From contig DFGB01000027.1 of NCBI GenBank assembly GCA_002371135.1, positions 1-60,270 of the forward strand: a DNA stretch of 60,270 nucleotides, in the 5' to 3' direction. This DNA comes from Verrucomicrobia bacterium UBA3761 (lineage in GTDB: Bacteria > Verrucomicrobiota > Kiritimatiellia > RFP12 > UBA1067). Below the pieces are notes generated by a model that was given only the letters and a program-made list of their open reading frames with translations, did not search any database and had not been told where the DNA came from. This document shows, in pieces, positions 1 through 60,270 of this stretch. Positions within the stretch are counted from its first letter, which is position 1. Every line of letters starts with the position of its first letter. The position numbers were made by a program, and so were the translations under genes.

Positions 1-296
1 CGAAAGGCCTCTCTACGATAGAGTGCGCCAAGCAGTTTGGATTATCGCAACCCGCTTGGAATTTCTACGAGCTGGGATCTCGTGAGCCCAAGTTAGACTT
101 GCTTACTAAGATATGCCAATTCTTTGACGTGCCATCTGACGTTTTGTTGGGTCTGTCTGACAAAGCGTTAGTGTCAGCCGAGCGGCCAGCGCCATTGGCT
201 ATTGACATAGAGAAGTTGCGCAAGACAGCGGAGAAGCTTGTCAAAGAATCCTCTACGCTTGCGGGAACAATCAAAGAATTGAAGACGATGTTGTAA
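1..296 (+). CDS. XRE-family helix-turn-helix regulator (5' end outside window)
   Basis: Frame 3 is open from the window edge. It translates to KGLSTIECAKQFGLSQPAWNFYELGSREPKLDLLTKICQFFDVPSDVLLGL, a classic HTH_3/XRE motif, with the stop at 294-296. Confidence 0.8.
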   Translation, partial: KGLSTIECAKQFGLSQPAWNFYELGSREPKLDLLTKICQFFDVPSDVLLGLSDKALVSAERPAPLAIDIEKLRKTAEKLVKESSTLAGTIKELKTML

Positions 297-310
297 AGAG
301 GTATGAGAAA

Positions 311-808
311 ATGAAACCTGAAAAGAACGAAATCCTGTTGCGCGAACCTCTATCTGGTGAAATGCCGTTAGTGTCGCGCTTTCGCTTGGTATACCGTGAC
401 CCTCTTGCGACGATAACAGCAGTAAACGATTTTGACTCGTTTGTAAGGATTTGTCGATCAAATGGTATCCGGCGGGTAGATCGGATGAAAAAACTCTATA
501 ATCTTTACCTTGCAATCAGCAAAACTAGACTAAACCTGTCGATGGAGCACTTACGGAATTTTAAAGCGACAGTTCCTGATTACAAGGATGTTTCTGTCTC
601 CTTTTTTTTAGATGATATTGCACGACTTGCCGCTTTCGGAATTGTCATCATAGATACGCCAAGCCTAAAAGCAATAAAGGCACAAGAAGAATATGATCGC
701 ATCCACGAAATATGCAGAGAACGAGGTATAGAGTTGATAGACTTCAGCGACTTATTAAAAGATGAAACACAGAGCACCACATGCACAAAGAAAGGCAAGG
801 GAAATTAA
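311..808 (+). CDS. Hypothetical protein (165 aa), AT-rich prophage cargo gene
   Basis: ATG is preceded by GAGG about 9 nt upstream. It lies 15 nt after the XRE stop and is clearly lower in GC than the phage late genes. No motif recognised. Confidence 0.6.
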   Translation: MKPEKNEILLREPLSGEMPLVSRFRLVYRDPLATITAVNDFDSFVRICRSNGIRRVDRMKKLYNLYLAISKTRLNLSMEHLRNFKATVPDYKDVSVSFFLDDIARLAAFGIVIIDTPSLKAIKAQEEYDRIHEICRERGIELIDFSDLLKDETQSTTCTKKGKGN

Positions 809-809
809 A

Positions 810-1265
810 ATGAATAAGCCGTGTCTTTTGGATTGGACCGTTCTTGATCTATGCGAGGCGTCGTATGAAAGTCCGTATGGCGAATATTGTGACGTTATCC
901 GGGTTTCAGATTTTGAGGATACCAGGCGGTTTGTTGTAGTGTGCTTCAACGCAAACAAATGTGATCAGGCTAGACATTACGGCTTCCTGCTGGAGGATTA
1001 TGCGCCGATGAAGATCGCTCCGCTGCCATATGCTACAACGGTGCAAGCTATTTTTGATGTATGCAAAGGCCGGGAGTTGCCGATAGTCGCAGAAGTCTCA
1101 GAATGCGGAGAGCGATGTTTGATTATTGCTACATGCTGCGAACCGTGGCTCAGTTGGTTTTATCTTATGTTTGGGGATGTCGACCAAAAGACACAAGCAA
1201 GCGGAATAAAAGCACTCAAGCCGATCATTGTGGCGAGGCTAATAGCGCTTCATAAAAACAGGTAA
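810..1265 (+). CDS. Hypothetical Cys-rich protein (151 aa)
   Basis: ATG at 810 lies 1 nt after the upstream stop, with AGGGA upstream. This start is preferred over the overlapping ORF-track start at 762. The protein has about 10 Cys residues and AT-rich codons. It is followed by a terminator. Confidence 0.55.
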   Translation: MNKPCLLDWTVLDLCEASYESPYGEYCDVIRVSDFEDTRRFVVVCFNANKCDQARHYGFLLEDYAPMKIAPLPYATTVQAIFDVCKGRELPIVAEVSECGERCLIIATCCEPWLSWFYLMFGDVDQKTQASGIKALKPIIVARLIALHKNR

Positions 1266-1322
1266 ATAATTAGATTTGCAAACTCACTTGCAAGCCCTCT
1301 GCAAGGGACGTTTTTCATTCCC

Positions 1323-1350
1323 GCACGGTCGATTGACCGTGCGTTTTTTT
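1323..1350 (+). terminator. Intrinsic terminator ending the XRE/cargo operon
   Basis: GCACGGTC-GATT-GACCGTGC forms an 8-bp GC-rich stem, followed by GTTTTTTT. Confidence 0.7.
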
Positions 1351-1420
1351 GTGCATGAAAGTGACGCCTGACAAGGGTGCAAAAGTGCATTTCAGCCGCC
1401 ATTTACGCGGTTTTTTGCGT

Positions 1421-1474
1421 TATTCAAGATGATTCAAATTCCTCATGCGTGAGGAATTTGAATCATCTTGAATA
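1421..1474. repeat. Perfect 25-bp inverted repeat (hairpin, 4-nt loop)
   Basis: TATTCAAGATGATTCAAATTCCTCA (1421-1445), loop TGCG, then TGAGGAATTTGAATCATCTTGAATA (1450-1474). CCCCTTTTT follows. Confidence 0.95.
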
Positions 1475-1484
1475 CCCCTTTTTA

Positions 1485-1655
1485 GGGCTAGCAACGGCGT
1501 GGAGGGCTAGCAGGGCTAATAAATCAATTTGATTGATTTAGCCCATTTAGCCCATTTAGCCCATTTTGCGCTAGCACCCCCGTCTAGGGCTAGCAGGGCT
1601 AATAAATCAATTTGATTGATTTAGCCCTTTTAGCCCTTTTTGCGCTAGCACCCCC
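1485..1655. repeat. Iteron-like direct repeats with GCTAGC cores and an AT-rich palindrome
   Basis: Two ~70-80-bp units (1503-1581 and 1586-1655) each contain AGGGCTAGCAGGGCTAATAAATCAATTTGATTGATTTAGCCC, TTTAGCCC repeats and GCGCTAGCACCCCC. GCTAGC occurs 5 times. Each unit carries the TAAATCAAT-TTG-ATTGATTTA palindrome. Confidence 0.9.
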
Positions 1656-1674
1656 TTGCACCCCCGTGCGGCGT

Positions 1675-1703
1675 TTGAAATTGCGTTGACAAAATGCGAT
1701 AAT
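1675..1703 (+). promoter_or_regulatory. Sigma70-type promoter (TTGAAA-17 nt-TGcGATAAT)
   Basis: -35 TTGAAA at 1675-1680, a 17-nt spacer, and an extended -10 with TG at 1695-1696 and GATAAT at 1698-1703. Confidence 0.55.
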
Positions 1704-1709
1704 ATGGGC

Positions 1710-1799
1710 GCATTAAGGCTCAAAAGTGTGTCTCCTCCTACCACAGGCCTCCGGCGCTGGGACGCCGGCGCGTGGCCCCGGCGCGACGGGGCGTTTTTT
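1710..1799 (+). ncRNA. Candidate ~90-nt short transcript (promoter to terminator) upstream of the late operon
   Basis: The predicted start is ~7 nt after the -10 box. There are two hairpins: CCGGCG/CGCCGG at 1751-1768 and GCCCCG/CGGGGC at 1775-1792. The second is followed by a T-run. No plausible ORF. Confidence 0.3.
1775..1799 (+). terminator. Intrinsic terminator
   Basis: GCCCCG-GCGCGA-CGGGGC followed by GTTTTTT. Confidence 0.55.
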
Positions 1800-1800
1800 A

Positions 1801-2111
1801 GGGAAGAGGGAAGAGGGAAGAGGGAAGTAGAAAGTAGGAAGTAGAAAGTAGGAAGTAGGAAGTAGGAAGTAGAAAGTAGGAAGTAGGAAGTAGGAAGTAG
1901 GAAGTAGAAAGTAGGAAGTAGGAAGAGGTTGTTTAATGTTGCCATTGTGAAAATGTTGCCAGTTCCAATGTTGCCAATTTCCAATTGGGAACAGGGAAGA
2001 GGGAAGAGGGAAAAGCCTAGGAAACTCTGCGACTCTGCGGCTCTGCGATAAAAATAGGGAATAGGGAAGAGGGAAGAGAATTTTCGATTTTCGATTTTTC
2101 GATTTACGATT
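1801..2111. repeat. Patchwork of at least five different short tandem repeats
   Basis: (GGGAAGA)n at 1801-1826, 1993-2013 and 2054-2078. (GTAGRAAG) about 12 copies at 1824-1925. AATGTTGCCA x3 at 1935-1976. GGAAA(CTCTGCGN)x3 ATAAAAA at 2020-2054. (TTTTCGA)x4 at 2080-2111. Confidence 0.95.
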
Positions 2112-2123
2112 GGAAAGAAAAAC

Positions 2124-2423
2124 ATGCCGGAATTGATACCACCTGCCAGGAATGCGGGCAAATGCCCCAGAGAAGACAACTGCTTCGCCGTCTTGCTCGC
2201 CAAGGACGAGGCCGCCGGCGCCGTCACCGCCGAACGTATCTGGCGCGAAAAATACGAGGCCATGGCCCCGCTCTCGAACGAGCTCTACCTCGCCGCGCGC
2301 TTTTTCGTCTCGCTCGAAGCGACGGCGCCTCTCGCCTCGCGCAAGGCCGCCCTCGAACGTCTCCAGGCCGCCGTGCGCGCCGTAGCCGATTTCGCCAAGA
2401 AAAACAAAACAAACAACCAATAA
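2124..2423 (+). CDS. Hypothetical phage protein (99 aa)
   Basis: First ORF of the high-GC late block. Its codon bias is consistent with its neighbours. The overlapping ORFs in other frames are Arg-rich artefacts. Confidence 0.55.
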
Positions 2424-2438
2424 CAATAAGGAGATACA

Positions 2439-2714
2439 ATGTTCAAGAGACTTGCAAAGATGTTCTGCCCGGGCGCGGCCACATTGGCCGGCTACGCCGC
2501 CGAGGGTATCGCAAAATCGGTCAACGAGTCCAAGGCCGAGACGCAGGCTAAAATTGCGCGCATCGGGGCGAGGGCCCGCATCGCGACCGAGCTCGCGAAC
2601 CGGCTCGCCGAGATGATCGAAGACGGCACGATCGACCAGGTCGAGCAGAAGACGCTACAGAGCATGATGACGCCGTACTTCGACACGGCCCTCGGATACG
2701 CGTTCACGTGGTGA
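2439..2714 (+). CDS. Hypothetical phage protein (91 aa)
   Basis: AAGGAG lies 6 nt upstream of the ATG. The gene sits in the packed operon. Confidence 0.6.
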   Translation: MFKRLAKMFCPGAATLAGYAAEGIAKSVNESKAETQAKIARIGARARIATELANRLAEMIEDGTIDQVEQKTLQSMMTPYFDTALGYAFTW

Positions 2715-2756
2715 CGATATGACACTCAAAGAAAAACTCGAAGAGAGGAAACGGCA

Positions 2757-3188
2757 ATGCAAATTAAAATCGCAACAATTGCGGCAGCGCTTGCGCTCGC
2801 GATTTGCGGAGGCGGATGCGCGCTCGAGCGCGCCGATCCCGCCGCCCGCTCCAACCGCGCAACCTACACAATCACAGTCTCGCGTTGCGACAACTCGACC
2901 GTCACAGCCTACGTGACGGACGGCATTATGGCGACGGCGGACGGCGAGGGCGCGATAACGCAGCCCTCGACCCAGACGACGCGCCAAGACCCGGAATTCG
3001 CCGGCGCCGATCCCGTCACGGCCGGCATCAATGCAGCGGACCATCTCGGCGGCAAGGCGATTGACGCGTACGCCGGCAAATCGTCCGATGCCAAGAGCGG
3101 CGGCGAGTGCAGCGGCGGAGAGTGCAGCGGCGGAGAGTGCGCCGACGGCAGCTGCAGCGACTGCCCCGGCGGCGAGTGCAGCGACTAG
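2757..3188 (+). CDS. Secreted protein or lipoprotein with C-terminal GGECS repeats
   Basis: N-terminal signal MQIKIATIAAALALAICGGGC with a lipobox-like LAIC. Three 15-bp repeats encode GGECS near the C-terminus. Confidence 0.6.
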   Translation: MQIKIATIAAALALAICGGGCALERADPAARSNRATYTITVSRCDNSTVTAYVTDGIMATADGEGAITQPSTQTTRQDPEFAGADPVTAGINAADHLGGKAIDAYAGKSSDAKSGGECSGGECSGGECADGSCSDCPGGECSD

Positions 3189-3197
3189 GAGCGAGGC

Positions 3198-3518
3198 ATG
3201 GAAGTGGACGGCGTAAATCTCGCGATCGGCGGGGGTGCGGTTTCGGCGATCGCCGGCGTCGTCGGCGCGCTGATAAAAGCGAGGCTCGGGAAGACGAAGC
3301 TCGAGCCGACGCCGCTGCCGGTGACGACCGAGAAGGCGCCGAAGTACGTGACCGTCCAGGAGTTCAACCGGCATGTCGCCGACAATGAACGCGATCACGA
3401 GAACCTTTTCGCCCGTCTGAACCGGAATGACATGGTGACGAGCGAGATAAACGGGAAACTGACCGGCATTCAGGCCGATTTGACGCTAATCAAGGACAAA
3501 CTCTTCAAGACAAGGTGA
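3198..3518 (+). CDS. Membrane-anchored coiled-coil protein (holin- or spanin-like candidate)
   Basis: Single N-terminal TM helix (AIGGGAVSAIAGVVGALI) followed by a charged helical C-terminus. It lies next to the lipoprotein gene. Confidence 0.5.
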   Translation: MEVDGVNLAIGGGAVSAIAGVVGALIKARLGKTKLEPTPLPVTTEKAPKYVTVQEFNRHVADNERDHENLFARLNRNDMVTSEINGKLTGIQADLTLIKDKLFKTR

Positions 3519-3522
3519 CACC

Positions 3523-3780
3523 ATGGACGCAAACGACAGATATGTGATAAAGACGGCGCTCGGGACGCTGCGCGCAGCAGGCGGCACGGGCGTGACGAAA
3601 GCCGCCCTCATCCAGCAAATCGACCTCGCCGCCGGGACGCCGACGACCGACGAGCAGCGCGAGGCGGCGTTCAAAATGCTCGAAGAGCGCGGCTGGATGA
3701 CATACCACCTCGAACCTATCTGGCACGAGCGCCGCTACACGCTCACGGAGCGCGGGTTTACGGCGCTGGAGGGGATGTAA
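3523..3780 (+). CDS. Hypothetical phage protein (85 aa)
   Basis: Packed in the operon. Its stop overlaps the next start (TAATG). Confidence 0.55.
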   Translation: MDANDRYVIKTALGTLRAAGGTGVTKAALIQQIDLAAGTPTTDEQREAAFKMLEERGWMTYHLEPIWHERRYTLTERGFTALEGM

Positions 3781-4370
3781 TGGAAACGAAGACCAGATGC
3801 GACGCGTGGGGCGCGGACCTGCCCGAGAAGGTGCAATGGGACTGCTACGACCTTGCAAAGGCATTGCAATGGCCGAACGGCGTTGTTGCACAGCTTGAGG
3901 CGATCGGGATAGAGCGGCTTCCGACGCGGGCGAGCTGGTATCGCTTTTTGGCGCGCATGCGCCGCGCCGACGCCGCCCGGCGCATCGAGAAGATAGCGCA
4001 GTCCGTCGCCGAGGCCGAAGGCGTCGCCGACCGCAGCGGTATCAAGGACCATATTTTCGTCGAGACCCTGAAAGCGCTCGCGATAGACAAGGCGATGACC
4101 GGCGAGATGGACGACGCGACGCGGCTTGCCGCGGCGGCGGCGAGCATCCGCGGCGCTGCGCAACGAGACCGCGAACTCGCGCTCAAGGACGCCGCCCAGC
4201 GCACGAAGGACGAAGCGCTGCGCCTCGCTCGCGAGAAATTCGAGTTTGACGCGGCGAAACAGGCGATGGCGAAGGCCGCCGAGATAAAGAGCATCTCCGC
4301 AGACGACACCTTGGCGGCGGACGAGAAGATCGCGAAAGTGCGCGCGGCGCTGTTTGGAGTGGGCACATGA
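3780..4370 (+). CDS. Putative terminase small subunit (Mu gp27/DUF3486-like by position)
   Basis: Lies immediately upstream of the large terminase. The N-terminal part is HTH-like and the C-terminus is a long Ala/Lys/Glu-rich helix. Confidence 0.45.
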   Translation: METKTRCDAWGADLPEKVQWDCYDLAKALQWPNGVVAQLEAIGIERLPTRASWYRFLARMRRADAARRIEKIAQSVAEAEGVADRSGIKDHIFVETLKALAIDKAMTGEMDDATRLAAAAASIRGAAQRDRELALKDAAQRTKDEALRLAREKFEFDAAKQAMAKAAEIKSISADDTLAADEKIAKVRAALFGVGT

Positions 4371-4371
4371 T

Positions 4372-4433
4372 TAGCCGCAAAGAACGCATAGAACGCATAG
4401 AAACCCTTTGCGAGCTTTGCGTACTTTGCGGCT
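4372..4433. repeat. Direct and inverted 9-bp repeats between the two terminase genes
   Basis: AGAACGCAT x2 at 4381-4398. CTTTGCGNN x3 at 4406-4432. AGCCGCAAAG (4372-4381) is complementary to CTTTGCGGCT (4424-4433). Confidence 0.9.
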
Positions 4434-4451
4434 GAAAAAGAAAGGCTTGAA

Positions 4452-5927
4452 GTGGAACCGGTAATAAAATTCAGAGAGTACCAACGGCCAGTCTTCGAAG
4501 ACAACGAGACGGGCGTTTTGGTGCTGCACTGGAGCCGCCAGATCGGCAAGAGCTTCACGCTCGCCGCCTGGGCGGTCGACCGGCTTCTCACCCGTCCCGG
4601 GCGGCTCGTGACCGTTCTTTCGAACTCAAAGGACAACGGCGCGGAATTCGCGCTCAAGTGCCGCGAGGTGCTGAATCTCCTCGGCGTCGCCAAGGAGGCC
4701 GTCGGCTTCGCCGCGACCGACGACACGGTGGAGTATTCCGACATGCGCTTCGAGGTGACGGTCAAGGTCAAGGGCAAGACGGGCCGCATCAAGGTCCTCG
4801 CCGCCAACCCGCGCACGGCGCGCGGCTTCTCCGGCGACCTCATCCTGGACGAGTTCGCCTTCCACGAAGACTCGAACGCGATCTGGGAGGCGGCGGAGCC
4901 GATACTGTCGTCCAACCCCGATTTCCTCTGCCGCGTGGCGTCCACCGGCAACGGCACGTCCAACATGTTCTACCGCATGGCGACGGAGGGCTTTTTCAAG
5001 GTCTCGCGCGTTCGCCGCTCCGACGCCTGGAAGATGGGCGTCAAGATCTACGACGCGAAGACGCGAAAGCCGATCACGCCCGACGAGGCGCGTGCCCAGG
5101 CGCTCGACAAGGCCGCCTACGACCAGAACTACGAATGCGCGTTCGCCTCCGAGTCCGGGTCGCTGCTCACGCACGAGATGATCAATGCCGCAAGCCTCGG
5201 CCGCGGCGATGCCGACATCTTCGAAGACGCGCTGCCGGACGGCTATCTCGACAAGTTCCCCCTGAGCGTTTCCCTCTTTCTCGGCATGGACGTCGCGGCG
5301 ACGCATGACTACACCGTCATCGCGCTGATCCGCATCGACGGGCCGCTCATCTACGTCGTCGCCTGGGTGCGCATTCGCGGCGCGCGGCTCCCTGCGCAGA
5401 AGGCGGTGCTCCGTCCGCTGCTCGCCGACCGGCGCGTGAAGCGCGCGGCGATCGACTCCACCGGCATCGGCCTCGGCCTCGTCCAGGACATGGAGGACGA
5501 GTTCCCGGGCAAGGTCGAGGGCGTGAACTTCGCGACGACGGAGCCGATCTCGCAGCGTCTCATGGCCGAGGGGCGCAAGTCGCCGACGGCGCGCGTCACC
5601 GAGATCATGGCGACCGACCTCGCGGCGGCGCACGAGGACAAGCGCATCAGCTATCCGTGCGACGCGCCGATGCGCGACGACTTGCGCAAGCCGCACAAGG
5701 TCCGCAGCGCGTCCGGACGCGTCTCGATCGCCGCGGAGTCGACGCAGACCGGCCATGCCGACCACTTCTGGGCGCTCGCGCTCGGCTTGCGTGCGGCGGA
5801 GGGCGACGGGACATGGACCTTCGCGCCGGAGGTCGTCGAGACGGAGACGCGCGGCATCGAATTCGGCGGCGGCTCCGCCGGGCGGCTCGGCATGCGCGAC
5901 GATTTCACCTCAAGGAGGCTCGACTGA
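4452..5927 (+). CDS. Terminase large subunit
   Basis: GTG start. Walker-A-like HWSRQIGKSFT near the N-terminus. The C-terminal part is nuclease-like (GMDVAATHDYTVIAL). Size and position match. Confidence 0.9.
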   Translation: MEPVIKFREYQRPVFEDNETGVLVLHWSRQIGKSFTLAAWAVDRLLTRPGRLVTVLSNSKDNGAEFALKCREVLNLLGVAKEAVGFAATDDTVEYSDMRFEVTVKVKGKTGRIKVLAANPRTARGFSGDLILDEFAFHEDSNAIWEAAEPILSSNPDFLCRVASTGNGTSNMFYRMATEGFFKVSRVRRSDAWKMGVKIYDAKTRKPITPDEARAQALDKAAYDQNYECAFASESGSLLTHEMINAASLGRGDADIFEDALPDGYLDKFPLSVSLFLGMDVAATHDYTVIALIRIDGPLIYVVAWVRIRGARLPAQKAVLRPLLADRRVKRAAIDSTGIGLGLVQDMEDEFPGKVEGVNFATTEPISQRLMAEGRKSPTARVTEIMATDLAAAHEDKRISYPCDAPMRDDLRKPHKVRSASGRVSIAAESTQTGHADHFWALALGLRAAEGDGTWTFAPEVVETETRGIEFGGGSAGRLGMRDDFTSRRLD

Positions 5928-7531
5928 TGGCATTCGCTTTGCAAAACCTTTTCAACGCGGCTTCACGCGGGCTGCAGCGTCTCAAGTTCAACGCCTGGAC
6001 GCTTGGGCATCGCGGCGCGGAGATCTTCGAGAAGTCCGCCGAGGCGCTGCAGCTGGAGCGCATGAACCCGCTCAGGGGCATCGACGAATGGCGGCTCGGC
6101 CAAATCTTCGACGACGCCCGCGACGGCATCTACGCCGACCTCGCCTGGCTGTACAACGAGATCGAGGGCATCGAACCCGCGCTCGTCGCGTGCTGCGACA
6201 TGCGCGAAAGCGCGGCCGGCGAATGCGGCTGGCTCGTCAGGACCGCCAACGCGAACCGCTCGCGCGGCTTCGATGCGAACCTCGCCGACGAGCAGCGCGT
6301 CGCGCTCCTGGAGGAATTCGGCGCGGTCGAAGACGACCTCGCCGACGTCGCCGAACACCTCGTCTCGGCGTTCTTCCGGGGCGCGGCGCACGCGCTCCCG
6401 CTGTGGAACGCCGACGGCACGCTCGCCGGCTTCAAGCGGCTCGACCTCTGGAACATGGCTTTCGACCGGCAGGCCGGCATCTGGTACTGGAACGCCGACG
6501 CCTCGCGCGACGAGCAGACGTTCCAGGCGATTCCGCCAGGAGAAATCGTGTCGCTCGCCGTCTCGGGCTCGCGCCACGTCGACCACGCGGCGCTGCCGAT
6601 CTTCATCCGCGCCGCCCTGGGCGCGAAGCGCTACGGCGTCTGGCTCGACCGCTTCGGCATACCGCCGGTCGCCGTCATCATGCCGCCGAACGCCGAGAAA
6701 GGTGAGCAGGCGAACTACATGGATCTCGCGCGCAAGTTCTCGCGCGGCGGCAACGGCATCCTGCCGAACGGCTCCGCCGTCACGTACGGCACGGAGGCGC
6801 GCGCCGTGTGCCCGTTCCTCGACTTCATCCGCTTCCAGCAGCAGCAGATCTACACCGTCGGCATCGGACGCGTGCAGAGCGGCGACAGCCAGGGCGCGAA
6901 CCTGGGCGGGAACGCCTCGGGCGTCGTCGAAGACGGCTTCAGGCGCATCGTCCGCCGCGACGCCAGGCGCATCGCCCGCGCCATCAACGACTGCGTGACG
7001 CGCAAGGTGATCGCGCGGCGCTTCCCGGGCCGCCCCGTGCTCGCGCAGTTCGCATGGGACACCAAGGCGAAGCGCACGAGCCGCGAGGTGCTGGAGGACG
7101 CCGGGCTCGCCAGGACGGCCGGCCTCGCCATCGACTTGGACCAGGTGCAGGAGCTGACCGGCTACAAGCTCGAAAAGGCCCCCGAACCCCCCTCTCCGGC
7201 CCCCGGATTCGGCCTGAACAGCCGCCAAGACGCCAAGACCCCCTTGAAAATCGACGCAGACCCCTTGCAAATCGCTCCGGGCGATTCGGACGGGCAAGGA
7301 GAGGGGAAAGTCGAGGAAGCGCTTGCAGGGGCTCTAGAGCGCGTATTCCTGAAAAGCCTGGCCGAAGCCGCCGCCGGGGAGTTGGAGGGGGAAGGTCTCA
7401 CGCATATCCCCCGAGCGCAGCGAGCCGCGCAAGCGGTCGCTAGAGGGGTGAGGCGCCCAGAGACGGAGAACGCCGGGGAAATCACCCAGGAGCAGGCCGA
7501 GAAACTCTACGAGGAGATGATGGCGAAATGA
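5927..7531 (+). CDS. Portal protein (Mu gp29/DUF935-like)
   Basis: ATG at 5927 overlaps the terminase stop (ATGA), with AAGGAGG at 5912-5918. The ORF-track start at 5657 lies inside terL and is rejected. The product is 534 aa and follows terL. Confidence 0.85.
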   Translation: MAFALQNLFNAASRGLQRLKFNAWTLGHRGAEIFEKSAEALQLERMNPLRGIDEWRLGQIFDDARDGIYADLAWLYNEIEGIEPALVACCDMRESAAGECGWLVRTANANRSRGFDANLADEQRVALLEEFGAVEDDLADVAEHLVSAFFRGAAHALPLWNADGTLAGFKRLDLWNMAFDRQAGIWYWNADASRDEQTFQAIPPGEIVSLAVSGSRHVDHAALPIFIRAALGAKRYGVWLDRFGIPPVAVIMPPNAEKGEQANYMDLARKFSRGGNGILPNGSAVTYGTEARAVCPFLDFIRFQQQQIYTVGIGRVQSGDSQGANLGGNASGVVEDGFRRIVRRDARRIARAINDCVTRKVIARRFPGRPVLAQFAWDTKAKRTSREVLEDAGLARTAGLAIDLDQVQELTGYKLEKAPEPPSPAPGFGLNSRQDAKTPLKIDADPLQIAPGDSDGQGEGKVEEALAGALERVFLKSLAEAAAGELEGEGLTHIPRAQRAAQAVARGVRRPETENAGEITQEQAEKLYEEMMAK

Positions 7532-7848
7532 GCGAGCACTGCCCACAGGATGGCGGCTTCATCGGCGACGCCGGCTGCACCCACCCCAACCACCAGCACA
7601 GCGAGCTGGTGAAGGGAATCATGTCAGGCAAGGCCTCGTCGGTTTCCGAAGCGGAGGCGACCGCCGCGCTCAAGGAAGGATTCTATGTCGATGCGGCGAA
7701 CGGACAGAGGATCGGCTTTGGGAAAACGCTACTAGAACACCTTGACGATGGAAAGCACAACCCGAAAGACGTCAAGGCGAGGAAAGAGGCACTTGCCCTC
7801 GCCGTGCAGACGGTCAAGTATCCGGACAAGGTCGAATGGCATCACTAG
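7528..7848 (+). CDS. Hypothetical head-module protein ending at an in-frame TAG (see 7849-8058)
   Basis: ATGA overlap with the portal stop; 106 aa. It occupies the slot where MuF normally sits. Confidence 0.6.
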   Translation: MSEHCPQDGGFIGDAGCTHPNHQHSELVKGIMSGKASSVSEAEATAALKEGFYVDAANGQRIGFGKTLLEHLDDGKHNPKDVKARKEALALAVQTVKYPDKVEWHH

Positions 7849-8058
7849 GGGCTTCAGGGCAGGGCTGCCTACGTCAAGGCGTTTGACAAGCGTGGAATAC
7901 TGGCGGTATCCGACCGCGAGGGGAAGAACATCGAATTTGTGTTCAACGTCATCCCGAAGCGTGAGTTGAAGAAAAGGTTTGCTGGGACCGCCGCGAACGG
8001 CAACCCCAGCACCGCCGCGAATTATACCACAACTTCTTTCAGAAAGTCAAGGGGGTAA
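7849..8058 (+). other. Start-less coding-like extension in frame with 7528..7848
   Basis: 69 sense codons directly follow the TAG, in the same frame and with GC-rich third positions (GLQGRAAYVKAFDKRGILAVSDREGKNIEFVFNVIPKRELKKRF...). There is no ATG/GTG/TTG at its 5' end. Otherwise this is an unexplained 213-bp gap in a packed operon. Confidence 0.4.
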
Positions 8059-8061
8059 AAA

Positions 8062-9060
8062 ATGGCAAATAACGAAATGAAAGAGATAGCATACGGCGAG
8101 GCGGTCGCGCTCAACTGGACCCAAGCCGGGGACGGCGGCAGTTCCGTCAGGGTGCAGCTCTCGCCGATCGGCGAGTTCGAGCTGCGCGACGGCGGCAGGC
8201 GCAGCGGCACCGTGCAGCACTGCTCGAAGGCCGCGTTCGCCGCGCTCGTCGAAAACTGGCGCGCGGCGGGCTCGCCCGACGTGCTCGTCGACGTCGACCA
8301 CGCCTCCGCGCACGGCGGCAGCACCGAGGCCGCCGCGTGGTGCAATGCGCTCGAGGCCACCGACGAGGGGCTTTTCGGCGTCTTCAATCTCACCCCGCGC
8401 GGACGCGAGCTCGTCGAGAACCGCGCCTACCGCTTCGTGAGCCCGGGATGGACGCTCTCGGACGACGGCACGCCGCTCGCCCTCTGCTCGGTGGCGCTCA
8501 CCAACAGACCCAATCTCCCCGTGAAGCCGGTCGTCAACTCCGGCGACGCGGGCGGCCGGGATCCCGACGATCCCAACAACACGAAAGGAAATCCAGAAAT
8601 GGAAACATCAGAAATCGCGGCCGCCCTCGGACTACCGGAAACGGCCTCGAAGGAAGAAATCCTCGCCGCCGCCAAGGCGATGAAGGACCGCGAGGCGCAG
8701 GCAGCCGAAGAGGCCGCCAACGCCAAGGCGGAGCAGTTCGCCGAAGACGCGGTGAAGGCCGGCAAGATCGCCGCCAACGCCAAGGAGGCCGTCAAGGCCG
8801 CGTGGCGCAAGAGCCCGGAGGTCGCGCAGGAGATGCTCAACTCCCTCGCGACGCCCGCCGCTCCTGCGGCGAAGCTGCCGGACTTCAACGCCGGCAAGAA
8901 ACCCCAGGCGCTCAACGCCGTCGCGCCCGGCAAGGACGCGACGCCCGCCGAGGTGTACAACCACTACATGGCCATGCCCGAGGGCGCCGAGAAGGACGCC
9001 TACCTCGCGGCGAACGCCCAGGCCATCTCAAACGGCTACGAGGCCGTCAACAAGAAGTAA
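8062..9060 (+). CDS. Head maturation protease/scaffold (Mu gpI-like)
   Basis: VQLSPIGEFELRDGG...VDVDHASAHGG...AAAWCNALEATDEGLFGVFNLTPRGRELVENRAYRFVSPGW matches the Mu-like prophage I protein pattern. The C-terminal half is Ala/Lys/Glu-rich and scaffold-like. Confidence 0.8.
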   Translation: MANNEMKEIAYGEAVALNWTQAGDGGSSVRVQLSPIGEFELRDGGRRSGTVQHCSKAAFAALVENWRAAGSPDVLVDVDHASAHGGSTEAAAWCNALEATDEGLFGVFNLTPRGRELVENRAYRFVSPGWTLSDDGTPLALCSVALTNRPNLPVKPVVNSGDAGGRDPDDPNNTKGNPEMETSEIAAALGLPETASKEEILAAAKAMKDREAQAAEEAANAKAEQFAEDAVKAGKIAANAKEAVKAAWRKSPEVAQEMLNSLATPAAPAAKLPDFNAGKKPQALNAVAPGKDATPAEVYNHYMAMPEGAEKDAYLAANAQAISNGYEAVNKK

Positions 9061-9087
9061 TCCACCACAAAGGAAAGGCAACAGAAA

Positions 9088-9981
9088 ATGGCATCAACAT
9101 TCGCAGGCCACGAACTCTACTCCAAGAAGGCCCTGAAGGTCCTTCCGGCGCAGCTCGCGTTCCTCGGCGCGTTCTCCACCGACATCTCCGGCGAGGTCCT
9201 CGACGATGAGTCCAAGTCCGTCGACGTGCCGCTCGTCGAGATGGACGCGGCGGGCGCGTTCAACCGCTCGTCCAACAACTTCGCGCGCCCGGCCGGCACG
9301 CCCAAGTCCGCGAAGGTGACGTTCGGCGATCCGATCATCACGGGCTTCGCCGTCACGGCCGACCAGGCGAGCAAGATCAAGCGTCAGTTCTGGGAGGGCA
9401 AGGCCGAGCTCAACATGACGTCCGTCGCCGCCTCGGCCAGCGAGTCCGTCACCAATCTCGTCACCGGCACGAACTTCGCGAAGTCCGTCACCGGCGTGGG
9501 CGCGGCGACCGCGTTCACGAAGACCGGCGTCGCGAAGATCTGCGCGGCGGTCGAGAGCGCGACGAACAAGCTGCGCGTCAAGTTCTCGACGCTCGTCCTG
9601 AGCGGGGAGTACTTCTACTACCTGCTCGCGGGCCTTGACGCGGCGGTGTACGGCGGCACCGAGGCGATACGCGGCGGAGTGATTCCGGGGCTCTTCGGCT
9701 TCCGCAAGGTGATGACGCTCCCGGGTCTCACGATCCCCGGCTTCGTCTGCGAGCCGTCGTGCATCGCGTTCGCGTCGCGCGGCTTCCGCCCGGCGGACGA
9801 CAAGCCCTACAACACCGTGCGCGAGATCAAAGAGCCGGAAAGCGGCCTCACGCTCACGCTCGTCGAGTATCCCGACGGCCCGTCCGGCGACCTCTCCGAG
9901 AGCGTCACCACGCGCATCGGCGCGGCGGTGGGCGATTCCGGCGCGCTCGTCCGCCTCGTCTCCGGCAGCACCGATTCGTAA
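9088..9981 (+). CDS. Major capsid protein
   Basis: 297 aa, directly after the protease/scaffold, with AAGGAAAGG upstream. Size is similar to Mu gpT-type capsids. Confidence 0.7.
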   Translation: MASTFAGHELYSKKALKVLPAQLAFLGAFSTDISGEVLDDESKSVDVPLVEMDAAGAFNRSSNNFARPAGTPKSAKVTFGDPIITGFAVTADQASKIKRQFWEGKAELNMTSVAASASESVTNLVTGTNFAKSVTGVGAATAFTKTGVAKICAAVESATNKLRVKFSTLVLSGEYFYYLLAGLDAAVYGGTEAIRGGVIPGLFGFRKVMTLPGLTIPGFVCEPSCIAFASRGFRPADDKPYNTVREIKEPESGLTLTLVEYPDGPSGDLSESVTTRIGAAVGDSGALVRLVSGSTDS

Positions 9982-9998
9982 GCGAAGGGAACCGCGCC

Positions 9999-10445
9999 AT
10001 GGCCAACTGGAGAGAAGTCGACGAAAACGATCTTGCAGCGAGCCTTTCGCAGAGCGAGATCGACGCATTCCGCCAGGACGGTGCCCTCGACGGCTCCGAT
10101 CCCGTGGCGCGGCTCCTCGAGTCGACGGTCGCGCTCGTGCGCAACTACTGCAGCATGAACGGGTCCGTCAGGATGGGCCCGCCGGGGACGATCCCCTGCG
10201 GGCTCGTCATCCCCGCCATGGACTACGCCATGGCGAAGGTTCTGAACCGCCTTGCAGTGCCGCTCTCGGAGGACCGGCGCAGCGCGCTCCGCAAGGCGGA
10301 GGAGACGTTCGACAACATTGCCAAGGGCGTCATCACGCCGGAGAGCTATTCCGAAAGCGGCGAGATAGACGAGGACAAGCGCCCGGCGACGTCACCAATG
10401 GCTGACGACGGCCCGCGCCAGACCCTCGGCGGAGGACTTTGGTAA
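9999..10445 (+). CDS. Head-tail adaptor-like protein (gp36/DUF1320-like by pattern)
   Basis: ATG at 9999 is preferred over 9759, which overlaps the capsid gene. The charged N-terminal helix and size fit connector proteins. Confidence 0.5.
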   Translation: MANWREVDENDLAASLSQSEIDAFRQDGALDGSDPVARLLESTVALVRNYCSMNGSVRMGPPGTIPCGLVIPAMDYAMAKVLNRLAVPLSEDRRSALRKAEETFDNIAKGVITPESYSESGEIDEDKRPATSPMADDGPRQTLGGGLW

Positions 10446-10462
10446 AACTGGAGGGACTGTAA

Positions 10463-10957
10463 ATGAAAACGGTAATCACAGCACCATCGCAGACTGCAGA
10501 CGGCAGACTGGACCCGGTGACGGCTCACCAGTGGTCCTCGAAGACGCTCTATTTCGCCATCTCCGACGACGAGATCGAGCATCTCAATATCCGTATATAC
10601 CGCACGCCCGATCCCCAGACCGGCGCCGGGCGCGATCCGTATGTCGCCGCCGCCACCCTCCAGGCCGATGGCATCTGGAGATGCTACCTCACGCCGCTTG
10701 TTTTCAGCGATGTTTCAGCCGCTCTTAAATACGATTTAATCGGCATTGATAGCGAGGGTAACTCGCGCTATCTCGGCAGCGGCTCGCTCAGGGTGCTCGC
10801 GAGCGACCTCACCGCCGACGGGGCTCTCCCGGACGTAATCCCGCACGATACCTACATCTACAACCCAGTCACAGGCCTATATCACAAGCTCGTCGCCGAG
10901 GTCGATGCCGCCGGTATCATCACCACCGCCGTCGAGCAGCAAGGAGTATCCCGCTAA
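10463..10957 (+). CDS. Hypothetical virion protein (164 aa)
   Basis: Packed in the operon, with a TAATG overlap with the next gene. Confidence 0.55.
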   Translation: MKTVITAPSQTADGRLDPVTAHQWSSKTLYFAISDDEIEHLNIRIYRTPDPQTGAGRDPYVAAATLQADGIWRCYLTPLVFSDVSAALKYDLIGIDSEGNSRYLGSGSLRVLASDLTADGALPDVIPHDTYIYNPVTGLYHKLVAEVDAAGIITTAVEQQGVSR

Positions 10958-13431
10958 TGCGCCGCATTATCTTCATCGCCCTAGCCTCCCTCGCCCCTCT
11001 CGCCCATGCCGAGACGGTCAAAACCGCCTCGCAGCCCTGGACGACAAACGAGATCGCGCGCGCCGTCGCACCGCTCGCGACGACCAACGACCTCGCCGAC
11101 GCCACCAACGCAGTCGCACAGGCTGCGCGTGCGTATACCGACGAGGCCGCCACAAACAAGCAAGACCGCCTCCTGACCGTCCGGGAATCATGGCCCGGCG
11201 ACGACAAGCCCGAGGGCGACGCCATCCTCCGGCTTGGCCGCACCGGCGGTTATGCCGACCGTATTGAGGTCGAAGGCTCGCTCGAAGTCAACGGCGAAAG
11301 CGTAATGCGCGAAGGCGCCGAAATCTCCCTCCTCCAAAACGACGCCGGGTATCTCACCGCCCCCGCCACAAACGCTGCTGTGCGCGCTGCGAATAATTAT
11401 ACCGACGAGGCCGCGACGCTGACGCCGATATACTCCGACACGCCGACATTCAGCGAGTGGACATGCAAGGTCGATGGGCAGGTTGTCATCCCGGAGTCGA
11501 TCACGTACGACGAGGCCGGGGTGTGGACGTTTGACTTTGGTCCGGAGGACCGCCCTGTCCAGATTCTCGGCGACGAATACTCGACGGAATTGACGACATC
11601 GATTTTTGGTTCGACACTCACCGCCATCCGCACCCGCACGGATGACATTCTTGGCTACCAGCTCGGCTCGCAGACCGACAAGCCGCTACAACCGAAGGGA
11701 GACTATGCTAGCGTTGGTGACATCGCTGCCGCCTCATCCTCTGCGACAAACTACACGGACGCGGCCCGCATCGCCACCGTCGAATACATCGTCTCGCCCG
11801 AAACCGTCAGAGGCACCGTCTATACCGGCGTATCGCAGGACACGGAGCTGCGCGACGGCAAATTGATTCTCTATCGCCTCCAGGCGCAGCCTACAGCCGC
11901 ATGGACGCTCAACCTCACGCTTGCCGACGGCTCCACCACCGGCCCGCTATACACGTGGTTCACCCCGACCGCGCGCCTCACAACGCAATACATCGCCAAC
12001 GCCATCATCCCCCTCGTCTACCGCGACGGCGCCTGGTACGTCGCTGCCGACTACAACACGGACGCAAACAACTACGACCGCAACATCGTGACGTATTGCA
12101 CGGCGGCCGAGGCCATCCCCGCCAACGTCCTCGCCGTCGGCACCGATGATGGATACTACAAGCTCGCCGCTGGCCGCACTTTCGATTTAGACCGCCCCAT
12201 TCTCTATTGCAATGGCGCCCAGACCGCCGGGAAGACCAACGGAAACAACTGGTATTCCAATTACAACGGCGTCAACCTCGCCACCACCCTCGCGGGCTGG
12301 GCGGGCGACGCGACGACGCGCGGCATGCCGGTGTATCTGCTAGGCTCCGTCGACTACTCCGCCCGTACGTTCACCATCGACGCCCAGACGCCATTCTCGC
12401 TCGCGCCGCGCATGCCATGCTATTGCCTCGGCTGGTACAACGCCAACGCAAATTCCAGCTTCTGCTTCCTGCCATCGCCGCTCATCGATGATTGCGTCCG
12501 CGCCGAGACCGACCCCGTATGGGTTGCCGAGAAATCGCAGTACGCCACCACCAACGACCTCTCGGTCTCGCAGCGCGTCGTGCTCGCTTTGACGCAGGGC
12601 ACCAACGTGCTCGCCGTAATCACCAACTACAACTCGCAGGTCAATCTGCCGGAGCTCTCCCTCAAATACCTCGACGGCGACAACGGCTACATCGAGGTAT
12701 GGCGCGAGGGGCGCCGCATCGACGCCGCCACAAACGCCCTCCACCAGATAGAGGCCGCAGCGCTCGCTACGGGCCTTGCGACCAAGGCGGATGCTGCATG
12801 GAGCCGCACGACATCGGGCTTGGGTCAAGAGGCGCCGTTGAATACGACGTGGATATCCACGGCAACGACCGTCATCGCGGGCGGATATGAGTATGCCAAG
12901 ACCGTGACGTCCAACGGCGCGGTGTGGCTCCTCGCGTCAAACGGCATGGACCTCGGGTTCGCGCAGGGCTCGACCAATGCGTTCCTTTCGATCTCCGCAG
13001 TCGACGGCACGCCGATTTTTTCGGTCGAAAAAACCGATAGCGTCCTCGTCGGCGTCAACCCGTCCGGGATTTCGACCGTCGGCTCGGCGTGCGTGGTATC
13101 GTTGCCGGTTGTGGCGCCGTCGCACCCGTTCGCCCGCGTCGCGACGAACCTCGTGAACGCCGTATGGCACAAGGAGACCGGCGACGGAATGCCGGCAGGC
13201 TCTCCGGCGACCGTCTCGTGGAGCGGCTCTTCCGGCGCGTATGTCGCCACCGTCGATTTTGGCACGTCGCCGCAAGGATTCTGCTATTTCGAGTATCTGC
13301 AGGAGGGCATGACTAAAATCGTCAACGCCGGCGCGATGGACCTTTCCGGCGGCATTTATTACGACGGGCATCTTTACTCCCCGACCGTTTCTGGCACGCA
13401 ATTGATCTTCGAAAGGGTCCGCAATGATTAA
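10957..13431 (+). CDS. Fibre-like large virion protein with N-terminal signal-like sequence
   Basis: 824 aa. N-terminus is MRRIIFIALASLAPLAHAE. A (N/A)YTDEAAT motif is repeated. The composition is Thr/Ala/Asn-rich and fibre-like. Confidence 0.55.
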   Translation: MRRIIFIALASLAPLAHAETVKTASQPWTTNEIARAVAPLATTNDLADATNAVAQAARAYTDEAATNKQDRLLTVRESWPGDDKPEGDAILRLGRTGGYADRIEVEGSLEVNGESVMREGAEISLLQNDAGYLTAPATNAAVRAANNYTDEAATLTPIYSDTPTFSEWTCKVDGQVVIPESITYDEAGVWTFDFGPEDRPVQILGDEYSTELTTSIFGSTLTAIRTRTDDILGYQLGSQTDKPLQPKGDYASVGDIAAASSSATNYTDAARIATVEYIVSPETVRGTVYTGVSQDTELRDGKLILYRLQAQPTAAWTLNLTLADGSTTGPLYTWFTPTARLTTQYIANAIIPLVYRDGAWYVAADYNTDANNYDRNIVTYCTAAEAIPANVLAVGTDDGYYKLAAGRTFDLDRPILYCNGAQTAGKTNGNNWYSNYNGVNLATTLAGWAGDATTRGMPVYLLGSVDYSARTFTIDAQTPFSLAPRMPCYCLGWYNANANSSFCFLPSPLIDDCVRAETDPVWVAEKSQYATTNDLSVSQRVVLALTQGTNVLAVITNYNSQVNLPELSLKYLDGDNGYIEVWREGRRIDAATNALHQIEAAALATGLATKADAAWSRTTSGLGQEAPLNTTWISTATTVIAGGYEYAKTVTSNGAVWLLASNGMDLGFAQGSTNAFLSISAVDGTPIFSVEKTDSVLVGVNPSGISTVGSACVVSLPVVAPSHPFARVATNLVNAVWHKETGDGMPAGSPATVSWSGSSGAYVATVDFGTSPQGFCYFEYLQEGMTKIVNAGAMDLSGGIYYDGHLYSPTVSGTQLIFERVRND

Positions 13432-13888
13432 GAAAATAAAAGGTTTGCCGGGGCTTGCTGTATTCGCACTTGCGATGCTGATTTTCGCGGGCGCGAAAGG
13501 CAAGATATATTTTTACGTCGACGTGATGCTCCGCAATATCGGCTGCGCCGTCGAGGGCGACACCGTCACAATCGACATCGGCAAATCATCGCAGGCAGAG
13601 TCGATCGACCTCTCGACCTCGCCGATCCTGATTTACCGCCGGCCCTATGGCAGCGAGGATGCTGCGAGCGCGGTGCTCCTGGACGATGCGCACTATCTGC
13701 AGGACTTCCCCCGCGCCTACACCGTCGACAATGCGACTAATTACTCGTACTTGATCTACTGCGACTACACGCCCCCGCCGTCCGTGCATACGAATGGCGT
13801 ATGGCAAGCCCGGATGATCGAGGTATCCACAAACGACGTTTCAACCACCCTTGCAATGCCCCTTTCAACGTTCAAAACGGAGGACTGA
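13424..13888 (+). CDS. Hypothetical membrane-anchored or secreted protein
   Basis: N-terminal hydrophobic segment GLPGLAVFALAMLIFAGA. Overlaps the upstream gene by 8 nt. Confidence 0.5.
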   Translation: MIKKIKGLPGLAVFALAMLIFAGAKGKIYFYVDVMLRNIGCAVEGDTVTIDIGKSSQAESIDLSTSPILIYRRPYGSEDAASAVLLDDAHYLQDFPRAYTVDNATNYSYLIYCDYTPPPSVHTNGVWQARMIEVSTNDVSTTLAMPLSTFKTED

Positions 13889-13890
13889 AA

Positions 13891-14415
13891 ATGCGTAAAA
13901 TGTTTGTCGTACTCATCCTTGCCACCTGTTGCTGCCGTGCTGCAAGTGCGGCGGCCGCTCTCTGGGATAAAGACACGGCGCCGCAAATCGAAGAGCTGCA
14001 AGCGCTTGTCGCCGACCTTGCGCTCAAGTACGACGCGCTCACCAACGCCGTGCGCTACATCGAGGGCAAATGCGAGACGGACCGTGGCTGGCGCAAGGCG
14101 TATCATGGGCCGGTCGAGGGATCTGCGGTGCTCACTAACGAGTTTGGCATAGTCTACAAGGTTGAGATACACCGCGACGGGTTTGTATATGCCGACTACT
14201 CCTCGACGGTCAAGTCGGTGCAAGACCCGGAGGCAAAGGCCAAATCAGAGGCCGCGCAAAAGGCGCTCATCGAGGCAAAGCGGGAAGAGTTGCTCCAGGC
14301 GATGGAGCGCGCCAAGCTCCCGGCCCGCGTCGCCGAGATCATGGCCGCACGGCGGGCCGCCCTGAAGCCAGTCGAGAAAACCGTCATCATCGACGCGACA
14401 ACGGAAAAGAAATGA
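13891..14415 (+). CDS. Hypothetical secreted protein
   Basis: ATG at 13891 follows GGAGGA. Signal-like N-terminus MRKMFVVLILATCCCRAASAAAA. The ORF-track start at 13801 overlaps the previous gene. Confidence 0.5.
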   Translation: MRKMFVVLILATCCCRAASAAAALWDKDTAPQIEELQALVADLALKYDALTNAVRYIEGKCETDRGWRKAYHGPVEGSAVLTNEFGIVYKVEIHRDGFVYADYSSTVKSVQDPEAKAKSEAAQKALIEAKREELLQAMERAKLPARVAEIMAARRAALKPVEKTVIIDATTEKK

Positions 14416-14951
14416 AGTTCACATTGCGATTGATGACGCCCCCAAGCGACGTGATCCCCTCCGCGAAAACATGTGCGGAGGCGGCGGGCCGCGGCGTCTC
14501 GAACGCAATCAAACGCCATTTGGCCGATCGCGACGCGAACGGCGCTCCACGCGACGACGGCATGCCGCGCACCGGCTACTGGGGCGACGCCGCAAATAGC
14601 GTGACCGTCTCGATGGACGGCGATACCGCTATCGTTTCCGTCGACAAGGAGGGCGCGGCGCTCCATTACTACGGCGGCGTCGTCTATCCCACCGGCGGCC
14701 GCAAGGCGCTCGCGATCCCCAAGCTCCCCTCGACGGCCGGCCGCCGTCCCGCCGAAATCGACCCCATGCGCACGCGCTTTGCGCTCGTATGGCCAAAGGG
14801 GCATACCGCCGGTACGCTGCGCGACCGCAAGACCGACGCCGTCGCCTATTTGCTCGTCGCCAAAGCCCCCATCAAAGCCGACAAGACCGTCCTTCCTACC
14901 GAAGACGAGATGCGCCAAGCCGGCATCGCCGCCATGGAGAGCATACTATGA
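14412..14951 (+). CDS. Virion morphogenesis protein (Mu gpG / Phage_tail_S-like)
   Basis: 179 aa. The block EGAALHYYGGVVYPTGGRKALAIP resembles the conserved YA..H.fGG...iP block of that family. Confidence 0.5.
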   Translation: MKFTLRLMTPPSDVIPSAKTCAEAAGRGVSNAIKRHLADRDANGAPRDDGMPRTGYWGDAANSVTVSMDGDTAIVSVDKEGAALHYYGGVVYPTGGRKALAIPKLPSTAGRRPAEIDPMRTRFALVWPKGHTAGTLRDRKTDAVAYLLVAKAPIKADKTVLPTEDEMRQAGIAAMESIL

Positions 14952-16261
14952 CCGCAAGCGAGAAGATATTGCAGAAAGCCCTCGTCGGCAGCGGATCCAA
15001 CATGGACTCCGCAGCCTGGGCAAACCACGTCCAGGCAAATCTGAAGGACCGGGCGTTTTTCTCCGCGTGCGTCGCCGAACAAAACCTCCTCGATGCCGCA
15101 AAGCGCCTCAGCGCGGAATATGCGGCCGGCGGCACCGACCTCTCCAAGCTGCGCATGGAATGGCGCGACTACCTCACGCATTCCGGCTACAAACCGCCGA
15201 AGGGCATGGCGGAGACGATAAAAGATCTTTATTCGCAATCCCGCATCGACACCATCATCAAGACGAACGTCGCCCAGGCGCGAGGCTTCATCCAATATGC
15301 GGAAGGCACGACGCCGGGCGCGTTTGCCGCGTTCCCGGCGCAGGAGTTTGCCAGGATCCGCCATTCGCTCCACCCGCGCAAAGACTGGCCGCAGCGCTGG
15401 CACAAGGCTGGAGGCAAAATCTACGCCGGCCGCATGATAGCCCTCAAGAACGACGCCGTATGGGGTAATCTCGGCAAGCTCGGTCCGTTCGGCAATCCCT
15501 TCCCGCCCTTCGATTGGGGCAGCGGAATGGGCGTACTCGATGTCGACCGCAAAACCGCCATCGAACTGGGCCTGATCACGGAAGACGCTCTGCGAGCAAG
15601 AGTGGACAAGCTCCGCAAGCGCGAAGAGGCTGGAGACCTCCCAAGCATGAACGGCCACCTCGCTGCCAAAATCCCGTACAAACAAAGTACATACCAGGAT
15701 CTGAAGTCGCGACTGGGGGATTTTGTGAAGATCGACAAAGAGCGCGGCGAGATCGTCTGGAGACAAGACTGGACAAAGGATTTCATCGAGCACAAGGGAA
15801 AAAAGGGTTTCTATTTCGACGCCGGAGCTCCCACGCAGGCGCTCCGGAAGGTGCTGGAACGCGACATCGACCCGGCTCACGCCAAGATGCTGGCAAAGGG
15901 CAACCTCCGCATCAACGACTCCTGGCTGAACGACGAAGAAGACAAGCACGATGTACAGCCCGGCCACGGCCGCAAGCATTTCGGCCGAAACGAAACAAAG
16001 CTCGATACAAACATCCCGATGACGAACGCCGACTTCGAACTGCTGCCGTCGCTCTGGCGAACGCCCAATCGCGCGATGTGCAGCGATGAGGTGAATACAA
16101 CGGTATTCCTCGAGCTGGACTTGTTCGATGGAAACGTGCTGCACGCCCGCATAGACCTATCCCATCTCCCCCGGCTCAAGTCTTTTTTCAAACGGAAAAC
16201 ATCCTACATCCTCGCAGAAAAAGCAAAAGGGCTGACAGCGGGTGGCCCCCCGACCGCGTAG
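14948..16261 (+). CDS. MuF / SPP1 gp7-family head protein with ~180-aa C-terminal extension (candidate toxin/effector domain)
   Basis: ATG at 14948 overlaps the upstream stop (ATGA). MuF-like blocks TNVAQARGF and FARIRHSLHPRKDWPQRWHKAGG. The C-terminal His-rich block is HDVQPGHGRKHFGRNE. Confidence 0.75.
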   Translation: MTASEKILQKALVGSGSNMDSAAWANHVQANLKDRAFFSACVAEQNLLDAAKRLSAEYAAGGTDLSKLRMEWRDYLTHSGYKPPKGMAETIKDLYSQSRIDTIIKTNVAQARGFIQYAEGTTPGAFAAFPAQEFARIRHSLHPRKDWPQRWHKAGGKIYAGRMIALKNDAVWGNLGKLGPFGNPFPPFDWGSGMGVLDVDRKTAIELGLITEDALRARVDKLRKREEAGDLPSMNGHLAAKIPYKQSTYQDLKSRLGDFVKIDKERGEIVWRQDWTKDFIEHKGKKGFYFDAGAPTQALRKVLERDIDPAHAKMLAKGNLRINDSWLNDEEDKHDVQPGHGRKHFGRNETKLDTNIPMTNADFELLPSLWRTPNRAMCSDEVNTTVFLELDLFDGNVLHARIDLSHLPRLKSFFKRKTSYILAEKAKGLTAGGPPTA

Positions 16262-16357
16262 CCGCGCGTAACTTCGCATTCCAGCGAATATCTGGGACAC
16301 ACCTTGACAACCCGCCGCAAGTATACCACAAACCCCTTTGGAAAGTCAACCGCAAAA

Positions 16358-16777
16358 ATGAAAATAAAAGATCTTCAACAGAACGTTGCAAACGCCTTGA
16401 ACGGCTTTGAAGAGCTCGTTAAAGGCGGGTGCAAGGCCTTTGCAGAGGATACGCGCACTGTCTACAGCGAGTCGGAGCCGTGGACCCAGCAAGGCGACAT
16501 CGCCCTCGTCGTCGTCACTCCGGATATGCAGCGTAATGGCAACTGTGCCGACGGCATCCCGGCCGAGACCGAACTCCAGATACAGTGCAGCGAAAAGCCC
16601 GCCGTCTCGCGCGTGAAATCCGGCACCATCACGGCACTCGATGCTGCCGAGCTCGTTATGCACGCGCTCGATGGCGGCCAGTTCTGCTGGCTCTCGACAC
16701 GCCAATCGTTCGACCTCAAGACCGCCACGCTTACAGCAACCGTCACCTTCGAGACCTCGATAATCCTATCTCGATAA
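16358..16777 (+). CDS. Putative tail-completion or terminator protein
   Basis: 139 aa from the ATG at 16358 (alternative TTG at 16304). It lies directly before the tail tube gene. Confidence 0.45.
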   Translation: MKIKDLQQNVANALNGFEELVKGGCKAFAEDTRTVYSESEPWTQQGDIALVVVTPDMQRNGNCADGIPAETELQIQCSEKPAVSRVKSGTITALDAAELVMHALDGGQFCWLSTRQSFDLKTATLTATVTFETSIILSR

Positions 16778-16803
16778 TCCTATAAAAAGAAAGGAAAAAC
16801 ACC

Positions 16804-17205
16804 ATGGCAGAACAACCAGCAGAGCAATATGGCATTTCTACGACCCTCTCGGGCTACGTCATCGAATCGGAGAACATCAAACACATCCCGCAGCGCGAGC
16901 AGGTGCGAAACCAGAAAAACGCAGTCACGGCGGAAATCGAGTACGACATCCGCCACGAGCTTCGCCTCACGGTGCGCGGCGCGAATGAGCCTGCAGCGAC
17001 TACGATCGATTACGACGGCCAGACGTGGATCGTCGACGACGTGGAGAAGGCTGGGTCCTACAACGGGCTCAGGCGCTACAACGTGACGGCTCACCGCACC
17101 ACCCTCTGCAACTCCGTGACGACGCTGGAGTCCGTGACGACTCCTGCGTCCGTGACGACGCAGGAGTCCGTGACGACGCAGGAGTCCGTGACGACGCAGG
17201 GGTAA
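16804..17205 (+). CDS. Putative major tail (tube) protein with C-terminal SVTT(Q/L/P)(E/A) repeats
   Basis: 133 aa, located before the chaperone and tape measure. Five 18-bp tandem repeats at 17113-17202. Confidence 0.55.
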   Translation: MAEQPAEQYGISTTLSGYVIESENIKHIPQREQVRNQKNAVTAEIEYDIRHELRLTVRGANEPAATTIDYDGQTWIVDDVEKAGSYNGLRRYNVTAHRTTLCNSVTTLESVTTPASVTTQESVTTQESVTTQG

Positions 17206-17223
17206 GAGAGGGGAGAGGAAACC

Positions 17224-17789
17224 ATGGGCAAGGCAAATCCGAAAAAGGCAATGGCGGCGCTCATACCGCTCGCTATCAGGATCGACGATGATACCGTCGT
17301 CCGTCCGATGACGCTAGGCATGTGGGCGGCGCTGGAGCGTATCGAGTCGCCGCTGGTCGCCAGCGACCGGCCGGAGAAAGTCGACGCGCTCTCCCTCATC
17401 CCCTCGCTTTATTTGCTCACGCACGGCCCCGAGGCCGTGTTCGAAGGCAATATTCTCGCCACCGCAATGGCGTGGGCGGATACCGTGCCAGTGCACATGA
17501 TGCGGCTCATTCAGGACGCCGCATTCCGGCAGATACGCGCGGCGAGCGACGTTATACCGGAGGACGACGACGACGAAAAAAAAAAGAGGATGGATGGATC
17601 GCAAGCCTCGCGTATTGGACGGCTCGCAAGTTTGGCTGGACGCTTGACGAGATACTTTGGCGCGTTCCGCTTTCGGCGCTCGTCCTGATGCGCCGTCAGG
17701 CATGCCGCAACAATACCGGCGACATGACGATAATGCCGCTCGAGAGCATAGAGGAGATTGACAATGGCAACGAGCAAGTTAACCGTTGA
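17224..17789 (+). CDS. Tail assembly chaperone pair with a programmed -1 frameshift (G/GT-like)
   Basis: A10 slippery run at 17576-17585. Frame 1 gives ...DDDDEKKKRM... ending at 17688. The -1 frame continues ...KKKEDGWIASLAYWTARKFGWTLDEILW... to 17789, just upstream of and overlapping the tape measure start. Confidence 0.7.
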
Positions 17790-18666
17790 GATCGATGCGG
17801 AGACCTCAAAGGCGCAGCAGAAATTGCGCGAGGCCGTGGGGAGCGCCGCCGTCGACATCGGCGGCGGCCCGGGCGGCGGCGGCCTGGGTGCCAGTACCGA
17901 CAAGGCGGCGCGTTCGCTCGACAAGCTCGACAAGTCGGCGCAATCGTTCGATTCGCGGCTCGTTTCCGTCACCCGCGCTATGGCGGGCATGGCGGTCGGC
18001 ATGGCCACCAGCTACGCAAGCCGCTATTTCGAGGAGGGCTCGACCGCCAGAAAAGCGATGGAGTATGGCGGCGCTGCTATTTCGGGCGCGACGGCGGGCG
18101 CGACGGCGGGCGCGACGCTGGGGCCGTGGGGCGCAGTCGCCGGCGGCGTCGCAGGCCTCGCAACGGGCGTCGGCAAGACGTACCTCGAGAAGGACGCGGC
18201 GAAGACGGAGCGCCTGGCCGAGTTTGAAAAATCGGAAAAAATCTTCGAGAGTCTGGCAGCGTGGAACGAGAAGGTGCGCTCGCTGTCGGAGAGCCTGGAC
18301 GTTGGCGAGATAAAGACGATCCTGGACAACCTCAAGGCTTCCGAAGGCAAGGTCGTCGGATGGACCCGGGACGCGATCGAGGGCGAACGCTACACCGAGG
18401 CCGGCGACCACCAGCGCGCCCTTGCCGATATCAGGCGGCGCCAGGAGCAGATGCAGGCGCTGTTGCGCGAGGCGGAAAAGCCGAAAGAGGGCGGCCCGGC
18501 GTTCCGCGCTTCGACGTCGGCGGTGGATGCGCTTTCGCGCATCGGCGGCAATTTCGGCGGCGGCGTCGACTTGTCAAGAGACCAGTTGCAAACATCGAAG
18601 GACCAGCTCAACGTCCTCAAGTCGATTGAGCAGAAAACCGGAAGGGGGAACGTGGCATGGCAATAA
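17764..18666 (+). CDS. Tape measure protein (short, ~300 aa)
   Basis: ATG at 17764 follows GAGGAG. Helical N- and C-terminal parts flank a Gly/Ala-rich hydrophobic core (GATAGATAGATLGPWGAVAGGVAGLATGVG). Position is after the frameshifted chaperone. Confidence 0.65.
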   Translation: MATSKLTVEIDAETSKAQQKLREAVGSAAVDIGGGPGGGGLGASTDKAARSLDKLDKSAQSFDSRLVSVTRAMAGMAVGMATSYASRYFEEGSTARKAMEYGGAAISGATAGATAGATLGPWGAVAGGVAGLATGVGKTYLEKDAAKTERLAEFEKSEKIFESLAAWNEKVRSLSESLDVGEIKTILDNLKASEGKVVGWTRDAIEGERYTEAGDHQRALADIRRRQEQMQALLREAEKPKEGGPAFRASTSAVDALSRIGGNFGGGVDLSRDQLQTSKDQLNVLKSIEQKTGRGNVAWQ

Positions 18667-19415
18667 CTACACAGCGGCAGATGGATGAGGGCAAGGATCT
18701 GACGCCCTCCGGCGACCGCACAAAGATTTTTGTGTACAAGGGCGATTATGCCGCCCTGGAAGCGACGCATGACGCGCTCAAGAACGGCGACGAGCACGAG
18801 GGCATGATCGTGCTTTCAAGCAATTTGCGGCGCAACCCGGGCGGCCTCGGGACGCTGTCGATCACGTGCGCCCCGAACGATACGATTATCAACATCGAGA
18901 CGCAGGAGAGAGAGCAGACGCCCCTCAAGGTCGTCTGGCAGTTGCGGAGCGTGAGGAATGATGTTTCAGTGCTCGGTTATTGCAATTCGGTGACGACCAG
19001 CGGAGCGAGCCGCGAGGATGTTGAGGCGTGGATGAAGGAGCCGGACGGGGAGCTTGCGAAGGCCAATTCATACCGCAAGGCGGACGGGACGGTGGTCGAG
19101 ATTTCGCACTCCGACACCCTCAAGATTATAAATAAGTTGCGCGAGGGCAAGGAGGCCGTCATGCGGTTTTACCCGCTGGTCATCAAGACGAGCATCTATT
19201 CAACGGACCCCGGAATGCTGTTTGAAGGATTAGGCAAAATCGGCATTCCCGAGCGTCACCCTGCCGGCTTTTCCTGGCTCAAGTGCCAGGATGATTTGAC
19301 GGAGGATACGGGCGGCCAATGGCAGCACGTCGAGGCGTGGATGGGAACGCCTGAAAACCCCGGCTGGGATCCTGATTTCTACGGCCCCAACGCGTGGCCG
19401 ATGCCGCTGATATGA
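18657..19415 (+). CDS. Distal tail protein candidate
   Basis: 252 aa. Overlaps the tape measure end, with GAAGGGGGAA upstream. Called by position. Confidence 0.45.
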   Translation: MAITTQRQMDEGKDLTPSGDRTKIFVYKGDYAALEATHDALKNGDEHEGMIVLSSNLRRNPGGLGTLSITCAPNDTIINIETQEREQTPLKVVWQLRSVRNDVSVLGYCNSVTTSGASREDVEAWMKEPDGELAKANSYRKADGTVVEISHSDTLKIINKLREGKEAVMRFYPLVIKTSIYSTDPGMLFEGLGKIGIPERHPAGFSWLKCQDDLTEDTGGQWQHVEAWMGTPENPGWDPDFYGPNAWPMPLI

Positions 19416-19945
19416 TGATACAATCTCCCAAAATCGGCACGCCCCTTAAAGCCTCGTGGGCGCAAGCCGTCACCGAGCGCGTCAACGCGCTCGCGCCCGT
19501 CGGTGCAAGCCGCCTGCTGGTGCGCGAGGGCGCGAGGGGCTTCGGCTTCGACGCGCTGCCGCCCAATTTGCGCGACCGGCGCGGGGGCGTCGCCGCTGCC
19601 GATGCCGGGTGCTGGCGCCTCGTCACTGCGACGCAGGGCGGCTCGACCGTGCATGTTTTCGACAACCAGTATTACAAGGCGGGCGAGGTCGTTCTGGAGG
19701 CGTCCCTCGCCACGACCGCCGAATCACTCGTAGGCTCCCAGTTGTATTTCATCGCCCTGCAAATCAGCGCCGACGGTCAGGCCACGCCCGCCATTGTGGG
19801 CTATGCCACGTTCGCCGCCATGTCGACGGCCTCAAGGACCCGCGCAATGGTAATTAAACCCCTTTACAGACTGGATGCAAACTGCAACATTGTCTGCGAT
19901 TTTCGCAACATTCCGGAAGCTCAAATAGCGGAGATATTATCATGA
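19412..19945 (+). CDS. Hypothetical tail protein
   Basis: ATG at 19412 forms an ATGA overlap with the upstream stop. This is preferred over the GTG at 19394. Confidence 0.5.
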   Translation: MMIQSPKIGTPLKASWAQAVTERVNALAPVGASRLLVREGARGFGFDALPPNLRDRRGGVAAADAGCWRLVTATQGGSTVHVFDNQYYKAGEVVLEASLATTAESLVGSQLYFIALQISADGQATPAIVGYATFAAMSTASRTRAMVIKPLYRLDANCNIVCDFRNIPEAQIAEILS

Positions 19946-21948
19946 CGTCGCTTTGCTTGTTTTTCGCTTTAGCCCTGACCCGGCCGGCACTATTCTTTAC
20001 GGACCTTCTAAACATTATGCCGGATTCCGCCGTCGCCGTGCCGGGCGTGGGGAGGATTTCGCGCCCCCACTTCGCGGAGCCCTACGGCGTGGCGTCGGCC
20101 TGCTTCGAGCGCCGCTTGCAGGACGCGAGCGCGGTGCCGGCCCTTTCCGCGCTGCCTGATGTCAACTTGAGCCCCTACTGGCCCGACGCCGCCTATGCCG
20201 CCCCCTCGAATCGCGTCATCAAGTCGACCCGTTTCGTTGTGCCAGGCGGCGCTGGCGGTGCGGGCCGGGGGGCGGTGCCCGGCCTTGCAGAGCACATTCT
20301 CGCCTATCGTCAAGACTTCGGCGCGTCCCTCATTCAAGACAGCGACCCGCCGGCGTTCGGCTGGTGCTCCGACCCGTTCGCTGCCGCCTCTTCCAACGAC
20401 TGGCTCGCCGCCTGGCGCACTTTCGCGAGCGTCTCCAACGACATCCCCGTCTCGACCTGGACCCTCTACAGCGGCCCGCGCTCGTCGCCCCCGTGCGATA
20501 TGCTGGGGTATTTTGCCGACCTCGCGGGCGTGTTCGATACGCAAGCCCCGGCCGCCCTCGCCGTCGAATATTCCGCTCTCTTTGATGCCGTCTACGACCG
20601 CGGGCCCTCCGAGACCGTTTCAGGCCTCATGGCCGCCGCCATTCCCTCGTGCGTTCCGGCTGCCGTCACCAATCGGACGTTGCGACTCGATCGCAATTTC
20701 CTCACCGCCCTAGAGGCCGCAGCGTCCCTGGAGGATACCCGGTACGATGTTGCAAGCGACATTGTATGCACCCATCAACGCACGTCCGCCACTGCCATGC
20801 GTGATGCCGTCGGCGCGCGTGTGGCAACCCTGACCCTGACGCCCGACTTCGATACAGAGACCCTGATAGGCCGCATCTCCGGCGGCCTGCCGGAGATGCT
20901 CGACGGCTCCTTTGGCTCCGTTCGCACCAACACCCTGGCGGGCGGCAATTTCCGCTATTCCGCTCGTATCCCCCGCAACTCGTCGGCGTCCTGGGATATT
21001 GGCTGCACCGACGCCCCTATAACCCTCCCGGCGTCCGATCTCCTGGATGCCGTCACCCTCAATATGCAACTGCCAGTCGGCTCGTCTGTCACCCTGGCTG
21101 GCACCGTCACGTTCGATTCCGGCGGCTTCTATTGGGTAGGCTCCTTGCCTGGCGTCGGCATTGCAGAGGCGTACGCAGCATTCCCCACTTCTGTCTCGTG
21201 CACCGTCGACGTCAACGTTTCGACCTCAAGGACCGGCGTTTTCATCATCCCTGACGCCCCAGGCGTCAATTATTCGTTCCTCGATAATTTCTACTGGGAC
21301 GCGGGCCGCGTCGCTTCTGTTGACGCGTATTTCCAAGAGGGCTTGCGCTGGAGCGACCGATATGAGGATGCTGCCGATCCCTTGTCCGGCGCATGGTATA
21401 ATTTGAGTTATCAAGAGCTCTCCCCCTGGCGCTACCCCGCATATCGATCGCAGCAGTTGCGCCACCGCAAGGCAGTCTCTCTAGTCGATTGTAGTTTTTC
21501 GGCGTTTTCTAATGCTTGGCATTCGGCCCTCCTGGACCTCCGGGCCGCCGCCAGGCAAAAGTTCATCGATATGGGAGCGACTATGCCCGAGGACCCCGTT
21601 TCGACCTGTATGCCCCCCGCGACAGACCTAGACCCCGCCATTGCCGCGGCAAGCGCCGCGATCACTAATGCGTTCGACGTCACCGCCGCGCTCTACGATC
21701 TCACGATCTCGCGCCCGTCGTCTAGCGTCTACACCCTCGTGGCCTCATACGGCGGCTCGACAAAAGCGACCGTCGACATATCCTCTGGATCCGGCTCCGT
21801 CCCGGCTGGCGTTTTGATTTTCTCTGATTCCGGCACCGTTTCGCTGCCTGATTCCACGACCACAAACTTCGCAGCCCGGGTCGAGGCCGACGCCGGCGCC
21901 GTCATCCGCCTCCGAACCCGGTACTACAACCTCTCCAACATCCCTTAA
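19942..21948 (+). CDS. Large tail-tip or baseplate-like protein (668 aa)
   Basis: ATGA overlap with the previous gene. It is the last gene before the terminator. No motif recognised. Confidence 0.5.
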   Translation: MTSLCLFFALALTRPALFFTDLLNIMPDSAVAVPGVGRISRPHFAEPYGVASACFERRLQDASAVPALSALPDVNLSPYWPDAAYAAPSNRVIKSTRFVVPGGAGGAGRGAVPGLAEHILAYRQDFGASLIQDSDPPAFGWCSDPFAAASSNDWLAAWRTFASVSNDIPVSTWTLYSGPRSSPPCDMLGYFADLAGVFDTQAPAALAVEYSALFDAVYDRGPSETVSGLMAAAIPSCVPAAVTNRTLRLDRNFLTALEAAASLEDTRYDVASDIVCTHQRTSATAMRDAVGARVATLTLTPDFDTETLIGRISGGLPEMLDGSFGSVRTNTLAGGNFRYSARIPRNSSASWDIGCTDAPITLPASDLLDAVTLNMQLPVGSSVTLAGTVTFDSGGFYWVGSLPGVGIAEAYAAFPTSVSCTVDVNVSTSRTGVFIIPDAPGVNYSFLDNFYWDAGRVASVDAYFQEGLRWSDRYEDAADPLSGAWYNLSYQELSPWRYPAYRSQQLRHRKAVSLVDCSFSAFSNAWHSALLDLRAAARQKFIDMGATMPEDPVSTCMPPATDLDPAIAAASAAITNAFDVTAALYDLTISRPSSSVYTLVASYGGSTKATVDISSGSGSVPAGVLIFSDSGTVSLPDSTTTNFAARVEADAGAVIRLRTRYYNLSNIP

Positions 21949-21981
21949 AACCCCTGTTGCAACCCCTTTGCAACCCTAATG

Positions 21982-22033
21982 CAAGGGCCGGTCTCGCAGG
22001 CTTCACCCTGCCGACCGGCCCTTGCTGATTTTT
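21982..22033 (+). terminator. Intrinsic terminator at the end of the late operon
   Basis: CAAGGGCCGGTC (21982-21993) pairs with GACCGGCCCTTG (22013-22024), followed by CTGATTTTT. Confidence 0.7.
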
Positions 22034-22125
22034 CCTCATTCTCAAAATCTTGATTTTTCTTCTCACTCCCGCCGGCGCGATACACCACTTCTTTTCTTCA
22101 CTGCGGTTCATCGCCGCAAAGGCCG

Positions 22126-23433
22126 TCAATGTAGATGCGCTGCCCATATCCGTGTCTTCATTTCAATTTGCGATACGACGCACATAGATTCGTCCGCCGC
22201 CGAGACGAACGAAACGGAGAATTCCTTTCCGCCCGGCGGCACATCCACGACGATATGCGCCCCTTCGCAGCAGGCTTCCGGCACATCCTTGAGCCACGGA
22301 CGCTGCGCGTCGCGTGCGCGTCGCTCTTTCGCAAGAATTCCCGGGCACAGCATCCGTTCGCCGTCGTAAAGCGAACGGTCGGCGAGGCGCGTCATCGTCG
22401 CGTCGTCGGCATGGAACCAGTCCCAGACGCACCCGACATAGACCTGCGACTTGAGTGCCGCGACGAGATTCTCGCACATGGCGCTGTTGCCGTGGTGGTC
22501 AAGCTTCGCCACCGTCGCCTGTCCGACGGTCTCGGCCATCGCCTCCTCGATCTCCCAAACGCTCCCGTCGCGCTGGCGCTGGCGATCCTCGAAGTCGCCA
22601 GCCGTGTAGAAGCCGAACGGACCATACGTGAACTTCAGACCGATCGACATCGCGTTCTCGTTCACCGAACGCGTCTTCGTCCAGGCAATGAAGTCGGCGT
22701 AGAGGTCGCGCACCGTGCCGTCCGGCATGAGAACTCGCCCGTTGGCGCAGAGCGGGCGGAAGGCGAAGCCAGGCGCGTCGCCGTGAAGCGGGCGCAGCTG
22801 GTCGCTGCCCTTTTCGAGCCGGAACCGCTCGACGACGGTGCCGCGCCGTTCGAGTTCCCGATAGACGCCCTGCATGTGCGCGAGCATCCATGTGTCATCC
22901 TCCGGGCGGCGCGGCAGGGGATCGTCGAACGTCGGCCATGCCCGGTCGATCGCCTTGCCGAACGAAAGCCATTCCATCGCCTGTCCGAATCCGCTCAGGT
23001 AATATTCCCCGTTGCACGACAGGCCGGCATGGTACGCCCGACATCCACCGTGGTCGCTGTGGTAGTGGGTGAGAAGCATGTAGTCCACCTTCTCGCGGTG
23101 CGGATTGACGCGCAACACGTACCGCGCAATCCACTCGCCAGCGTGTCGTTCGAGGCCGGGCAGGATCGGCACGGCGTACTTGCCGCGCTTGTGCGCCGGA
23201 TGGTCGCCGCAGTCGATGAGCAGCGACGTGCCGTCGGGGTAGAGCAGGAAAACGGTCTCGGACACGCCCGTGTAGATGAAATGCATCTGGAAATGACCGC
23301 TCTGCCACGGCGCGAGCGCGCGCCCGGCGGCAGGATGCCGCGCACCTGCGGCGAACGTCTGCGCGAACATCGCCGCCCAAAACGGAAGTACGCTCGACGC
23401 CGCGACGCCTGCAATGAAATCTCGTCTATTCAC
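22126..23433 (-). CDS. MBL-fold metallo-hydrolase with twin-arginine signal
   Basis: N-terminal MNRRDFIAG is a TAT motif. THYHSDHGG is the HxHxDH metal-binding motif. Confidence 0.85.
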   Translation of the reverse strand: MNRRDFIAGVAASSVLPFWAAMFAQTFAAGARHPAAGRALAPWQSGHFQMHFIYTGVSETVFLLYPDGTSLLIDCGDHPAHKRGKYAVPILPGLERHAGEWIARYVLRVNPHREKVDYMLLTHYHSDHGGCRAYHAGLSCNGEYYLSGFGQAMEWLSFGKAIDRAWPTFDDPLPRRPEDDTWMLAHMQGVYRELERRGTVVERFRLEKGSDQLRPLHGDAPGFAFRPLCANGRVLMPDGTVRDLYADFIAWTKTRSVNENAMSIGLKFTYGPFGFYTAGDFEDRQRQRDGSVWEIEEAMAETVGQATVAKLDHHGNSAMCENLVAALKSQVYVGCVWDWFHADDATMTRLADRSLYDGERMLCPGILAKERRARDAQRPWLKDVPEACCEGAHIVVDVPPGGKEFSVSFVSAADESMCVVSQIEMKTRIWAAHLH

Positions 23434-23550
23434 AATGAATCACTCCTCAGCGCAGAACAATCCTCGTGCCGGTCTTCGGTAGATAGACAAGTTTCGTGCC
23501 ATTGCGTACAATCGCCTTGCCGTCTGTGAGGGGTCAAGAGGGTCAGACCC

Positions 23551-23605
23551 TTGGAAACTCTGCGTCTCTCAAGTCTCTGCGATAAAAACCTATTGCATGG
23601 TAGTG
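23551..23605 (-). repeat. 55-nt interspersed element (CTCTGCG-array family), copy 1
   Basis: TTGGAAACTCTGCGTCTCTCAAGTCTCTGCGATAAAAACCTATTGCATGGTAGTG. It is 54/55 identical to 26906-26960 and lies 33 nt 3' of the stop of 23638..25077. Confidence 0.95.
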
Positions 23606-23637
23606 ACCACAATTCCCACGACCGTATCACTTCAGGT

Positions 23638-25077
23638 CTATCCCCACCGGATTCCCGCAAGCGGTTTTCCGGCAAGACCGAAACAGTCGCGGGGCGTTAC
23701 GGCGAGGCGGATTGGTCTGTCGCGAGGAAGTTCATTCGCCGAGAACAGGCATTCGCCCGGAATGTCTGCGTATTCTTCCGGATAGGCGAATCCGGCGGCG
23801 ACGAGCCGGCGCACCGCAGGCGACGCCATCCCTTCGGCATACGCCTCGACAGTGTAGTCGAAAACGCGGCTTCCATTGACGGTTCTCGCCCGCGGGAAGG
23901 TCACGTAAAGGCAGGGCTCGCCCCTGTGCGCCTCGCTTTCAAGCGCATGACCCTCCGGGCAGAACTCCGCCGAGATTTCAGCATCCGCCGCGAACTGCGG
24001 TGCCGCACCTTCGGCTTTCCGCCGCGCCGCGCGCACCGCGAAGTCGAACGGCCCGCCCACCCGCGCCGGAACAGGGACCGTCCACGCCGGACCGATCGGG
24101 CGCATGAACGCGACGGACTGCCGCCGCACGACAAGACGGTCGTCGTAGACATCGACGATCTCGCATCCGCCCCCCTTCGCATCGCCGCCCCACGACTGCG
24201 GATCGGCCATCGAGCGCATGAGTTTCGTCCGGCTGCTTGGATGCCAGTGGGCCGTCACGTTGTCGTAGTTGAAACCGCCGGCGCTCTCGTGGATGCATCC
24301 GGCTCCGATCGATGTGAACGCACCCTGCCATACAGTGCGCTCGTCCGACAGCGCGCAGTGCGAATGGCCCGAGATTGCAACGGCGTTCGGGAAACGCGAA
24401 AGCACCGCGACCGACCCGCCGTCGTCGTCGCCCAGCGAATACGTGCCGTGGCACGTTCCCTTCGGATGCGCATGCTGGCAGTAGAAGAACGGCTTCCCGC
24501 CGCGAAATTCCGTCTCGTGCTCGCGGAAGTATTCTCCGACCGGAGAATTGAGACTCGACCACTGCGCGCCGACGAACGTGTAGCCCTTCACCTCGCGCCG
24601 CCAGACGAGGGACCAGTCCTGGCCGAAGAGCCTGCGCCACGTCTTCTGCGGATTGTCCTTCCAGTTGAAGCGCTGCGCGTCCATCTGCGCCTCGCTGAAG
24701 CTCTTCCACCTGCCGCCCCACGCATCCACGTCATGGTTGCCTGTGGAAATCATGAGATCCACCCGTCTGCCGCCATCCGGGAACACCTTGCGCCAAATCG
24801 CCGCGAACGCCTCCAGCTCGCCGACAAGGCCCGAATGCGCGATGTCGCCGGGACACAGCACCGCGTCGACATTCTCGGACGCAAAGTAGCGCAGCACCTT
24901 CTCCGCCGTCGCCTCCGCATCCTTCTTGCCGCCGATATGAACGTCGCTCAAAACGCCAAACCGAAGGTTGGGTTTGGGAGGAGCGGGCTCTATCCAATCC
25001 GCAGCCGGCAAGGATTCCGGCCCTCCCATGCAGAACGCCAGCGCTCCGCCGATAAAATCTCTGCGCGTAATGTTCAT
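23638..25077 (-). CDS. Calcineurin-like metallophosphoesterase with twin-arginine signal
   Basis: MNITRRDFIGG is a TAT motif. The metallophosphoesterase signature blocks are present: GVLSDVHIG, GDIAHSG and GNHD. Confidence 0.85.
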   Translation of the reverse strand: MNITRRDFIGGALAFCMGGPESLPAADWIEPAPPKPNLRFGVLSDVHIGGKKDAEATAEKVLRYFASENVDAVLCPGDIAHSGLVGELEAFAAIWRKVFPDGGRRVDLMISTGNHDVDAWGGRWKSFSEAQMDAQRFNWKDNPQKTWRRLFGQDWSLVWRREVKGYTFVGAQWSSLNSPVGEYFREHETEFRGGKPFFYCQHAHPKGTCHGTYSLGDDDGGSVAVLSRFPNAVAISGHSHCALSDERTVWQGAFTSIGAGCIHESAGGFNYDNVTAHWHPSSRTKLMRSMADPQSWGGDAKGGGCEIVDVYDDRLVVRRQSVAFMRPIGPAWTVPVPARVGGPFDFAVRAARRKAEGAAPQFAADAEISAEFCPEGHALESEAHRGEPCLYVTFPRARTVNGSRVFDYTVEAYAEGMASPAVRRLVAAGFAYPEEYADIPGECLFSANELPRDRPIRLAVTPRDCFGLAGKPLAGIRWG

Positions 25078-25083
25078 TTTTCT

Positions 25084-26733
25084 TCAATCCTCCTCGTTTT
25101 CGCCGCTCAAGTATCCGCCGTTCCATGCGCCGACGGACGGGATCGCGACATATGCCTCGCCGCCGGAACGCTTCAGTTCGAGCGTCAACGGCTCGCGCCG
25201 CATTTCATGCCACACGACGCGTTTCCACGACGGCGGAACGCCGCGCAGAAGAATGCGGACGGGCCCCTGTTCTGCGATGCGGAGATTCATGAGCGCGACG
25301 CATCTCAAGCATCCGTCCTTGTCGACATGTGCCTGCATCAGCCCCATGAACGGCGATTTGACGACGGCGGGCAGCCCCCCGGCCCGGGCATCCAGCGCGT
25401 CGCGGAACTTCTGCACGTCGCGGGAGGTCATGAGATTCGCGTTCTTCGCAATCTCCTCTTTCGAAAGCGTCCCAACTCCGCGCCCGACGCCGGAGATGAC
25501 AGGAATCGCCATATTCCTCACGCCGATTTTCTTTTCAGGCGGCATGGTGAAGCCGACCGGCTCGCAACCGTCGATGGCGCGCGCATAGCCGCGGAGCGTC
25601 TCCGACGCTTCGGCAAGCGGCTTCCACATCGTCATCCCGTAGAGCGCCGCATCTTCCTTCTCGCCGTTCGAGACGAAGTAGCTCACAGAGTTATAGCCAT
25701 ACATGAGCGCGGCGAATGCCTCGGCAAGGACGCCCTGCGACGAACGCGAATAGTAGGTCCGCGGCCAGCTCTCTATCTCCGGCGTCCATACCTTGACGTA
25801 GTCCGGGTCGCCGATGCGAGCACGAAGCGCCACGGCGTTGATGCTCTTCAAAACAACGATGTTCGGGTTGTCGTCGTAATAGAAACTCCCGCCGGGACGG
25901 CATCCGACCGGGCGGCCCGTCACGGAATGGAGAGTCTTCAAAACTTCTGCGGCCTGATCGTCCATCTCGACGCCGGAAGCGCACTGGAGCGCCATCATCG
26001 TATCCGGCGAAATCGAATGGAACGTTTCTGCGACGGCTCTTGCGACAAGCGACAGACTCTCTATGGAAAACCGCCGCCAGCGCGCATGGACCGCGTCGTC
26101 TTTCACGACGGCCGCCGCGAGCGCCTCGCGCGTCCACGCTCCGCCGGTCTCGGCGTTGAACGCGGCGATGCACGTATCGCAGAAGCAGCCCGAGCGCCGT
26201 CCCTGGCTCTCGGCCGGACGGTGGTAGGCGATGCGAAGGTCGTCGTCCAGCCATAACGCGTGGAAACCGAGCCGCGCGTATATCGCCGATACGTCGCGGA
26301 GGTAATCGAGGAATGCACTCTGACGCGGACAGTTGCAGAATTTATCCTCGACGCCCTTCCAATCCGTCCAGCCGGTCCACGTCTTCATCGTGAACATCTC
26401 CGGCGAGCCGGATTCGTCGCCATGTCCAATCGTTGCCTGGAATTGGAGAGACGGGACGATTCCCGCCCCACGCGCGTCCTTCACCGCTTCTGCAAGGACG
26501 GCGGCGCGGGCGCGGTGCCATTCAAGCGACGGCACGCCCGTGCCGGTCGAAAACCATATCTCGTCGCAGCAACCGGGATTCTCGGCAATCGCCTTGAAAT
26601 TGGCCTTCCATATTTCCTTAGTATCGGTGTCGTTCGCCCTGAGCCGCATCGACATCACCGGCCGCGCTGCGCACGGGAGGATCGCGCTTGTCACGATCGC
26701 AAACGAAGCAACCGTCAAACAGATTTTTTTCAT
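25084..26733 (-). CDS. Secreted hypothetical protein (possible glycoside-hydrolase-like fold)
   Basis: Start taken at MKKICLTVASFAIVTSAILPCAA (signal peptide). It is operonic with neighbours, 6 nt from the next gene. No confident family assignment. Confidence 0.6.
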   Translation of the reverse strand: MKKICLTVASFAIVTSAILPCAARPVMSMRLRANDTDTKEIWKANFKAIAENPGCCDEIWFSTGTGVPSLEWHRARAAVLAEAVKDARGAGIVPSLQFQATIGHGDESGSPEMFTMKTWTGWTDWKGVEDKFCNCPRQSAFLDYLRDVSAIYARLGFHALWLDDDLRIAYHRPAESQGRRSGCFCDTCIAAFNAETGGAWTREALAAAVVKDDAVHARWRRFSIESLSLVARAVAETFHSISPDTMMALQCASGVEMDDQAAEVLKTLHSVTGRPVGCRPGGSFYYDDNPNIVVLKSINAVALRARIGDPDYVKVWTPEIESWPRTYYSRSSQGVLAEAFAALMYGYNSVSYFVSNGEKEDAALYGMTMWKPLAEASETLRGYARAIDGCEPVGFTMPPEKKIGVRNMAIPVISGVGRGVGTLSKEEIAKNANLMTSRDVQKFRDALDARAGGLPAVVKSPFMGLMQAHVDKDGCLRCVALMNLRIAEQGPVRILLRGVPPSWKRVVWHEMRREPLTLELKRSGGEAYVAIPSVGAWNGGYLSGENEED

Positions 26734-26763
26734 GCGAAAACTTTTCAGCGAATCAATAGCATA

Positions 26764-26960
26764 CAATAGATTTTTATCGCAGAGACTTGAGAGTCGCAGA
26801 GATTATGGATTTTGTTGGTGTTATTTCATATGCACAGCGCATAGTTCTTTCATTTTGGCTAAAGAGTGTGTTGATTTGACGTCTCATGAAAAATGCGAAA
26901 AACCCTTGGAAACTCTACGTCTCTCAAGTCTCTGCGATAAAAACCTATTGCATGGTAGTG
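26764..26960. repeat. MITE-like unit: 38-bp imperfect inverted repeats of the CTCTGCG element around a 111-bp AT-rich spacer
   Basis: Left arm CAATAGATTTTTATCGCAGAGACTTGAGAGTCGCAGAG (26764-26801). Right arm 26913-26950 has 3 mismatches. The right side is element copy 2 (26906-26960). Confidence 0.9.
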
Positions 26961-29900
26961 TCAGCGAATGATGATCAGCATTCCGGGAGGAGTGCCGTAG
27001 CGAAAGAGCCACTTGTCGTTCCATGCGCCAATCAGGTCTTTGCCGTAGCGCTCGAACATGGCGGCGTAGTTCGGCTTGGAATCGACATCGGCGATGTCGT
27101 CAATCGCGGTGAAGCGCGAATCGACCCGCCACTCCCCGGTGTCTTTGCGCAGACAACCGACGGCAATGCTCCAATCCTCTGCCCAACCGGTCCCAACCGT
27201 CGCCGGCGGCACGCCGTCGAAGAAGACTTCCGGCGCACTGCCTGAGAAGATGTGGTGCGGCAGCGCCGTCGCGCCGGAAATTTTCACGCTCGCAAGTGCG
27301 GGGCAGTCGTTGAATGCGCCCGCCGCCGTGTCACTGTTAAGAATGTTCCAATTCTCAAGATTTCCTTCCAACGTCGCCGAAACGAGGTTCGGGCAGCCGC
27401 CGAACGCGGCGCCTTCGACGTCCAGAATATCGACGGAAACGACAACAGAGGTGATCTTGCCGCGCCCGTCGTGCCAGTTGTCGTAATAATCCTGCGCCTT
27501 GTGCATGGCCGAAGCATTGACACCGCGCAACGGATAGAGCCGCTTGTCTTCCGTCTCCAGGTCGGAATAAAGCGTCGTCAGATCAAGCCGCCCGGAGCCT
27601 TCCACATAGGCGTCCATGCAGAAGTATTGTTCGGCACTGACATTGTTGGCCGGACGCGACGCAACGACAAAGAGCCAGTTGCCGTCCGTAACTGCGGCAA
27701 GGTCGTTGTAAGCGGGGTAGTCCGCTGTCAAGCCGCCCGGTGCGAGATAAGTCCACGGGCGCGTGAAGGAGGCGTTGACCTCCGTCGGCGCGGCAGGCAT
27801 CGTGAAGTTGACAGTCGCGCCGTTCGCAGTCGCGCCGTCCGGCAGAACGTCCCACTCTTTGAACGTCGTGACAGTCGGAGAAGTCGCCCCCGCCGCCGTG
27901 ACGGTGAGTGCCGTCCCGGCAGCATAGTAGCCGTCGGCGGAGGCGGGCGAGACGGTCACCGTCTCGTTGCCTTCGTCGGCATGGGCGTCGAGTCTGTAGG
28001 CGATCGGCGACCACTGCCATGTGAGGCGTGTCGGTGTTCCGTCGTAGGCAATCGTGGCGGAGGTTCCGTTGTGGCTCGTCGCCGCGCCCCACGTGATGCC
28101 GCCGTCGACGGAAGTTTCAAGAGTATATCCCGTAGCCTCGTATTTGACGCCGTTCGCATAGGACGGCGTTTTCGCCGTGATGGTCAGCGTATCGCCGGCG
28201 ATCACGCCATTGACGCGCCCGTAGCCATGCGACGAGTCCCCCACATCGTCGCCGAGCGAACCGCGCACGACGACCGTATCGAGCGGCACTTCCGCTACGA
28301 AATACTCCAGCTCCTGAAGTCCGACCCTGTAATCCCCGCCATAATTCGACGACAGCGGATGGAACTTGATGAAGCGAAACGGCTTGTCGTTATCCGGCAA
28401 CAGGACGTCGAGCGACCATATGTTATCACTCCATACGACAGGTTCGCTTTGGCGATGTATCTCCGCCCAGTCTCCATTCAAGCCGGTGTTGGATCCGTAG
28501 AAGACCCATGTTTTCGGCGCGCGCGACACGCCGTCCTTGGTGTTGTAGTTGTTCCTGTTGCGCCACAGGCGGATCTTCTTCACCGCGAGGCCTTTCTTGC
28601 CGGAAGGCAGCGCAAGTGCTGGAATCTCGAACGTCGCGCTGGCAGATGCACAATCCTTTTCGCCAGCGAGCCATCGTTCCGGCATGTTCCCTGCAGGCGA
28701 ACCCGTGACGATATCGCCGTCGAACAACTTTTCAGGCTTGTAGCTGTTGTGATAGCCCGTGCCCGAAACGCACTCCGCAACTGTCACGCCCTTTGCCGCC
28801 AGATATGTCCGCAGATTGGCGGCTTGGGATTCCTCGACAAAGTATTCCAGTTCCATCGCGCCAAGCTTCCAACCTAGATTATTGCCTGCATTGTAGGTTT
28901 CTATGAAGGATTTGGCGGGTTGAAATTTGAATTTGCGGTAGGGCGTGCGTCCAGAGTCCGGGACTTCAAACTCTAGATACGACTTTGCGCCTGCCACGCC
29001 GGGCTCGTACCACTCGGCCGGTTCCGACGTGCGATCGTCGATAACGTCCCAATCCTCTTTTTCGTCGTTCCAGCCCAATATTTTCCACGTCGCCGGTGCG
29101 CGCCTGAAATAATGCTCGTCGCTTAGTTCGGAATAACGGTATATGCGATAGCGCCTGAGGACAAGACCGTCGGCATCGTTTCCGAAAAGCGTGTCTGGCG
29201 CGGCAATCACGACATTCGCGCTATCGCTCGCTTTTTCTTGCGCGAGCCAGCGGTTGTTTTTGGCATCTGTTGCGTTCGAGACGCTGTTTGTGCCATCGAA
29301 GAGGATTGTCGGACCGTAGCTTGAGTTATGGCCTTCGCCCGAAACGCAGTCGGCGACGACCGCGCCTTTTTCCGTCAGCCAGTCACGCAGATTCACGCCG
29401 GGTTTCTGCGGCACCTCCTCCACGAAATACTCTATTTCCTGAAGAGCGGTTTTCGGTGTGTAGGCATAGTTGGAAGTCTTCGGCTCGAACTTGATATAGC
29501 GGAACGGCTCGGTATTTTCCGCGAGCGCGACTTCGTTGTAAGTTTTGTTTTGCCATGTCACGGCCGTACTCTGGTTGTGCAGCACCGTCCAGCCGACGCC
29601 ATCGTTCGACCCGGACACGATCCATGTGAGCGGTGCTCTTTGGAGTCCTGTATTGGAGCCGCTGTTCATGCTGCGCCACAGGCGAAATCTCTTCAGCACG
29701 AGTTCCTTCTTCGCGGCGGATATCGCCGATTTAGGAATCTCGATCGTCACATATACGCCGGAAAGATTCGGATCGCCTGCGATCCAGCGATAAGATGAGT
29801 TGTAAACGCCACCCATGCCAACACCGTCGAAAAGCTTCTGCGGTACGTAGTCGGAGATGTGGCCTTTACCTGAAACGCAATTGGCTACTGTCACGCCTTT

Positions 29901-29993
29901 TGCGGTCAGCCAATCGCGGAGATTGATCTCTGTCGCGTTGAGTGTGGCGGCGAAACCGATCGCCGCGCCTATTGCTGTGAGCAGTTTTTTCAT
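26961..29993 (-). CDS. Large secreted surface protein: three discoidin/F5-8-type-C-like modules, Ig-like region and BspA-type leucine-rich repeats
   Basis: Signal peptide MKKLLTAIGAAIGFAATLNA. Three ~190-aa tandem modules each start NLR(D/T)(W/Y)L..KG..VA.CVSG.G and end LQE(I/L)EYFV.E. C-terminal LRR-like GAAFGGCPNLVSATLEG...AFNDCPALASVKISG. AGGAGG SD upstream. Confidence 0.75.
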   Translation of the reverse strand: MKKLLTAIGAAIGFAATLNATEINLRDWLTAKGVTVANCVSGKGHISDYVPQKLFDGVGMGGVYNSSYRWIAGDPNLSGVYVTIEIPKSAISAAKKELVLKRFRLWRSMNSGSNTGLQRAPLTWIVSGSNDGVGWTVLHNQSTAVTWQNKTYNEVALAENTEPFRYIKFEPKTSNYAYTPKTALQEIEYFVEEVPQKPGVNLRDWLTEKGAVVADCVSGEGHNSSYGPTILFDGTNSVSNATDAKNNRWLAQEKASDSANVVIAAPDTLFGNDADGLVLRRYRIYRYSELSDEHYFRRAPATWKILGWNDEKEDWDVIDDRTSEPAEWYEPGVAGAKSYLEFEVPDSGRTPYRKFKFQPAKSFIETYNAGNNLGWKLGAMELEYFVEESQAANLRTYLAAKGVTVAECVSGTGYHNSYKPEKLFDGDIVTGSPAGNMPERWLAGEKDCASASATFEIPALALPSGKKGLAVKKIRLWRNRNNYNTKDGVSRAPKTWVFYGSNTGLNGDWAEIHRQSEPVVWSDNIWSLDVLLPDNDKPFRFIKFHPLSSNYGGDYRVGLQELEYFVAEVPLDTVVVRGSLGDDVGDSSHGYGRVNGVIAGDTLTITAKTPSYANGVKYEATGYTLETSVDGGITWGAATSHNGTSATIAYDGTPTRLTWQWSPIAYRLDAHADEGNETVTVSPASADGYYAAGTALTVTAAGATSPTVTTFKEWDVLPDGATANGATVNFTMPAAPTEVNASFTRPWTYLAPGGLTADYPAYNDLAAVTDGNWLFVVASRPANNVSAEQYFCMDAYVEGSGRLDLTTLYSDLETEDKRLYPLRGVNASAMHKAQDYYDNWHDGRGKITSVVVSVDILDVEGAAFGGCPNLVSATLEGNLENWNILNSDTAAGAFNDCPALASVKISGATALPHHIFSGSAPEVFFDGVPPATVGTGWAEDWSIAVGCLRKDTGEWRVDSRFTAIDDIADVDSKPNYAAMFERYGKDLIGAWNDKWLFRYGTPPGMLIIIR

Positions 29994-30025
29994 TTGCCTG
30001 CCTCCTGTAATTCGAGTTGATCAAA

Positions 30026-31609
30026 TCAGTGAAGTTCGACGAGTTTCTCGCGCGGCTTGCCGTCCGCTCCCTTCCACGTCAGGCGGTAGCGGCCCTTGAA
30101 ACCGCGGAACGCCACCTTGCCGCCCGTCGCCTTGACGTCGAGCGTCGTCTTCCATTCGTGGTTGATGAGTTGGTCGAGGGCGCGGTATGCCGGCTTCTTC
30201 TCCATGTCGCGCGTGAAGAGCCCCGAGACGAGCGGCTCGCCGGCGACGCCTGCGCCGTCCACGGTGTTCCACCATGTAATACCCATCGTCGCAGGATGCG
30301 AGAACCATGCGCGGTAGATATTGCGAACAAGGATCGCCTGCATCTCGCGGCTCCTCTGGTCCTCTCCAGGCGCGGCGATCGTGACCTCGGAGACATGGAT
30401 CGGGCGGCCGCTCTTCGCCATCATGTCGAGGTGGTTGCGAATCGTCTTCGGCGTGCCGACCCAGCTTACGTTCGCCGCGCCTTTCACGAGCCGCATGCAG
30501 TCGTTGGTGTCGAAGATGTGCATCTGGCAGCCTACGATGTCGATGCGCGCGCCTTCCTCCGTCAGCTGCTTCGTCTGCTCGAGGAACGCTTCGTCGATCT
30601 TGTAATCGTTGATGGCGAGCCGCGCTGATGCAGGGAAAGCCTCTTTCGCGTCGAGAAGCGCGTTCAGCGGATAGTCGCCTGGCATAAGCCCATATACGCT
30701 GAACCAGACGGGCAGGTTCGTGCGCGCCTTGCGGTAGCGGACCCAGTCTTTCGCGCTCTCGTTCACCACGTCCCAGCTGTCCGCGACGCCGCCGAAAGCG
30801 CCCGCCACGTCGAATACGCGCTTGCGGAAGAGGCGGCGCATGTTGGCAGTGAAAACGGGGAGGCGAGCGGCGAGCGTCTTTTCGTCGAGGCTCTTGTACG
30901 CGCCGCACCACGCCTTCGCCCACTTGCCCATGTAGCCCATGTGCCAGTTCTGTCCGCTCGGCTCCCAGCCGAAGTGCGCCGAATGGCGCGGTATGCCGAG
31001 GCCGTCGATGACGCGCTTCTCGCTTTCCGGACAATACCAGTCGTATATCCAATACGGCTTGGCGTTGCCCCATATGAGGATGTGCCCGTGGACGGCGACG
31101 TCCTTCGCCTTGAGAAAGTCGATCACCGGGCCGGGCGCTGGACGCCGCCAGTATCTCTCCCGCATGGCCTCTTCGCGTGTAAGCGAGTTCCAGTAGCGCT
31201 CGGTGTCGGAGTAGTCGCCGGCGAAGCGGAACGCGCCAGGCGTCGGCTCGTGGTCTATCCAGTAGAACGACACCGTCGCCTGGTTGAAGAGGCCGCCCGC
31301 GCCGTAGCTCGCCTTGTAAGCGTCGTTGCACGCCTTCGAGCCAAGCTGGTTGAAGTTGAAGATGTGCGCGCCGAAGCGGAAGTCGTGCGTCAGCTGCTCC
31401 ACGCGCACCGCGGCGCCGTCTGGCGCATCGACCTCGAACGTTCCGTCCGCCTTGCGGTTCTTCTCGATATCGGCGTCGATCCGCGCCTGCTCCGCGTCGT
31501 TCCATATCTTCCAGTAGGCGTCGCTCATAAGCGAACGATCGATATCGGCGGCGGCGGACTCCAGCCCGCAGCACGCGACAAGCGCGGCGAAAACAACAGA
31601 CACTTTCAT
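30026..31609 (-). CDS. GH10-family glycoside hydrolase (xylanase-like), secreted
   Basis: Start at MKVSVVFAALVACCG (31609) overlaps the SDR stop (ATGA). SWDVVNES acid/base block and IHVSEVTI nucleophile-type block. Confidence 0.75.
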   Translation of the reverse strand: MKVSVVFAALVACCGLESAAADIDRSLMSDAYWKIWNDAEQARIDADIEKNRKADGTFEVDAPDGAAVRVEQLTHDFRFGAHIFNFNQLGSKACNDAYKASYGAGGLFNQATVSFYWIDHEPTPGAFRFAGDYSDTERYWNSLTREEAMRERYWRRPAPGPVIDFLKAKDVAVHGHILIWGNAKPYWIYDWYCPESEKRVIDGLGIPRHSAHFGWEPSGQNWHMGYMGKWAKAWCGAYKSLDEKTLAARLPVFTANMRRLFRKRVFDVAGAFGGVADSWDVVNESAKDWVRYRKARTNLPVWFSVYGLMPGDYPLNALLDAKEAFPASARLAINDYKIDEAFLEQTKQLTEEGARIDIVGCQMHIFDTNDCMRLVKGAANVSWVGTPKTIRNHLDMMAKSGRPIHVSEVTIAAPGEDQRSREMQAILVRNIYRAWFSHPATMGITWWNTVDGAGVAGEPLVSGLFTRDMEKKPAYRALDQLINHEWKTTLDVKATGGKVAFRGFKGRYRLTWKGADGKPREKLVELH

Positions 31610-32376
31610 TTCGCCACCTCCTTCGGCGCGACGAACGGCCTGTACATGCATAGGCGGCCGCCGTCCACGACGTGGTTTGAGCCGGTTATGAACGAGGCGT
31701 TCTCGCTGCACATGAAGAGAATCACATCGACGAGTTCGTGCGTCTCGGCGGCTCGTCCAAGCGCCGTGGGCATGCCGCTCATCGCGGCACGGGTAAGGAC
31801 CGGACCTGGCGTCACGCAAAGGGCGCGAACGTTGTGAGGACCGCCGGCGAGGGCAAGCCCTTTCACGAAATTGAACAGCCCGCTTTTAGCCGTGCCGTAC
31901 ATCGTTCCTACGCCGTCGCCCTCAAAACCTGTCACGGAACCGAGACAGCAGATAACACCACCCTTTTTCGCCACCATCTGCGGCATCAGCGCGCGGGCGA
32001 AATAGACGGCGCCCTTCAAGTTCACGTCGAGCCCCCAGTCTATGACTTCCACCGGCTGTTCGTAGAATGGAACGTTCGACTTGCAGCATCTCGCCTCGTT
32101 GCCGCCTGCGCAGGTGACGAGAATGTCGCATCCGCCGAGCGACGCGGCTATCTTTGCGGCGGCTTCTGCGTGTGCGAACTCGCGCACGTCGCCCACGCAG
32201 GCGATACTTTTCAACTTTTCAACCTCGCGTCGAAGCTGTGCTTCGGCGCAATCGCACATCACGACCTTCGCGCCGAGACGCGCGAACTCCTGCGCCGTCA
32301 TCAGCCCCATGCCCGATGCCGCGCCGGTGACGACCGCCACCTTGCCGGTAAAATCAATATCCTTCACTCGCCGCAC
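31606..32376 (-). CDS. SDR-family oxidoreductase
   Basis: TGAASGMG Rossmann motif and the YGTAK catalytic motif. Confidence 0.9.
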   Translation of the reverse strand: MRRVKDIDFTGKVAVVTGAASGMGLMTAQEFARLGAKVVMCDCAEAQLRREVEKLKSIACVGDVREFAHAEAAAKIAASLGGCDILVTCAGGNEARCCKSNVPFYEQPVEVIDWGLDVNLKGAVYFARALMPQMVAKKGGVICCLGSVTGFEGDGVGTMYGTAKSGLFNFVKGLALAGGPHNVRALCVTPGPVLTRAAMSGMPTALGRAAETHELVDVILFMCSENASFITGSNHVVDGGRLCMYRPFVAPKEVAK

Positions 32377-33377
32377 CTCCTCATCACTTCCGCCTTTACG
32401 CCGTCATCGACTTCAAGGACTTCGAGTTTCCACTTGTACGGATCTTTCGCCTTGTCCGCGCAGACGCGCGAGACCGTCGTCTTGAAAAGCCCCTTCTCTT
32501 TGAAAAACACGAGCTGGTATCCGCGAAGGTCGCCGGGCACCGTCTGCATCAGGTTGATTGCAAGAAGATATTTTGCATACGCCGCATCGAGTTTTCCCGT
32601 TTCGTCCTTCGATTCCATGAGCCGCCAGATTTCCGCAAGCATCGGCGCAAGCGCGGCGCGTTCGGATATGACGCCCTCCGAGCCGAGACGTCGCGACTGG
32701 TAGAGCCATTGCCATCCACCCCACGCGCTGAATATTGTCTTGAGCGGAGGCCGCGCCGCAAGTTCCGCCGCCATGCGACGGTTCGCCTCGAATCCGTCGC
32801 GCACCTCCTCCTTGACCCAGCCGTATATCGCGGGATGCCGCGTCGCCAGATTCACAAGCAGTTCAACGGATGGCGCGGGGCATTTGTCGCCGTTGTATGT
32901 CTGGATTATGACGGGACGTTTCGCAACGGCGGCAAGCGCCTCGTAGTAGCGTTCCAAATCTTCTTGCGTCCGGCAGTCGTCGGCGGGGCGAGAAATGAAG
33001 ATGATGCGAGAGTCGCAACGCGCCGCAAGTTCCTCGCCATGGCGTGCGAGCGCAAGCATCTCAGCCGTGTCGCGCCCCTCGACGCCAAGGCAGAGGCGCG
33101 CGTTGAACGCCGCCGAGCGTTCGGCGAGGGCCGTCATGCCGCGCTTCTTCTCTTCGACAGTCAAAAGGTCGATGGAATCGTCGGACTGCGGCCAGATGAT
33201 GCCGTCCACGCCGGCCGCGTCCGCCCATTCGGCTTCCTTTACGAGAGATTCATAATCCACCGCGCCGTCCGCGAGATAAGGCGTCGTGAGAATCGGGTAG
33301 GCGCCACGCACGCACTCCGCCGCAAGCGCGGCGGAGCACGAAAACGCTACGGCGGCCAATGTGGCTACGATTCTCAT
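32364..33377 (-). CDS. Dihydrodipicolinate synthase/N-acetylneuraminate lyase-family aldolase with signal-like N-terminus
   Basis: YPILTTPYLADGAVDYESL and GWVKEE (Schiff-base Lys context) are typical of the DapA family. The N-terminus MRIVATLAAVAFSCSAALAAE looks like a signal peptide. Confidence 0.7.
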   Translation of the reverse strand: MRIVATLAAVAFSCSAALAAECVRGAYPILTTPYLADGAVDYESLVKEAEWADAAGVDGIIWPQSDDSIDLLTVEEKKRGMTALAERSAAFNARLCLGVEGRDTAEMLALARHGEELAARCDSRIIFISRPADDCRTQEDLERYYEALAAVAKRPVIIQTYNGDKCPAPSVELLVNLATRHPAIYGWVKEEVRDGFEANRRMAAELAARPPLKTIFSAWGGWQWLYQSRRLGSEGVISERAALAPMLAEIWRLMESKDETGKLDAAYAKYLLAINLMQTVPGDLRGYQLVFFKEKGLFKTTVSRVCADKAKDPYKWKLEVLEVDDGVKAEVMRRCGE

Positions 33378-34681
33378 TTTCGCGCCGCCTCCCTGTCGCG
33401 TTCGAAGAAGAATATCCGCGCCGCGCCGATTGCCGCCGCCCCTGCAAGCATGAATACCGAGAGCGACGCAATGCTAGTGCACATGGAAAAATGCGAGTTC
33501 ATCCAGCCCATGACGGCCGGACCGGAAGCGCCGATAACGCACCCGCCACATCCAAACACGCCAACCGCCGCCGCCCTGTGGCACGGCTTGACGACTTCGA
33601 AGAGCGATGCGTAGATGTTCGAGTCGTAAACGCCCGTCGCAAACCCGAAGAGCGCCGTTCCGGCGATGCAGAGAGAGGCCGTTGGCGCGAATGCGGAAAG
33701 AAGAAGCCCCGGCACGCACAGCACAAGCCCGGCGGCATTCACGTCGAACCTCGTCTGCGGACGATGCGCGGCGAACCGGTCGGAAACGCGCCCGCCCGCA
33801 AATACGCCGGCGACCGCGCCGAGATAGAACCAGAACACGGCATGGAACGCGGCGGACGCAGCCGTCACGGACGGGAAGCTGCGCTGGAGATACGCGACTA
33901 TCCACGTGTTAAAACCGTATTTCGCATAGAAGTAAAACCCGAGCCCCGCCATGAGCAGCAACGCCGACGGCTTGCCAAAGAAAGCGGAAAAGTCGAAAGG
34001 TTGAAAAGTGGGAAATAGAATTTTCCGGTTTTTCATTTTATCGCAGAGACGCAGAGACGCAGAGCGCGCAGAGGACTTTTCAACTTCACCCTCTTCCCTC
34101 TCTTGCAGAAGGAACACAAGAGCGACGGCCCAGAGAGCGGAAATCGCGCCGAAGAGGAAGAACGCCTTGCGCCATGCACCCGCACCAAGCCCGGAAAGCC
34201 AGCCCGAGACGCAACTCGTCACCACTATGCCGATATAGAAAACGATCTGGTAGATCGAAAACGCCGTCGCGCGCGTCTCGACGTGGTATTGGCCGATGAG
34301 CGACGAATTCGACGGCGGCAGCAACGACTGCCCGACCGCGTTCACGACCCCGTATGCGACGACGATCATGGCGACGCTCGATGCAAGGCCCGACGCGAAA
34401 ACGCCCGCGCCGAAAAGCAACGTGCCCGCGACTATCATCCACTTGCGGCTGAAAGCATCAGCCAGCGCCCCGCCGAACGGAATCGCAAGGCCGAACACGA
34501 GCGTGAATACGCTGCCGACGAGCCCGAGCTGCGCGTCGTTTACGCCCAGCGCCGCGAAATCCGCCTCGATCTGCGGCAAGACGGTATTGAATATCTGCCG
34601 CGATCCTTGCGCGAGGAAATACGTCGCGGAAAGGAGCGAGAGCAGAATCCACTTGTAGTTTCTAGACCCGGTTTTGAACAT
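33374..34681 (-). CDS. MFS transporter
   Basis: 12-TM-like hydrophobicity. MFS loop motif GALADAFSRKW. Start taken at MFKTGSRNYKW (34681), 10 nt downstream of an extended -10 box. Confidence 0.85.
   Translation of the reverse strand: MFKTGSRNYKWILLSLLSATYFLAQGSRQIFNTVLPQIEADFAALGVNDAQLGLVGSVFTLVFGLAIPFGGALADAFSRKWMIVAGTLLFGAGVFASGLASSVAMIVVAYGVVNAVGQSLLPPSNSSLIGQYHVETRATAFSIYQIVFYIGIVVTSCVSGWLSGLGAGAWRKAFFLFGAISALWAVALVFLLQEREEGEVEKSSARSASLRLCDKMKNRKILFPTFQPFDFSAFFGKPSALLLMAGLGFYFYAKYGFNTWIVAYLQRSFPSVTAASAAFHAVFWFYLGAVAGVFAGGRVSDRFAAHRPQTRFDVNAAGLVLCVPGLLLSAFAPTASLCIAGTALFGFATGVYDSNIYASLFEVVKPCHRAAAVGVFGCGGCVIGASGPAVMGWMNSHFSMCTSIASLSVFMLAGAAAIGAARIFFFERDREAARK
34030..34105 (-). repeat. CTCTGCG-array element inserted in-frame in the MFS central loop
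   Basis: The minus strand reads GAGGGAAGAGGGTGAAGTTGAAAAGTCCTCTGCGCGCTCTGCGTCTCTGCGTCTCTGCGATAAAATGAAAAA. It encodes QEREEGEVEKSSARSASLRLCDKMKN and is collinear with the intergenic element at 40191-40262. Confidence 0.85.
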
Positions 34682-34691
34682 TCTGCCTAGT

Positions 34692-34700
34692 ATTATACCA
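34692..34700 (-). promoter_or_regulatory. Extended -10 promoter (TGGTATAAT) of the MFS operon
   Basis: The minus strand reads TGGTATAAT, then 10 nt, then the ATG. No SD. Confidence 0.5.
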
Positions 34701-34760
34701 TAAAAAACACGCAATACATCATCTGTAAAATAAAATATTTATCATTTTCCCGATAACGCC

Positions 34761-34790
34761 TTGCGCTCCCTGACGGCCATGTGGTATAAT
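34761..34790 (+). promoter_or_regulatory. Promoter TTGCGC-18 nt-TGgTATAAT of the regulator gene (leaderless)
   Basis: -35 at 34761-34766, TG at 34782-34783 and -10 at 34785-34790. The ATG at 34798 is 7 nt downstream. Confidence 0.55.
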
Positions 34791-34797
34791 ATGGGCT

Positions 34798-35982
34798 ATG
34801 AAGACCCGCATACCGAACATCGTCATCGCCTCGATACTCTCGGAACCGGCCGGCCAGCGCAAGTTCGCCGGGCTTTTCTCGTATCTCGGCGCCATACACC
34901 GCTGGAATCTGCGCATTCTCCGCGCACAGGACGAAATCGTCGCGTTCTTCAAAAACGCGGAGTCCCTTTCGAAAATCGACGGCATCGTCTACTCCGGGCA
35001 CCATGACGCGAAAGTCGCAAAGGCGCTCGCCACGGCCGCATGCCCGGTCGTCGCGATGGAGATAGAATCGCCGCAGCTCGCGAAAAGAAGCAGCAACCTC
35101 ATCATCATACGCAACGACGCGGACGAAATCGCAAAGTGCGCCGTGAAGGCGTTTGCCGACTCCGGCCGCTACAGGACGTTCGCATACGTGAACGACAGAT
35201 TCCACCGCGAATGGTCGAGGCGGCGCGAAGAGGCGTTCCGCAAAGCCGTGGCGTCCAAGGGATGCGGAGAGGCGAAAATCTACGCGCCGTCCACTCTCGA
35301 CGCCGACAAAGACCTCGAGCCGCTCGCGGAGTTCCTCAGGAGACTCGAATATCCAGCCGCCGTTCTCGCAGCGAACGACATGCGCGCGACGGAAGTCATC
35401 GCGGCGGCGCAGTCTGCCGGCATCAAGGTGCCGGGCATGATTTCGATCCTCGGCATCGACAACGATCCATACATCTGCGACAGCGCGACTCCGGCGATAT
35501 CCAGCATCGAGCCCGACTTCCTCGGGGAGGGGGCGGCCGCCGCCGCGTTGCTGGACAAGATGATGAAAAGCCGCCAGCCACTCGGCAAGCGCCATGTCTT
35601 TTTCGGCGTGAGCCGCGTCGTCGTCCGCGAATCGATGCCGCACCTGCCACCCGCGCAGAGCCTCGTAGACAGGGCGAAGGATTTCATCAAAGAACACGCC
35701 GTGGACGGCATCGCGCCCGGCGATGTCGCGGCGCACCTCGGCGTATCGCGCGCCCTTCTCGACCTCAGATTCCGCCAGACTCAGAAAACCTCGGTCGGAC
35801 GGCTCATCACAGACGCAAAACTCGCCGAGGTCGCGCGGCTTCTCAAATCGACGCGCATCGCAATCGGCGCGATACCGGACCTGTGCGGCTTCAAAAACCC
35901 AAACTCCCTCAAAAACCTCTTCAAAAAACGCTTCGGCCTTTCCATGCGCGAATACAGGGAAAAAGAAGAAAGTAGGAAGTAG
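34798..35982 (+). CDS. XylR-like regulator: periplasmic-binding-protein-type sugar sensor fused to AraC-type HTH
   Basis: The N-terminal two-thirds is LacI/PBP-like (AVLAANDMRATEVIAAAQSAGIKVPGMISILGIDND). The C-terminus has an AraC HTH (GFKNPNSLKNLFKKRFGLSMREYR). It is divergent from the sugar operon. Confidence 0.8.
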   Translation: MKTRIPNIVIASILSEPAGQRKFAGLFSYLGAIHRWNLRILRAQDEIVAFFKNAESLSKIDGIVYSGHHDAKVAKALATAACPVVAMEIESPQLAKRSSNLIIIRNDADEIAKCAVKAFADSGRYRTFAYVNDRFHREWSRRREEAFRKAVASKGCGEAKIYAPSTLDADKDLEPLAEFLRRLEYPAAVLAANDMRATEVIAAAQSAGIKVPGMISILGIDNDPYICDSATPAISSIEPDFLGEGAAAAALLDKMMKSRQPLGKRHVFFGVSRVVVRESMPHLPPAQSLVDRAKDFIKEHAVDGIAPGDVAAHLGVSRALLDLRFRQTQKTSVGRLITDAKLAEVARLLKSTRIAIGAIPDLCGFKNPNSLKNLFKKRFGLSMREYREKEESRK

Positions 35983-36102
35983 AAAGTAGAAAGTAGGAGA
36001 TTTGCCGCCTGGGCGGGTCGTACGTTCTATCTCCTACTTCCTATCTCCTACTTCCTACTTTCTACTTTCTACTTCCTACTTTCTACTTCCTATCTCCTAC
36101 TT
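35966..36102. repeat. Inverted arrays of the 8-bp GTAGGAAG/GTAGAAAG repeat (long hairpin)
   Basis: Forward array at 35966-36001 and reverse array (CTTCCTAC/TTTCTAC units) at 36029-36102, around a 27-nt loop. The regulator's stop codon (35980-35982) lies inside the forward array. Confidence 0.9.
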
Positions 36103-36120
36103 GCGCTCTGCGCAGAGCGC
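36103..36120. promoter_or_regulatory. Perfect 18-bp palindrome abutting the -35 box (candidate operator)
   Basis: GCGCTCTGCGCAGAGCGC lies 1 nt upstream of the TTGCGC -35 box. It contains CTCTGCG and its complement. Confidence 0.45.
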
Positions 36121-36121
36121 T

Positions 36122-36150
36122 TTGCGCGAAGCGGCCGGAAATGCTATAAT
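36122..36150 (+). promoter_or_regulatory. Promoter TTGCGC-17 nt-TGcTATAAT (leaderless GH2 gene)
   Basis: -10 at 36145-36150. The ATG at 36157 is 6 nt downstream. No SD. Confidence 0.55.
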
Positions 36151-36156
36151 ACCGCC

Positions 36157-39100
36157 ATGAAAACGATTTATTCCATACTTGCCGCGCTTGTACTTGCCGC
36201 GGCGTCTCCCATCCCCGCCGCCGGAGAAAGCTTTTCTCTCGACGGCGAGTGGCTCTTCAGTTTCCAGGGCGGAGAGGAGCGCGCGATAAACGTTCCCTCG
36301 TGCCTGGAACTGCAAGGCGCAGGGACGCTCCGCTATGGCGAAAACGGCGCGAACGAGTCCGCCCGCTACCGGCGCACGTTCACGATACCGTCCGGCTGGC
36401 CGGAGGACGACCTCGTCATGCTCCGTTTCGACGGCGTGATGTTCGGCGCGCAAGCGACAGTGAACGGCCGGGACGCGGGCGCGTTCCGTTCGTCGTTCAA
36501 CCGCAACGAACTTGACATCACCTCGCTCGTCCGCCGCGACGCAGAGAACGAACTTGTCGTGGAAACATTGAAAAATCCGAAGGGGTGGGGGTTCGACTGC
36601 AACGACGACTGGGTTCTCCACGGCATCTTCCGCAGCGTCACGCTCATCTCGCGCCCGAGGCTCAACGTAGCCGACCTCTCGCTCGCCTGCAAGGTCGATG
36701 CGGACGCTCAAAGCGCGGAGGTCGAGATTTCCGCCGCCGCATCGGACGGCGCGAGCGCGGTGCGTCTGAAGCTTCTCGATGCAGACGGCAAGACCGTCCT
36801 CGAAGGCGACGCCCCGCTCAAGGGCAGGGTGGAGAGAGCGAAGCTCTGGACGTGCGAAACGCCATATCTCTACACGCTCGCAGCGGAAGTCGGGTGCGAC
36901 CGTGTCGAAAAGCGCGTAGGTCTGCGCGAAATCACGCGCGATGGCGCGGTGTTGAAGCTGAACGGACGTCCCGTAAAGCTGCACGGCGTCAACCATCACG
37001 ATCTCTGTCCCTGCCACGGACGCGCCATCACAATCGACGAGCTGCGGCGCGACGCCCAGCTCATCAAGGACGGAAACTTCAACTGCGTCCGTCTCGCGCA
37101 CTATCCGCCGAACGAGGCGTTCCTTGATCTATGCGACGAACTGGGGCTTTACGCAATAGACGAGGTGCCGTTCGGAATGGGCGCGAAGAACCTGCGCAAT
37201 GCGGACTATCTTGAAGTTCTGGAAGAGCGCGCGCGTCTCACCGTTGCACGCGACAAGCTGCATCCGAGCGTGATTGCTTGGACGATCGGCAACGAGAATC
37301 CGCTCACGGACATCTGTGTAAAATGCGGCGATCTTGTCGCGCAGCTCGATCCGACACGCCCGACGTGCTATCCGCAGTATTCGAGCGTCTATCAGAAGAT
37401 GCTGGACGACGGTGCGCCGCAGAGCGCGATGCTCTACGACTTCCACTACGTTGACGCAGCGAAGATTCGCGAACTTGCGCCGCGCCTTGACCGTCCGCTT
37501 TTCGCGGGAGAGTTCGCGCACGCGCTCGGGCTCGACTTCGGCTCGCTCGCCGAAACGTGGGAGGAGATGTGGTCGCGGCCCGAATGCGCGGGCGGATGCA
37601 TCTGGATGTTCCAGGACCAAGGCTTGGAGCGTCCGGCGTCGGCGGTGAAGGAAAAAGACCGCAAGTTCCTCGCATGGAAAGACGAAAAGACCGTCTGGGA
37701 CACGCACGGCATCGACGGCTGCGACGGCATCGTCTATTCCGACCGGACGCCGCAAGTCGATTACTTCGCGGCGCGCGCAGTCTTCGCGCCGGTCAGGATT
37801 GCCTTCGACGGGAAGCAGACGCTGACGATTGAAAACCGATATGACTTTACCAATCTGTCCGAAACGAAGATCAGTTGGGCGGTGGTCGGTCAAGCTCATG
37901 TCGGCTGCGTGCCGCTCTGCTGCCTGTCGTCACTCGGTGGCGGGAATATCGAAGCTGCCGTGGCGCCGCATGAAAAGGCGGCGTTCAAAATCCGCCTCCC
38001 GGCAATCCCGCAAAATGTGAGGGTTGCGAGTCTGTCTGCAATGGTCAAGGGAAAGGACGGCGAAATCGTCGCTGCCAAGGCGTGGCCGCTCAAGGTTGAC
38101 GTAAAGGCCACGCCGGATGGGACGATGCCGCCGCTCGTTTTCGAACCACGCTGGGACAGGCGTGAGATGATGTCGAAATCGGCGGCGCATCTGCCGAATA
38201 AAAACAAGAACAAATATTCGATTCTCGAAAAGCCGGCAGGATTCGCCGCGGACGTCAAGGAGGAGCCCCTTGGCGACGGTTCGCTGCATGTCGCCTACTC
38301 AATTTCCGCGACGCAGGAATGGCACACTGTCGAGGCCGGTCTTTCGTTCACGCTGCCGGAAGAGTTCACGACTGTTCGCTGGGTCGGTCAGGGTCAGTTC
38401 GAGGCATACACTCTCAGCAACGCGCAGAGCATGTTCGGATGGTTCGCGCTCGACAAGGACGATCTGTATTTCCCCGGCAACCGCCGCGATGTTCGCTGGC
38501 TTGCCGCTTTGCGGGACGATGGCACAGGCGTTGTGCTGATCCCTGACGGCGGCTCGGGCGATGTGGCGTTCGAGAATATCGGCGGGAGAATCCGCATCAG
38601 CCACAACGCCGCGCTTGCCGACAAGTTCAACAAGTACGAATGGCCGCGCGATGTCAAGACCTTCGCCCCCGGCGAGAGTCTGGAGAGCGGCTTCACGCTT
38701 GCACCAGTGAAGCTCAAGGCGGGCGTCGCGCCGCCTTTCCGCCCGTTCTTCAAATCCTACGACGACGGCAATGCGACGGCTGCGCCGAAAGCCGCTCCCT
38801 CGCCTTGCGAAAAGGCGCTCAGAGAGGGGTTCGCCAATCCGCCCTCGGACGTGAAGATCGGCTGCTACTACTACTGGGTGAACGAACGCGTCGACGAGGA
38901 AGGTGTGAAGAAGGACCTTAAGTGGATGAAGGAGAACGGCATCACCCGCGCCTTTCTCGCGACGGACATCCGCAACCGTACGCGGTTCGAGAATCCATGG
39001 GAAGGCCAGGAGTTCGGCGACTGCGCGTTCAGGAGCGAGAAGTGGTGGCGATGCCTGCGCACGGCGTTCAAGACGGCGGGCGAACTCGGAATCGAGATGG

Positions 39101-40038
39101 GCATATTCAACTGCCCGGGCTGGTCGCAATCGGGCGGGCCTTGGATCGCGGAGGAAGACGCGCAAGTCGCGCCGGACGGAACGCGCCCCGAGAACGGCCC
39201 GTGCTCCCCGGCCGCGACGGGCTATGAAGTAGACAAGACGCGCCGGGCGGCAGTGCGGCGCCATTTCGACGCCTTCGTCGGCGACATCCTCCGCCGCATC
39301 CCGCCCGAGGAGCGCCCTACGCTCACGACGCTCGTCGTCGACAGCTGGGAGCGCGGACGCGTCGTCAAGCCCGAGGGCGAAAAGCGCAAGCTCTCCGACA
39401 TCCTCGCCGAAGAATACATGGGCGAGCTCACGCGGTGCGCGCATGAAAACGGCCTTATTACGTGGTGCGAGCCGTATTCGCATTCGCGCGGCGGGTGGGA
39501 CGGCGATTCTGCGACCTACGGCGCGGCGGCGGACGAAGTGGCGGCCGAATTCTGGGCGGGAGAGCCGGACAACGAACGCGCAAAGGAAATCTCCGCCGCG
39601 CTCGGCGCCGCCAGGCTCGGCGGCAAGAACAAAATCTACGCTGAGAGCTTTACGTCGGGAAGCTGGAAAAAGTCCGCCAAGGACGATTGGTCGTTCGAAT
39701 CGCTCAAGCCCTACGCCGACAAATTCTTCAGAAAGGGCGTGAACGCGACGATCCTGCATGTCGTAATTTCACAGCCCGGCGACGACAGCGCGCCGCCGGT
39801 GCGCCCGTGGTTCGGCACGTTCTTCGACCGCCGCAGCAAAAACGCGGCCGAGATGAAGAAGCTCGTCCCGTATCTGCGTCGCTGCAACTTCATGCTGCAG
39901 CAAGGGCGTCCGGCGGACGGCCGCACCGATACGCGCATCCTCACGGACGGCACGCGCATCCGGTTCAACGAAAAGTCGCTTTTCGAAGTTTCATTCCCCG
40001 ACGGCCGCACGGAACTCTGGGACCCGGAAAGAATGTAG
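36157..40038 (+). CDS. GH2-family glycoside hydrolase with large C-terminal extension, secreted
   Basis: Signal peptide MKTIYSILAALVLAAASPIPAAG. HPSVIAWTIGNENPL is the GH2 acid/base block, and GGCIWMFQDQG is a LacZ-like block. The extra C-terminal ~500 aa begins GFANPPSDVKIGCYYYWVNE. Confidence 0.8.
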   Translation: MKTIYSILAALVLAAASPIPAAGESFSLDGEWLFSFQGGEERAINVPSCLELQGAGTLRYGENGANESARYRRTFTIPSGWPEDDLVMLRFDGVMFGAQATVNGRDAGAFRSSFNRNELDITSLVRRDAENELVVETLKNPKGWGFDCNDDWVLHGIFRSVTLISRPRLNVADLSLACKVDADAQSAEVEISAAASDGASAVRLKLLDADGKTVLEGDAPLKGRVERAKLWTCETPYLYTLAAEVGCDRVEKRVGLREITRDGAVLKLNGRPVKLHGVNHHDLCPCHGRAITIDELRRDAQLIKDGNFNCVRLAHYPPNEAFLDLCDELGLYAIDEVPFGMGAKNLRNADYLEVLEERARLTVARDKLHPSVIAWTIGNENPLTDICVKCGDLVAQLDPTRPTCYPQYSSVYQKMLDDGAPQSAMLYDFHYVDAAKIRELAPRLDRPLFAGEFAHALGLDFGSLAETWEEMWSRPECAGGCIWMFQDQGLERPASAVKEKDRKFLAWKDEKTVWDTHGIDGCDGIVYSDRTPQVDYFAARAVFAPVRIAFDGKQTLTIENRYDFTNLSETKISWAVVGQAHVGCVPLCCLSSLGGGNIEAAVAPHEKAAFKIRLPAIPQNVRVASLSAMVKGKDGEIVAAKAWPLKVDVKATPDGTMPPLVFEPRWDRREMMSKSAAHLPNKNKNKYSILEKPAGFAADVKEEPLGDGSLHVAYSISATQEWHTVEAGLSFTLPEEFTTVRWVGQGQFEAYTLSNAQSMFGWFALDKDDLYFPGNRRDVRWLAALRDDGTGVVLIPDGGSGDVAFENIGGRIRISHNAALADKFNKYEWPRDVKTFAPGESLESGFTLAPVKLKAGVAPPFRPFFKSYDDGNATAAPKAAPSPCEKALREGFANPPSDVKIGCYYYWVNERVDEEGVKKDLKWMKENGITRAFLATDIRNRTRFENPWEGQEFGDCAFRSEKWWRCLRTAFKTAGELGIEMGIFNCPGWSQSGGPWIAEEDAQVAPDGTRPENGPCSPAATGYEVDKTRRAAVRRHFDAFVGDILRRIPPEERPTLTTLVVDSWERGRVVKPEGEKRKLSDILAEEYMGELTRCAHENGLITWCEPYSHSRGGWDGDSATYGAAADEVAAEFWAGEPDNERAKEISAALGAARLGGKNKIYAESFTSGSWKKSAKDDWSFESLKPYADKFFRKGVNATILHVVISQPGDDSAPPVRPWFGTFFDRRSKNAAEMKKLVPYLRRCNFMLQQGRPADGRTDTRILTDGTRIRFNEKSLFEVSFPDGRTELWDPERM

Positions 40039-40050
40039 AAATAATTTTGC

Positions 40051-40107
40051 CACTGTCATGCAATAGTTTTTAACACAGAGGCACTCAAGACACAGAGTTT
40101 CCAGAGG
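40051..40107 (+). repeat. Diverged copy of the 55-nt element with CACAGAG units
   Basis: CACTGTCATGCAATAGTTTTTAACACAGAGGCACTCAAGACACAGAGTTTCCAGAGG. It is collinear with the reverse complement of 23551-23605 and starts 12 nt after the GH2 stop. Confidence 0.85.
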
Positions 40108-40136
40108 ATTTTCGCAATTATCATGAATAAGTGAAT

Positions 40137-40280
40137 TTTTTCGATTGCTGCAAGCCTTCCATTTTAACACAGAGGCACAGAGACACAGAGATTCACAGAG
40201 TGAAAAGTTGAAAATTCTCTGTGCTCCTCTGTGTCTCTGTGCCTCTGTGTTAAAATGGAAGGCTTGCAGCAATCGAAAAA
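40137..40280. repeat. Perfect 54-bp inverted repeat (extendable to ~61 bp) with a 36-nt loop
   Basis: 40137-40190 (TTTTTCGATTGCTGCAAGCCTTCCATTTTAACACAGAGGCACAGAGACACAGAG) is the exact reverse complement of 40227-40280. CACAGAG (40194-40200) and CTCTGTG (40217-40223) in the loop also pair. Confidence 0.97.
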
Positions 40281-40311
40281 TCGCAAAATCCTTCCCTTTT
40301 CCCCTCCCCTC

Positions 40312-40341
40312 TTGACCCATTGCCGCCATAAATGGTATACT
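40312..40341 (+). promoter_or_regulatory. Promoter TTGACC-18 nt-TGgTATACT (leaderless CotH-like gene)
   Basis: -35 at 40312-40317 and -10 at 40336-40341. The ATG at 40348 is 6 nt downstream. Confidence 0.5.
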
Positions 40342-40347
40342 TGTGGC

Positions 40348-43300
40348 ATGAAAAGGAAAATTGCGACAGCGGCGGTTGTCCTGGCGGCGGCGTTTGCCTT
40401 CGCCGCGGGCGAGACGTGTTCGACTTCGATTGTCGATACCTCTCTCACTATCTCGAACACCGGTTGCGTGTTCGACCAGGCGAGTTTCGACGTCTCGGAC
40501 CCGGCGCTGACGATTCCATCCTCGCTGACGCCGTTTGCGCCGGGCGCCGCGTTGCGCGTCGAGTCGCTTGCTTTCGGCTACGTGGCCGACGACTCCAAGG
40601 GGGCCACGCATGCCCGATATCTGGAAATATCCGGCGGCGGCGAAACGTTCGTCTCTTCGCTCGTCACGACGAACTCCGCGCACAAATTCACAAGCACGGA
40701 CAACACAAGCGTCGAGACGCTCGTCTATTCATTCGCCGATGCCAGTTGCGAACTCGCTCTCGACGAGGAATACGCCATCCGCTTCCTCGACGGCGCAAAG
40801 AAAGAAATGAATCGCATTCGCTACAAAGTCGGGGGAAACGCGCCCACGATCATCGACGGTGCGTCGCACTCGGAGAAAGGCAACACATATCCGCTCCTCT
40901 TCGAACTTGCATGTTCGTTCCCGCGCGAAGGGCTGGACATGGCCGGGGAGTGCGTGCTCGCATTCAGCGAAATCATGCCCAAGCCGACGGATGCGCAAAG
41001 CCCGGGCGATCTCGAAGGAATGGATGTAAACGGCCTCGAATCAGGATGGGTGGAACTCGTGAACACGTCGGACAAATGGGCGGACCTCGCCGATTACCGC
41101 TTCATACGCGTCAACCGCGGCAAGAAAACCGATCCTTACGGCGAAGGCAACTTCCCATCGCGCCTCGTCGCGCCGCATTCGCGCACCGTATTCTACACCT
41201 CGGAACGCTACCCGAATAGCGACACGCCCGAGGAAAGCGCGTTCGCGACAGGAACGTTCGACGCCAAGCCCGCCATCTACCCGGCTCTCGGCAACATCCT
41301 CGTCTGGGGCAAAAAGGTGAACCCCAAGAAGTCGCCTTTCGTCCGGCTCTACTACGCGCCCGGGGGCGACGACGACGCGGGGTCGGTCGTCGACACGGTT
41401 GTCATACCGAGCGATCTGCCGGAGGGGTGTTCGATAATCGTCGGCGACGGCGCGGCCACGCGCCGCTGGCTGTGCAAAGCCCCGACGCGCGGCGAGGCGA
41501 ACAACACGGACGGCTGCACGCGGCTAGGACCCAACGCCGGGCCGCTCTACGAAATCCCGTCGCAGAAAGCGACCGGCGTCGCAAGCGAATTCGCCCTGCC
41601 TTCTCCCCCCGCCGTCCCGGGAGAGGACTACATCGTCGAATTCGCCATGAACCCCGTCATGAATCCGGACGGGACGTTCGCCCCTCGCGATACGGATGAA
41701 ATCAAATCGATTAGCATCGTCTACCGCAAAGACCTCGACGACGCGACATTGACGACGAACGCCGTCGACATGGCGACGCTCGTGCGCGACGATGCCGCCT
41801 GGGGCGACAAGTACACGGCCAAAATCCCCGCCGGATTCTTCCCGGAGCGAGGGCATTTGATACAATGGAAATTCCTCGTCGTCGATGGCGAAGGGTCGGA
41901 GTGGACCACGCCGAGCTTCAACAACCCGGACGACGGCTACGAGTGGTACGGGACGATAGTCGAACCAGACGAATCGCTCATGAGCAAGAAGCTCCCGACG
42001 TGGCACCTCTTCGCCGACGCCGCATCCCTCGCGCAGATGGACAAAGACGCGGCAGACCAGGACGCGTCGGTCGTCCCGAACAACGCGCGGGTCGGCATAT
42101 ACGACTCCTCGACTTCGAACTACTATGACTACGTACGCATAGACCTGCGCGGCCATACGTCGGGCAACTTCACAAAGAAAGGCCACGGTCTGCGCTTTGC
42201 AAAGGCGCATCCGCTGACGATGACGGACGTCGCGACCGGCGAACAAATCGAAGAAATCCGCAAGACGTCGCTCATCAGCGAATTCGCCGACCCGAGCAAA
42301 ATGCGCCAGATGATCGCCTTCTGGCTGTTTAGGAAGACCGGCAACCTCGCGCCGTTCGACTTCCCCGTCCGCTGCAACCTCAACGGCGAATTCTACCAGC
42401 TGGCATTCAACTCGGAACGCTTCACGGACGAGCTCATCGAAGACGTCTACGGCCTCGATAAATTCGGCTGGAGCTGGAAGAACGTGGGGACGCTCAAGAG
42501 CGACTCGGGCACGACGGCCGGCGACATAGAAAAAAAGACGCCGGACGACGAAGACGAATCCAACATAACGGTCCTCCAAAACGAATTGCGCGCGCGCCTC
42601 GCCGAGTGCGGCGCGGACAATGGAAGCGAAGACACGGCCGCGCTAACAAAATTCGTCGTCGAAAAATTCAACCTCCCCGCCTGGATCAACTACCTCGCCT
42701 CCGCCCGCATCACACACGAGATGGACGACGTCTGGGCGAACGTCTGCATCTACTACGACAACGCCCTCATGCACGAAGGCGTGCGCGGAACGGATACGTG
42801 GATGCCGCTCGGCTACGACTTCAATCTTTCGTTCGGTCAATACTACCTCGATAGCGGCGTATACACTGGCTCGCTGATGGCGGACGAAGACTGGTTCAAG
42901 TCGCACCCGTTCTACGGCGGCAACCGCGTACTGTGCTACACTTCGAACACACTCTCCACAACAATCAACAACGGCAACAACGGCTTCGAGGCGGTGTTGC
43001 AGTCGTCCAAATTCCGCCGCCTCTACCTGCGGCGGCTGAGGACGCTCATGGACCAGGAACTCAAGGAGCCGGGCGTCGCGGAAACAGAAGTGCCCTTCAT
43101 CGCAAAGATGCGCGAGATGGCGGACTTGATGCGCGAAGACGCCGCGCTCGACGACGCAAAGTGGCCGAACGACTCAAGCGACGATAAGATCGACTGCTGG
43201 AACAAAGACGAACGCCCGGCGGACATCGACAAAGCAATCGACGAAATCTGGGAGGAATACGTGGTCCCGCGCCGCGAACATCTCTACGTCACGCACTCCG

Positions 43301-44619
43301 TCACGAACACCGCGCGCGAAATCGGCTACGGCTCGCAATTCATCGCAGGCATCCCCGAAGCGCAGAGCCCGATTGGCGAACTCAAGGCGAACATCAGCGT
43401 CGTCAACATGGACGGAGAACTCTTCCACGACACGGAAAAGATAATCATCCGCAACGCCAACGACGAAACGATCGACATGAGCGGCTGGCGTCTCGCGTTT
43501 TCAGTCGACTTCACATTCCCGGCGGGCACGGTATGCGACGCGAACGACGTCATCACGATCGTCGCCGACCGCCGCAGCTACATCGCCGCACACTCCGGCT
43601 CCCTTACCGACGAAGTAATCATCGGCAACGCGACATTCACCGGCGCGGGACCGCTCGCGCTTTACGACGCCCGAGGCGCGCTAGTATTCTCCGCCATACC
43701 AGAGACGGACGAATTGAACAATCTGCGCCTTCATTCGTTCTGCGGCAAGCCGGAAGGCGACAACGACGCGAACGAATGGTTCGTCCTCACAAACATCTCG
43801 GCCACCGCGACTCTCGACCTCGCCGACGCGACCGTTTGCTTCCTCAAGCAAGGCGACGCGGAAAGCGACTCCCACTGCCACATCACGCTCGAGAACAAGA
43901 AGCACAAAGGCGAAATCCCTCCGCTCGGCTCGATGCGCTTCGAGCAGGCCGACTGGTCGAAGAAGGGCTGGACGAAAATCCAGAACAACAAACTCTACAT
44001 AACAATCGGCGACAAATACGGCTCGACGGCGCAGCATCTCGCCGTGGAGCAGAAGAAATTCAACCGCGCCAACGGCAACGGCGGATGGCTCGTCTGCGAT
44101 TCAACGGCGTCTACGGTCGCGAGCAACAGCGACTGGCACGAGGAATACTACCTGACGGCCGGCGAAACAGGCGACGAGTTCACGGCCTCAAGCGCGGAGG
44201 AGGCCGCGAAAATAGCATCGCACGCAGTAGTGGCGCTCAGCGAGGACGACATACTCGCCGGTCTCGAAACGCGATATCTCGCCGTCGCCGCACAAGCGGT
44301 CGAAGGCAAGGAGAACACATGGCGCGCGGTCGTGGACGTGAACGCCGCAACGGTGGCAAAGCCGGAGATATTCCGCTTCGAACCGGCCACGGGCGACGAC
44401 GCGAGGCAGATTGGCGTCATAGTCGTGAATCCCGTTCTCGGGCTGTGGTATGGCTTCGAGACGAGCGAAGCGTTGGGCGCGGACGCCGCCTTCGTCGACG
44501 ACGAAGGCTCGTTCGTGCGGCCCACATACTCGACCGACGCGCTTGAAATCCACAGCACCCCGAGCACCGCCCCGAGCGCCTTCTTCCGTGTCAAGGTGAA
44601 ATGCAGTAAGATAAAGTAG
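40348..44619 (+). CDS. CotH-kinase-family protein with lamin-tail domains, secreted (1423 aa)
   Basis: Start taken at MKRKIATAAVVLAAAFAFAAG (signal peptide); the ORF-track start at 40231 lies inside the hairpin. The CotH-like core is RIDLRGHTSGNFTKKGHGLRFAK...ISEFADPSKMRQMIAFWLFRKTGNLAPFDFPVRCNLNGEFYQL. LTD-like segments are AFSEIMPKP...GWVELVN and IIIRNANDETIDMSGWRL. Confidence 0.75.
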   Translation: MKRKIATAAVVLAAAFAFAAGETCSTSIVDTSLTISNTGCVFDQASFDVSDPALTIPSSLTPFAPGAALRVESLAFGYVADDSKGATHARYLEISGGGETFVSSLVTTNSAHKFTSTDNTSVETLVYSFADASCELALDEEYAIRFLDGAKKEMNRIRYKVGGNAPTIIDGASHSEKGNTYPLLFELACSFPREGLDMAGECVLAFSEIMPKPTDAQSPGDLEGMDVNGLESGWVELVNTSDKWADLADYRFIRVNRGKKTDPYGEGNFPSRLVAPHSRTVFYTSERYPNSDTPEESAFATGTFDAKPAIYPALGNILVWGKKVNPKKSPFVRLYYAPGGDDDAGSVVDTVVIPSDLPEGCSIIVGDGAATRRWLCKAPTRGEANNTDGCTRLGPNAGPLYEIPSQKATGVASEFALPSPPAVPGEDYIVEFAMNPVMNPDGTFAPRDTDEIKSISIVYRKDLDDATLTTNAVDMATLVRDDAAWGDKYTAKIPAGFFPERGHLIQWKFLVVDGEGSEWTTPSFNNPDDGYEWYGTIVEPDESLMSKKLPTWHLFADAASLAQMDKDAADQDASVVPNNARVGIYDSSTSNYYDYVRIDLRGHTSGNFTKKGHGLRFAKAHPLTMTDVATGEQIEEIRKTSLISEFADPSKMRQMIAFWLFRKTGNLAPFDFPVRCNLNGEFYQLAFNSERFTDELIEDVYGLDKFGWSWKNVGTLKSDSGTTAGDIEKKTPDDEDESNITVLQNELRARLAECGADNGSEDTAALTKFVVEKFNLPAWINYLASARITHEMDDVWANVCIYYDNALMHEGVRGTDTWMPLGYDFNLSFGQYYLDSGVYTGSLMADEDWFKSHPFYGGNRVLCYTSNTLSTTINNGNNGFEAVLQSSKFRRLYLRRLRTLMDQELKEPGVAETEVPFIAKMREMADLMREDAALDDAKWPNDSSDDKIDCWNKDERPADIDKAIDEIWEEYVVPRREHLYVTHSVTNTAREIGYGSQFIAGIPEAQSPIGELKANISVVNMDGELFHDTEKIIIRNANDETIDMSGWRLAFSVDFTFPAGTVCDANDVITIVADRRSYIAAHSGSLTDEVIIGNATFTGAGPLALYDARGALVFSAIPETDELNNLRLHSFCGKPEGDNDANEWFVLTNISATATLDLADATVCFLKQGDAESDSHCHITLENKKHKGEIPPLGSMRFEQADWSKKGWTKIQNNKLYITIGDKYGSTAQHLAVEQKKFNRANGNGGWLVCDSTASTVASNSDWHEEYYLTAGETGDEFTASSAEEAAKIASHAVVALSEDDILAGLETRYLAVAAQAVEGKENTWRAVVDVNAATVAKPEIFRFEPATGDDARQIGVIVVNPVLGLWYGFETSEALGADAAFVDDEGSFVRPTYSTDALEIHSTPSTAPSAFFRVKVKCSKIK

Positions 44620-44684
44620 GAATCAGGAGGGCCGCACGGGAGAGCCGCGCTTCAGCGTGGCCGAAATAGGACGTAGGAGATTTA

Positions 44685-44713
44685 GCGCGGCTGAAGCCGC
44701 GCCTCCTTGGCGC
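44685..44713. repeat. REP-like GC-rich palindrome unit, inverted copy of 49366-49394
   Basis: GCGCGGCTGAAGCCGCGCCTCCTTGGCGC. Its reverse complement differs at 1 of 29 positions from GCGCCAAGGAGGCGCGGCTTTAGCCGCGC. Confidence 0.9.
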
Positions 44714-44721
44714 AAAACTTC

Positions 44722-45744
44722 CTACTTGCGCGAAGCGCGGCCGCGCAACAGCGTATCGGGGGGGAGGTCGGAAGGAATGTGCCAGTCCAGAAGAGAGAAA
44801 TAGACAGGAAATATCTTGATGCCGTCTGGAGCGCAGTTGCGCTTGAACGCCTGCGTGACGAGACGCCGCAAGAATATATCGAGCGTCGCGGCAATCGTCT
44901 TCGCATCGTAGACGCCTTTAAAGCGCTTTTTCGCCGCCGCGAGGAGTTCGCGTCTGTCGAGCCCGTTGACTATGAAGTTCCAGATGAAGTAGTCGTGGAG
45001 CTCGTACGGGCCGATCTTGAGTTCTGTCACCTGCCCTTTTACGAGTTCCGGCGAGACGGGAGTTGCGACGATATCGGCAAGCGCCTCGCCCGCGAGGCCG
45101 CCGTGCTCTGCGGCCCACCACGCGCATACCTTGCGCACGACGGTCTTCGGCACGCCGGCGTTGACGCCGAACATCGACATGTGGTCGCCGTTGTACGTGC
45201 ACCAGCCGAGCGCGATTTCGGAGAGGTCGCCGGTCCCGAGCACGATGCCGCCTGTCATGTTCGCCTTGTCCATGAGGATCATCGTGCGCATGCGGGCCTG
45301 GGCGTTTTCATAAGTGACGTCGGGCGTCACGCCGTCGTGGCCGATATCCTTGAAGTGCACCTTGCAGGAACGGACTATGGAGATAGTCTCGCACTTGACG
45401 CCAAGACCCTCGCAAAGTTTGCCGGCATTGCCCTTGGTGCGGCGCGTCGTGCCGAAACCCGGCATCGTGTAGGCATGGATCGCAGAACGCTCGAGTCCGA
45501 GAGCATCGAACGCGCCCGCGGCGACAATGAGCGCGAGCGCGGAATCGAGTCCGCCGGAAATGCCAAGCGTCACCAACTTGACGCCGATGCGCGAGAGCCT
45601 CTCGGCTAGCGCGGCCACCTGACGGGAATACACGTCGCCCGGGTCGCAGGGAAACGCATCCTCCGCAGGCCGCTTCTCCGGCCGCTCGCCCAGCGAACCT
45701 AACGAGCCGCCTTCCTTCAGATACTTCGCAAGAGAGCGTTTCAT
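44722..45744 (-). CDS. nadE: NAD+ synthetase, synthetase (PP-loop) domain only
   Basis: The PP-loop is in the block LGISGGLDSALALIV. The C-terminal NadE blocks are present (GTGDLSEIALGWCTYNGDHMSMFGVNAGVPKT). At 340 aa there is no N-terminal CN-hydrolase domain. Confidence 0.85.
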   Translation of the reverse strand: MKRSLAKYLKEGGSLGSLGERPEKRPAEDAFPCDPGDVYSRQVAALAERLSRIGVKLVTLGISGGLDSALALIVAAGAFDALGLERSAIHAYTMPGFGTTRRTKGNAGKLCEGLGVKCETISIVRSCKVHFKDIGHDGVTPDVTYENAQARMRTMILMDKANMTGGIVLGTGDLSEIALGWCTYNGDHMSMFGVNAGVPKTVVRKVCAWWAAEHGGLAGEALADIVATPVSPELVKGQVTELKIGPYELHDYFIWNFIVNGLDRRELLAAAKKRFKGVYDAKTIAATLDIFLRRLVTQAFKRNCAPDGIKIFPVYFSLLDWHIPSDLPPDTLLRGRASRK

Positions 45745-45789
45745 GGGAAAGTAGGATGTAGAACCTCTAGAATCTCCAGGACCTAGGAC

Positions 45790-49008
<3,219 letters not shown>

Positions 49009-49095
49009 TGCATAAACCTTGCCTGTCGCGCGTCGAAGCCAGGGCGGAACCACCCGCCGCATTTCCGGAAGCCTCTTCGCGCTTTCGGAAAAAGT

Positions 49096-49125
49096 ATTAT
49101 ATCATATTCCCGCCCCCGGGGTCAA
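49096..49125 (-). promoter_or_regulatory. carB promoter TTGACC-18 nt-TGaTATAAT with ~80-nt leader
   Basis: On the minus strand the -35 is at 49125-49120 and the -10 at 49101-49096, with TG at 49104-49103. Confidence 0.5.
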
Positions 49126-49151
49126 TGTGGAAATGTGGAAATGTGGAAATG
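49125..49151. repeat. (ATGTGGAA) x3 tandem repeat directly upstream of the carB -35 box
   Basis: AATGTGGAAATGTGGAAATGTGGAAATG. Confidence 0.9.
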
Positions 49152-49365
49152 CCATTCGCCCTCCGGGCCTCCGCCGCCCCCCGCTTTTAGAGTGCCCCCT
49201 AAGCAAATCCCGAGTGCTCCCTAAGCAACTCGATTCTTTGCCCGAAGCTCGCCCTTCGCCTGCGGCAGAGGAGGACCGCGTTTGCCGCAGTCGCAACGTC
49301 AAGGAATACCACCCAGCCGAAGGCTGTCGGCGAAGCTGATGCCCTAACAGGGGTGCTCGGCTCTA

Positions 49366-49429
49366 GCGCCAAGGAGGCGCGGCTTTAGCCGCGCCCCCCT
49401 CGTTCGACTATGCGCGGCTTTAGCCGCGC
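49366..49429. repeat. Two copies of the REP-like palindrome GCGCGGCTTTAGCCGCGC
   Basis: Copies at 49377-49394 and 49412-49429. The first extends to the 29-bp unit shared with 44685-44713 in inverted orientation. Confidence 0.9.
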
Positions 49430-49442
49430 AGTCTAATACTTC

Positions 49443-49603
49443 GGCTCTTCGCACATTTTGGTGGGAATCGCTTTCGCTACACCTCCGGATACAGGGCTAG
49501 ACGCCCGCACGAAAATATAGCATACCATTCGGCATGGAACTAAATGCCCACTACAGTCAGCTCCTCGGCATTGGGGAGGAATGGAAAATCACAGATGTCC
49601 GCA
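49443..49603 (+). mobile_element. ISL3-family IS remnant (terminal IR plus first ~23 transposase codons)
   Basis: GGCTCTTCGCACATTTTGG at 49443 resembles ISL3-type terminal repeats (GGCTCTTC..., from memory). The ATG at 49534 gives MELNAHYSQLLGIGEEWKITDV, like the N-terminus of ISL3 transposases. Similarity ends at about 49600-49625. Confidence 0.45.
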
Positions 49604-49854
49604 TTGTCCTCACGATTCGCCTCATCTTCCTCATTCAGCAGATTCACATCGGCGATGATTCCCATCGTGTCGGTAATCTTGCATGGTATCGACTCCATGA
49701 GCGACTTGGCCTTGGCCACTCCCACGGGTGTGCCATTGTCCGCACGTCCAATATAGAGCGCTCCGCCGTATGCGTTCGCATACCCGCAAATCCATTCAAG
49801 ATACTCGTCGTGCCACGACTGCTTGAACTCTATCGTCTGTGTTTCTTTCTTCAT
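49540..49854 (-). pseudogene. 3'-truncated AlbA_2 (Schlafen-type) domain gene fragment
   Basis: TQTIEFKQSWHDEYLEWICGYANAYGGALYIGRADNGTPVGV...IPCKITDTMGIIADVNLL is a typical AlbA_2 N-terminus. After about residue 80 the ORF reads antisense IS sequence. Confidence 0.65.
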
Positions 49855-49900
49855 TGCCGTACCTTTTTACACTGCCGCGCCCTACAAACGCCATCGGCCA

Positions 49901-50041
49901 TCAGACTTCATCCGTCAGCCTGCGCAGCTCCTCGCGGATGCGCTCGGCCTCTTCCGCGTCACCATGCATGACGGCATACTCAAGCAGGGCGTCAAGTCGC
50001 TTGATCGCCTCTATCGTGTCGTCTCTCTGCGGCATCGCCAT
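49901..50041 (-). CDS. Possible small ORF (46 aa, helical)
   Basis: MAMPQRDDTIEAIKRLDALLEYAVMHGDAEEAERIREELRRLTDEV. It was found by hand and is below the ORF-track size cut-off. The SD is weak or distant. Confidence 0.2.
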   Translation of the reverse strand: MAMPQRDDTIEAIKRLDALLEYAVMHGDAEEAERIREELRRLTDEV

Positions 50042-50091
50042 AGTCTCTACTCAGTCCTTTCTACTCCACCGATGGGGACCTCTATCATCCC

Positions 50092-51345
50092 TTAAAGGTT
50101 AGCGCCCGAAAACTCGGAACGGAAGCGATACTTGCCCTTGCCACGCCCTTTCATGGTATCAAGAAGACGATGGCGAAGCATCGTCCTTATTAACATTCCC
50201 GCAGGCCCATCTGCCAACCCACAAACTTTCATGACCAGCGCACGACCGAAAACCTCCACATCGCTAAACTCATTATAAAGTTTCATTATGTTGGCATAGG
50301 TCGGGCGAGTCAACTTAAGCCCCGACAAGGCCTCTTCAATCGGCTGTTTTCGGGACCCAATCGGCTGTTTTCCCGCTCCAATCGGCTGTTTTCCCGCTCC
50401 AATCGGCTGTTTTCCTGTCTCAATATGCGGGTTTTCGTCCCCAATAGGCTTTTTTTCAAACGGGAAACGAATGGAATCCAGCTTTTTCAGCGAAACGGAT
50501 ATGACAAAGTTGTTGCCCTCGATGAAGACAGGATCAGCCCCGCCATAGTCCTTACTGTATTTGTAAAGATTGCGGACGCCCGAGCCGAGGCGGTCCGCAC
50601 GGCCGATTTCCCGGAAGAACCCTGCGATGATGGGATTCTTCGCACGCGGGCGAACATTCTCCGGCGTCACCCGTCCGTCCTGCATGGGATTACATGGATT
50701 CGACGTGTACATCCGGTCTCGTTCAATGACAAACTCTGACTTGTCCAAGCTTGTGAACTCGCGATGAATCAGAATGTTTGCCACCATCTCTCGGACGATT
50801 ATCTCACGTAGATTCAACCGCTTGTCCTCCTCAAGGAAGAAAGGCGCTGGCAGGTGCTTGCGCGAAAACTCCAAAAGCTCGTCGTAGCTTTCGAGCAGAT
50901 TTGTCCGAACGATGCGCCGATCATCGTAGCGATCGACATTCACGACGCGCAACAGCGCATCCGTCTCGTACTGCGGACAGATACGCATCAACGTCTCGTC
51001 CTTCCCCAAGAGCAGCACCGCCGCCAAGTTAAAGCCCGTCTCCTTTGTTACCTTGTCTTCGTCAATCAGTCCCGACGCACGGAAAAGCGCCTCGTCGTCC
51101 ATATCCATCCACGGATGTCGCTTGCCATCCGTCAAATGATTCTGCGCTTCCCGACGCACAAGCGGCAACATGTCCAAGCGAAAATCATCAAGCTTCAGTT
51201 GCGGGAACACCTCGCGCTCGGTGTAGATGCCCTTCTTGCGCATGTAGAGATCGGCGATCTGAGCCGTCGCCCTGATTTTCACGTCCACCTCGCCCATGCG
51301 GTCGTAGATGTCGCCGTGGTAGGAGTGAACATCGCCGCTGACCAG
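50092..51345 (-). pseudogene. 5'-truncated AlbA_2 / HATPase_c_4 transcriptional-regulator-like gene
   Basis: Carries the end of an AlbA_2 domain (HSYHGDIYDRMGEVDVKIRATAQIADLY), an ATPase-like core (REMVANILIHREF...NPIIAGFFREIGRADRLGSGVRN) and a C-terminal wHTH-like part. The first ~80-90 aa are missing. It contains four 21-bp repeats (KQPIGAG). Confidence 0.65.
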
Positions 51346-52432
51346 AGCTGAGACGCTTAAAGAATGCCATAGCAGACTTCCTCATCTCAGAGGGCGGGAA
51401 CTCAAGCAAACATTCGCCCTCTAACCGTTTAAGAATCGGATCACTTTTCAGAATCTCAAGACAAGACAACCATCGGCTTCTTCTTGGCTCATCTCGACAA
51501 TATGAAAGTGCTTCCGCAAAACACTCCTCCATCGGCTTGGGTTCGTCCCTCGTCACCCCGATACGGGTGAACGAGATTTGATTTGCACCCTTCCAAGTAT
51601 TTTGAGCATCGAACGCACTAAAAGATGCCGAGATAACGCCATACACACTCCCCTCTAGGAATTCTACTTTCCCAGGCTTGGATACGTACTCCTGCTCATC
51701 TTCTGCCTTACCACAAATCGCCTCACTTAAACACCGCAATAAATGCGTCTTACCGACACCATTCCGACCCACGATAACTTTAATATTTGATGGCAAGTTC
51801 GTCCTTGCTTGAACAGAGAATTCAAGAGAAACCAAGTTGGACACAGATACCATCCTAGGATAAGTATATGTAAAGCGAAAGTCCGTTAGAGCAGGTTTCC
51901 CATGGGCAAGTTTCGCATATCGATTCTTAAGTCTGTCCCGCGAAACACCACGCATAATCGAAACGCCCATTGAGTCTTCACCCTTAAACCGCTTATAAAG
52001 TTCCTGATTATAAGCTACATCCCTCAAGGCAACCAACACTCGCCTTGTCGATTTCTCACGACCGAAATATTCATAGTACGCATCCCCAACGCCCAAGGAG
52101 AAGAACGATTCGGGAAGAGCATAAAATTCTTGTGGAAGTACAGTCTTCCGCAATCCCATAGTCTCTTCACCAGACAGCACTAGCTTATTATAGGAATCGA
52201 CACCAAGGCCCTGTAAACCCACGTGCGAAATTCGCACCTCTTGCGCGGGCGCACGCCTGCCGTCGTCTCCAAAATAATGGATTGCGAACTTTGTTTCATA
52301 TTGGAACCAGTCATCCCAGCCAGTATGAACCAAATAGGCGACATCACGTGCAACTCTTGGCACTTGAGCAAAGCTCTCTACAACTTTGAATTTCATAGAT
52401 AATGTACAATTAAGATAAACTACGGAAGGCAT
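51188..52432 (-). pseudogene. 3'-truncated ABC/AAA-type ATPase with unassigned ~210-aa N-terminal domain
   Basis: Walker A GRNGVGKTHLL and signature-like KRLSSGQ. Immediately after (~51346) the frame runs into the unrelated, GC-richer AlbA_2 gene. Walker B and H-loop are absent. Confidence 0.6.
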
Positions 52433-52475
52433 ATCATTTATCTCAGATCTCCTTTAGTCATGGCTTGTTGCCAAA

Positions 52476-53525
52476 TTAAGCATGTTGCTCCCCCGTTTTC
52501 TTTCTGAACGCCGTAACGTCTTCCTCTTTCACAAAATAAAGGTTACCCTTCGTGCGCGTACATGCCACATAAAATTTATTACGGGTACTAGGTGCCAGTG
52601 ACTTCACATCGCCCTTAGCGAACTTATCATATGTGGACGAATTCAACACAACACATACATCGTCAAACGAAAGCCCTTTACACACACCCCAATTAGTTGC
52701 CTTGCAACTATACTCATACGATTTCTGATAAAACAATTTTTCGATTCGATCATCATTCATGATCGAATCGATACGACTTGCATCTGCAACCAGACAAGGA
52801 GGATTTACCTCAACCTGATTTGATGCGCCCATTTGAATACCAATCGTTGAACTAACAAAATCGCAGATCGCCTGAGGACAGCGGAAACTATTGTACAACG
52901 TCTGCTCATCAACTGTATACAATGCGTCAAACCGTTTCTTATAATTTAAATAATCATCATGCAAACTTTGATTCTTGGATCCGTCTCGGCTCGTATCAAA
53001 CGTATGCTGAAAGAAATCACCGGCGAGTAACACATTTAGCGTTGATTGTCCTAGCATTTCAATAAAATCGAAGTCATATCCGGCAAAGTCTTGAACTTCG
53101 TCAATAAATACACTGTCAAAAAACTGCGCGATCCGATGGAACAGTTTCCCATTTCCAATAAATTCACAAGCAAAGTGAAACGCTCGCGAATGAAAAACCT
53201 CCTCCCCGGCTCCCGTCACGAACCGATCCACTCCCTTTAAATATCGCGGAATCGGCTTTTTAGAATAGTGTAATCTTCGAATGCGTCGCCCTTCATCAAG
53301 GAGAAACGGTTTTATCATAAAATTTAGAAGGAAAGAAAAATATGTCGACACAAAAATATTGTCTGGAACCTTCTTAAACTTCTTAAGGATCGCGATTTCA
53401 AGATTATGTGCATTGTTCTCTGTATATGTCAAAAGCAAGCATCTGCCTGCCTGTGACAACTTGTCGACCAGGTATGTGGTTTTCCCTGCACCCGCCACAG
53501 CAAACAACACTTTTTTCATAACCAT
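52476..53525 (-). CDS. Minimal UvrD/SF1-like helicase (GajB-like partner)
   Basis: Motif I AVAGAGKTTYL, motif II FIDEVQDFAGYD and C-terminal YVACTRTKGNLYF. It is 349 aa and starts 7 nt after the OLD gene. Confidence 0.8.
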   Translation of the reverse strand: MVMKKVLFAVAGAGKTTYLVDKLSQAGRCLLLTYTENNAHNLEIAILKKFKKVPDNIFVSTYFSFLLNFMIKPFLLDEGRRIRRLHYSKKPIPRYLKGVDRFVTGAGEEVFHSRAFHFACEFIGNGKLFHRIAQFFDSVFIDEVQDFAGYDFDFIEMLGQSTLNVLLAGDFFQHTFDTSRDGSKNQSLHDDYLNYKKRFDALYTVDEQTLYNSFRCPQAICDFVSSTIGIQMGASNQVEVNPPCLVADASRIDSIMNDDRIEKLFYQKSYEYSCKATNWGVCKGLSFDDVCVVLNSSTYDKFAKGDVKSLAPSTRNKFYVACTRTKGNLYFVKEEDVTAFRKKTGEQHA

Positions 53526-53532
53526 TCAATCC

Positions 53533-55125
53533 CTATTTGCCTTGCATACCCGATAGCCACTTTATTGCTTTTGAAATATACGAAGGAGGGACAACCTCTT
53601 CCTTTGATTCCAAAATACGAAAAGCGGCTTCAGCCTTATGATCAAGCATATACTTGAGAGCATCAGGCTCATCTGAAAATATCTTCCCTATCTTTTCTTG
53701 GTTGTCATTGTATAAGCACACTTCAAATGTATACCTCGCAACATCTTCATCCACAAACACCTGTATTTTATCGCCGCAAAAACTCTCATACCACTTTTGA
53801 GATTTCTTATCGTTGTCTCGGACAACAGCCACTTTCGAGCCCAACACACTCCCAAGCTCAAGATATCTCGAGAAAGAAAGATTATTCAATGCAATCGTCC
53901 AGATACCAAGCGTTGCAGCATCTTCCCCCGTTATTGCTTTTATGAATTTTTCCATTAAGATGAATTCCGCAGCTCCCTCTACAAGTAAAATCTTCTTAGA
54001 AAGAACGAACTGTAGAATATTGTCATTCGGGGCCTTCATGAAGAAATTTGCCGTCTCACTTGAAATCTTACTCATCGAGCAAACTCTTTTGTTCACAAAA
54101 TAAACATTGCGTAAACCTATTCGAGATGTAATATAGCTATTATGCGTCACAATAAAAAGCTGTCGGTACTCCGCCTTCTCTTTGATATTCGCAATCAAAG
54201 TGCGCAAACATGAATGACTCAAATGGTTTTCGGGCTCCTCAATCGCCACAACAGACGATTTCTCTATATGCTTCAACAGCGCACTTTCCGTCTTGCACAT
54301 TGAAATATAGCCGTCTCCCCGCCCCGCAAGAGCAATACCATCTTTTTCAATCTCAAGGCAGGAATCCAAATCACCGATGACTTTCAGATCGCGCTTAATC
54401 GCCTCTGCAGGCAAAGTAAATTTCTCCGTATGCTGACGAAAATTAAGACGTGAAGACAACAAGTTCCGCTCATCAACAACATTCTGAAATGTGTTCTCGA
54501 CAATAAATCGCAACGCTTTAGCGGAATTAATAACAGTATTGTCTACAAATAAATAGCGGAAAGGCTTAAGGTACCCTGTATACGCCTGATCGGCAAACGT
54601 CGAAAATTCTACGGTATAAAATTCAAACGGGAAAATCTCAATTGTGTTCTTTCCCTCAACAATCTCTTCAATATCTTTAATGAAATCAGGATTGGGCTTA
54701 CATTCCATCTTGATTCCATATGTGGATTTACCATTCGAATTTAAATAATGCTCACCATTAAACCTATGCCATTTAGGTTCATCAGGCATATTCAAAAACA
54801 ATTCTATTGTAAGAACAGGAAGTGTTTCAATCGCCGGTGATTTCTTCCATTCGGAAACGGCCCTTGAATTGAAAAGACTCTTCAATCCTATACTTGTAAC
54901 CTTTGACACATTCCCGGATAGAACCAAATCTATACCATGGATAATAGAACTTTTTCCACTTCCATTATCGCCAACAAAGATGTTGTAGTCAGCATTGCAG
55001 ACAATCTTCTCATCTAAGAATACCCGATAATTCTTCAAGCGAATCTCTTTGATGGATATGTTCCTCATATCCTTTTCCTTCGCGTCTTCCGTCTGTGAAA
55101 GGTCGGCCATGTTATTTTTTTCCAT
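53533..55125 (-). CDS. OLD-family ATPase-TOPRIM nuclease (GajA-like)
   Basis: Walker A GDNGSGKSS, Walker B VVAIEEPENHLS and THNS. TOPRIM Glu in LLVEGAAEF and DxD in VVRDNDKK. An alternative start is at 55068 (MRNISIKEIRLKNY). Confidence 0.85.
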   Translation of the reverse strand: MEKNNMADLSQTEDAKEKDMRNISIKEIRLKNYRVFLDEKIVCNADYNIFVGDNGSGKSSIIHGIDLVLSGNVSKVTSIGLKSLFNSRAVSEWKKSPAIETLPVLTIELFLNMPDEPKWHRFNGEHYLNSNGKSTYGIKMECKPNPDFIKDIEEIVEGKNTIEIFPFEFYTVEFSTFADQAYTGYLKPFRYLFVDNTVINSAKALRFIVENTFQNVVDERNLLSSRLNFRQHTEKFTLPAEAIKRDLKVIGDLDSCLEIEKDGIALAGRGDGYISMCKTESALLKHIEKSSVVAIEEPENHLSHSCLRTLIANIKEKAEYRQLFIVTHNSYITSRIGLRNVYFVNKRVCSMSKISSETANFFMKAPNDNILQFVLSKKILLVEGAAEFILMEKFIKAITGEDAATLGIWTIALNNLSFSRYLELGSVLGSKVAVVRDNDKKSQKWYESFCGDKIQVFVDEDVARYTFEVCLYNDNQEKIGKIFSDEPDALKYMLDHKAEAAFRILESKEEVVPPSYISKAIKWLSGMQGK

Positions 55126-55130
55126 AATTG

Positions 55131-56756
55131 TTAAACTCCAAAAATGTCTTTTTTGAGCTTCGCGTAGACTGACATGCCCGGCTCAATCAACGGCGCTAAA
55201 GTGTCACGCGCAAAGGCCTCGTGAGTGTTTCCGCATTTAGTCAGCCCCAGTGTCGATTTAACCGCATTGTACAACGGTCCCGCAATACTCTTTACATCAT
55301 CTGGCGGTGTCACACCGACCATCAACTGGTTCTTCGTTGCAAGCAGCTGCGAAAGCAATTCATCATGTTGATTGACATGGCACAACTTACCGAGCACCTC
55401 ATCGTCCCACAAGTAATTTTCTAAATCACGCAAGGTCAAAACACGCCCGCCTTGTGCAACCAAATCTGCCACTTCCTGCGAGCTTCGGTCATCGCAATCA
55501 TAAATGGTTTCGATCTTGACCCCAGAAACACACTCTTTCAAGACAGATCCGGCGATCAGCGCATTTTTATCTACATCATTACAACCACCAACTGATATGA
55601 ATTGAACATCAGGAAATTCTCTCTCAAAAATCTGATTGTAACATCGTGCATCGAAATTTGGATTTCGGCGTGCGCCTTGTTCACGCCGCTGCCCTTCACA
55701 AAGAAATATTCGCTTAGGAGCGATGAGCGAAACCATATCGCCAAGAGCAACTTCAAATGCCGACTTCCAATAAGTTCTCGTGGGGACTATCGGCTCAACA
55801 ATCTGTGGGGCATCAAAGTCGCGGTTGGAAAAATCCAGAAAAACCACATTCTCAGGGTTTGCCTCATATAGTTCCTTCGCCTTTCGAATCATTCCTAACG
55901 AATGCGTGGCTATCCACAACTGGCAATTTGAAGGAATCAGGTTGTTCATTTCCTCCAAAAGATTTCCAGCCAGCGACGAATGCATATGCAGTTCAGGTTC
56001 GTCGATGCAAAATACCGTATTATTAAAATCTTTCGTCTTAATCACAAGATCAAGCAGCAGATCAAATGCCGCCTTCTCTCCACCTGACAAATTTTTGTAA
56101 GGAAAATTGTGACTGGCACCCTTCGTAAACAAAAACGTTCCATCTTGCAGCGGACGACCAAAGCTTTCAAGATTTAAGTCTGGGAATACGCGTTTCATCG
56201 ACACTTGCACGGCCGCGATATACTTATCGCGCAATCGCGTTCTTGAAACATCGTTATCAGATCCTGGCTCGGACAATTCTTCAACAAGAAAAGAAACCAT
56301 GCTCTGGTAATTTGCCGAAACACGTTTGTCTCTCGCCACCATCCAACAAGGATCCTCTTCATCGGAAAGAAGCGGAGCCTGTCGTCTCAGTCCATCCATG
56401 TGAAACCCCTCTTCAAAACGGTAGGCAGAACGAAAATAAAAAGATTTCCTACCTTCATCATCCCCAGACTTCAATTTTGAACAGTCATAAAACTCTACCT
56501 TTATTCGCGATTCACTCCTTCCTTCTGGTGCCGTACCATCCGCTCGTATCTTAGCAAGGTAGTTATTATCATAAGCACGATAGCAATTGTTATGCTTAAC
56601 ACCAGTTGAAAAAAGTGAAAATGCATCAAAAACAGACGACTTACCCGAACCATTCCGTCCCAACAAAACTATCAACTTGGCTGTTTGCGGAATAGACCTT
56701 ATCGTGAGATTTGAGAATCTCCTAAAGTCCGTCAGTTTTACCTCTTTGATTTTCAT
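55131..56756 (-). CDS. ABC-type ATPase fused to a DUF4435/TOPRIM-like domain (fused AriA-AriB/PARIS-like, or class-1 OLD-like)
   Basis: Walker A GRNGSGKSS, signature LSGGEKAAF, Walker B VFCIDEPELHMH and IATHS. The C-terminal IFLCEGQ...FDARCYNQIF...YDCDDRS fits the DUF4435/TOPRIM pattern. Confidence 0.75.
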   Translation of the reverse strand: MKIKEVKLTDFRRFSNLTIRSIPQTAKLIVLLGRNGSGKSSVFDAFSLFSTGVKHNNCYRAYDNNYLAKIRADGTAPEGRSESRIKVEFYDCSKLKSGDDEGRKSFYFRSAYRFEEGFHMDGLRRQAPLLSDEEDPCWMVARDKRVSANYQSMVSFLVEELSEPGSDNDVSRTRLRDKYIAAVQVSMKRVFPDLNLESFGRPLQDGTFLFTKGASHNFPYKNLSGGEKAAFDLLLDLVIKTKDFNNTVFCIDEPELHMHSSLAGNLLEEMNNLIPSNCQLWIATHSLGMIRKAKELYEANPENVVFLDFSNRDFDAPQIVEPIVPTRTYWKSAFEVALGDMVSLIAPKRIFLCEGQRREQGARRNPNFDARCYNQIFEREFPDVQFISVGGCNDVDKNALIAGSVLKECVSGVKIETIYDCDDRSSQEVADLVAQGGRVLTLRDLENYLWDDEVLGKLCHVNQHDELLSQLLATKNQLMVGVTPPDDVKSIAGPLYNAVKSTLGLTKCGNTHEAFARDTLAPLIEPGMSVYAKLKKDIFGV

Positions 56757-56772
56757 GGCGTTCCCTATAGAA

Positions 56773-59700
56773 TTACTCCATCGGCTTGATCATGGATTCG
56801 ATGAACTTCTGCTCGGATTTGGTGATGCCGTATTTCGCGTAGAGCTGGGCGTCGATTTCAGAAACAGGACGCGACCAGTCGATGTCGGATCTCGAAGTGA
56901 AATCTTGAAGAGGAACAAAACGATACACCCTATCTTGCGCGTGTTGGGTGACTTTCGCCGCACAAACAAGAATACGGAAGAAACGCGTCTTTAGATATGA
57001 CGAAAAGTTCGTTGCCTCCTCATGAGAGTTAAACTTTGCATACAGATATGTTTGCGAACACACCGACTGCTTAGGCGCAACCTCGGGTTCTCCCAATATC
57101 TGGTGCGGAAAACTTTCCCCCGCGCCATACGCACCAGGAATAAACACCTTGTCTAACTTTACATCTGAGGCGTTCTTTGCGATTGCTTTGCCGCGAACAT
57201 AGCCGACGATGCGCTTGCCACCCTTCCAGTAGTATAGAGCGGTATCGAACTCGGTGGTCTTTTTGTCGCTGACAGCGAACGGTGTTTTCTTGCTTTCACC
57301 GGGATTTGTGGGGATGCCGAATGGCGTATCGGCAGAGATGATGGTGGATACTGTCTCATCGCGGCCATCGCGCTGGCAAGCCCCTACCACTTTCCGCACA
57401 ATAGCGGCGGTTCTTGGGTTGCGAATGAAAATGGGGAACTCGTTCATGGCGATTGTCGCGGTGTCGGTCTTACCGTTTTCGTTCAGCGAGTATTCGCACA
57501 TTCCATTATGCTCGCGGTCTTCGAGGTAATAGCACACGCCGCCCTTGATTTCAGCCGTCGGGAACAGAGAATGTGCATCGGCGAATGCAAAGAGTTTGCG
57601 GACGTGGCCGCAACCAAGCATCCGCTCGCGAAACGTCTTCAGTTGGCTTTCGCGTCCGGCGGCAAACCACTTGGCGGGGATGATGAGTGAAACGAAGTGG
57701 GTTGTGATGGTCGATGCCGCATCGGCAAAATACTGGAAAATCGGCGCGTCGTTCGTTCCGCCTGAACCACCCATCAACTGATACGGCGGATTGCCGACCA
57801 CTGCGTCAAACTTGAGCATTTTCATTTCAAACTCCTTGTTGTTCCATGCGTTGCCGCCACAGACCTTGTTGTAGAATTTCTTCGGTTCGTTCTTGAGCAG
57901 TTCCACGAGATTCTTGATGTACTGCGCATTGACCGTCGCCTTGTCGTCGTAGCCGACGAGCGTGCGCCGCGTGATAGCCCGTGCCATGGGCGTTTTGCAG
58001 ACGACGAAGAGCGAACGCGCAACCACCTCGCGCCACAGTTTCGCAAGCGCCGCCGGCGTCACCGCGTCCTCCGGCACATCGCCGAGTTTGCGGCGGTAGA
58101 GCGAGTAGGCCACGTAGAGCGGATAGAGGCCGGATTTGGAATTGATTTCGAGAATCTTCGCATCGGGCTTGCCAAATATAGCCTGTGTCACACCCCCATG
58201 CTCAACATGCCGCGGCGCATCCTCAATAGGTTTATCAAAGTTCTCGTCCCAGAAACACCAGCCGCCGATGGTGTCGGCAAGGTGCATGTTCACGACGCGC
58301 CAGGGCGTGAGAACGGTTTCCTTGTCGGGGTTCTTGAAGTAGCCGAATATCCGCGCGATCTGCTGGACGCGCCTTGTCGGCGGAAGCTTGTCCGCGCTCT
58401 TGGCGAGTTTTCGTATCTGCGTGCCCGCTTCCGCAAAAACATCCGCGTCGTAGTATTCGACGAACTTCTTGAAGATCGCCTTTGTGACGCCCTGCGGCAT
58501 GAACTCCGCCCACGACTCGTCATCGACGAGGTTTGGAAAGTCCTTGATTGAAATGACCTGCTCTATTGGCACGTCCGCTCCGTAGATGAGAAGTGGCATG
58601 CGTATCGAGATTGCGCGGAGAATGAGAATCGCGTTTTTCTTTTCCGCGCGGCGGCGCTTCATCTCCTCGCGCGCGGCCTTTTCCTCTTCGGAGAGCGGTC
58701 GCGACGGAGCGCTGCCCTCCCGCTTTTCATGTTCCTCGTCGGCAAAATCCTGTTCGTTGACATAGACGGTATCGGCCATCTTCGTCTGCTTGGACGACCC
58801 GACGATCTTCCGAAGGTCCTCGAACTTCTTCAGGTCGATGTCAGTCAGCTCAAGGAGCCGGTTGGAGTAGAGCGACGTGTCGTCAAAGCCGTTGCGGATG
58901 GTCTTCATCACGAAGATGTGCTTGATCGAGGCCATCATCTTCTTGACGTCGTGCACCTCCATCTTCGAGCCGGAGATGGATATGACGGGACAGTAGTTCA
59001 GGAACTCGCCGAGGATGCGGCGTCCGTTCGATTCGGTCGTGTCGTTCTTCGACACGCGGCACGAGACCTGAGCCGTCTCGGCCAGCACCTTCAATGCACG
59101 GTCAGGCGCGAAATCGAACGCATAGCAGTCGGTTTTCATCTTGCCGCCGAGGTCGCCAGGACTCTGCACGCGGAAGATCGTCTGCATGTACTGTGCGGCG
59201 GACGTGACCGCGCTTCCGGCGACCATGAGGACGGCCGTCCATTCGGGGACCGTCACGCCGGTTGTGAGCTTGCCGCACGAGAGCGTGATGGAATACTCGT
59301 TCTCGCGGATGGTCTTCTTCACGAGTTCGAGTGCGCTGTCGTAATGCCGCTCTTCGTAGTCGTCACCCTCACCGGCGACATTGGCGATACCGTATTCCTT
59401 GAAGTACCTATGTTTGCGCAACAGGGCGGAAAGCGCCTTCGCGGACGCGACGCCCGGCACCATCCAAAGCGTGTGGCGGAAGAGGTCGCGATGCTCTTGC
59501 GTGGCAAACGGGTAGCGGCTTTTCGGGCTGTCGCCGGAAATCAGGTCGAGGAAGCGCCGCACATCATCCTCATGCACGAAGTCGCCGACCTTGGCGTCTC
59601 GCGGGACGGGATGATGGTCGATTTCCTTGTCGCCGGTCCAGGTGCGGAAGAACTCGCGGAAGTTGAACGCCTTGCCTTCAAGGTCGTCTTCCGAGAATCC

Positions 59701-60270
59701 GTCAAGTTCCGCGCCGAGGTCGTACGTGTAGAGATTGAGGCGCGGCAGGGCGGCGTAGGGATTGGGTTCGTCGGGATGTTCTTCGTCCCACGTCTCCTTC
59801 CGCTTCTGCTCCATCACGTAGTCCCAGACGAAAACCGAATCTTCGTCGTACTGCGAGAGGATGTTGAACGGCGTGCCGGAAAGCGAGAGGACTTTCGTGT
59901 GCTTCTTGACGAGATGCTCGCGGACTTCCTTGCCAAGGTCGGTCTGAGTCCCCTCGTGCGCTTCGTCGACGATCACGAGGTCCCAATCCATGTTGAATAC
60001 GCCGCGGTTCTTGTCGTACTTGCCGTTCACGATCTGCGAGCCGCGCAAGTCCTGGATGGACGCGAAGTAGATGAAACGCTTGCCCGATTCGTCGAGGCGG
60101 GCGAGTTCGCGGTCGTTCCGCGCCTCCACCTTGTCGTTGAACTCGTATGCTCCGCCGCCAAGAGAGCTCTTGCGGTAGAACGTATAGCCGTCCACCTTCG
60201 TAAAGAGCTTGTTGAAATCCTCCTGCCAGCCGCTACCCACCACCGGGCGGTGCGTGACGATGATGACGCG
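56773..60270 (-). CDS. SF2 helicase - N6-adenine DNA methyltransferase fusion (Type ISP-like restriction-modification enzyme); N-terminus outside window
   Basis: The frame is open to the window edge (RVIIVTHRPVVGSGWQ...). DEAH box LVIVDEAHEG, motif III-like LSLSGTPFN, SAM-binding-like ILEINSKSGLYPL and catalytic VVGNPPYQ. About 350 aa of putative target-recognition region follow the MTase motifs. Confidence 0.75.
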   Translation of the reverse strand, partial: RVIIVTHRPVVGSGWQEDFNKLFTKVDGYTFYRKSSLGGGAYEFNDKVEARNDRELARLDESGKRFIYFASIQDLRGSQIVNGKYDKNRGVFNMDWDLVIVDEAHEGTQTDLGKEVREHLVKKHTKVLSLSGTPFNILSQYDEDSVFVWDYVMEQKRKETWDEEHPDEPNPYAALPRLNLYTYDLGAELDGFSEDDLEGKAFNFREFFRTWTGDKEIDHHPVPRDAKVGDFVHEDDVRRFLDLISGDSPKSRYPFATQEHRDLFRHTLWMVPGVASAKALSALLRKHRYFKEYGIANVAGEGDDYEERHYDSALELVKKTIRENEYSITLSCGKLTTGVTVPEWTAVLMVAGSAVTSAAQYMQTIFRVQSPGDLGGKMKTDCYAFDFAPDRALKVLAETAQVSCRVSKNDTTESNGRRILGEFLNYCPVISISGSKMEVHDVKKMMASIKHIFVMKTIRNGFDDTSLYSNRLLELTDIDLKKFEDLRKIVGSSKQTKMADTVYVNEQDFADEEHEKREGSAPSRPLSEEEKAAREEMKRRRAEKKNAILILRAISIRMPLLIYGADVPIEQVISIKDFPNLVDDESWAEFMPQGVTKAIFKKFVEYYDADVFAEAGTQIRKLAKSADKLPPTRRVQQIARIFGYFKNPDKETVLTPWRVVNMHLADTIGGWCFWDENFDKPIEDAPRHVEHGGVTQAIFGKPDAKILEINSKSGLYPLYVAYSLYRRKLGDVPEDAVTPAALAKLWREVVARSLFVVCKTPMARAITRRTLVGYDDKATVNAQYIKNLVELLKNEPKKFYNKVCGGNAWNNKEFEMKMLKFDAVVGNPPYQLMGGSGGTNDAPIFQYFADAASTITTHFVSLIIPAKWFAAGRESQLKTFRERMLGCGHVRKLFAFADAHSLFPTAEIKGGVCYYLEDREHNGMCEYSLNENGKTDTATIAMNEFPIFIRNPRTAAIVRKVVGACQRDGRDETVSTIISADTPFGIPTNPGESKKTPFAVSDKKTTEFDTALYYWKGGKRIVGYVRGKAIAKNASDVKLDKVFIPGAYGAGESFPHQILGEPEVAPKQSVCSQTYLYAKFNSHEEATNFSSYLKTRFFRILVCAAKVTQHAQDRVYRFVPLQDFTSRSDIDWSRPVSEIDAQLYAKYGITKSEQKFIESMIKPME

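Follow-up and report, generated by a model that had tools for sequence, protein, structure and literature searches.

Dispersed arrays of tandem heptamers have been known in bacteria since about 1990, and the STRR sequences of cyanobacteria are dispersed tandem heptamer repeats of this sort. To our knowledge, nobody has explained how one heptamer unit reaches many loci or what its function is. Other dispersed elements include the REP/BIME mosaics of enterobacteria and the MITEs, which comprise, among others, Correia elements and Rickettsia palindromic elements. As to the control of phage late genes, the lambda type runs from a PR′ promoter through a short terminated transcript into the late genes, and Mu-type phages normally rely on Mor/C activators.

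Three descriptions of tandem repeats come closest to the DNA reported here. Long simple sequence repeats, as far as the summary of Mrazek (2007) in PMC4679880 conveys, are dispersed tandem units of 5 to 11 nt, mostly heptamers. TAACTGA repeats, known from Beggiatoaceae, Cyanobacteria, and Bacteroidetes, often stand among other heptamers and differ between strains by 7-nt steps (MacGregor 2015, PMC4679880); where they lie upstream of start codons, they have been proposed as sites for translational regulators (PMC4679880). GGGNATC repeats of Xanthomonas and Nostoc form G-quadruplexes and preferentially come in four units (Rehm 2015, PMC4692102).

Here, we analyzed a patch of short tandem repeats at positions 1800 to 2111 of a 60,270-nt stretch of DNA, the whole of which is referred to as “the window.” A preliminary description knew of no described element class that would match the patch; dispersed tandem repeats of 5 to 11 nt, heptamers foremost, were in fact already in the literature. 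Searches of open-access text found no paper that links Kiritimatiellae with tandem or intergenic repeats, and literature string searches for the repeat units returned nothing relevant. On balance, we think that the patch is an untranslated leader, overgrown and tolerated, that consists of short tandem repeats specific to a clade and of small repeat modules.

Genomic setting

A Mu-like prophage makes up the left 22 kb of the window, with genes for a large terminase, a Portal_Mu protein, and a Mu-like protease. Contig L002 extends the prophage leftward into an early region with DUF3164, an AAA_22 ATPase, a 707-aa protein, and an HTH_3 repressor-like gene. The host part of the window carries genes for glycoside hydrolases, carB, NAD synthase, and an MFS transporter; host proteins best match Kiritimatiellae, as do the closest named relatives of the MFS transporter. 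The samples are presumably ruminant gut metagenomes. The patch is contained in a non-coding gap of the prophage, which has the following features.

1265-2124: non-coding gap of 859 bp, with two terminator-like hairpins within it
1421-1474: perfect 25-nt inverted repeat
1481-1650: two 83-bp direct repeats, each with a palindrome
1675-1703 (+): predicted sigma-70-type promoter-like site, TTGAAA-17-TGcGATAAT, matching the consensus at 10/12 positions plus TG
1775-1799 (+): GC hairpin GCCCCGGCGCGACGGGGC followed by T6, predicted to be terminator-like in a terminator scan
2124-2423 (+): 99-aa open reading frame (ORF), the first after the patch, heading the operon of terminase, portal, and protease

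The promoter-like site reads toward the patch, which begins one base after the T6 run and ends 13 nt upstream of the ATG of the 99-aa ORF. If a transcript begins at this promoter and reads through the hairpin, the patch would lie within the 5′ untranslated region of the predicted structural-gene transcript. The sequence immediately before the ATG is weakly Shine-Dalgarno (SD)-like. Rfam gave no match at gathering thresholds in the entire window and, below threshold between 1200 and 2200, generic hairpin matches only, none of them meaningful in the repeat blocks; the small ORFs that flank the patch had no match in PHROGs.

Repeat content of the patch

Tandem Repeats Finder identified the following blocks, and tandem arrays account for 270 of the 312 nt of the patch. 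In 100 dinucleotide-preserving shuffles of the patch, arrays covered a mean of 6 nt and a maximum of 44.

1800-1827 (+): AGGGAAG x4.0, equivalent to GGGAAGA x4
1823-1925 (+): GGAAGTA, equivalent to GTAGRAA, x14.7, period 7
1935-1979 (+): AATGTTGCCA x3, starting at 1935, 1952, and 1967
1987-2012 (+): GGGAAGA x3.7
2024-2048 (+): ACTCTGCG x3.1
2053-2078 (+): AGGGAAK x3.3, of the form (A/G)GGGAA(T/G)A, continuing the GGGAAGA array
2080-2111 (+): TTTTCGA(T) x4.4

A patch of short tandem repeat blocks had been reported at these coordinates, and it is real. Its description needs amending in three respects. The main array had been given as about 12 copies of an 8-bp unit, GTAGRAAG; the actual unit is the 7-nt GTAGRAA in about 14.7 copies. 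The copies of AATGTTGCCA, taken to be tandem, are spaced 17 and 15 nt apart and thus do not run head to tail. Finally, what had been called five unrelated microsatellites is better read as a single leader array of GGGAAGA that is broken up by modules with homologues elsewhere: GGGAAGA-type units stand in three separate blocks, at the start, in the middle, and near the end of the patch.

The approximately 25 purine-rich units of the patch all share one orientation, the GTAGRAA array runs in a single orientation throughout with TAG in every frame, and the sense strand of the patch includes a C-free run of 142 nt. Canonical G-quadruplex motifs of four G3 tracts each lie at 1801-1824 and 1987-2010, two of the five such motifs in the window; the third GGGAAKA block has three tracts. 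The patch also holds seven GAGG and 11 AGGA motifs, which are SD-like. In the predicted centroid structure, approximately the first 130 nt are unpaired, and terminal inverted repeats are absent from the patch.

The patch was described as not obviously coding, and we concur, given stop codons in all three frames of the plus strand. Two long ORFs, at 1607-2263 and 1713-2426, do span it in antisense, as would be expected if the patch were coding on the minus strand; they are open because TTCCTAC and TCTTCCC contain no stop, neither has a Pfam match, and both overlap the 99-aa gene on the opposite strand. Arrays near read length are also prone to mis-assembly, and the patch might on that account be an artefact, but the identical sequence occurs in separate assembly records, the irregular A/G in the GTAGRAA units gives unique k-mers, and similar arrays are found in many independent assemblies. 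We regard antisense coding or an assembly artefact as scarcely credible.

A sister phage with a short leader

The 99-aa protein has a single relative, P0002, which is 73% identical and is encoded at the equivalent position in phage L360; P0002 is present on many contigs of other samples. The equivalent non-coding region of L360 holds a group II intron, past which the architecture matches that of the window phage. The promoter block is nearly identical between the two phages, and the flanking non-coding DNA has diverged. Their inverted repeats share the outer bases (TATTCAAG...CTTGAATA) and differ in the interior; the GC hairpin is identical, with its T-run broken in L360 (TCTTCT). A scan of viral contigs with the conserved promoter block gave no matches.

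Between hairpin and ATG, the leader measures 58 nt in L360 versus 325 nt in the window phage. The short stretch of L360 is purine-rich and is itself a degenerate array by Tandem Repeats Finder (AGGGGAA x6.1, 75% matches). Because L360 keeps the promoter and the hairpin with only approximately 58 nt behind them, the patch is a leader of purine-rich heptamers that has been enlarged in one lineage.

The conserved purine-richness of the leader in the sister phage, together with the two four-tract G-quadruplex motifs and the many SD-like motifs, could mean a functional leader. The main rival to our reading is accordingly that the patch acts in cis to tune translation or the fate of the structural-gene transcript, whether by giving ribosomes a platform for standby or sequestering, by forming an RNA G-quadruplex that works as a switch just past the terminator, or by serving as an anti-Rho leader poor in C. 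Purine-rich heptamers stand at the equivalent place in L360; the two G-quadruplex motifs fit the four-unit preference of GGGNATC repeats (PMC4692102); the SD-like motifs lie in sequence predicted to be unstructured, with the long C-free run; and TAACTGA heptamers near start codons have been put forward as sites of translational regulation (PMC4679880). However, neither length nor sequence is conserved between the two leaders, which differ in their units. Two of the modules, CTCTGCG and TGTTGCCA, lack both purine-richness and likeness to SD sequences, and copies of them occur in unrelated contexts; the SD-like arrays lie 50 to 320 nt from the start codon, with weakly SD-like sequence before the ATG itself. 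A cis-acting role therefore seems to us rather unlikely, and we retain the reading of an overgrown, tolerated leader.

Modules of the patch and their copies elsewhere

Two stretches of the patch behave as modules with copies at other sites.

1912-1992 (+): composite module, consisting of the end of the GTAGGAA array, TGTTGCCA x3, and then CCAATTGGG, with an alignment to L360
2011-2055 (+): element C, 45 nt, AAAAGCCTAGGAAA-(CTCTGCGN)x3-ATAAAAA, with a six-copy alignment that includes five host-side loci

Within the composite module, 1912-1989 (AGGAAGTAGGAAG...TGTTGCCA...CCAATTGGG) matches L360 at approximately 9100-9200 in reverse complement, with an alignment score of 77 versus 14.6 ± 2.4 for shuffles. 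The L360 sequence is a full palindrome located where the called terminase ORF begins, and the module in the patch corresponds to one arm and the centre of such a palindrome. The alignment therefore places the composite module at a different site and in the opposite orientation in the sister phage. The called terminase of L360 carries a repeat-encoded N-terminal extension.

Element C (AAAAsCCTwGGAAA-CTCTGCG-N-CTCTGCGATAAAAA) recurs on the host side at 23549, 26899, 26801 (-), and 34064 (-), and a variant with CTCTGTG lies at 40046-40110 (-). In three of the host copies, the element comes directly after the stop codon of a gene, in the same relative orientation. A metagenome scan for element C as GGAAACTCTGCG N9-10 CTCTGCGATAAAA, in a collection without this host, gave no matches. 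For no module did we find target duplications or a pair of empty and filled sites, and no transposase or RAYT-like gene was found within the 60-kb window. GTAG within GTAGRAA was considered as a REP/RAYT-like signature and set aside, as units of related phages are without GTAG and the window has no RAYT.

The repeat loci outside the patch are as follows.

4376-4430 (+): prophage, intergenic hairpin of the 9-mers CGCATAGAA / CTTTGCGNA, just upstream of terminase
23549-23605 (+): host copy of element C, adjoining the 3′ end of a minus-strand gene
26767-26960: two inverted copies of element C, at 26770-26801 (-) and 26899-26943 (+), flanking approximately 100 nt between two genes
32206-32223 (-): GTTGAAAA-type array, in-frame within a short-chain dehydrogenase gene
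33975-34105 (-): cluster of the words GGGAAGAGGG, GTTGAAAAGT, CTCTGCG x4, and ATAAAA..., in-frame in the MFS transporter
35962-36102: host hairpin of AAGTAGR x5, a GC-rich centre, and YCTACTT x10
40046-40318: host cluster of the CTCTGTG variant of element C, a hairpin, AATCGAAA x2.5, and a minus-strand G-quadruplex motif
49124-49151 (+): AATGTGGA x3.5, upstream of carB

The claim that prophage and host share repeat words is borne out: the GTAGRAA array matches both arms of the host hairpin, at 35963-35998 (+) and 36021-36102 (-), with E values down to 1e-23, and element C has its host copies. The TTTTCGA block has a weak host match at 40271-40287 (-), and its unit also occurs in arrays of the related phage L131. 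The first arm of the hairpin at 35962-36102 overlaps the stop codon of an AraC-type regulator gene; the hairpin at 40148-40270 is a perfect one of 123 nt made from CACAGAGR / CTCTGTG arrays; and the unit at 26767-26960 has inverted arms of approximately 32 nt. The prophage hairpin at 4376-4430 has a counterpart, at 81% identity, between carA and pyrG in the related host genome L370. At two other sites named as places where the blocks recur, 44.6-44.7 and 45.75 kb, there are no more than one or two degenerate copies.

Folding z-scores set the patch apart from these loci.

1800-2123, patch: +0.82
4368-4436, prophage: -8.6
35958-36105, host: -9.7
40148-40270, host: -17
Gap of related phage L180: -4.0

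The host copies are thus predicted to be mostly inverted-array hairpins, whereas the patch is not predicted to fold.

Some arrays lie within genes. The cluster near 34.05 kb had been counted as intergenic; it is translated in-frame within the MFS transporter gene, 33374-34681 (-), where it encodes the central loop. Between conserved flanks of this loop, three genomes have three wholly different segments, one of them made up entirely of GAGGGAA units. The genes called as carA, carB, and CTP synthase contain inverted arrays in L370. The short-chain dehydrogenase of the window is 98% identical to that of L371, with a 5-aa indel (VEKLN) inside the GTTGAAAA array; this indel is direct evidence of copy-number change between close relatives.

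Such a change in a related array is what would recommend a phase-variation (contingency) switch, in which slippage of the arrays turns structural-gene expression on and off. However, the patch shows no copy-number variation among L002, L003, and L004, which are identical to the window and probably represent one strain, and the L360 phage shows no length variation across ten mutually identical contigs, again probably one strain. The arrays are also located between the -10 element and the ATG, where changes in copy number leave promoter spacing and reading frame unaltered. We consider a contingency switch very improbable.

Spread of the repeat words

Arrays with periods of 6 to 10 occupy 14.9% of the non-coding versus 0.35% of the coding bases of the window, and 8.5% of the non-coding bases when the phage gap is left out. 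The words of the patch differ in this respect in the host part of the window. Non-coding matches make up 5/7 for GTAGAAA (p=2e-5), 3/7 for GTAGGAA (p=0.008), 8/20 for CTCTGCG (p=2e-5), and 10/11 for its one-base variant CTCTGTG (p=2e-11); no non-coding enrichment was found there for GGGAAGA (0/5), TTTTCGA (2/17), or TGTTGCCA (1/1). The suggestion that each block type recurs in host intergenic DNA therefore holds clearly for GTAGRAA and CTCTGCG only.

Dimers of the words are present in 28 kb of the related genomes L370, L371, and L372 and almost never in approximately 2 Mb of other DNA. GGGAAGA, AATGTGGA, GTTGAAAA, and CGCAAAGAA recur in related genomes: AATGTGGA forms hairpins in L370 and L372, GTTGAAAA forms arrays among the contigs of the L370, L371, and L372 set, and related Kiritimatiellae contigs also contain a GAGGGAA x7.3 array. 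The L370 counterpart of the pre-terminase hairpin of the prophage, at 81% identity, is made of CGCAAAGAA/CTTTGCG. The more distant relatives L373 and L374 have fewer arrays and other units. By these sequence comparisons, the shared repeat vocabulary is real and specific to a clade, that of Kiritimatiellae and their phages.

We found 80 loci of related phages via terminase. Their non-overlapping arrays have periods of 7 (204 arrays), 9 (71), 8 (43), and 6 (24), with a modal array length of 31 nt. Many of these phages have 10 to 20 arrays of a few units private to each, often as inverted pairs between genes. An array lies at most 150 nt upstream of terminase in 10 of 43 closer relatives versus 6.4% expected, and this is also so in the window phage.

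AAGTAGR arrays were found at more than 119 loci of the genome collection, in many phyla and often inverted between genes; no other patch words co-occurred at these loci. AAGTAGR was considered as a universal motif and rejected: viral contigs contain a permuted, composition-matched heptamer, AGAATGR, no less often (38 versus 23 loci), so that the AAGTAGR unit is not special. Heptamer arrays are generally common, and an identical unit can arise repeatedly.

These distributions bear on whether a host or phage protein binds the arrays as DNA or RNA, for example a nucleoid protein, an accessory factor whose site serves transposition or replication, or a word-specific factor that also reads the host copies. 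Words that recur across the host, related genomes, and phages are what a conserved factor would maintain, and each phage uses its small vocabulary at several gaps. Yet the words differ widely among related phages, the permuted heptamer matches or exceeds AAGTAGR in viral contigs, no candidate protein was found, and the 7-nt period is unlike the helical phasing typical of iterons. That the arrays serve as protein-binding sites is doubtful and, in our judgment, quite unlikely.

Proposed explanation

The reading that we prefer, of an overgrown and tolerated leader, can be laid out as a sequence of steps. The ancestral leader would have been approximately 58 nt of degenerate AGGGGAA-like heptamers between hairpin and start codon, as in the sister phage. 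In the window phage, a GGGAAGA-type array would have expanded, and small modules would have interrupted the expansion: the GTAGRAA array with the TGTTGCCA/CCAATTGGG half-palindrome, the 45-nt element C, and the TTTTCGA array. The modules form part of the clade’s vocabulary of 7- to 9-nt words, which would fill nearly every permissive stretch, from intergenic gaps to flexible protein loops and phage non-coding DNA. The words would usually pair as inverted arrays into long hairpins and may act like REP/BIME-type elements at gene 3′ ends.

Two processes could account for their spread. Words may multiply locally by slipped-strand mispairing, and recombination or a MITE-like mobility may transfer them between sites and between the host and its resident prophage. 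A non-coding leader would tolerate them. The leader would meanwhile retain a purine-rich, C-poor strand that is unstructured and closed in three frames. The patch itself is probably tolerated and not required.

A bolder reading is that Kiritimatiellae and their Mu-like phages share a dedicated mechanism that writes or moves tandem 7- to 9-nt words, with the patch as a functional, host-matched control region. Such a mechanism may involve a hairpin-specific transposase or a templated repeat-adding enzyme; it may install the words as inverted-array hairpins at nearly all permissive sites, namely gene 3′ ends, protein loops, and phage leaders; and the phage may thereby adopt host words that are read by a host factor for termination or RNA processing. 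We offer this as a speculation that is unlikely to be correct as it stands.

Significance

The two leader lengths behind one promoter and hairpin, the module at different sites in two phages, and the words in host hairpins and protein loops together speak for a spread of the words between sites and against their arising solely in place. They likewise argue that resident prophages take part in the exchange of words. The two related phages, with a shared promoter and hairpin and leaders of such different length, make a compact test case. Arrays of this kind break assemblies and inflate ORF calls, as seen in the antisense ORFs over the patch and the extension of the L360 terminase. A vocabulary shared by phage and host might also aid the linking of phages to hosts in this uncultured clade.

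Comparison with described repeat classes

The patch is not a CRISPR array, as the preliminary description had correctly noted: we rejected that candidate because the units are contiguous and of 7 to 10 nt, whereas a CRISPR array would have repeats of 23 to 50 nt parted by unique spacers of similar length. The accompanying statement that it is not REP/BIME is likewise sound, as the patch lacks the stem-loop of these elements (z = +0.82), whereas the host copies have it (z of -8.6 to -17). Host copies resemble REP/BIME and MITEs in being dispersed hairpins at gene 3′ ends with a mosaic assembly, and some are inserted in-frame in proteins, like Rickettsia palindromic elements. They differ in that their arms are tandem 7- to 9-mers and not a fixed palindrome, and the patch is non-palindromic.

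The setting recalls lambda-type late control, with a near-consensus promoter, a terminator-like hairpin approximately 70 to 100 nt farther on, and then the structural operon. However, no Q-like antiterminator was found, and the analogy concerns the position of the patch and not its repeats.

With GGGNATC repeats, the patch has in common one G3 tract per heptamer, two four-tract blocks, and a non-coding place between co-directional genes, with specificity for the transcribed strand. It differs in its unit, GGGAAGA, which makes up three of the seven patch blocks, and its G-quadruplexes are predicted ones. TAACTGA repeats are similar as intergenic heptamers, often near start codons, with mixed units, a patchy phylogenetic distribution, and 7-nt indels. 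The unit differs, and the patch lies 13 to 320 nt from the ATG; moreover, the arrays described here are not tied to start codons, since many sit at gene 3′ ends as hairpins.

The closest likeness is to long simple sequence repeats and STRR. Tandem units within 5 to 11 nt are present beyond chance expectation, with periods of 7 to 8 and 3 to 14.7 copies, AATGTTGCCA being the exception; GTAGRAA and CTCTGCG each occur at several loci within the window; and the arrays are mainly non-coding, with in-frame exceptions. Units of 7 to 9 nt with heptamers the commonest, dispersal, a non-coding location, and several units per intergenic region are common to both. The patch is not STRR in the strict sense: the host belongs to the Kiritimatiellae and is no heterocystous cyanobacterium, and the units are unlike those of STRR1-3. 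What differs here is a Kiritimatiellae host with Mu-like phages and other units, together with the less familiar features of inverted-array hairpins, in-frame use of arrays in protein loops, and words and modules common to the clade and its Mu-like phages. The patch is, then, one local instance of a type of bacterial repeat that is known but unexplained, and not a new class.

Upstream region of the prophage structural-gene operon

The non-coding DNA ahead of the structural-gene operon carries two repeat features upstream of the promoter, both of which look like binding sites for a putative phage-specific regulator:

Window 1421-1474: perfect 25-nt inverted repeat
Window 1481-1650: two 83-bp direct repeats

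Each 83-bp direct repeat contains the palindrome GGGCTAATAAATCAATTTGATTGATTTAGCCC and TTTAGCCC 9-mers. In the sister phage (contig L360, 5678-5800), the inverted repeat is retained in its outer bases but differs in its interior, and TGCCTTG-type repeats stand in place of the direct repeats.

About 70 nt separate a near-consensus promoter from a GC hairpin and its T-run (window 1675-1799); the hairpin is conserved, and the structural-gene operon lies shortly beyond it. This arrangement of promoter and hairpin/T-run resembles the PR'-tR' antitermination module of lambda and would be an unusual layout for a phage of the Mu type; the analysis found no antiterminator to go with it. The equivalent non-coding region of the sister phage holds, just past a terminator, a group II intron whose reverse transcriptase (RVT_1 and GIIM domains) lies at L360 4205-5605. 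Such a reverse transcriptase was also found on further contigs of the sister phage, L361-L363, L366, and L368, and at 7114-8478 of L372, a related host contig.

In the called terminase open reading frame (ORF) of the sister phage (L360 9088-9200), the first ~35 codons are nothing but the repeat module MSIANVKISNSNTNTQLGIGNIGIGNTGNNGNTSYF in translation. Translation probably begins beyond this module, so that the ORF call is inflated by repeats.

Repeat arrays in related and distant genomes

In L370, from a related Kiritimatiellae genome, inverted 8-9-mer arrays lie within called conserved genes, which encode a GATase_6 protein, carA, CTP synthase, and carB:

L370 863-942: inverted array
L370 1711-1777: inverted array
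L370 2986-3102: inverted array
L370 5130-5207: inverted array
L370 6838-6868: inverted array

These arrays are apparently translated in-frame, as in the NPVNPV peptides of carB. A scan of the genome collection returned AAGTAGR arrays as inverted pairs:

L020 2862-3160: inverted pair
L048 4328-4453: inverted pair
L052 42-135: inverted pair
L056 1323-1495: inverted pair

The pairs, with spacers of 40-230 nt, sit tightly between genes in Verrucomicrobiae, a metagenome-assembled genome (MAG) labelled Heliobacteriaceae, and Acidobacteria, with many loci per genome in some MAGs. Their architecture is the same as that of the host hairpin at 36.0 kb.

Tandem repeats also occur within prophage ORFs (window 17113-17200 and 3096-3186; 18-nt, 4.9 copies, and 15/24-nt). 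Because their periods are multiples of three, these are presumably coding repeats.

Host gene starts and the low-GC island

At the starts of host genes, a TATAAT or TATACT box lies just 6 nt before the ATG (window 36130-36157 and 40330-40348) and a Shine-Dalgarno sequence is lacking, in contrast to several phage genes, where this sequence is clear. The box spacing and missing Shine-Dalgarno motif suggest that the host bacterium may use leaderless mRNAs.

At the right end of the window, GC content is 39-45% (50092-60243) versus about 62%, and the genes are on the minus strand:

50092-51297, minus: HATPase_c_4 protein
52476-53525, minus: UvrD-like helicase, adjoining the next gene
53533-55125, minus: AAA_15/AAA_21 ATPase with OLD-type TOPRIM domain
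55131-56756, minus: second AAA_21 ATPase
56773-60243, minus: Eco57I-type methylase/ResIII fusion

A 21-nt tandem repeat at the island edge (50336-50455; CAATCGGCTGTTTTCCCGCTC, about 4 copies) is unrelated to the 7-9-nt words shared by prophage and host. The region looks like a defence island, and its pairing of a TOPRIM-domain ATPase with a UvrD-like helicase resembles Gabija.

What the first reader, a model, noticed from the sequence alone, without database searches (positions are those of the whole stretch)
23551..26960. Near-identical 55-nt element placed immediately 3' of genes
Copies at 23551-23605 and 26906-26960 differ at 1 of 55 positions. Both lie on the coding strand just after a stop codon, 33 nt and 0 nt downstream. 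A third, diverged copy at 40051-40107 lies 12 nt after the GH2 stop in the same relative orientation. Read in gene direction, the element is CACTRYCATGCAATAG(G)TTTTTAWCRCAGAG..CAGAGTTTCC. It has no obvious internal hairpin, so it is not a standard terminator. Its end, CTCTGCGATAAAA, resembles an extended -10 box (TGnGATAAA). If functional, that box would fire antisense into the upstream gene.
Basis: seen in the sequence. Interest (0 to 1): 0.65.

Follow-up and report, generated by a model that had tools for sequence, protein, structure and literature searches.

The report
Ends of a small mobile element
The 55-base repeat is the terminal inverted repeat of a 207-base non-coding "jumping" DNA element (a MITE) present in dozens of copies in an uncultured rumen Kiritimatiellae bacterium. 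It sits just after genes because insertions are tolerated there, not because it marks gene ends.

Summary
In detail: the coordinates, the 1/55 mismatch and the 33/0/12-nt distances from stop codons all check out.

With the copy at 26906-26960 it bounds a 207-bp element (26754-26960). This element has ~51-nt terminal inverted repeats and is flanked by a 9-bp direct repeat, TCAGCGAAT, that contains the upstream gene's stop codon.

A strain whose neighbouring protein is 97% identical has the exact empty site: one copy of the 9-mer and an 11-nt gene gap. Five sister-species loci have the same 11-nt gap. The element is therefore a polymorphic transposon insertion with a target-site duplication.

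Contig depth in three metagenomes is about 17-40x the flanks for the interior and about 150-200x for the repeat core. Contigs break exactly at the element edges.

23547-23605 is a truncated solo end, present also in the empty-site strain. 40051-40101 belongs to a second subfamily. Other copies lie 5' of genes in the opposite orientation, and one lies in frame inside a transporter gene.

No sigma-70-like promoter, terminator or Rfam family was found.

Verdict: a new MITE family, ordinary in kind. One open point remains. Its repeat core, a T-rich head plus three (G/A)CAGAG units, also forms hairpin arms in many unrelated viral contigs.

The parts
26754..26960 (.). Complete 207-bp non-autonomous element (MITE): TIR - 105-nt non-coding interior - TIR
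   Evidence: Inverted repeat I17. Sharp depth edges at 26754 and 26960 in three metagenomes. Absent, with an exact empty site, in L046. Folds as a long hairpin, -80.8 kcal/mol, z = -8.6.
26754..26804 (+). Left terminal inverted repeat (CAATAGCATACAATAGATTTTTATCGCAGAG...). It ends 20 nt before the ATG (26733) of the 549-aa gene.
   Evidence: (I15, I17).
26910..26960 (-).
   Evidence: (D17, I17).
26745..26753 (.). Target-site duplication, left copy (TCAGCGAAT; ATTCGCTGA in gene direction)
   Evidence: Read directly. L046 has a single copy.
26961..26969 (.). Target-site duplication, right copy. It contains the stop codon (TGA on the minus strand, 26961-26963) of gene 26961..29993.
23547..23605 (-). 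Solo, truncated copy: a right-type TIR plus 8 nt of interior. It lies 33 nt after the Metallophos stop and 176 nt before the next gene's start (23370).
   Evidence: 59 nt at 98% identity to 26902-26960 (D17). No partner nearby. Present also in L046. Contigs break at 23606.
40051..40101 (+). Solo TIR of a second subfamily (..TTTTTAACACAGAGGCACTCAAGACACAGAG..).
   Evidence: The same subfamily occurs in sheep-rumen contigs L012 and L013.
40137..40280 (.). Separate hairpin element whose 64-nt arms carry the same head plus CACAGAG array. It is absent from the strains in runs X5 and X10.
   Evidence: I8, 95% complementary. Fold of -144 kcal/mol, z = -17. Joint 40094->40269.
2020..2055 (-). Solo core module (TTTTTATCGCAGAGCCGCAGAGTCGCAGAGTTTCC), 70 nt upstream of a + strand gene and in the opposite orientation to it
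34036..34073 (+). Core module (TTTTATCGCAGAG + 3 more CAGAG units) lying in frame inside the central loop of MFS transporter gene 33374..34714(-)
   Evidence: The loop segment 33976-34144 is replaced by 133 other letters in X10 and X14. Many contigs diverge at exactly 34036 and 34073.

Best explanation
The 55-nt 'element' is the terminal inverted repeat of a 207-bp non-autonomous transposable element (a MITE). It belongs to a high-copy family in an uncultured rumen Kiritimatiellae bacterium.

Shown:
- One complete copy (26754-26960) inserted into the 11-nt spacer between two co-directional operon genes and duplicated 9 bp of target, ATTCGCTGA. That 9-mer includes the upstream stop codon, which is why the element starts 0 nt after the stop.
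- The insertion is polymorphic between closely related strains.
- 23547-23605 is a truncated solo end that is fixed in both strains.
- 40051-40101 is a solo end of a sister subfamily.

Inferred:
- Mobilisation is in trans by a DDE-type transposase that makes 9-bp staggered cuts. No such transposase was identified.
- The three subterminal (G/A)CAGAG units are its likely binding sites.
- The element is co-transcribed with the operon. In the mRNA it forms a ~50-bp imperfect hairpin with a 5' U-run and a 3' A-run, so it does not act as an intrinsic terminator.
- Copies sit after, before or occasionally inside genes because those insertions are tolerated, not because the element serves gene 3' ends.
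For: 1. TIRs: 51 nt, 86% complementary, 105 nt apart (I17).

2. TSD and empty site: a 9-bp direct repeat abuts both ends. Strain L046, whose 549-aa protein is 97% identical, reads ...ATCATCATTCGCTGA|AAAGTTTTCGC|ATGAAAAAAAT. That is the window sequence minus the element and one 9-mer. Sister-species loci L018-L022 and L045 also have an 11-nt gap. The arithmetic fits: 227 = 11 + 207 + 9.

3. Copy number: flank depth is 66/22/13 in X1/X2/X10. The interior is ~1500-2900/350/240 and the TIR core is 13363/3220/2210. Depth drops sharply at 26754 and 26960. Contigs from several runs diverge at 23606, 26751-54 and 26960-62.

4. The insertion is present in the populations of X2, X10 and X14. Unique flanking contigs run 26-29 nt into each TIR.

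5. Family members in independent sheep-rumen contigs share the termini CAMTRNCATGCAATAG and part of the interior.

6. The 105-nt interior is too short for a transposase gene. Its 36-aa reading frame is interrupted by indels in L013.

7. The solo copy keeps 8 nt of interior (59-nt identity against a 51-nt TIR). This fits truncation of a full element.

8. An RNA contig joins the left TIR to the downstream gene (26352-26786). RNA depth upstream (6.4) and downstream (7.6) is similar.

9. No Rfam family, terminator or sigma-70 promoter was called in the TIR.
Against: - Only one complete copy with both flanks could be inspected, so the 9-bp TSD rests on a single insertion, although its empty site is exact.
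- No autonomous element or transposase with matching ends was found.
- Copy numbers come from metagenome contig depth. They may include related populations, and because both arms fit both places the TIR figure may be doubled.
- The head plus 3x GCAGAG core also occurs as hairpin arms in more than 35 unrelated viral contigs without evident TSDs. The core may therefore have a role or origin beyond being this transposon's end.
- The RNA data are unstranded contigs that break at repeats, so read-through and an internal promoter (ATGAAA-16-CATAAT, 26829->26802) cannot be told apart.
Confidence: 0.85

Rival explanations
1. One reading: a dedicated gene-3'-end signal, an unconventional terminator or stabiliser placed in a fixed orientation after stop codons, whose TGCGATAAAA box fires an antisense promoter into the upstream gene.
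For: Three copies in the window lie 0-33 nt after stops in the same orientation. In related and viral contigs, solo cores are somewhat more often 'sense after a stop' than the reverse, roughly 10 versus 4 in co-directional contexts. This tally used a crude ORF caller.
Against: - Inverted copies lie directly 5' of genes (26754-26804; 2020-2055; L012; L010).
- A core copy sits in frame inside a coding region.
- The 0-nt position is explained by the TSD.
- A close strain lacks the element at this gene end and has no substitute.
- There is no hairpin plus 3' U-run. The arrangement is 5' U-run and 3' A-run.
- GATAAA lacks the key -7 T and is not called as a promoter.
- No RNA contig covers 26966-27187.
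Confidence: 0.04
2. REP/REPIN-type element: inverted doublets of a repeat, mobilised by a RAYT (IS200/IS605-like tyrosine transposase) without target duplication.
For: It is an extragenic, high-copy repeat occurring as inverted doublets plus singlets, and it forms hairpins. The wider 3x GCAGAG hairpins in viral contigs show no obvious TSD.
Against: There is a clean 9-bp TSD with an exact empty site. Single arms are not themselves palindromic (z = -1.2). There is no GTAG-type REP head. No RAYT gene was seen in about 76 kb of this genome.
Confidence: 0.05
3. The mobile element has been co-opted. The hairpin in the polycistronic mRNA acts as a processing, stability or translation-coupling element (RNase III target, 3' exonuclease block, or a block at the stop codon), or the element supplies an outward promoter for the downstream genes. 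This adds to the MITE explanation rather than replacing it.
For: - The hairpin is strong (z = -8.6) and starts at the stop codon.
- It is co-transcribed with the downstream gene.
- There is a weak internal outward promoter-like site, 26829->26802, 9/12 matches.
- In Neisseria, Correia MITEs are cut by RNase III and alter expression (PMC10969869).
- GCAGAG units are conserved in both arms even where the spacers do not pair.
Against: A close strain does without the element at this site. Enrichment of the interior in RNA (about 7x) equals its DNA copy-number enrichment (about 7x), so there is no sign of independent expression. No direct assay was possible.
Confidence: 0.2
4. A local duplication, gene conversion or assembly artefact created two near-identical 55-mers 3.3 kb apart.
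For: Metagenome assemblers do create chimeric joins at repeats. One X1 contig joins 23606 to 26754.
Against: The same arrangement is found in an independent assembly (L001, 99.5% identical over the 207 bp). Several samples have unique contigs entering both TIRs. Depth shows tens to hundreds of copies, not two.
Confidence: 0.01

Closest known systems
Prokaryotic MITEs in general, with Neisseria Correia elements (CREE) as the best-studied example
   Same: A small (207 bp) non-coding element with long TIRs, a target-site duplication, high copy number, intergenic and intra-operon insertion, strain polymorphism, hairpin formation in co-transcribed mRNA, and half or solo copies. The definition of 50-800 bp, TIRs of at least 10-15 bp and a TSD of 2-10 bp is from PMC11602168. 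The Correia biology is from PMC10969869.
   Different: There is no sequence similarity. The TSD is 9 bp, not TA. The TIRs are ~51 nt with three subterminal (G/A)CAGAG units, not 26 nt. No IHF site or proven outward promoter is present. The host is an uncultured Kiritimatiellae bacterium. The cognate transposase is unknown.
Rickettsia palindromic elements (RPE)
   Same: Palindromic repeat modules that also occur in frame inside protein-coding genes at permissive positions. Here these are the MFS transporter loop, an FdtA-like gene in L010, and a Mu-like portal-MuF ORF in L024. RPE in-frame insertion is described in PMC10969869.
   Different: Only the ~40-nt core, not the whole 207-bp element, is seen inside genes. 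Most copies are intergenic. The lineage and sequence are unrelated.
REP / BIME / REPIN elements of proteobacteria
   Same: Extragenic, often just after stop codons or between operon genes. They occur as inverted doublets and singlets, mixed in mosaic fashion with other short motifs, and are co-transcribed as hairpins.
   Different: REPs have a conserved 5' tetranucleotide head followed by a palindrome, are moved by RAYTs and leave no TSD (from my own knowledge of the family). Here there is a 9-bp TSD and the arms are non-palindromic.
Cyanobacterial STRR (short tandemly repeated heptanucleotide) sequences
   Same: Arrays of 7-9-nt units in intergenic DNA at high copy. Here these are (C/A)GCAGAG(A) and, elsewhere in the window, GGAAGTA, GGGAAGA and TTTTCGA. 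This comparison is from my own knowledge and was not tested.
   Different: STRRs are long tandem arrays with no defined ends. Here the array is short (3-4 units), has a fixed T-rich head and forms part of a TIR.
Integron attC sites
   Same: Imperfect palindromes placed directly 3' of ORFs.
   Different: There is no cassette array in uniform orientation and no intI. The main family ends TTTTTATC/GATAAAAA, which does not fit the RYYYAAC/GTTRRRY core sites. The insertion duplicates 9 bp of target, which attC recombination does not do.

Membership tests
MITE (non-autonomous class II element) | Small size (50-800 bp) with no transposase gene | tested here: met
   The element is 207 bp. Its 105-nt interior has only a 36-aa frame, which is not conserved in L013. 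The size range is from PMC11602168.
MITE (non-autonomous class II element) | Terminal inverted repeats of at least 10-15 bp | tested here: met
   The arms are 51 nt and 86% complementary (I17). The termini are conserved in 8 copies.
MITE (non-autonomous class II element) | Target-site duplication of 2-10 bp flanking the element | tested here: met
   The 9-bp repeat TCAGCGAAT lies at 26745-26753 and 26961-26969. The empty site has a single copy. Only one full copy could be checked.
MITE (non-autonomous class II element) | Multiple dispersed copies in the genome | tested here: met
   Depth relative to flanks is about 17-40x for the interior and about 150-200x for the TIR core in three metagenomes. 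The window holds 8 core copies.
MITE (non-autonomous class II element) | Presence/absence polymorphism at orthologous sites (evidence of mobility) | tested here: met
   Present in the window, L001 and the populations of X2, X10 and X14. Absent from L046 (97% identical neighbouring protein) and from six sister-species loci.
MITE (non-autonomous class II element) | A related autonomous IS with the same termini that supplies the transposase | not testable with these tools
   The source genome is not in genome contigs. The metagenome scan gave only four related short contigs without a transposase.
Correia element (CREE) | Neisseria-specific 100-155-bp element with 26-bp TIRs, a TA duplication and an IHF site | tested here: not met
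   The size, TIR, TSD (9 bp) and host all differ. It works like a Correia element but is not a member.
REP/REPIN | Each repeat unit is itself an imperfect palindrome with a conserved 5' head; no target duplication; associated RAYT | tested here: not met
   The single arm gives z = -1.2. A TSD is present. No RAYT-like gene was seen in the ~76 kb inspected. The rest of the genome was not inspected.
Intrinsic (Rho-independent) terminator | GC-rich hairpin followed by a 3' U-run | tested here: not met
   The scan calls none in or at the element. The hairpin is flanked by a 5' U-run and a 3' A-run.
Sigma-70 promoter (extended -10) | TGn + TAnnnT hexamer, with or without a -35 at 16-18 nt | tested here: not met
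   TGCGATAAA has G at -12 and A at -7. No site is called in the TIR. The transcript joined to the downstream gene extends to 26786, upstream of the start the left copy's box would give (about 26768 by my estimate).
Known RNA family (Rfam 15) | Match to a curated covariance model | tested here: not met
   No hit at gathering score in the window. No hit at E <= 5 in 26700-27000. At 39980-40360 there are only generic sub-threshold matches to miRNA-precursor hairpin models.

The most novel reading that the evidence does not exclude
The core of the repeat is a T-rich head (TTTTAAC / TTCAMC / TTCGC) followed by exactly three or four (G/A)CAGAG units at an 8-9-nt period. On this reading it is not just this transposon's end. 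It would be an independently conserved ~35-nt module shared by Kiritimatiellae chromosomes, Mu-like and other phage contigs of widely different GC content, and at least one cyanobacterial contig.

The module usually occurs as outward-facing inverted pairs between genes and sometimes in frame inside genes. The GCAGAG units are conserved in both arms even where the spacers do not pair. This pattern would point to sequence-specific recognition of the unit by a widespread, unidentified protein. Candidates are a transposase family with multi-site ends or a single-strand nucleic-acid-binding multimer. It would define a new superfamily of mobile or regulatory hairpin elements.
Probability: 0.2. Interest if true: 0.6.

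Novelty: new member of a known kind. Interest (0 to 1): 0.35.

Why it matters
- It replaces a speculative '3'-end signal / antisense promoter' with a documented polymorphic MITE insertion inside a glycan-utilisation operon (GH10 - 1010-aa protein - 549-aa protein - phosphoesterase) of a rumen Kiritimatiellae population.
- Strains with and without the insertion coexist in public data. This gives a natural test of what a ~50-bp hairpin placed at a stop codon does to operon expression.
- The family explains why assemblies of this organism fragment at these positions, and it can serve as a strain marker.
- The broader 3x GCAGAG hairpin module in phage contigs is undescribed as far as my searches reached. 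It is the part worth a specialist's second look.

Tried and rejected
- Genome-contig scan with TTTTTAWCRCAGAGN{8,16}YAGAGTTTCC: one hit, a chance match inside a Butyrivibrio coding region. The source genome is not in that collection.
- Metagenome-contig scan: 11 loci. Four sheep-rumen contigs are related (L004, L010, L012, L013). L003, L005 and L008 are chance matches, and L006, L009 and L011 show no arrays. L007 is an unexpected cyanobacterial look-alike.
- Searching for a partner of the solo copy and for its empty site: synteny ends right after the Metallophos gene in sister species, so no comparison was possible. No partner was found in 10 kb beyond the left end of the window.
- TSDs for the 40137-40280 hairpin and for the viral-contig hairpins: none convincing.
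- RNA evidence: only unstranded Logan contigs exist, and they break at the repeat. Transcript ends cannot be mapped.
- Rfam at relaxed thresholds: nothing specific.
- Literature search for the literal sequence strings and for Kiritimatiellae repeats: only unrelated primer hits. The supplements of the NAR 2024 MITE survey are not held.
- Orientation statistics across viral contigs: my simple ORF caller mis-assigns many high-GC intergenic modules as 'inside' genes. Only a rough tally (10 sense versus 4 antisense in co-directional contexts) could be made, and it is not significant.
- A link to the GxxExxY (PDDEXK_3) gene flanked by modules in L010 was considered as a possible carrier or origin. 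It is a single case and was not pursued.


Full report
OBSERVATION

The identity actually runs 59 nt, 23547-23605 versus 26902-26960 (D17).

The neighbouring genes are on the minus strand and are real. 23638..25077 is a calcineurin-like phosphoesterase. 26961..29993 is a 1010-aa protein with an InlB B-repeat. 25084..26733 is a 549-aa protein whose start was confirmed by an independent gene call. The distances of 33, 0 and 12 nt from the stops are correct.

The short motif TTTTWAHCRCAGAG occurs 8 times in the window against 0.09 expected.

The intergenic region 26734-26960 contains a second copy in inverted orientation. 26754-26804 is 86% complementary to 26910-26960, with 105 nt between them (I17).

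Immediately outside these two arms the 9-mer TCAGCGAAT occurs twice, at 26745-26753 and 26961-26969. Read in gene direction it is ATT CGC TGA: the last two codons and the stop codon of the 1010-aa gene. The structure is TSD - TIR - 105 nt - TIR - TSD, the signature of a cut-and-paste or replicative DDE transposon insertion.

PROOF OF INSERTION

Homologues of the 549-aa protein identified the organism as an uncultured Kiritimatiellae bacterium and gave orthologous loci.

In five loci from sister species (about 80% protein identity) and in L045 (82% identity), the two genes are 11 nt apart.

In L046, a strain whose protein is 97% identical, the junction reads ...ATCATCATTCGCTGA AAAGTTTTCGC ATGAAAAAAAT. 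This is exactly the window sequence with the 207-bp element and one 9-mer removed, since 227 = 11 + 207 + 9.

The populations in runs X2, X10 and X14 do carry the insertion. Their unique flanking contigs run 26-29 nt into both arms. The element is therefore polymorphic within the species.

The solo copy after the phosphoesterase gene is present and identical in L046, so it is older.

COPY NUMBER AND EDGES

I laid the contigs of three DNA metagenomes on 26660-27050. Flank depths are 66/22/13. The interior is about 1500-2900/350/240 and the arm core (26772-26785) is 13363/3220/2210. Depth drops sharply at 26754 and 26960.

Contigs from several samples diverge at 23606, 26751-54 and 26960-62.

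Two biases affect these figures: both arms fit both places, and related populations may contribute. Allowing for them, the genome carries tens of full-length-like copies and on the order of a hundred or more arm cores.

FAMILY STRUCTURE

Eight arms, four from the window and four from independent sheep-rumen contigs, align to CAMTRNCATGCAATAG(N)TTTTTAWCRCAGAG-N12-CRCAGAGTTT. There are two subfamilies:
- ...TAACACAGAGGCACTCAAG..., which includes copy 3 at 40051-40101.

L013 also shares part of the interior.

The solo copy at 23547-23605 keeps 8 nt of interior beyond the 51-nt arm. This fits truncation of a full element.

Nested or tandem arms occur in L004 and L012. MITEs inserting into one another are known in pneumococcus (PMC10969869).

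POSITION AND ORIENTATION

In the window, the genes around the element run in tandem, so every intergenic insertion is 3' of one gene and 5' of the next.

Copies do occur in the 'other' orientation directly upstream of starts: 26754-26804 is 20 nt from an ATG, and 2020-2055 is 70 nt from one. L012 and L010 show the same.

The core also lies in frame inside the central loop of the MFS transporter 33374..34714. It adds about 14 residues relative to the sister-species protein. That loop segment is replaced in other strains.

On the copies available it is essentially met.

STRUCTURE AND EXPRESSION

- A single arm does not fold (z = -1.2).
- The full element folds into a ~50-bp imperfect hairpin of -80.8 kcal/mol, z = -8.6.
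- The stem is flanked by a 5' U-run and a 3' A-run, the reverse of an intrinsic terminator. No terminator is called.
- The TGCGATAAA box is not called as a promoter.
- Promoter-like sites next to start codons look canonical: TTGACC-N18-TATACT at 40312-40341, just before the ATG at 40349, and TTGCGC-N17-TATAAT before the ATG at 36157, read by eye.
- A metatranscriptome contig joins the left arm to the downstream gene (26352-26786). RNA depth is similar on both sides of the element.
- Enrichment of the interior in RNA (about 7x) equals its enrichment in DNA. This fits passive co-transcription.
- A weak outward promoter-like site inside the element (26829->26802, 9/12 matches) cannot be excluded.
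- No Rfam family matches.

MECHANISM

Shown: the element is an insertion with a 9-bp duplication, is polymorphic and is multi-copy.

Inferred: it is mobilised in trans by an unidentified DDE transposase that makes 9-bp staggered cuts, with the three subterminal (G/A)CAGAG units as probable binding sites. The element is tolerated inside operons because its hairpin does not terminate transcription.

Possible secondary effects are RNase III cleavage, protection from exonucleases, interference with termination at the adjacent stop codon, or an outward promoter. These are analogies to Correia and REP elements and were not tested.

A WIDER PATTERN

This goes beyond the finding itself. The arm core, a T-rich head plus three or four GCAGAG units at an 8-9-nt period, recurs in IMG/VR contigs whose GC content ranges from 0.43 to 0.60 in those I measured. 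A scan for 3x GCAGAG alone returned more than 120 loci. Many of these are coding AEQ-type repeats. About 50, however, are the CGCAGAG type with heads such as TTCACC, TTCAAC, TTAAAC or TTCGC, and they are often outward-facing inverted pairs forming 100-170-nt hairpins between genes.

In those pairs the GCAGAG units are conserved in both arms while the spacers often mismatch. I saw no TSDs there.

A cyanobacterial contig has a similar head plus array. Two in-frame occurrences exist in other contigs: an FdtA-like gene in L010 and a Mu-like portal-MuF ORF in L024.

I could not determine whether this is one old MITE superfamily, a module repeatedly captured by different elements, or a functional motif. 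This is the basis of the 'novel case'.

VERDICT

The finding is real, but it is explained as a new family of a well-known kind of element (MITE). I rate interest as modest (0.35). It is raised slightly by the clean natural with/without polymorphism in an operon and by the undescribed wider module.

Noticed in passing
window 1-~21950 (continues ~10 kb to the left in L042): Mu-like transposable prophage. It includes an HTH repressor-like gene, Terminase_6 (4452-5927), Portal_Mu (5927-7531) and Mu-like_Pro_N (8062-9060). The early region in L042 has DUF3164, AAA_22 (MuB-like) and a 707-aa gene in the MuA position. Its ends and 5-bp duplication were not mapped.
   Followed up: partly
window 50092-60243 (low GC, 0.42-0.44, over 51401-56821): Defence island. 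It holds Gabija GajB (52476-53525) and GajA (53533-55125), an extra AriA/PtuA-like ATPase (55131-56756), a PDC-M01A/PtuA-like ATPase (51188-52432), and a ResIII/Eco57I-type restriction-modification enzyme of 1379 aa (gene call in L039) whose 3' portion is 56773..60243 and which runs past the window's right end.
   Followed up: partly
window 1788-1939, 35940-36116: Arrays of heptamers, (GGGAAGA)n and (GGAAGTA)n. The array at 35962-36102 forms a hairpin between the AraC-type regulator gene and the GH2 gene. These sequences are also multi-copy (depth 101 versus ~12 in X10). They resemble cyanobacterial STRR repeats and are rich in GGA motifs.
   Followed up: no
window 1481-1643 and 2070-2100; 50331-50455: Other simple-sequence modules: an 80-nt direct repeat containing the palindrome GGGCTAATAAATCAATTTGATTGATTTAGCCC, (TTTTCGA)n, and four copies of a 21-mer CAATCGGCTGTTTTCCCGCTC. 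Intergenic DNA in this genome is a mosaic of such modules.
   Followed up: no
window 33976-34144 (inside MFS gene 33374..34714, minus strand): A composite of repeat modules (GGGAAGAGGG, GTTGAAAAGT / ACTTTTCAAC inverted pair, CAGAG array) is read in frame as part of the transporter's central loop. The segment is replaced by 133 different letters in the strains of X10 and X14.
   Followed up: partly
window 40312-40349 and 36120-36159: Canonical -35/-10 pairs sit so close to the ATG that the mRNAs would be leaderless or nearly so. No Shine-Dalgarno sequence is evident (for 40312-40341; the 36120-36159 site was read by eye).
   Followed up: no
L010 1990-2376 (sheep-rumen contig AUXO015702484): A GxxExxY / PDDEXK_3 small gene (E = 1e-35) is inserted between PseB-like and FdtA-like genes of a sugar-biosynthesis operon. 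CAGAG modules bracket it. A further module lies in frame inside the FdtA-like gene and one follows its stop.
   Followed up: partly
window 40095-40268: This 174-bp segment, the tail of the solo arm plus the whole 40137-40280 hairpin, is absent in the strains of X5 and X10. It is a second intergenic presence/absence polymorphism, without a clear TSD.
   Followed up: partly
L007 5270-5333 (contig Ga0123337_10013896, with GCGATCGC/HIP1 sites): An apparently cyanobacterial contig carries CAATAG-TTTTTTAAC followed by GCAGAGGAACGCTGAGGGAAGCGCAGAGGAACGCTGAGG. This is the same head-plus-array layout in a distant phylum.
   Followed up: no

Follow-up and report, generated by a model that had tools for sequence, protein, structure and literature searches.

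Gabija, as described in Bacillus cereus VD045, is a two-gene system in which gajA, encoding a class 2 OLD nuclease, is followed directly by gajB, encoding a UvrD/PcrA/Rep-like SF1 helicase, and the B. cereus GajB protein is made up of four subdomains, two RecA cores and two accessory subdomains. A second system of relevance here is PARIS, in which Ocr is sensed and a TOPRIM tRNA nuclease is then released (PMC11464382); PARIS includes single-gene AriA-AriB fusions (PMC9122126), the 'merge' types of DefenseFinder, in which an N-terminal AAA_21/AAA_15 ABC ATPase is joined to a C-terminal TOPRIM-like domain. PrrC (EcoprrI), along with RloC and Ronin RonA, represents abortive-infection effectors that are embedded in type I restriction-modification (RM) loci, and PARIS and PrrC have been termed RM guardians (PMC12707154). 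Finally, class 1 OLD proteins such as P2 Old and T. scotoductus OLD carry an ABC ATPase together with a TOPRIM domain on one polypeptide, and their genes are described as lying apart from other candidate defence genes (PMC10568477).

We have compared these systems with a cluster of genes from Verrucomicrobia bacterium UBA3761, found in a stretch of 60,270 nucleotides of contig DFGB01000027.1 (hereafter the window, meaning the whole stretch of DNA that was analysed). The features concerned are listed in Table 1. The minus strand carries three maximal ORFs encoding 541, 530 and 349 amino acids, which correspond to gene A, gajA and gajB and are separated by 5 nt and 7 nt respectively. An earlier note had described these gaps together with a uniformly AT-rich composition, and had put forward in its heading a possible expanded Gabija-type system. 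In this three-component reading, gene A would be a second ATPase-TOPRIM subunit that serves as sensor or regulator of GajA and GajB, and the three genes would form one operon. It can be seen that all three genes are AT-rich relative to the host (GC is 44.5% in gene A, 39.5% in gajA and 41.2% in gajB, compared with 62.9% in the host gene carB and 56.6% in the adjacent RM gene), which, along with the same strand and close spacing, speaks for such a system; however, the composition is not uniform, as gene A is 4-5 GC points higher than gajA and gajB. Terminator prediction across the three genes found none between them, including between gene A and gajA, a further point on the same side, and given their common strand the three genes may be co-transcribed and have some functional interplay.

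Table 1. Features of the window discussed in the text.
Feature	Position in window	Strand	Description
Type IIG / ISP-like RM gene	56773..60270	-	Eco57I-type methylase with helicase-like domain; 5′ end cut by window edge
Gene A	55131..56756	-	Single-chain ABC ATPase and putative TOPRIM-like (DUF4435-type) protein, 541 aa; similar to PARIS in its fused form (AriAB) and to the OLD superfamily
Probable true gene A-gajA spacer	55069..55130	-	62 nt; flanks the A module on its 3′ side and is included in the maximal GajA ORF
gajA	53533..55068 (maximal ORF to 55125)	-	Class 2 OLD-family ABC ATPase-TOPRIM nuclease, 511 aa from M20
gajB	52476..53525	-	Short SF1/UvrD-like helicase-core protein, 349 aa, 7 nt past gajA
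PDC-M01A / PtuA-like ATPase gene, 5′ fragment	51338..52432	-	Third, unrelated defence gene; cut short near profile position 354-364 (of 510-520)
5-kb block absent from closest A-bearing relatives	50078..55071		gajA, gajB, PDC-M01A fragment and a 401-aa HATPase_c_4 gene

We found that the second and third genes encode a Gabija pair, with both proteins giving full-length matches to the Gabija profiles of PADLOC. GajA matches PDLC00102 (E 7.1e-89, residues 24-523 against positions 2-531 of 532) as well as Pfam OLD-like_TOPRIM (E 5.2e-11) and AAA_15/AAA_21, and GajB matches PDLC00148 (E 1.1e-54, residues 4-336 against positions 3-356 of 369) as well as Pfam Viral_helicase1 and UvrD-helicase; the domains that had been assigned previously, an ABC ATPase with an OLD-like TOPRIM and an SF1/UvrD-like helicase core, are thus confirmed. 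The closest solved relative of the window GajA is B. cereus GajA (E 3.5e-10), with the LLVEGAAE and RDND motifs aligned; as in the B. cereus protein, an ABC ATPase is combined with an OLD TOPRIM domain that has conserved E and DxD residues, and every family-invariant residue is kept. Likewise, the window GajB retains the SF1 helicase motifs I-VI, and motifs I, Ia, II, III, IV, V and VI are kept across 59 GajB orthologues. The proteins do nevertheless differ in size from those of B. cereus: with about 511 aa, GajA falls short of the 578 aa of its B. cereus counterpart, and only some 180 residues align by sequence, while GajB has 349 aa where B. cereus GajB has 494 (PMC10681800), with phmmer returning no match for it among solved structures. 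Judging from its length, the window GajB is probably missing the greater part of the accessory (2B-like) subdomain at the C-terminus. By extrapolation from B. cereus Gabija, GajA and GajB would form a complex whose DNA-nicking activity would be suppressed by the nucleotide levels of the cell until infection releases it.

To see this pair in context, 80 metagenome loci carrying the same GajA subfamily were surveyed. A GajB homologue lies immediately downstream in 79 of them (median 342 aa), whereas any other neighbour recurs in at most six, and none of the 54 loci having at least 1.7 kb of upstream DNA has an A-like gene there. GajA and the short GajB are therefore a conserved, self-contained two-gene module with variable flanks. 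The observation that the helicase is much shorter than GajB is correct when B. cereus GajB is the reference, but 349 aa is the normal size within its own subfamily, and as this short subfamily is already modelled by PADLOC, whose GajB profiles have 369 and 365 positions, the window GajB is not a new variant.

A comparison with close relatives showed how gene A and gajA came to be neighbours. A 98%-identical copy of gene A is present in five rumen contigs (L081-L085) in the order RM-RhuM-A and without Gabija. By blastn, window positions 56847..55072 match these contigs at 97.3%, and after about 18 nt the match resumes at 50077..49880, such that the intervening 5-kb block (Table 1) is missing from them. 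The alignments indicate that this block is an insertion or deletion which placed Gabija beside gene A, and its junction falls exactly between gene A and gajA, 3 nt before the M20 ATG. This has a bearing on the start of GajA, as homologues of 504-522 aa align from around residue 20 of the window ORF, the match to the PADLOC GajA profile begins only at residue 24, the first 18 codons of the maximal ORF are the 3′ flank of gene A and are found also in relatives that have no GajA, and the spacer is 97% identical to the DNA downstream of gene A in L081-L085 as far as window position 55072. The true start is probably M20 (ATG at 55068). The 5-nt gap reported previously is accordingly valid for the maximal ORFs but probably an artefact, the likely distance being 62 nt, since the indel starts 3 nt ahead of the likely M20, whereas the 7-nt gap stands.

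The sole other contig found with the order A-GajA-GajB is L086, and although the shared gene order would fit a three-component system, this contig is from the same lineage and its DNA is 96-99% identical to the window. Moreover, in L086 the A copy lacks residues 326-364, and with them the invariant CEG motif that holds the TOPRIM glutamate, and ends 19 codons early, whereas its GajA and GajB are intact and 99.4% and 98.6% identical to those of the window. With the 5-kb block missing from the closest relatives, the adjacency of gene A and Gabija points to a recent rearrangement rather than a functional three-gene unit.

The genes on either side also belong to defence systems. The RM gene matches Pfam Eco57I (E 1.6e-21) and ResIII and PADLOC REase_MTase_IIG (E 3.5e-59); its reading frame is open up to the end of the window and its stop codon precedes the first codon of gene A by 16 nt. 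Upstream of gene A in L081-L086 there are homologues or remnants of this RM C-terminus, and in the lineage of the window gene A is always preceded by an RM gene of the Eco57I-like type or by what is left of one. Beyond gajB, the PDC-M01A fragment matches its PADLOC profile at E 1.5e-71 (residues 13-365 against positions 1-354 of 510). An intact, 520-aa copy is present in L086, from which the window departs at 51334-51338.

We also surveyed the neighbourhoods of gene A homologues at 80 species-level genome loci, taking 8-kb flanks where the contig allowed. No GajA or GajB of the window's type was detected by tblastn near any of the 80, in a search that very divergent Gabija genes could escape. 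In 31 of the 80 the A homologue has an RM-cluster gene no more than 6 kb away, and roughly 60% have no recognisable RM neighbour. The upstream neighbour is HsdS in 19 of 75 loci, and in 19 loci an upstream stop codon, mostly that of hsdS, overlaps the ATG of the A gene by 4 nt, which indicates operon membership beyond mere proximity; many A-family genes are inserted in the operon order hsdM-hsdS-X-hsdR. The A family is thus widespread, unlinked to Gabija and repeatedly part of RM operons.

Taken together, we conclude, with a probability of roughly 0.85, that the region is a decaying defence island made up of independent systems, each of a known kind, placed one after another on the same strand. 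The alternative that the earlier note had itself allowed for, two stacked known systems, is supported by both synteny surveys, by the PADLOC scores and by the 98%-identical gene A without Gabija. That note had also proposed that its three-component reading would fail if homologues of gene A were found elsewhere only on their own and scored as fused PARIS, while the other two genes scored as a standard Gabija pair and did not consistently occur together with gene A, and this is essentially what was observed.

What kind of protein gene A encodes was assessed from its domains. The A family is large and widespread, with members of about 540 aa in which an ABC ATPase is combined with a putative TOPRIM-like domain. 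The window protein scores 70.4 bits with Pfam AAA_21 (cut-off 27) and 62.9 bits with AAA_15 (cut-off 32.1). Its top PADLOC match is the AriAB profile PDLC02981 (E 2.8e-23), at a raw hmmscan score of 80.5 bits and with partial coverage (residues 221-474 against positions 308-547 of 694); the DefenseFinder AAA_21+DUF4435 profile, with its cut-off of 20 bits (PMC9122126), is a separate one. AriAB was the top PADLOC family for all 21 A-family members tested. When C-terminal domains were searched in isolation, 12 of 15 members matched AriAB, at best with 6.5e-9, and six of the 15 matched AriB, at best with 4.7e-5, but for the window protein AriAB was reached at E 0.03 only. Pfam DUF4435 was matched in five of 21 members (best E 4.9e-4), and a search of the window protein with it gave no match. 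The invariant residues of the family are the Walker A G33-K39, LSGGE 223-227, DEPE 252-255, E354 in the CEG motif, D420 and D422, and the E...DxD...E spacing is similar to that of E26, D88-E90 and E122 in AriB.

The similarity to PARIS is nevertheless distant. Neither a TOPRIM nor an AriB match was obtained with Foldseek using the C-terminal model of gene A, a profile search of this domain against PDB sequences found nothing, and at 541 aa the protein is smaller than AriA plus AriB combined (about 760 aa). In addition, the effector of a single-chain protein cannot leave the sensor as AriB leaves AriA, and many A-family members are translationally coupled to hsdS, of which there is no mention in the PARIS papers cited here. 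Gene A is on these grounds a weak candidate for membership of PARIS.

The RM association of the A family does, however, fit the anti-anti-restriction role of PARIS, and an ATPase-containing effector gene placed within hsdM-hsdS-X-hsdR and overlapping the hsdS stop codon is also reminiscent of PrrC. No similarity in sequence between gene A and the nuclease domain of PrrC was seen, and the RM partner of gene A in the window is a type IIG enzyme and not a type I system; the resemblance would be one of function and not of family membership. By analogy with PARIS and PrrC, gene A might act as a backup guard, its ATPase part keeping the nuclease in check as long as neither inhibition of RM nor an anti-restriction factor of a phage is sensed; once either is sensed, the TOPRIM domain would cleave tRNA or DNA and abort the infection. 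A more specific proposal is that the A family forms an uncharacterised clade of its own, made up of single-chain OLD/PARIS-like ATPase-TOPRIM proteins wired into RM operons, which would be RM-dependent guards like PrrC and would sense inhibition of the partner RM complex, unlike the free-standing AriA sensor that has no partner; we offer this tentatively and consider it unlikely as it stands. That gene A additionally modulates the adjacent Gabija in this lineage is much less likely.

A potential explanation that would not need to invoke any partner is that gene A encodes a free-standing class 1 OLD-type DNA nuclease, functionally untied to both neighbours, with its proximity to RM genes due only to clustering in defence islands. 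Such a protein would be a single gene product with ABC ATPase and TOPRIM domains, as appears to be the case here; the AF2 model (mean pLDDT 85.5) aligned over the full length of gene A to T. scotoductus OLD (6p74) in Foldseek, and the A loci that have no recognisable RM neighbour would be accounted for. The A family also gave a significant hhalign match to an OLD family, that of GajA, the alignment being collinear through the TOPRIM region (probability 98.4%, E 8.5e-15) and pairing CEG of gene A with VEGAAE of GajA and DxDDRS with RDND, from which the two appear to be distant homologues. However, the Pfam search of gene A found no OLD-like_TOPRIM match, the PADLOC Old profile covers only the ATPase stretch 241-294, and AriAB and AriB profiles fit the family better. 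A class 1 gene would stand alone, away from other defence genes, and encode an OLD-type TOPRIM, features that gene A does not display, and the stop/start overlaps embed many members in RM operons, in contrast to the isolation described for class 1 genes (PMC10568477). We therefore regard this explanation as very unlikely.

The three-component Gabija can draw on the homology of gene A and GajA as well as on the layout described above, but with no conserved co-occurrence across lineages (none of 80 A loci and none of 80 GajA loci, 54 of the latter having enough upstream DNA), a near-identical gene A known without Gabija, a block junction between gene A and gajA, a GajA-GajB pair that is conserved amid variable flanks, and L086 having lost the catalytic motif of gene A with Gabija intact, it is largely refuted by the synteny surveys and we consider it extremely improbable.

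The cassette is thus a routine juxtaposition of defence modules, of which Gabija is already recognised by existing defence-annotation profiles. It cautions that tight spacing and common AT-richness within a defence island are no proof of a single system, and that an apparent 5-nt coupling can be manufactured by a maximal ORF. The lead of some value is the A family alone, a widespread fused ATPase-TOPRIM protein that often overlaps hsdS in type I RM operons. Should the A family prove to be a guard coupled to RM, the PrrC/PARIS class of anti-anti-restriction systems would gain a common representative that consists of a single chain.

The three ORFs that the earlier note had grouped as a possible expanded Gabija system (A, B and C in the table) all lie on the minus strand and, as it described, are AT-rich relative to the host: the host gene carB has 62.9% GC and the RM gene upstream of A 56.6%. 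Scanning for promoters and terminators gave counts close to those expected from shuffled sequence and no decisive signal at the A–gajA junction, and a tRNA scan of the window found no tRNA integration site.

Coordinates of genes A to C and of other genes nearby
Feature	Position	Strand	Description
Type IIG / ISP-like RM gene	56773..60270	-	frame open to window edge
A	55131..56756	-	541 aa, 44.5% GC
B (gajA)	53533..55125 (maximal ORF)	-	530 aa, 39.5% GC
C (gajB)	52476..53525	-	349 aa, 41.2% GC
PDC-M01A/PtuA-like defence ATPase gene	51338..52432, junction ~51337	-	PADLOC E 1.5e-71
HATPase_c_4 protein	50092..51297	-	401 aa; usual N-terminal AlbA_2 domain absent
Small ORF	49540..49854	-	104 aa; N-terminus AlbA_2-like by eye

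Gene B matched the PADLOC GajA profile PDLC00102 along its entire length (E 7.1e-89) and contained a Pfam OLD-like_TOPRIM domain; Bacillus cereus GajA was its closest solved relative (E 3.5e-10), the TOPRIM motifs of the two being in register. The GajB profile PDLC00148 was matched by gene C (E 1.1e-54), and all of the SF1 motifs were kept in C and in 59 orthologues in an ORF-based MAFFT alignment. The helicase is short, as the earlier note remarked, with 349 aa against the 494 residues of B. cereus GajB, which comprises two RecA cores and two accessory subdomains (PMC10681800); judged by length, most of the C-terminal accessory subdomain is probably missing from the 349-aa form. It is not, however, unusual, since PDLC00148 itself has only 369 positions and the short helicase is therefore already modelled by PADLOC as a Gabija subfamily. 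When metagenomes were scanned with a GajA alignment, the best 80 of at least 532 loci (35-52% identity) carried a GajB homologue directly 3' of GajA in all but one case (79/80), with a median length of 342 aa and full-length copies of 336-353 aa. Among these same best 80, every other neighbour of GajA recurred in at most six loci, and an A-like gene was present in none of the 54 loci having at least 1.7 kb upstream. We conclude from this synteny that GajA and the short GajB are an ordinary, self-contained two-gene Gabija, and that the Gabija in the window is of a known subfamily. A literature search for three-gene Gabija gave only 'type II Gabija' (GajB with a MazF-like GajC), which is unrelated to this case.

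Gene A belongs to a large, well conserved family of approximately 540 aa; a protein search gave 4504 hits, and many phyla are represented by full-length relatives (44-60% identity). It can be seen from the alignment that Walker A (G33-K39), the LSGGE signature (223-227), Walker B DEPE (252-255) and the H-loop are invariant in the ATPase half, as are E354 (in a CEG motif), D420, D422 and E446 in the C-terminal half. Full-length profiles of A and of the GajA family aligned collinearly and significantly in hhalign (probability 98.4%, E 8.5e-15), pairing CEG with VEGAAE and DxDDRS with RDND, and on the basis of this match we assign A to the OLD superfamily as a predicted ATPase-TOPRIM protein. The significance needed the full-length profiles, as the C-terminal domain alone gave a weak, yet motif-consistent, match to GajA (E 0.025). 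The description of A and GajA as paralogous ATPase-TOPRIM proteins thus holds at OLD-superfamily distance only (about 20% identity). One further relative, P0006, is 67% identical to A overall, with a near-identical C-terminal stretch of about 190 aa and an N-terminal half that appears far more diverged, a mosaic look that suggests recombination within the family.

Fused PARIS AriAB (PDLC02981) was the top defence-profile family for all 21 A-family members tested (E 3.8e-30 for the best member and 2.8e-23 for A of the window), and of 15 members searched with the C-terminal domain alone, 12 matched AriAB and 6 matched AriB. Pfam DUF4435 was matched by 5/21 members, not including A of the window, and an NCBIfam search gave sub-threshold ATPase matches only. 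AF2 modelling was confident, with a pLDDT of 85.5 for full-length A and 88.4 for the separately modelled C-terminal domain. Foldseek comparison of the full-length model with the PDB was dominated by ABC ATPase heads (PtuA, Rad50, SMC) and was uninformative on the C-terminal domain; the model of that domain matched nothing significantly, its top hits being unrelated Rossmann-like folds (best E 0.028), and its profile gave only chance matches to ribosomal proteins among PDB sequences. A single-gene AriA-AriB fusion is an accepted form of PARIS (PMC9122126, PMC11464382). We place A, as a distant member, among the proteins of fused-PARIS/OLD type; its membership of PARIS is likely, though distant.

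A genome scan for the A family, with one genome per species, identified 427 relatives, and the best 80 loci were taken with flanks of 8 kb, or less where the contig ended sooner. Within these flanks, tblastn with the window proteins found GajA or GajB in 0/80 loci. The usual layout was instead hsdM-hsdS-A-(AlbA_2/HATPase_c_4 gene)-hsdR, with type III, SNF2 and DUF1156/DUF499 loci also among the contexts. Still among the best 80 of 427, an RM-cluster gene lay within 6 kb of the A homologue in 31/80 loci, the immediate upstream neighbour was HsdS in 19/75, and in 19/76 the stop codon of the upstream gene, mostly hsdS, overlapped the A-family ATG by 4 nt (including loci L022, L024, L027, L036-L038, L041, L047, L048, L050, L054, L056-L058 and L063). 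Such overlaps indicate that the A-family gene is translationally coupled to the specificity subunits of type I RM systems. Genes of apparently similar, AlbA_2-like/HATPase_c_4 architecture (cluster c3) were found beside A homologues in 13 loci, mostly type I RM operons, and may represent another recurrent RM-linked accessory gene. The possibility that A is a free-standing class 1 OLD would be in keeping with its architecture, but fits neither its profile matches nor this operon coupling, and we consider it improbable.

The closest relatives of A are encoded on five contigs (L081-L085), at least three of them from bovine metagenomes, where a protein 98% identical to A (P0001) occurs in the order type IIG RM - RhuM - A - small ORF and Gabija is absent; the last 26 RM codons remain as a remnant upstream of A, and the RhuM gene now lies between the RM gene and A. 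When these contigs were compared with the window by blastn, 56847..55072 was matched at 97.3% and the match resumed at 50077..49880 after about 18 nt; we therefore read window 50078..55071 as an indel of approximately 5 kb. It contains gajA, gajB, a truncated PDC-M01A-like gene and the 401-aa HATPase_c_4 gene, and its left junction falls 3 nt ahead of the ATG of GajA M20. Since homologues of GajA measure 504-522 aa and their alignments begin near residue 20 of the maximal ORF, the PADLOC GajA match begins at residue 24 of B, and the maximal ORF opens with 18 codons that belong to the 3' flank of A, the true gajA start is most likely 55068. The gaps of 5 nt (A-B) and 7 nt (B-C) reported earlier are thus correct for the maximal ORFs, but the A-gajA spacer is most likely 62 nt.

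The order A-GajA-GajB was seen in only one other contig, L086, which is 96-99% identical in DNA to the window and therefore of the same lineage. In its copy of A (898-2349, P0002), 39 codons are deleted in frame (residues 326-364), so that the invariant CEG TOPRIM motif is lost, and the protein terminates 19 codons too soon; these lesions are possibly an assembly artefact. GajA and GajB of L086 are intact (99.4% and 98.6% identical to those of the window), so that Gabija has persisted beside a decaying A. Throughout this lineage A is found consistently downstream of an Eco57I-like RM gene, or of what is left of one; the linkage that is conserved is RM-A, not A-Gabija. Both synteny surveys (0/80 and 0/54), the indel junction and the decay of A in L086 contradict the reading of A, GajA and GajB as one expanded, three-component Gabija, which we regard as very unlikely indeed. 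We conclude that RM/A and Gabija are independent modules, and that the three-gene 'system' consists of two systems of known kinds lying side by side in a defence island, as the earlier note had suggested as its alternative: an OLD plus helicase pair that scores as Gabija, and a separate, distant fused-PARIS/OLD-type A.

The island also shows decay, namely the truncated PDC-M01A-like gene, which is cut at its LSSGQ signature motif and then continues out of frame into higher-GC DNA; L086, a contig 99% identical to the window up to about 51337, holds an intact 520-aa version followed by a partner gene. As the frame of the RM gene is open to the window edge, the 1156-aa ORF lacks the 5' end of what is a longer gene. 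Window 1..2000 is AT-rich too (45.8% GC, the remainder having about 62%) and could be another acquired segment.

By analogy with the B. cereus system (PMC8136825, PMC10781630, PMC10822852), GajA and GajB would assemble into a complex, with DNA nicking by GajA suppressed by cellular nucleotide levels and released on infection. On the PARIS model (PMC11464382) and the RM-guardian concept (PMC12707154, bioRxiv 10.1101/2023.04.06.535777), the ATPase half of A would silence the TOPRIM half; once an anti-restriction factor or inhibition of RM was sensed, the nuclease would cut tRNA or DNA, aborting the infection. The embedding of A-family genes in operons next to hsdS resembles that of PrrC in EcoprrI. 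What is left as a lead is that the A family, in its RM-embedded setting, may act as a PrrC-like guard made of a single chain.
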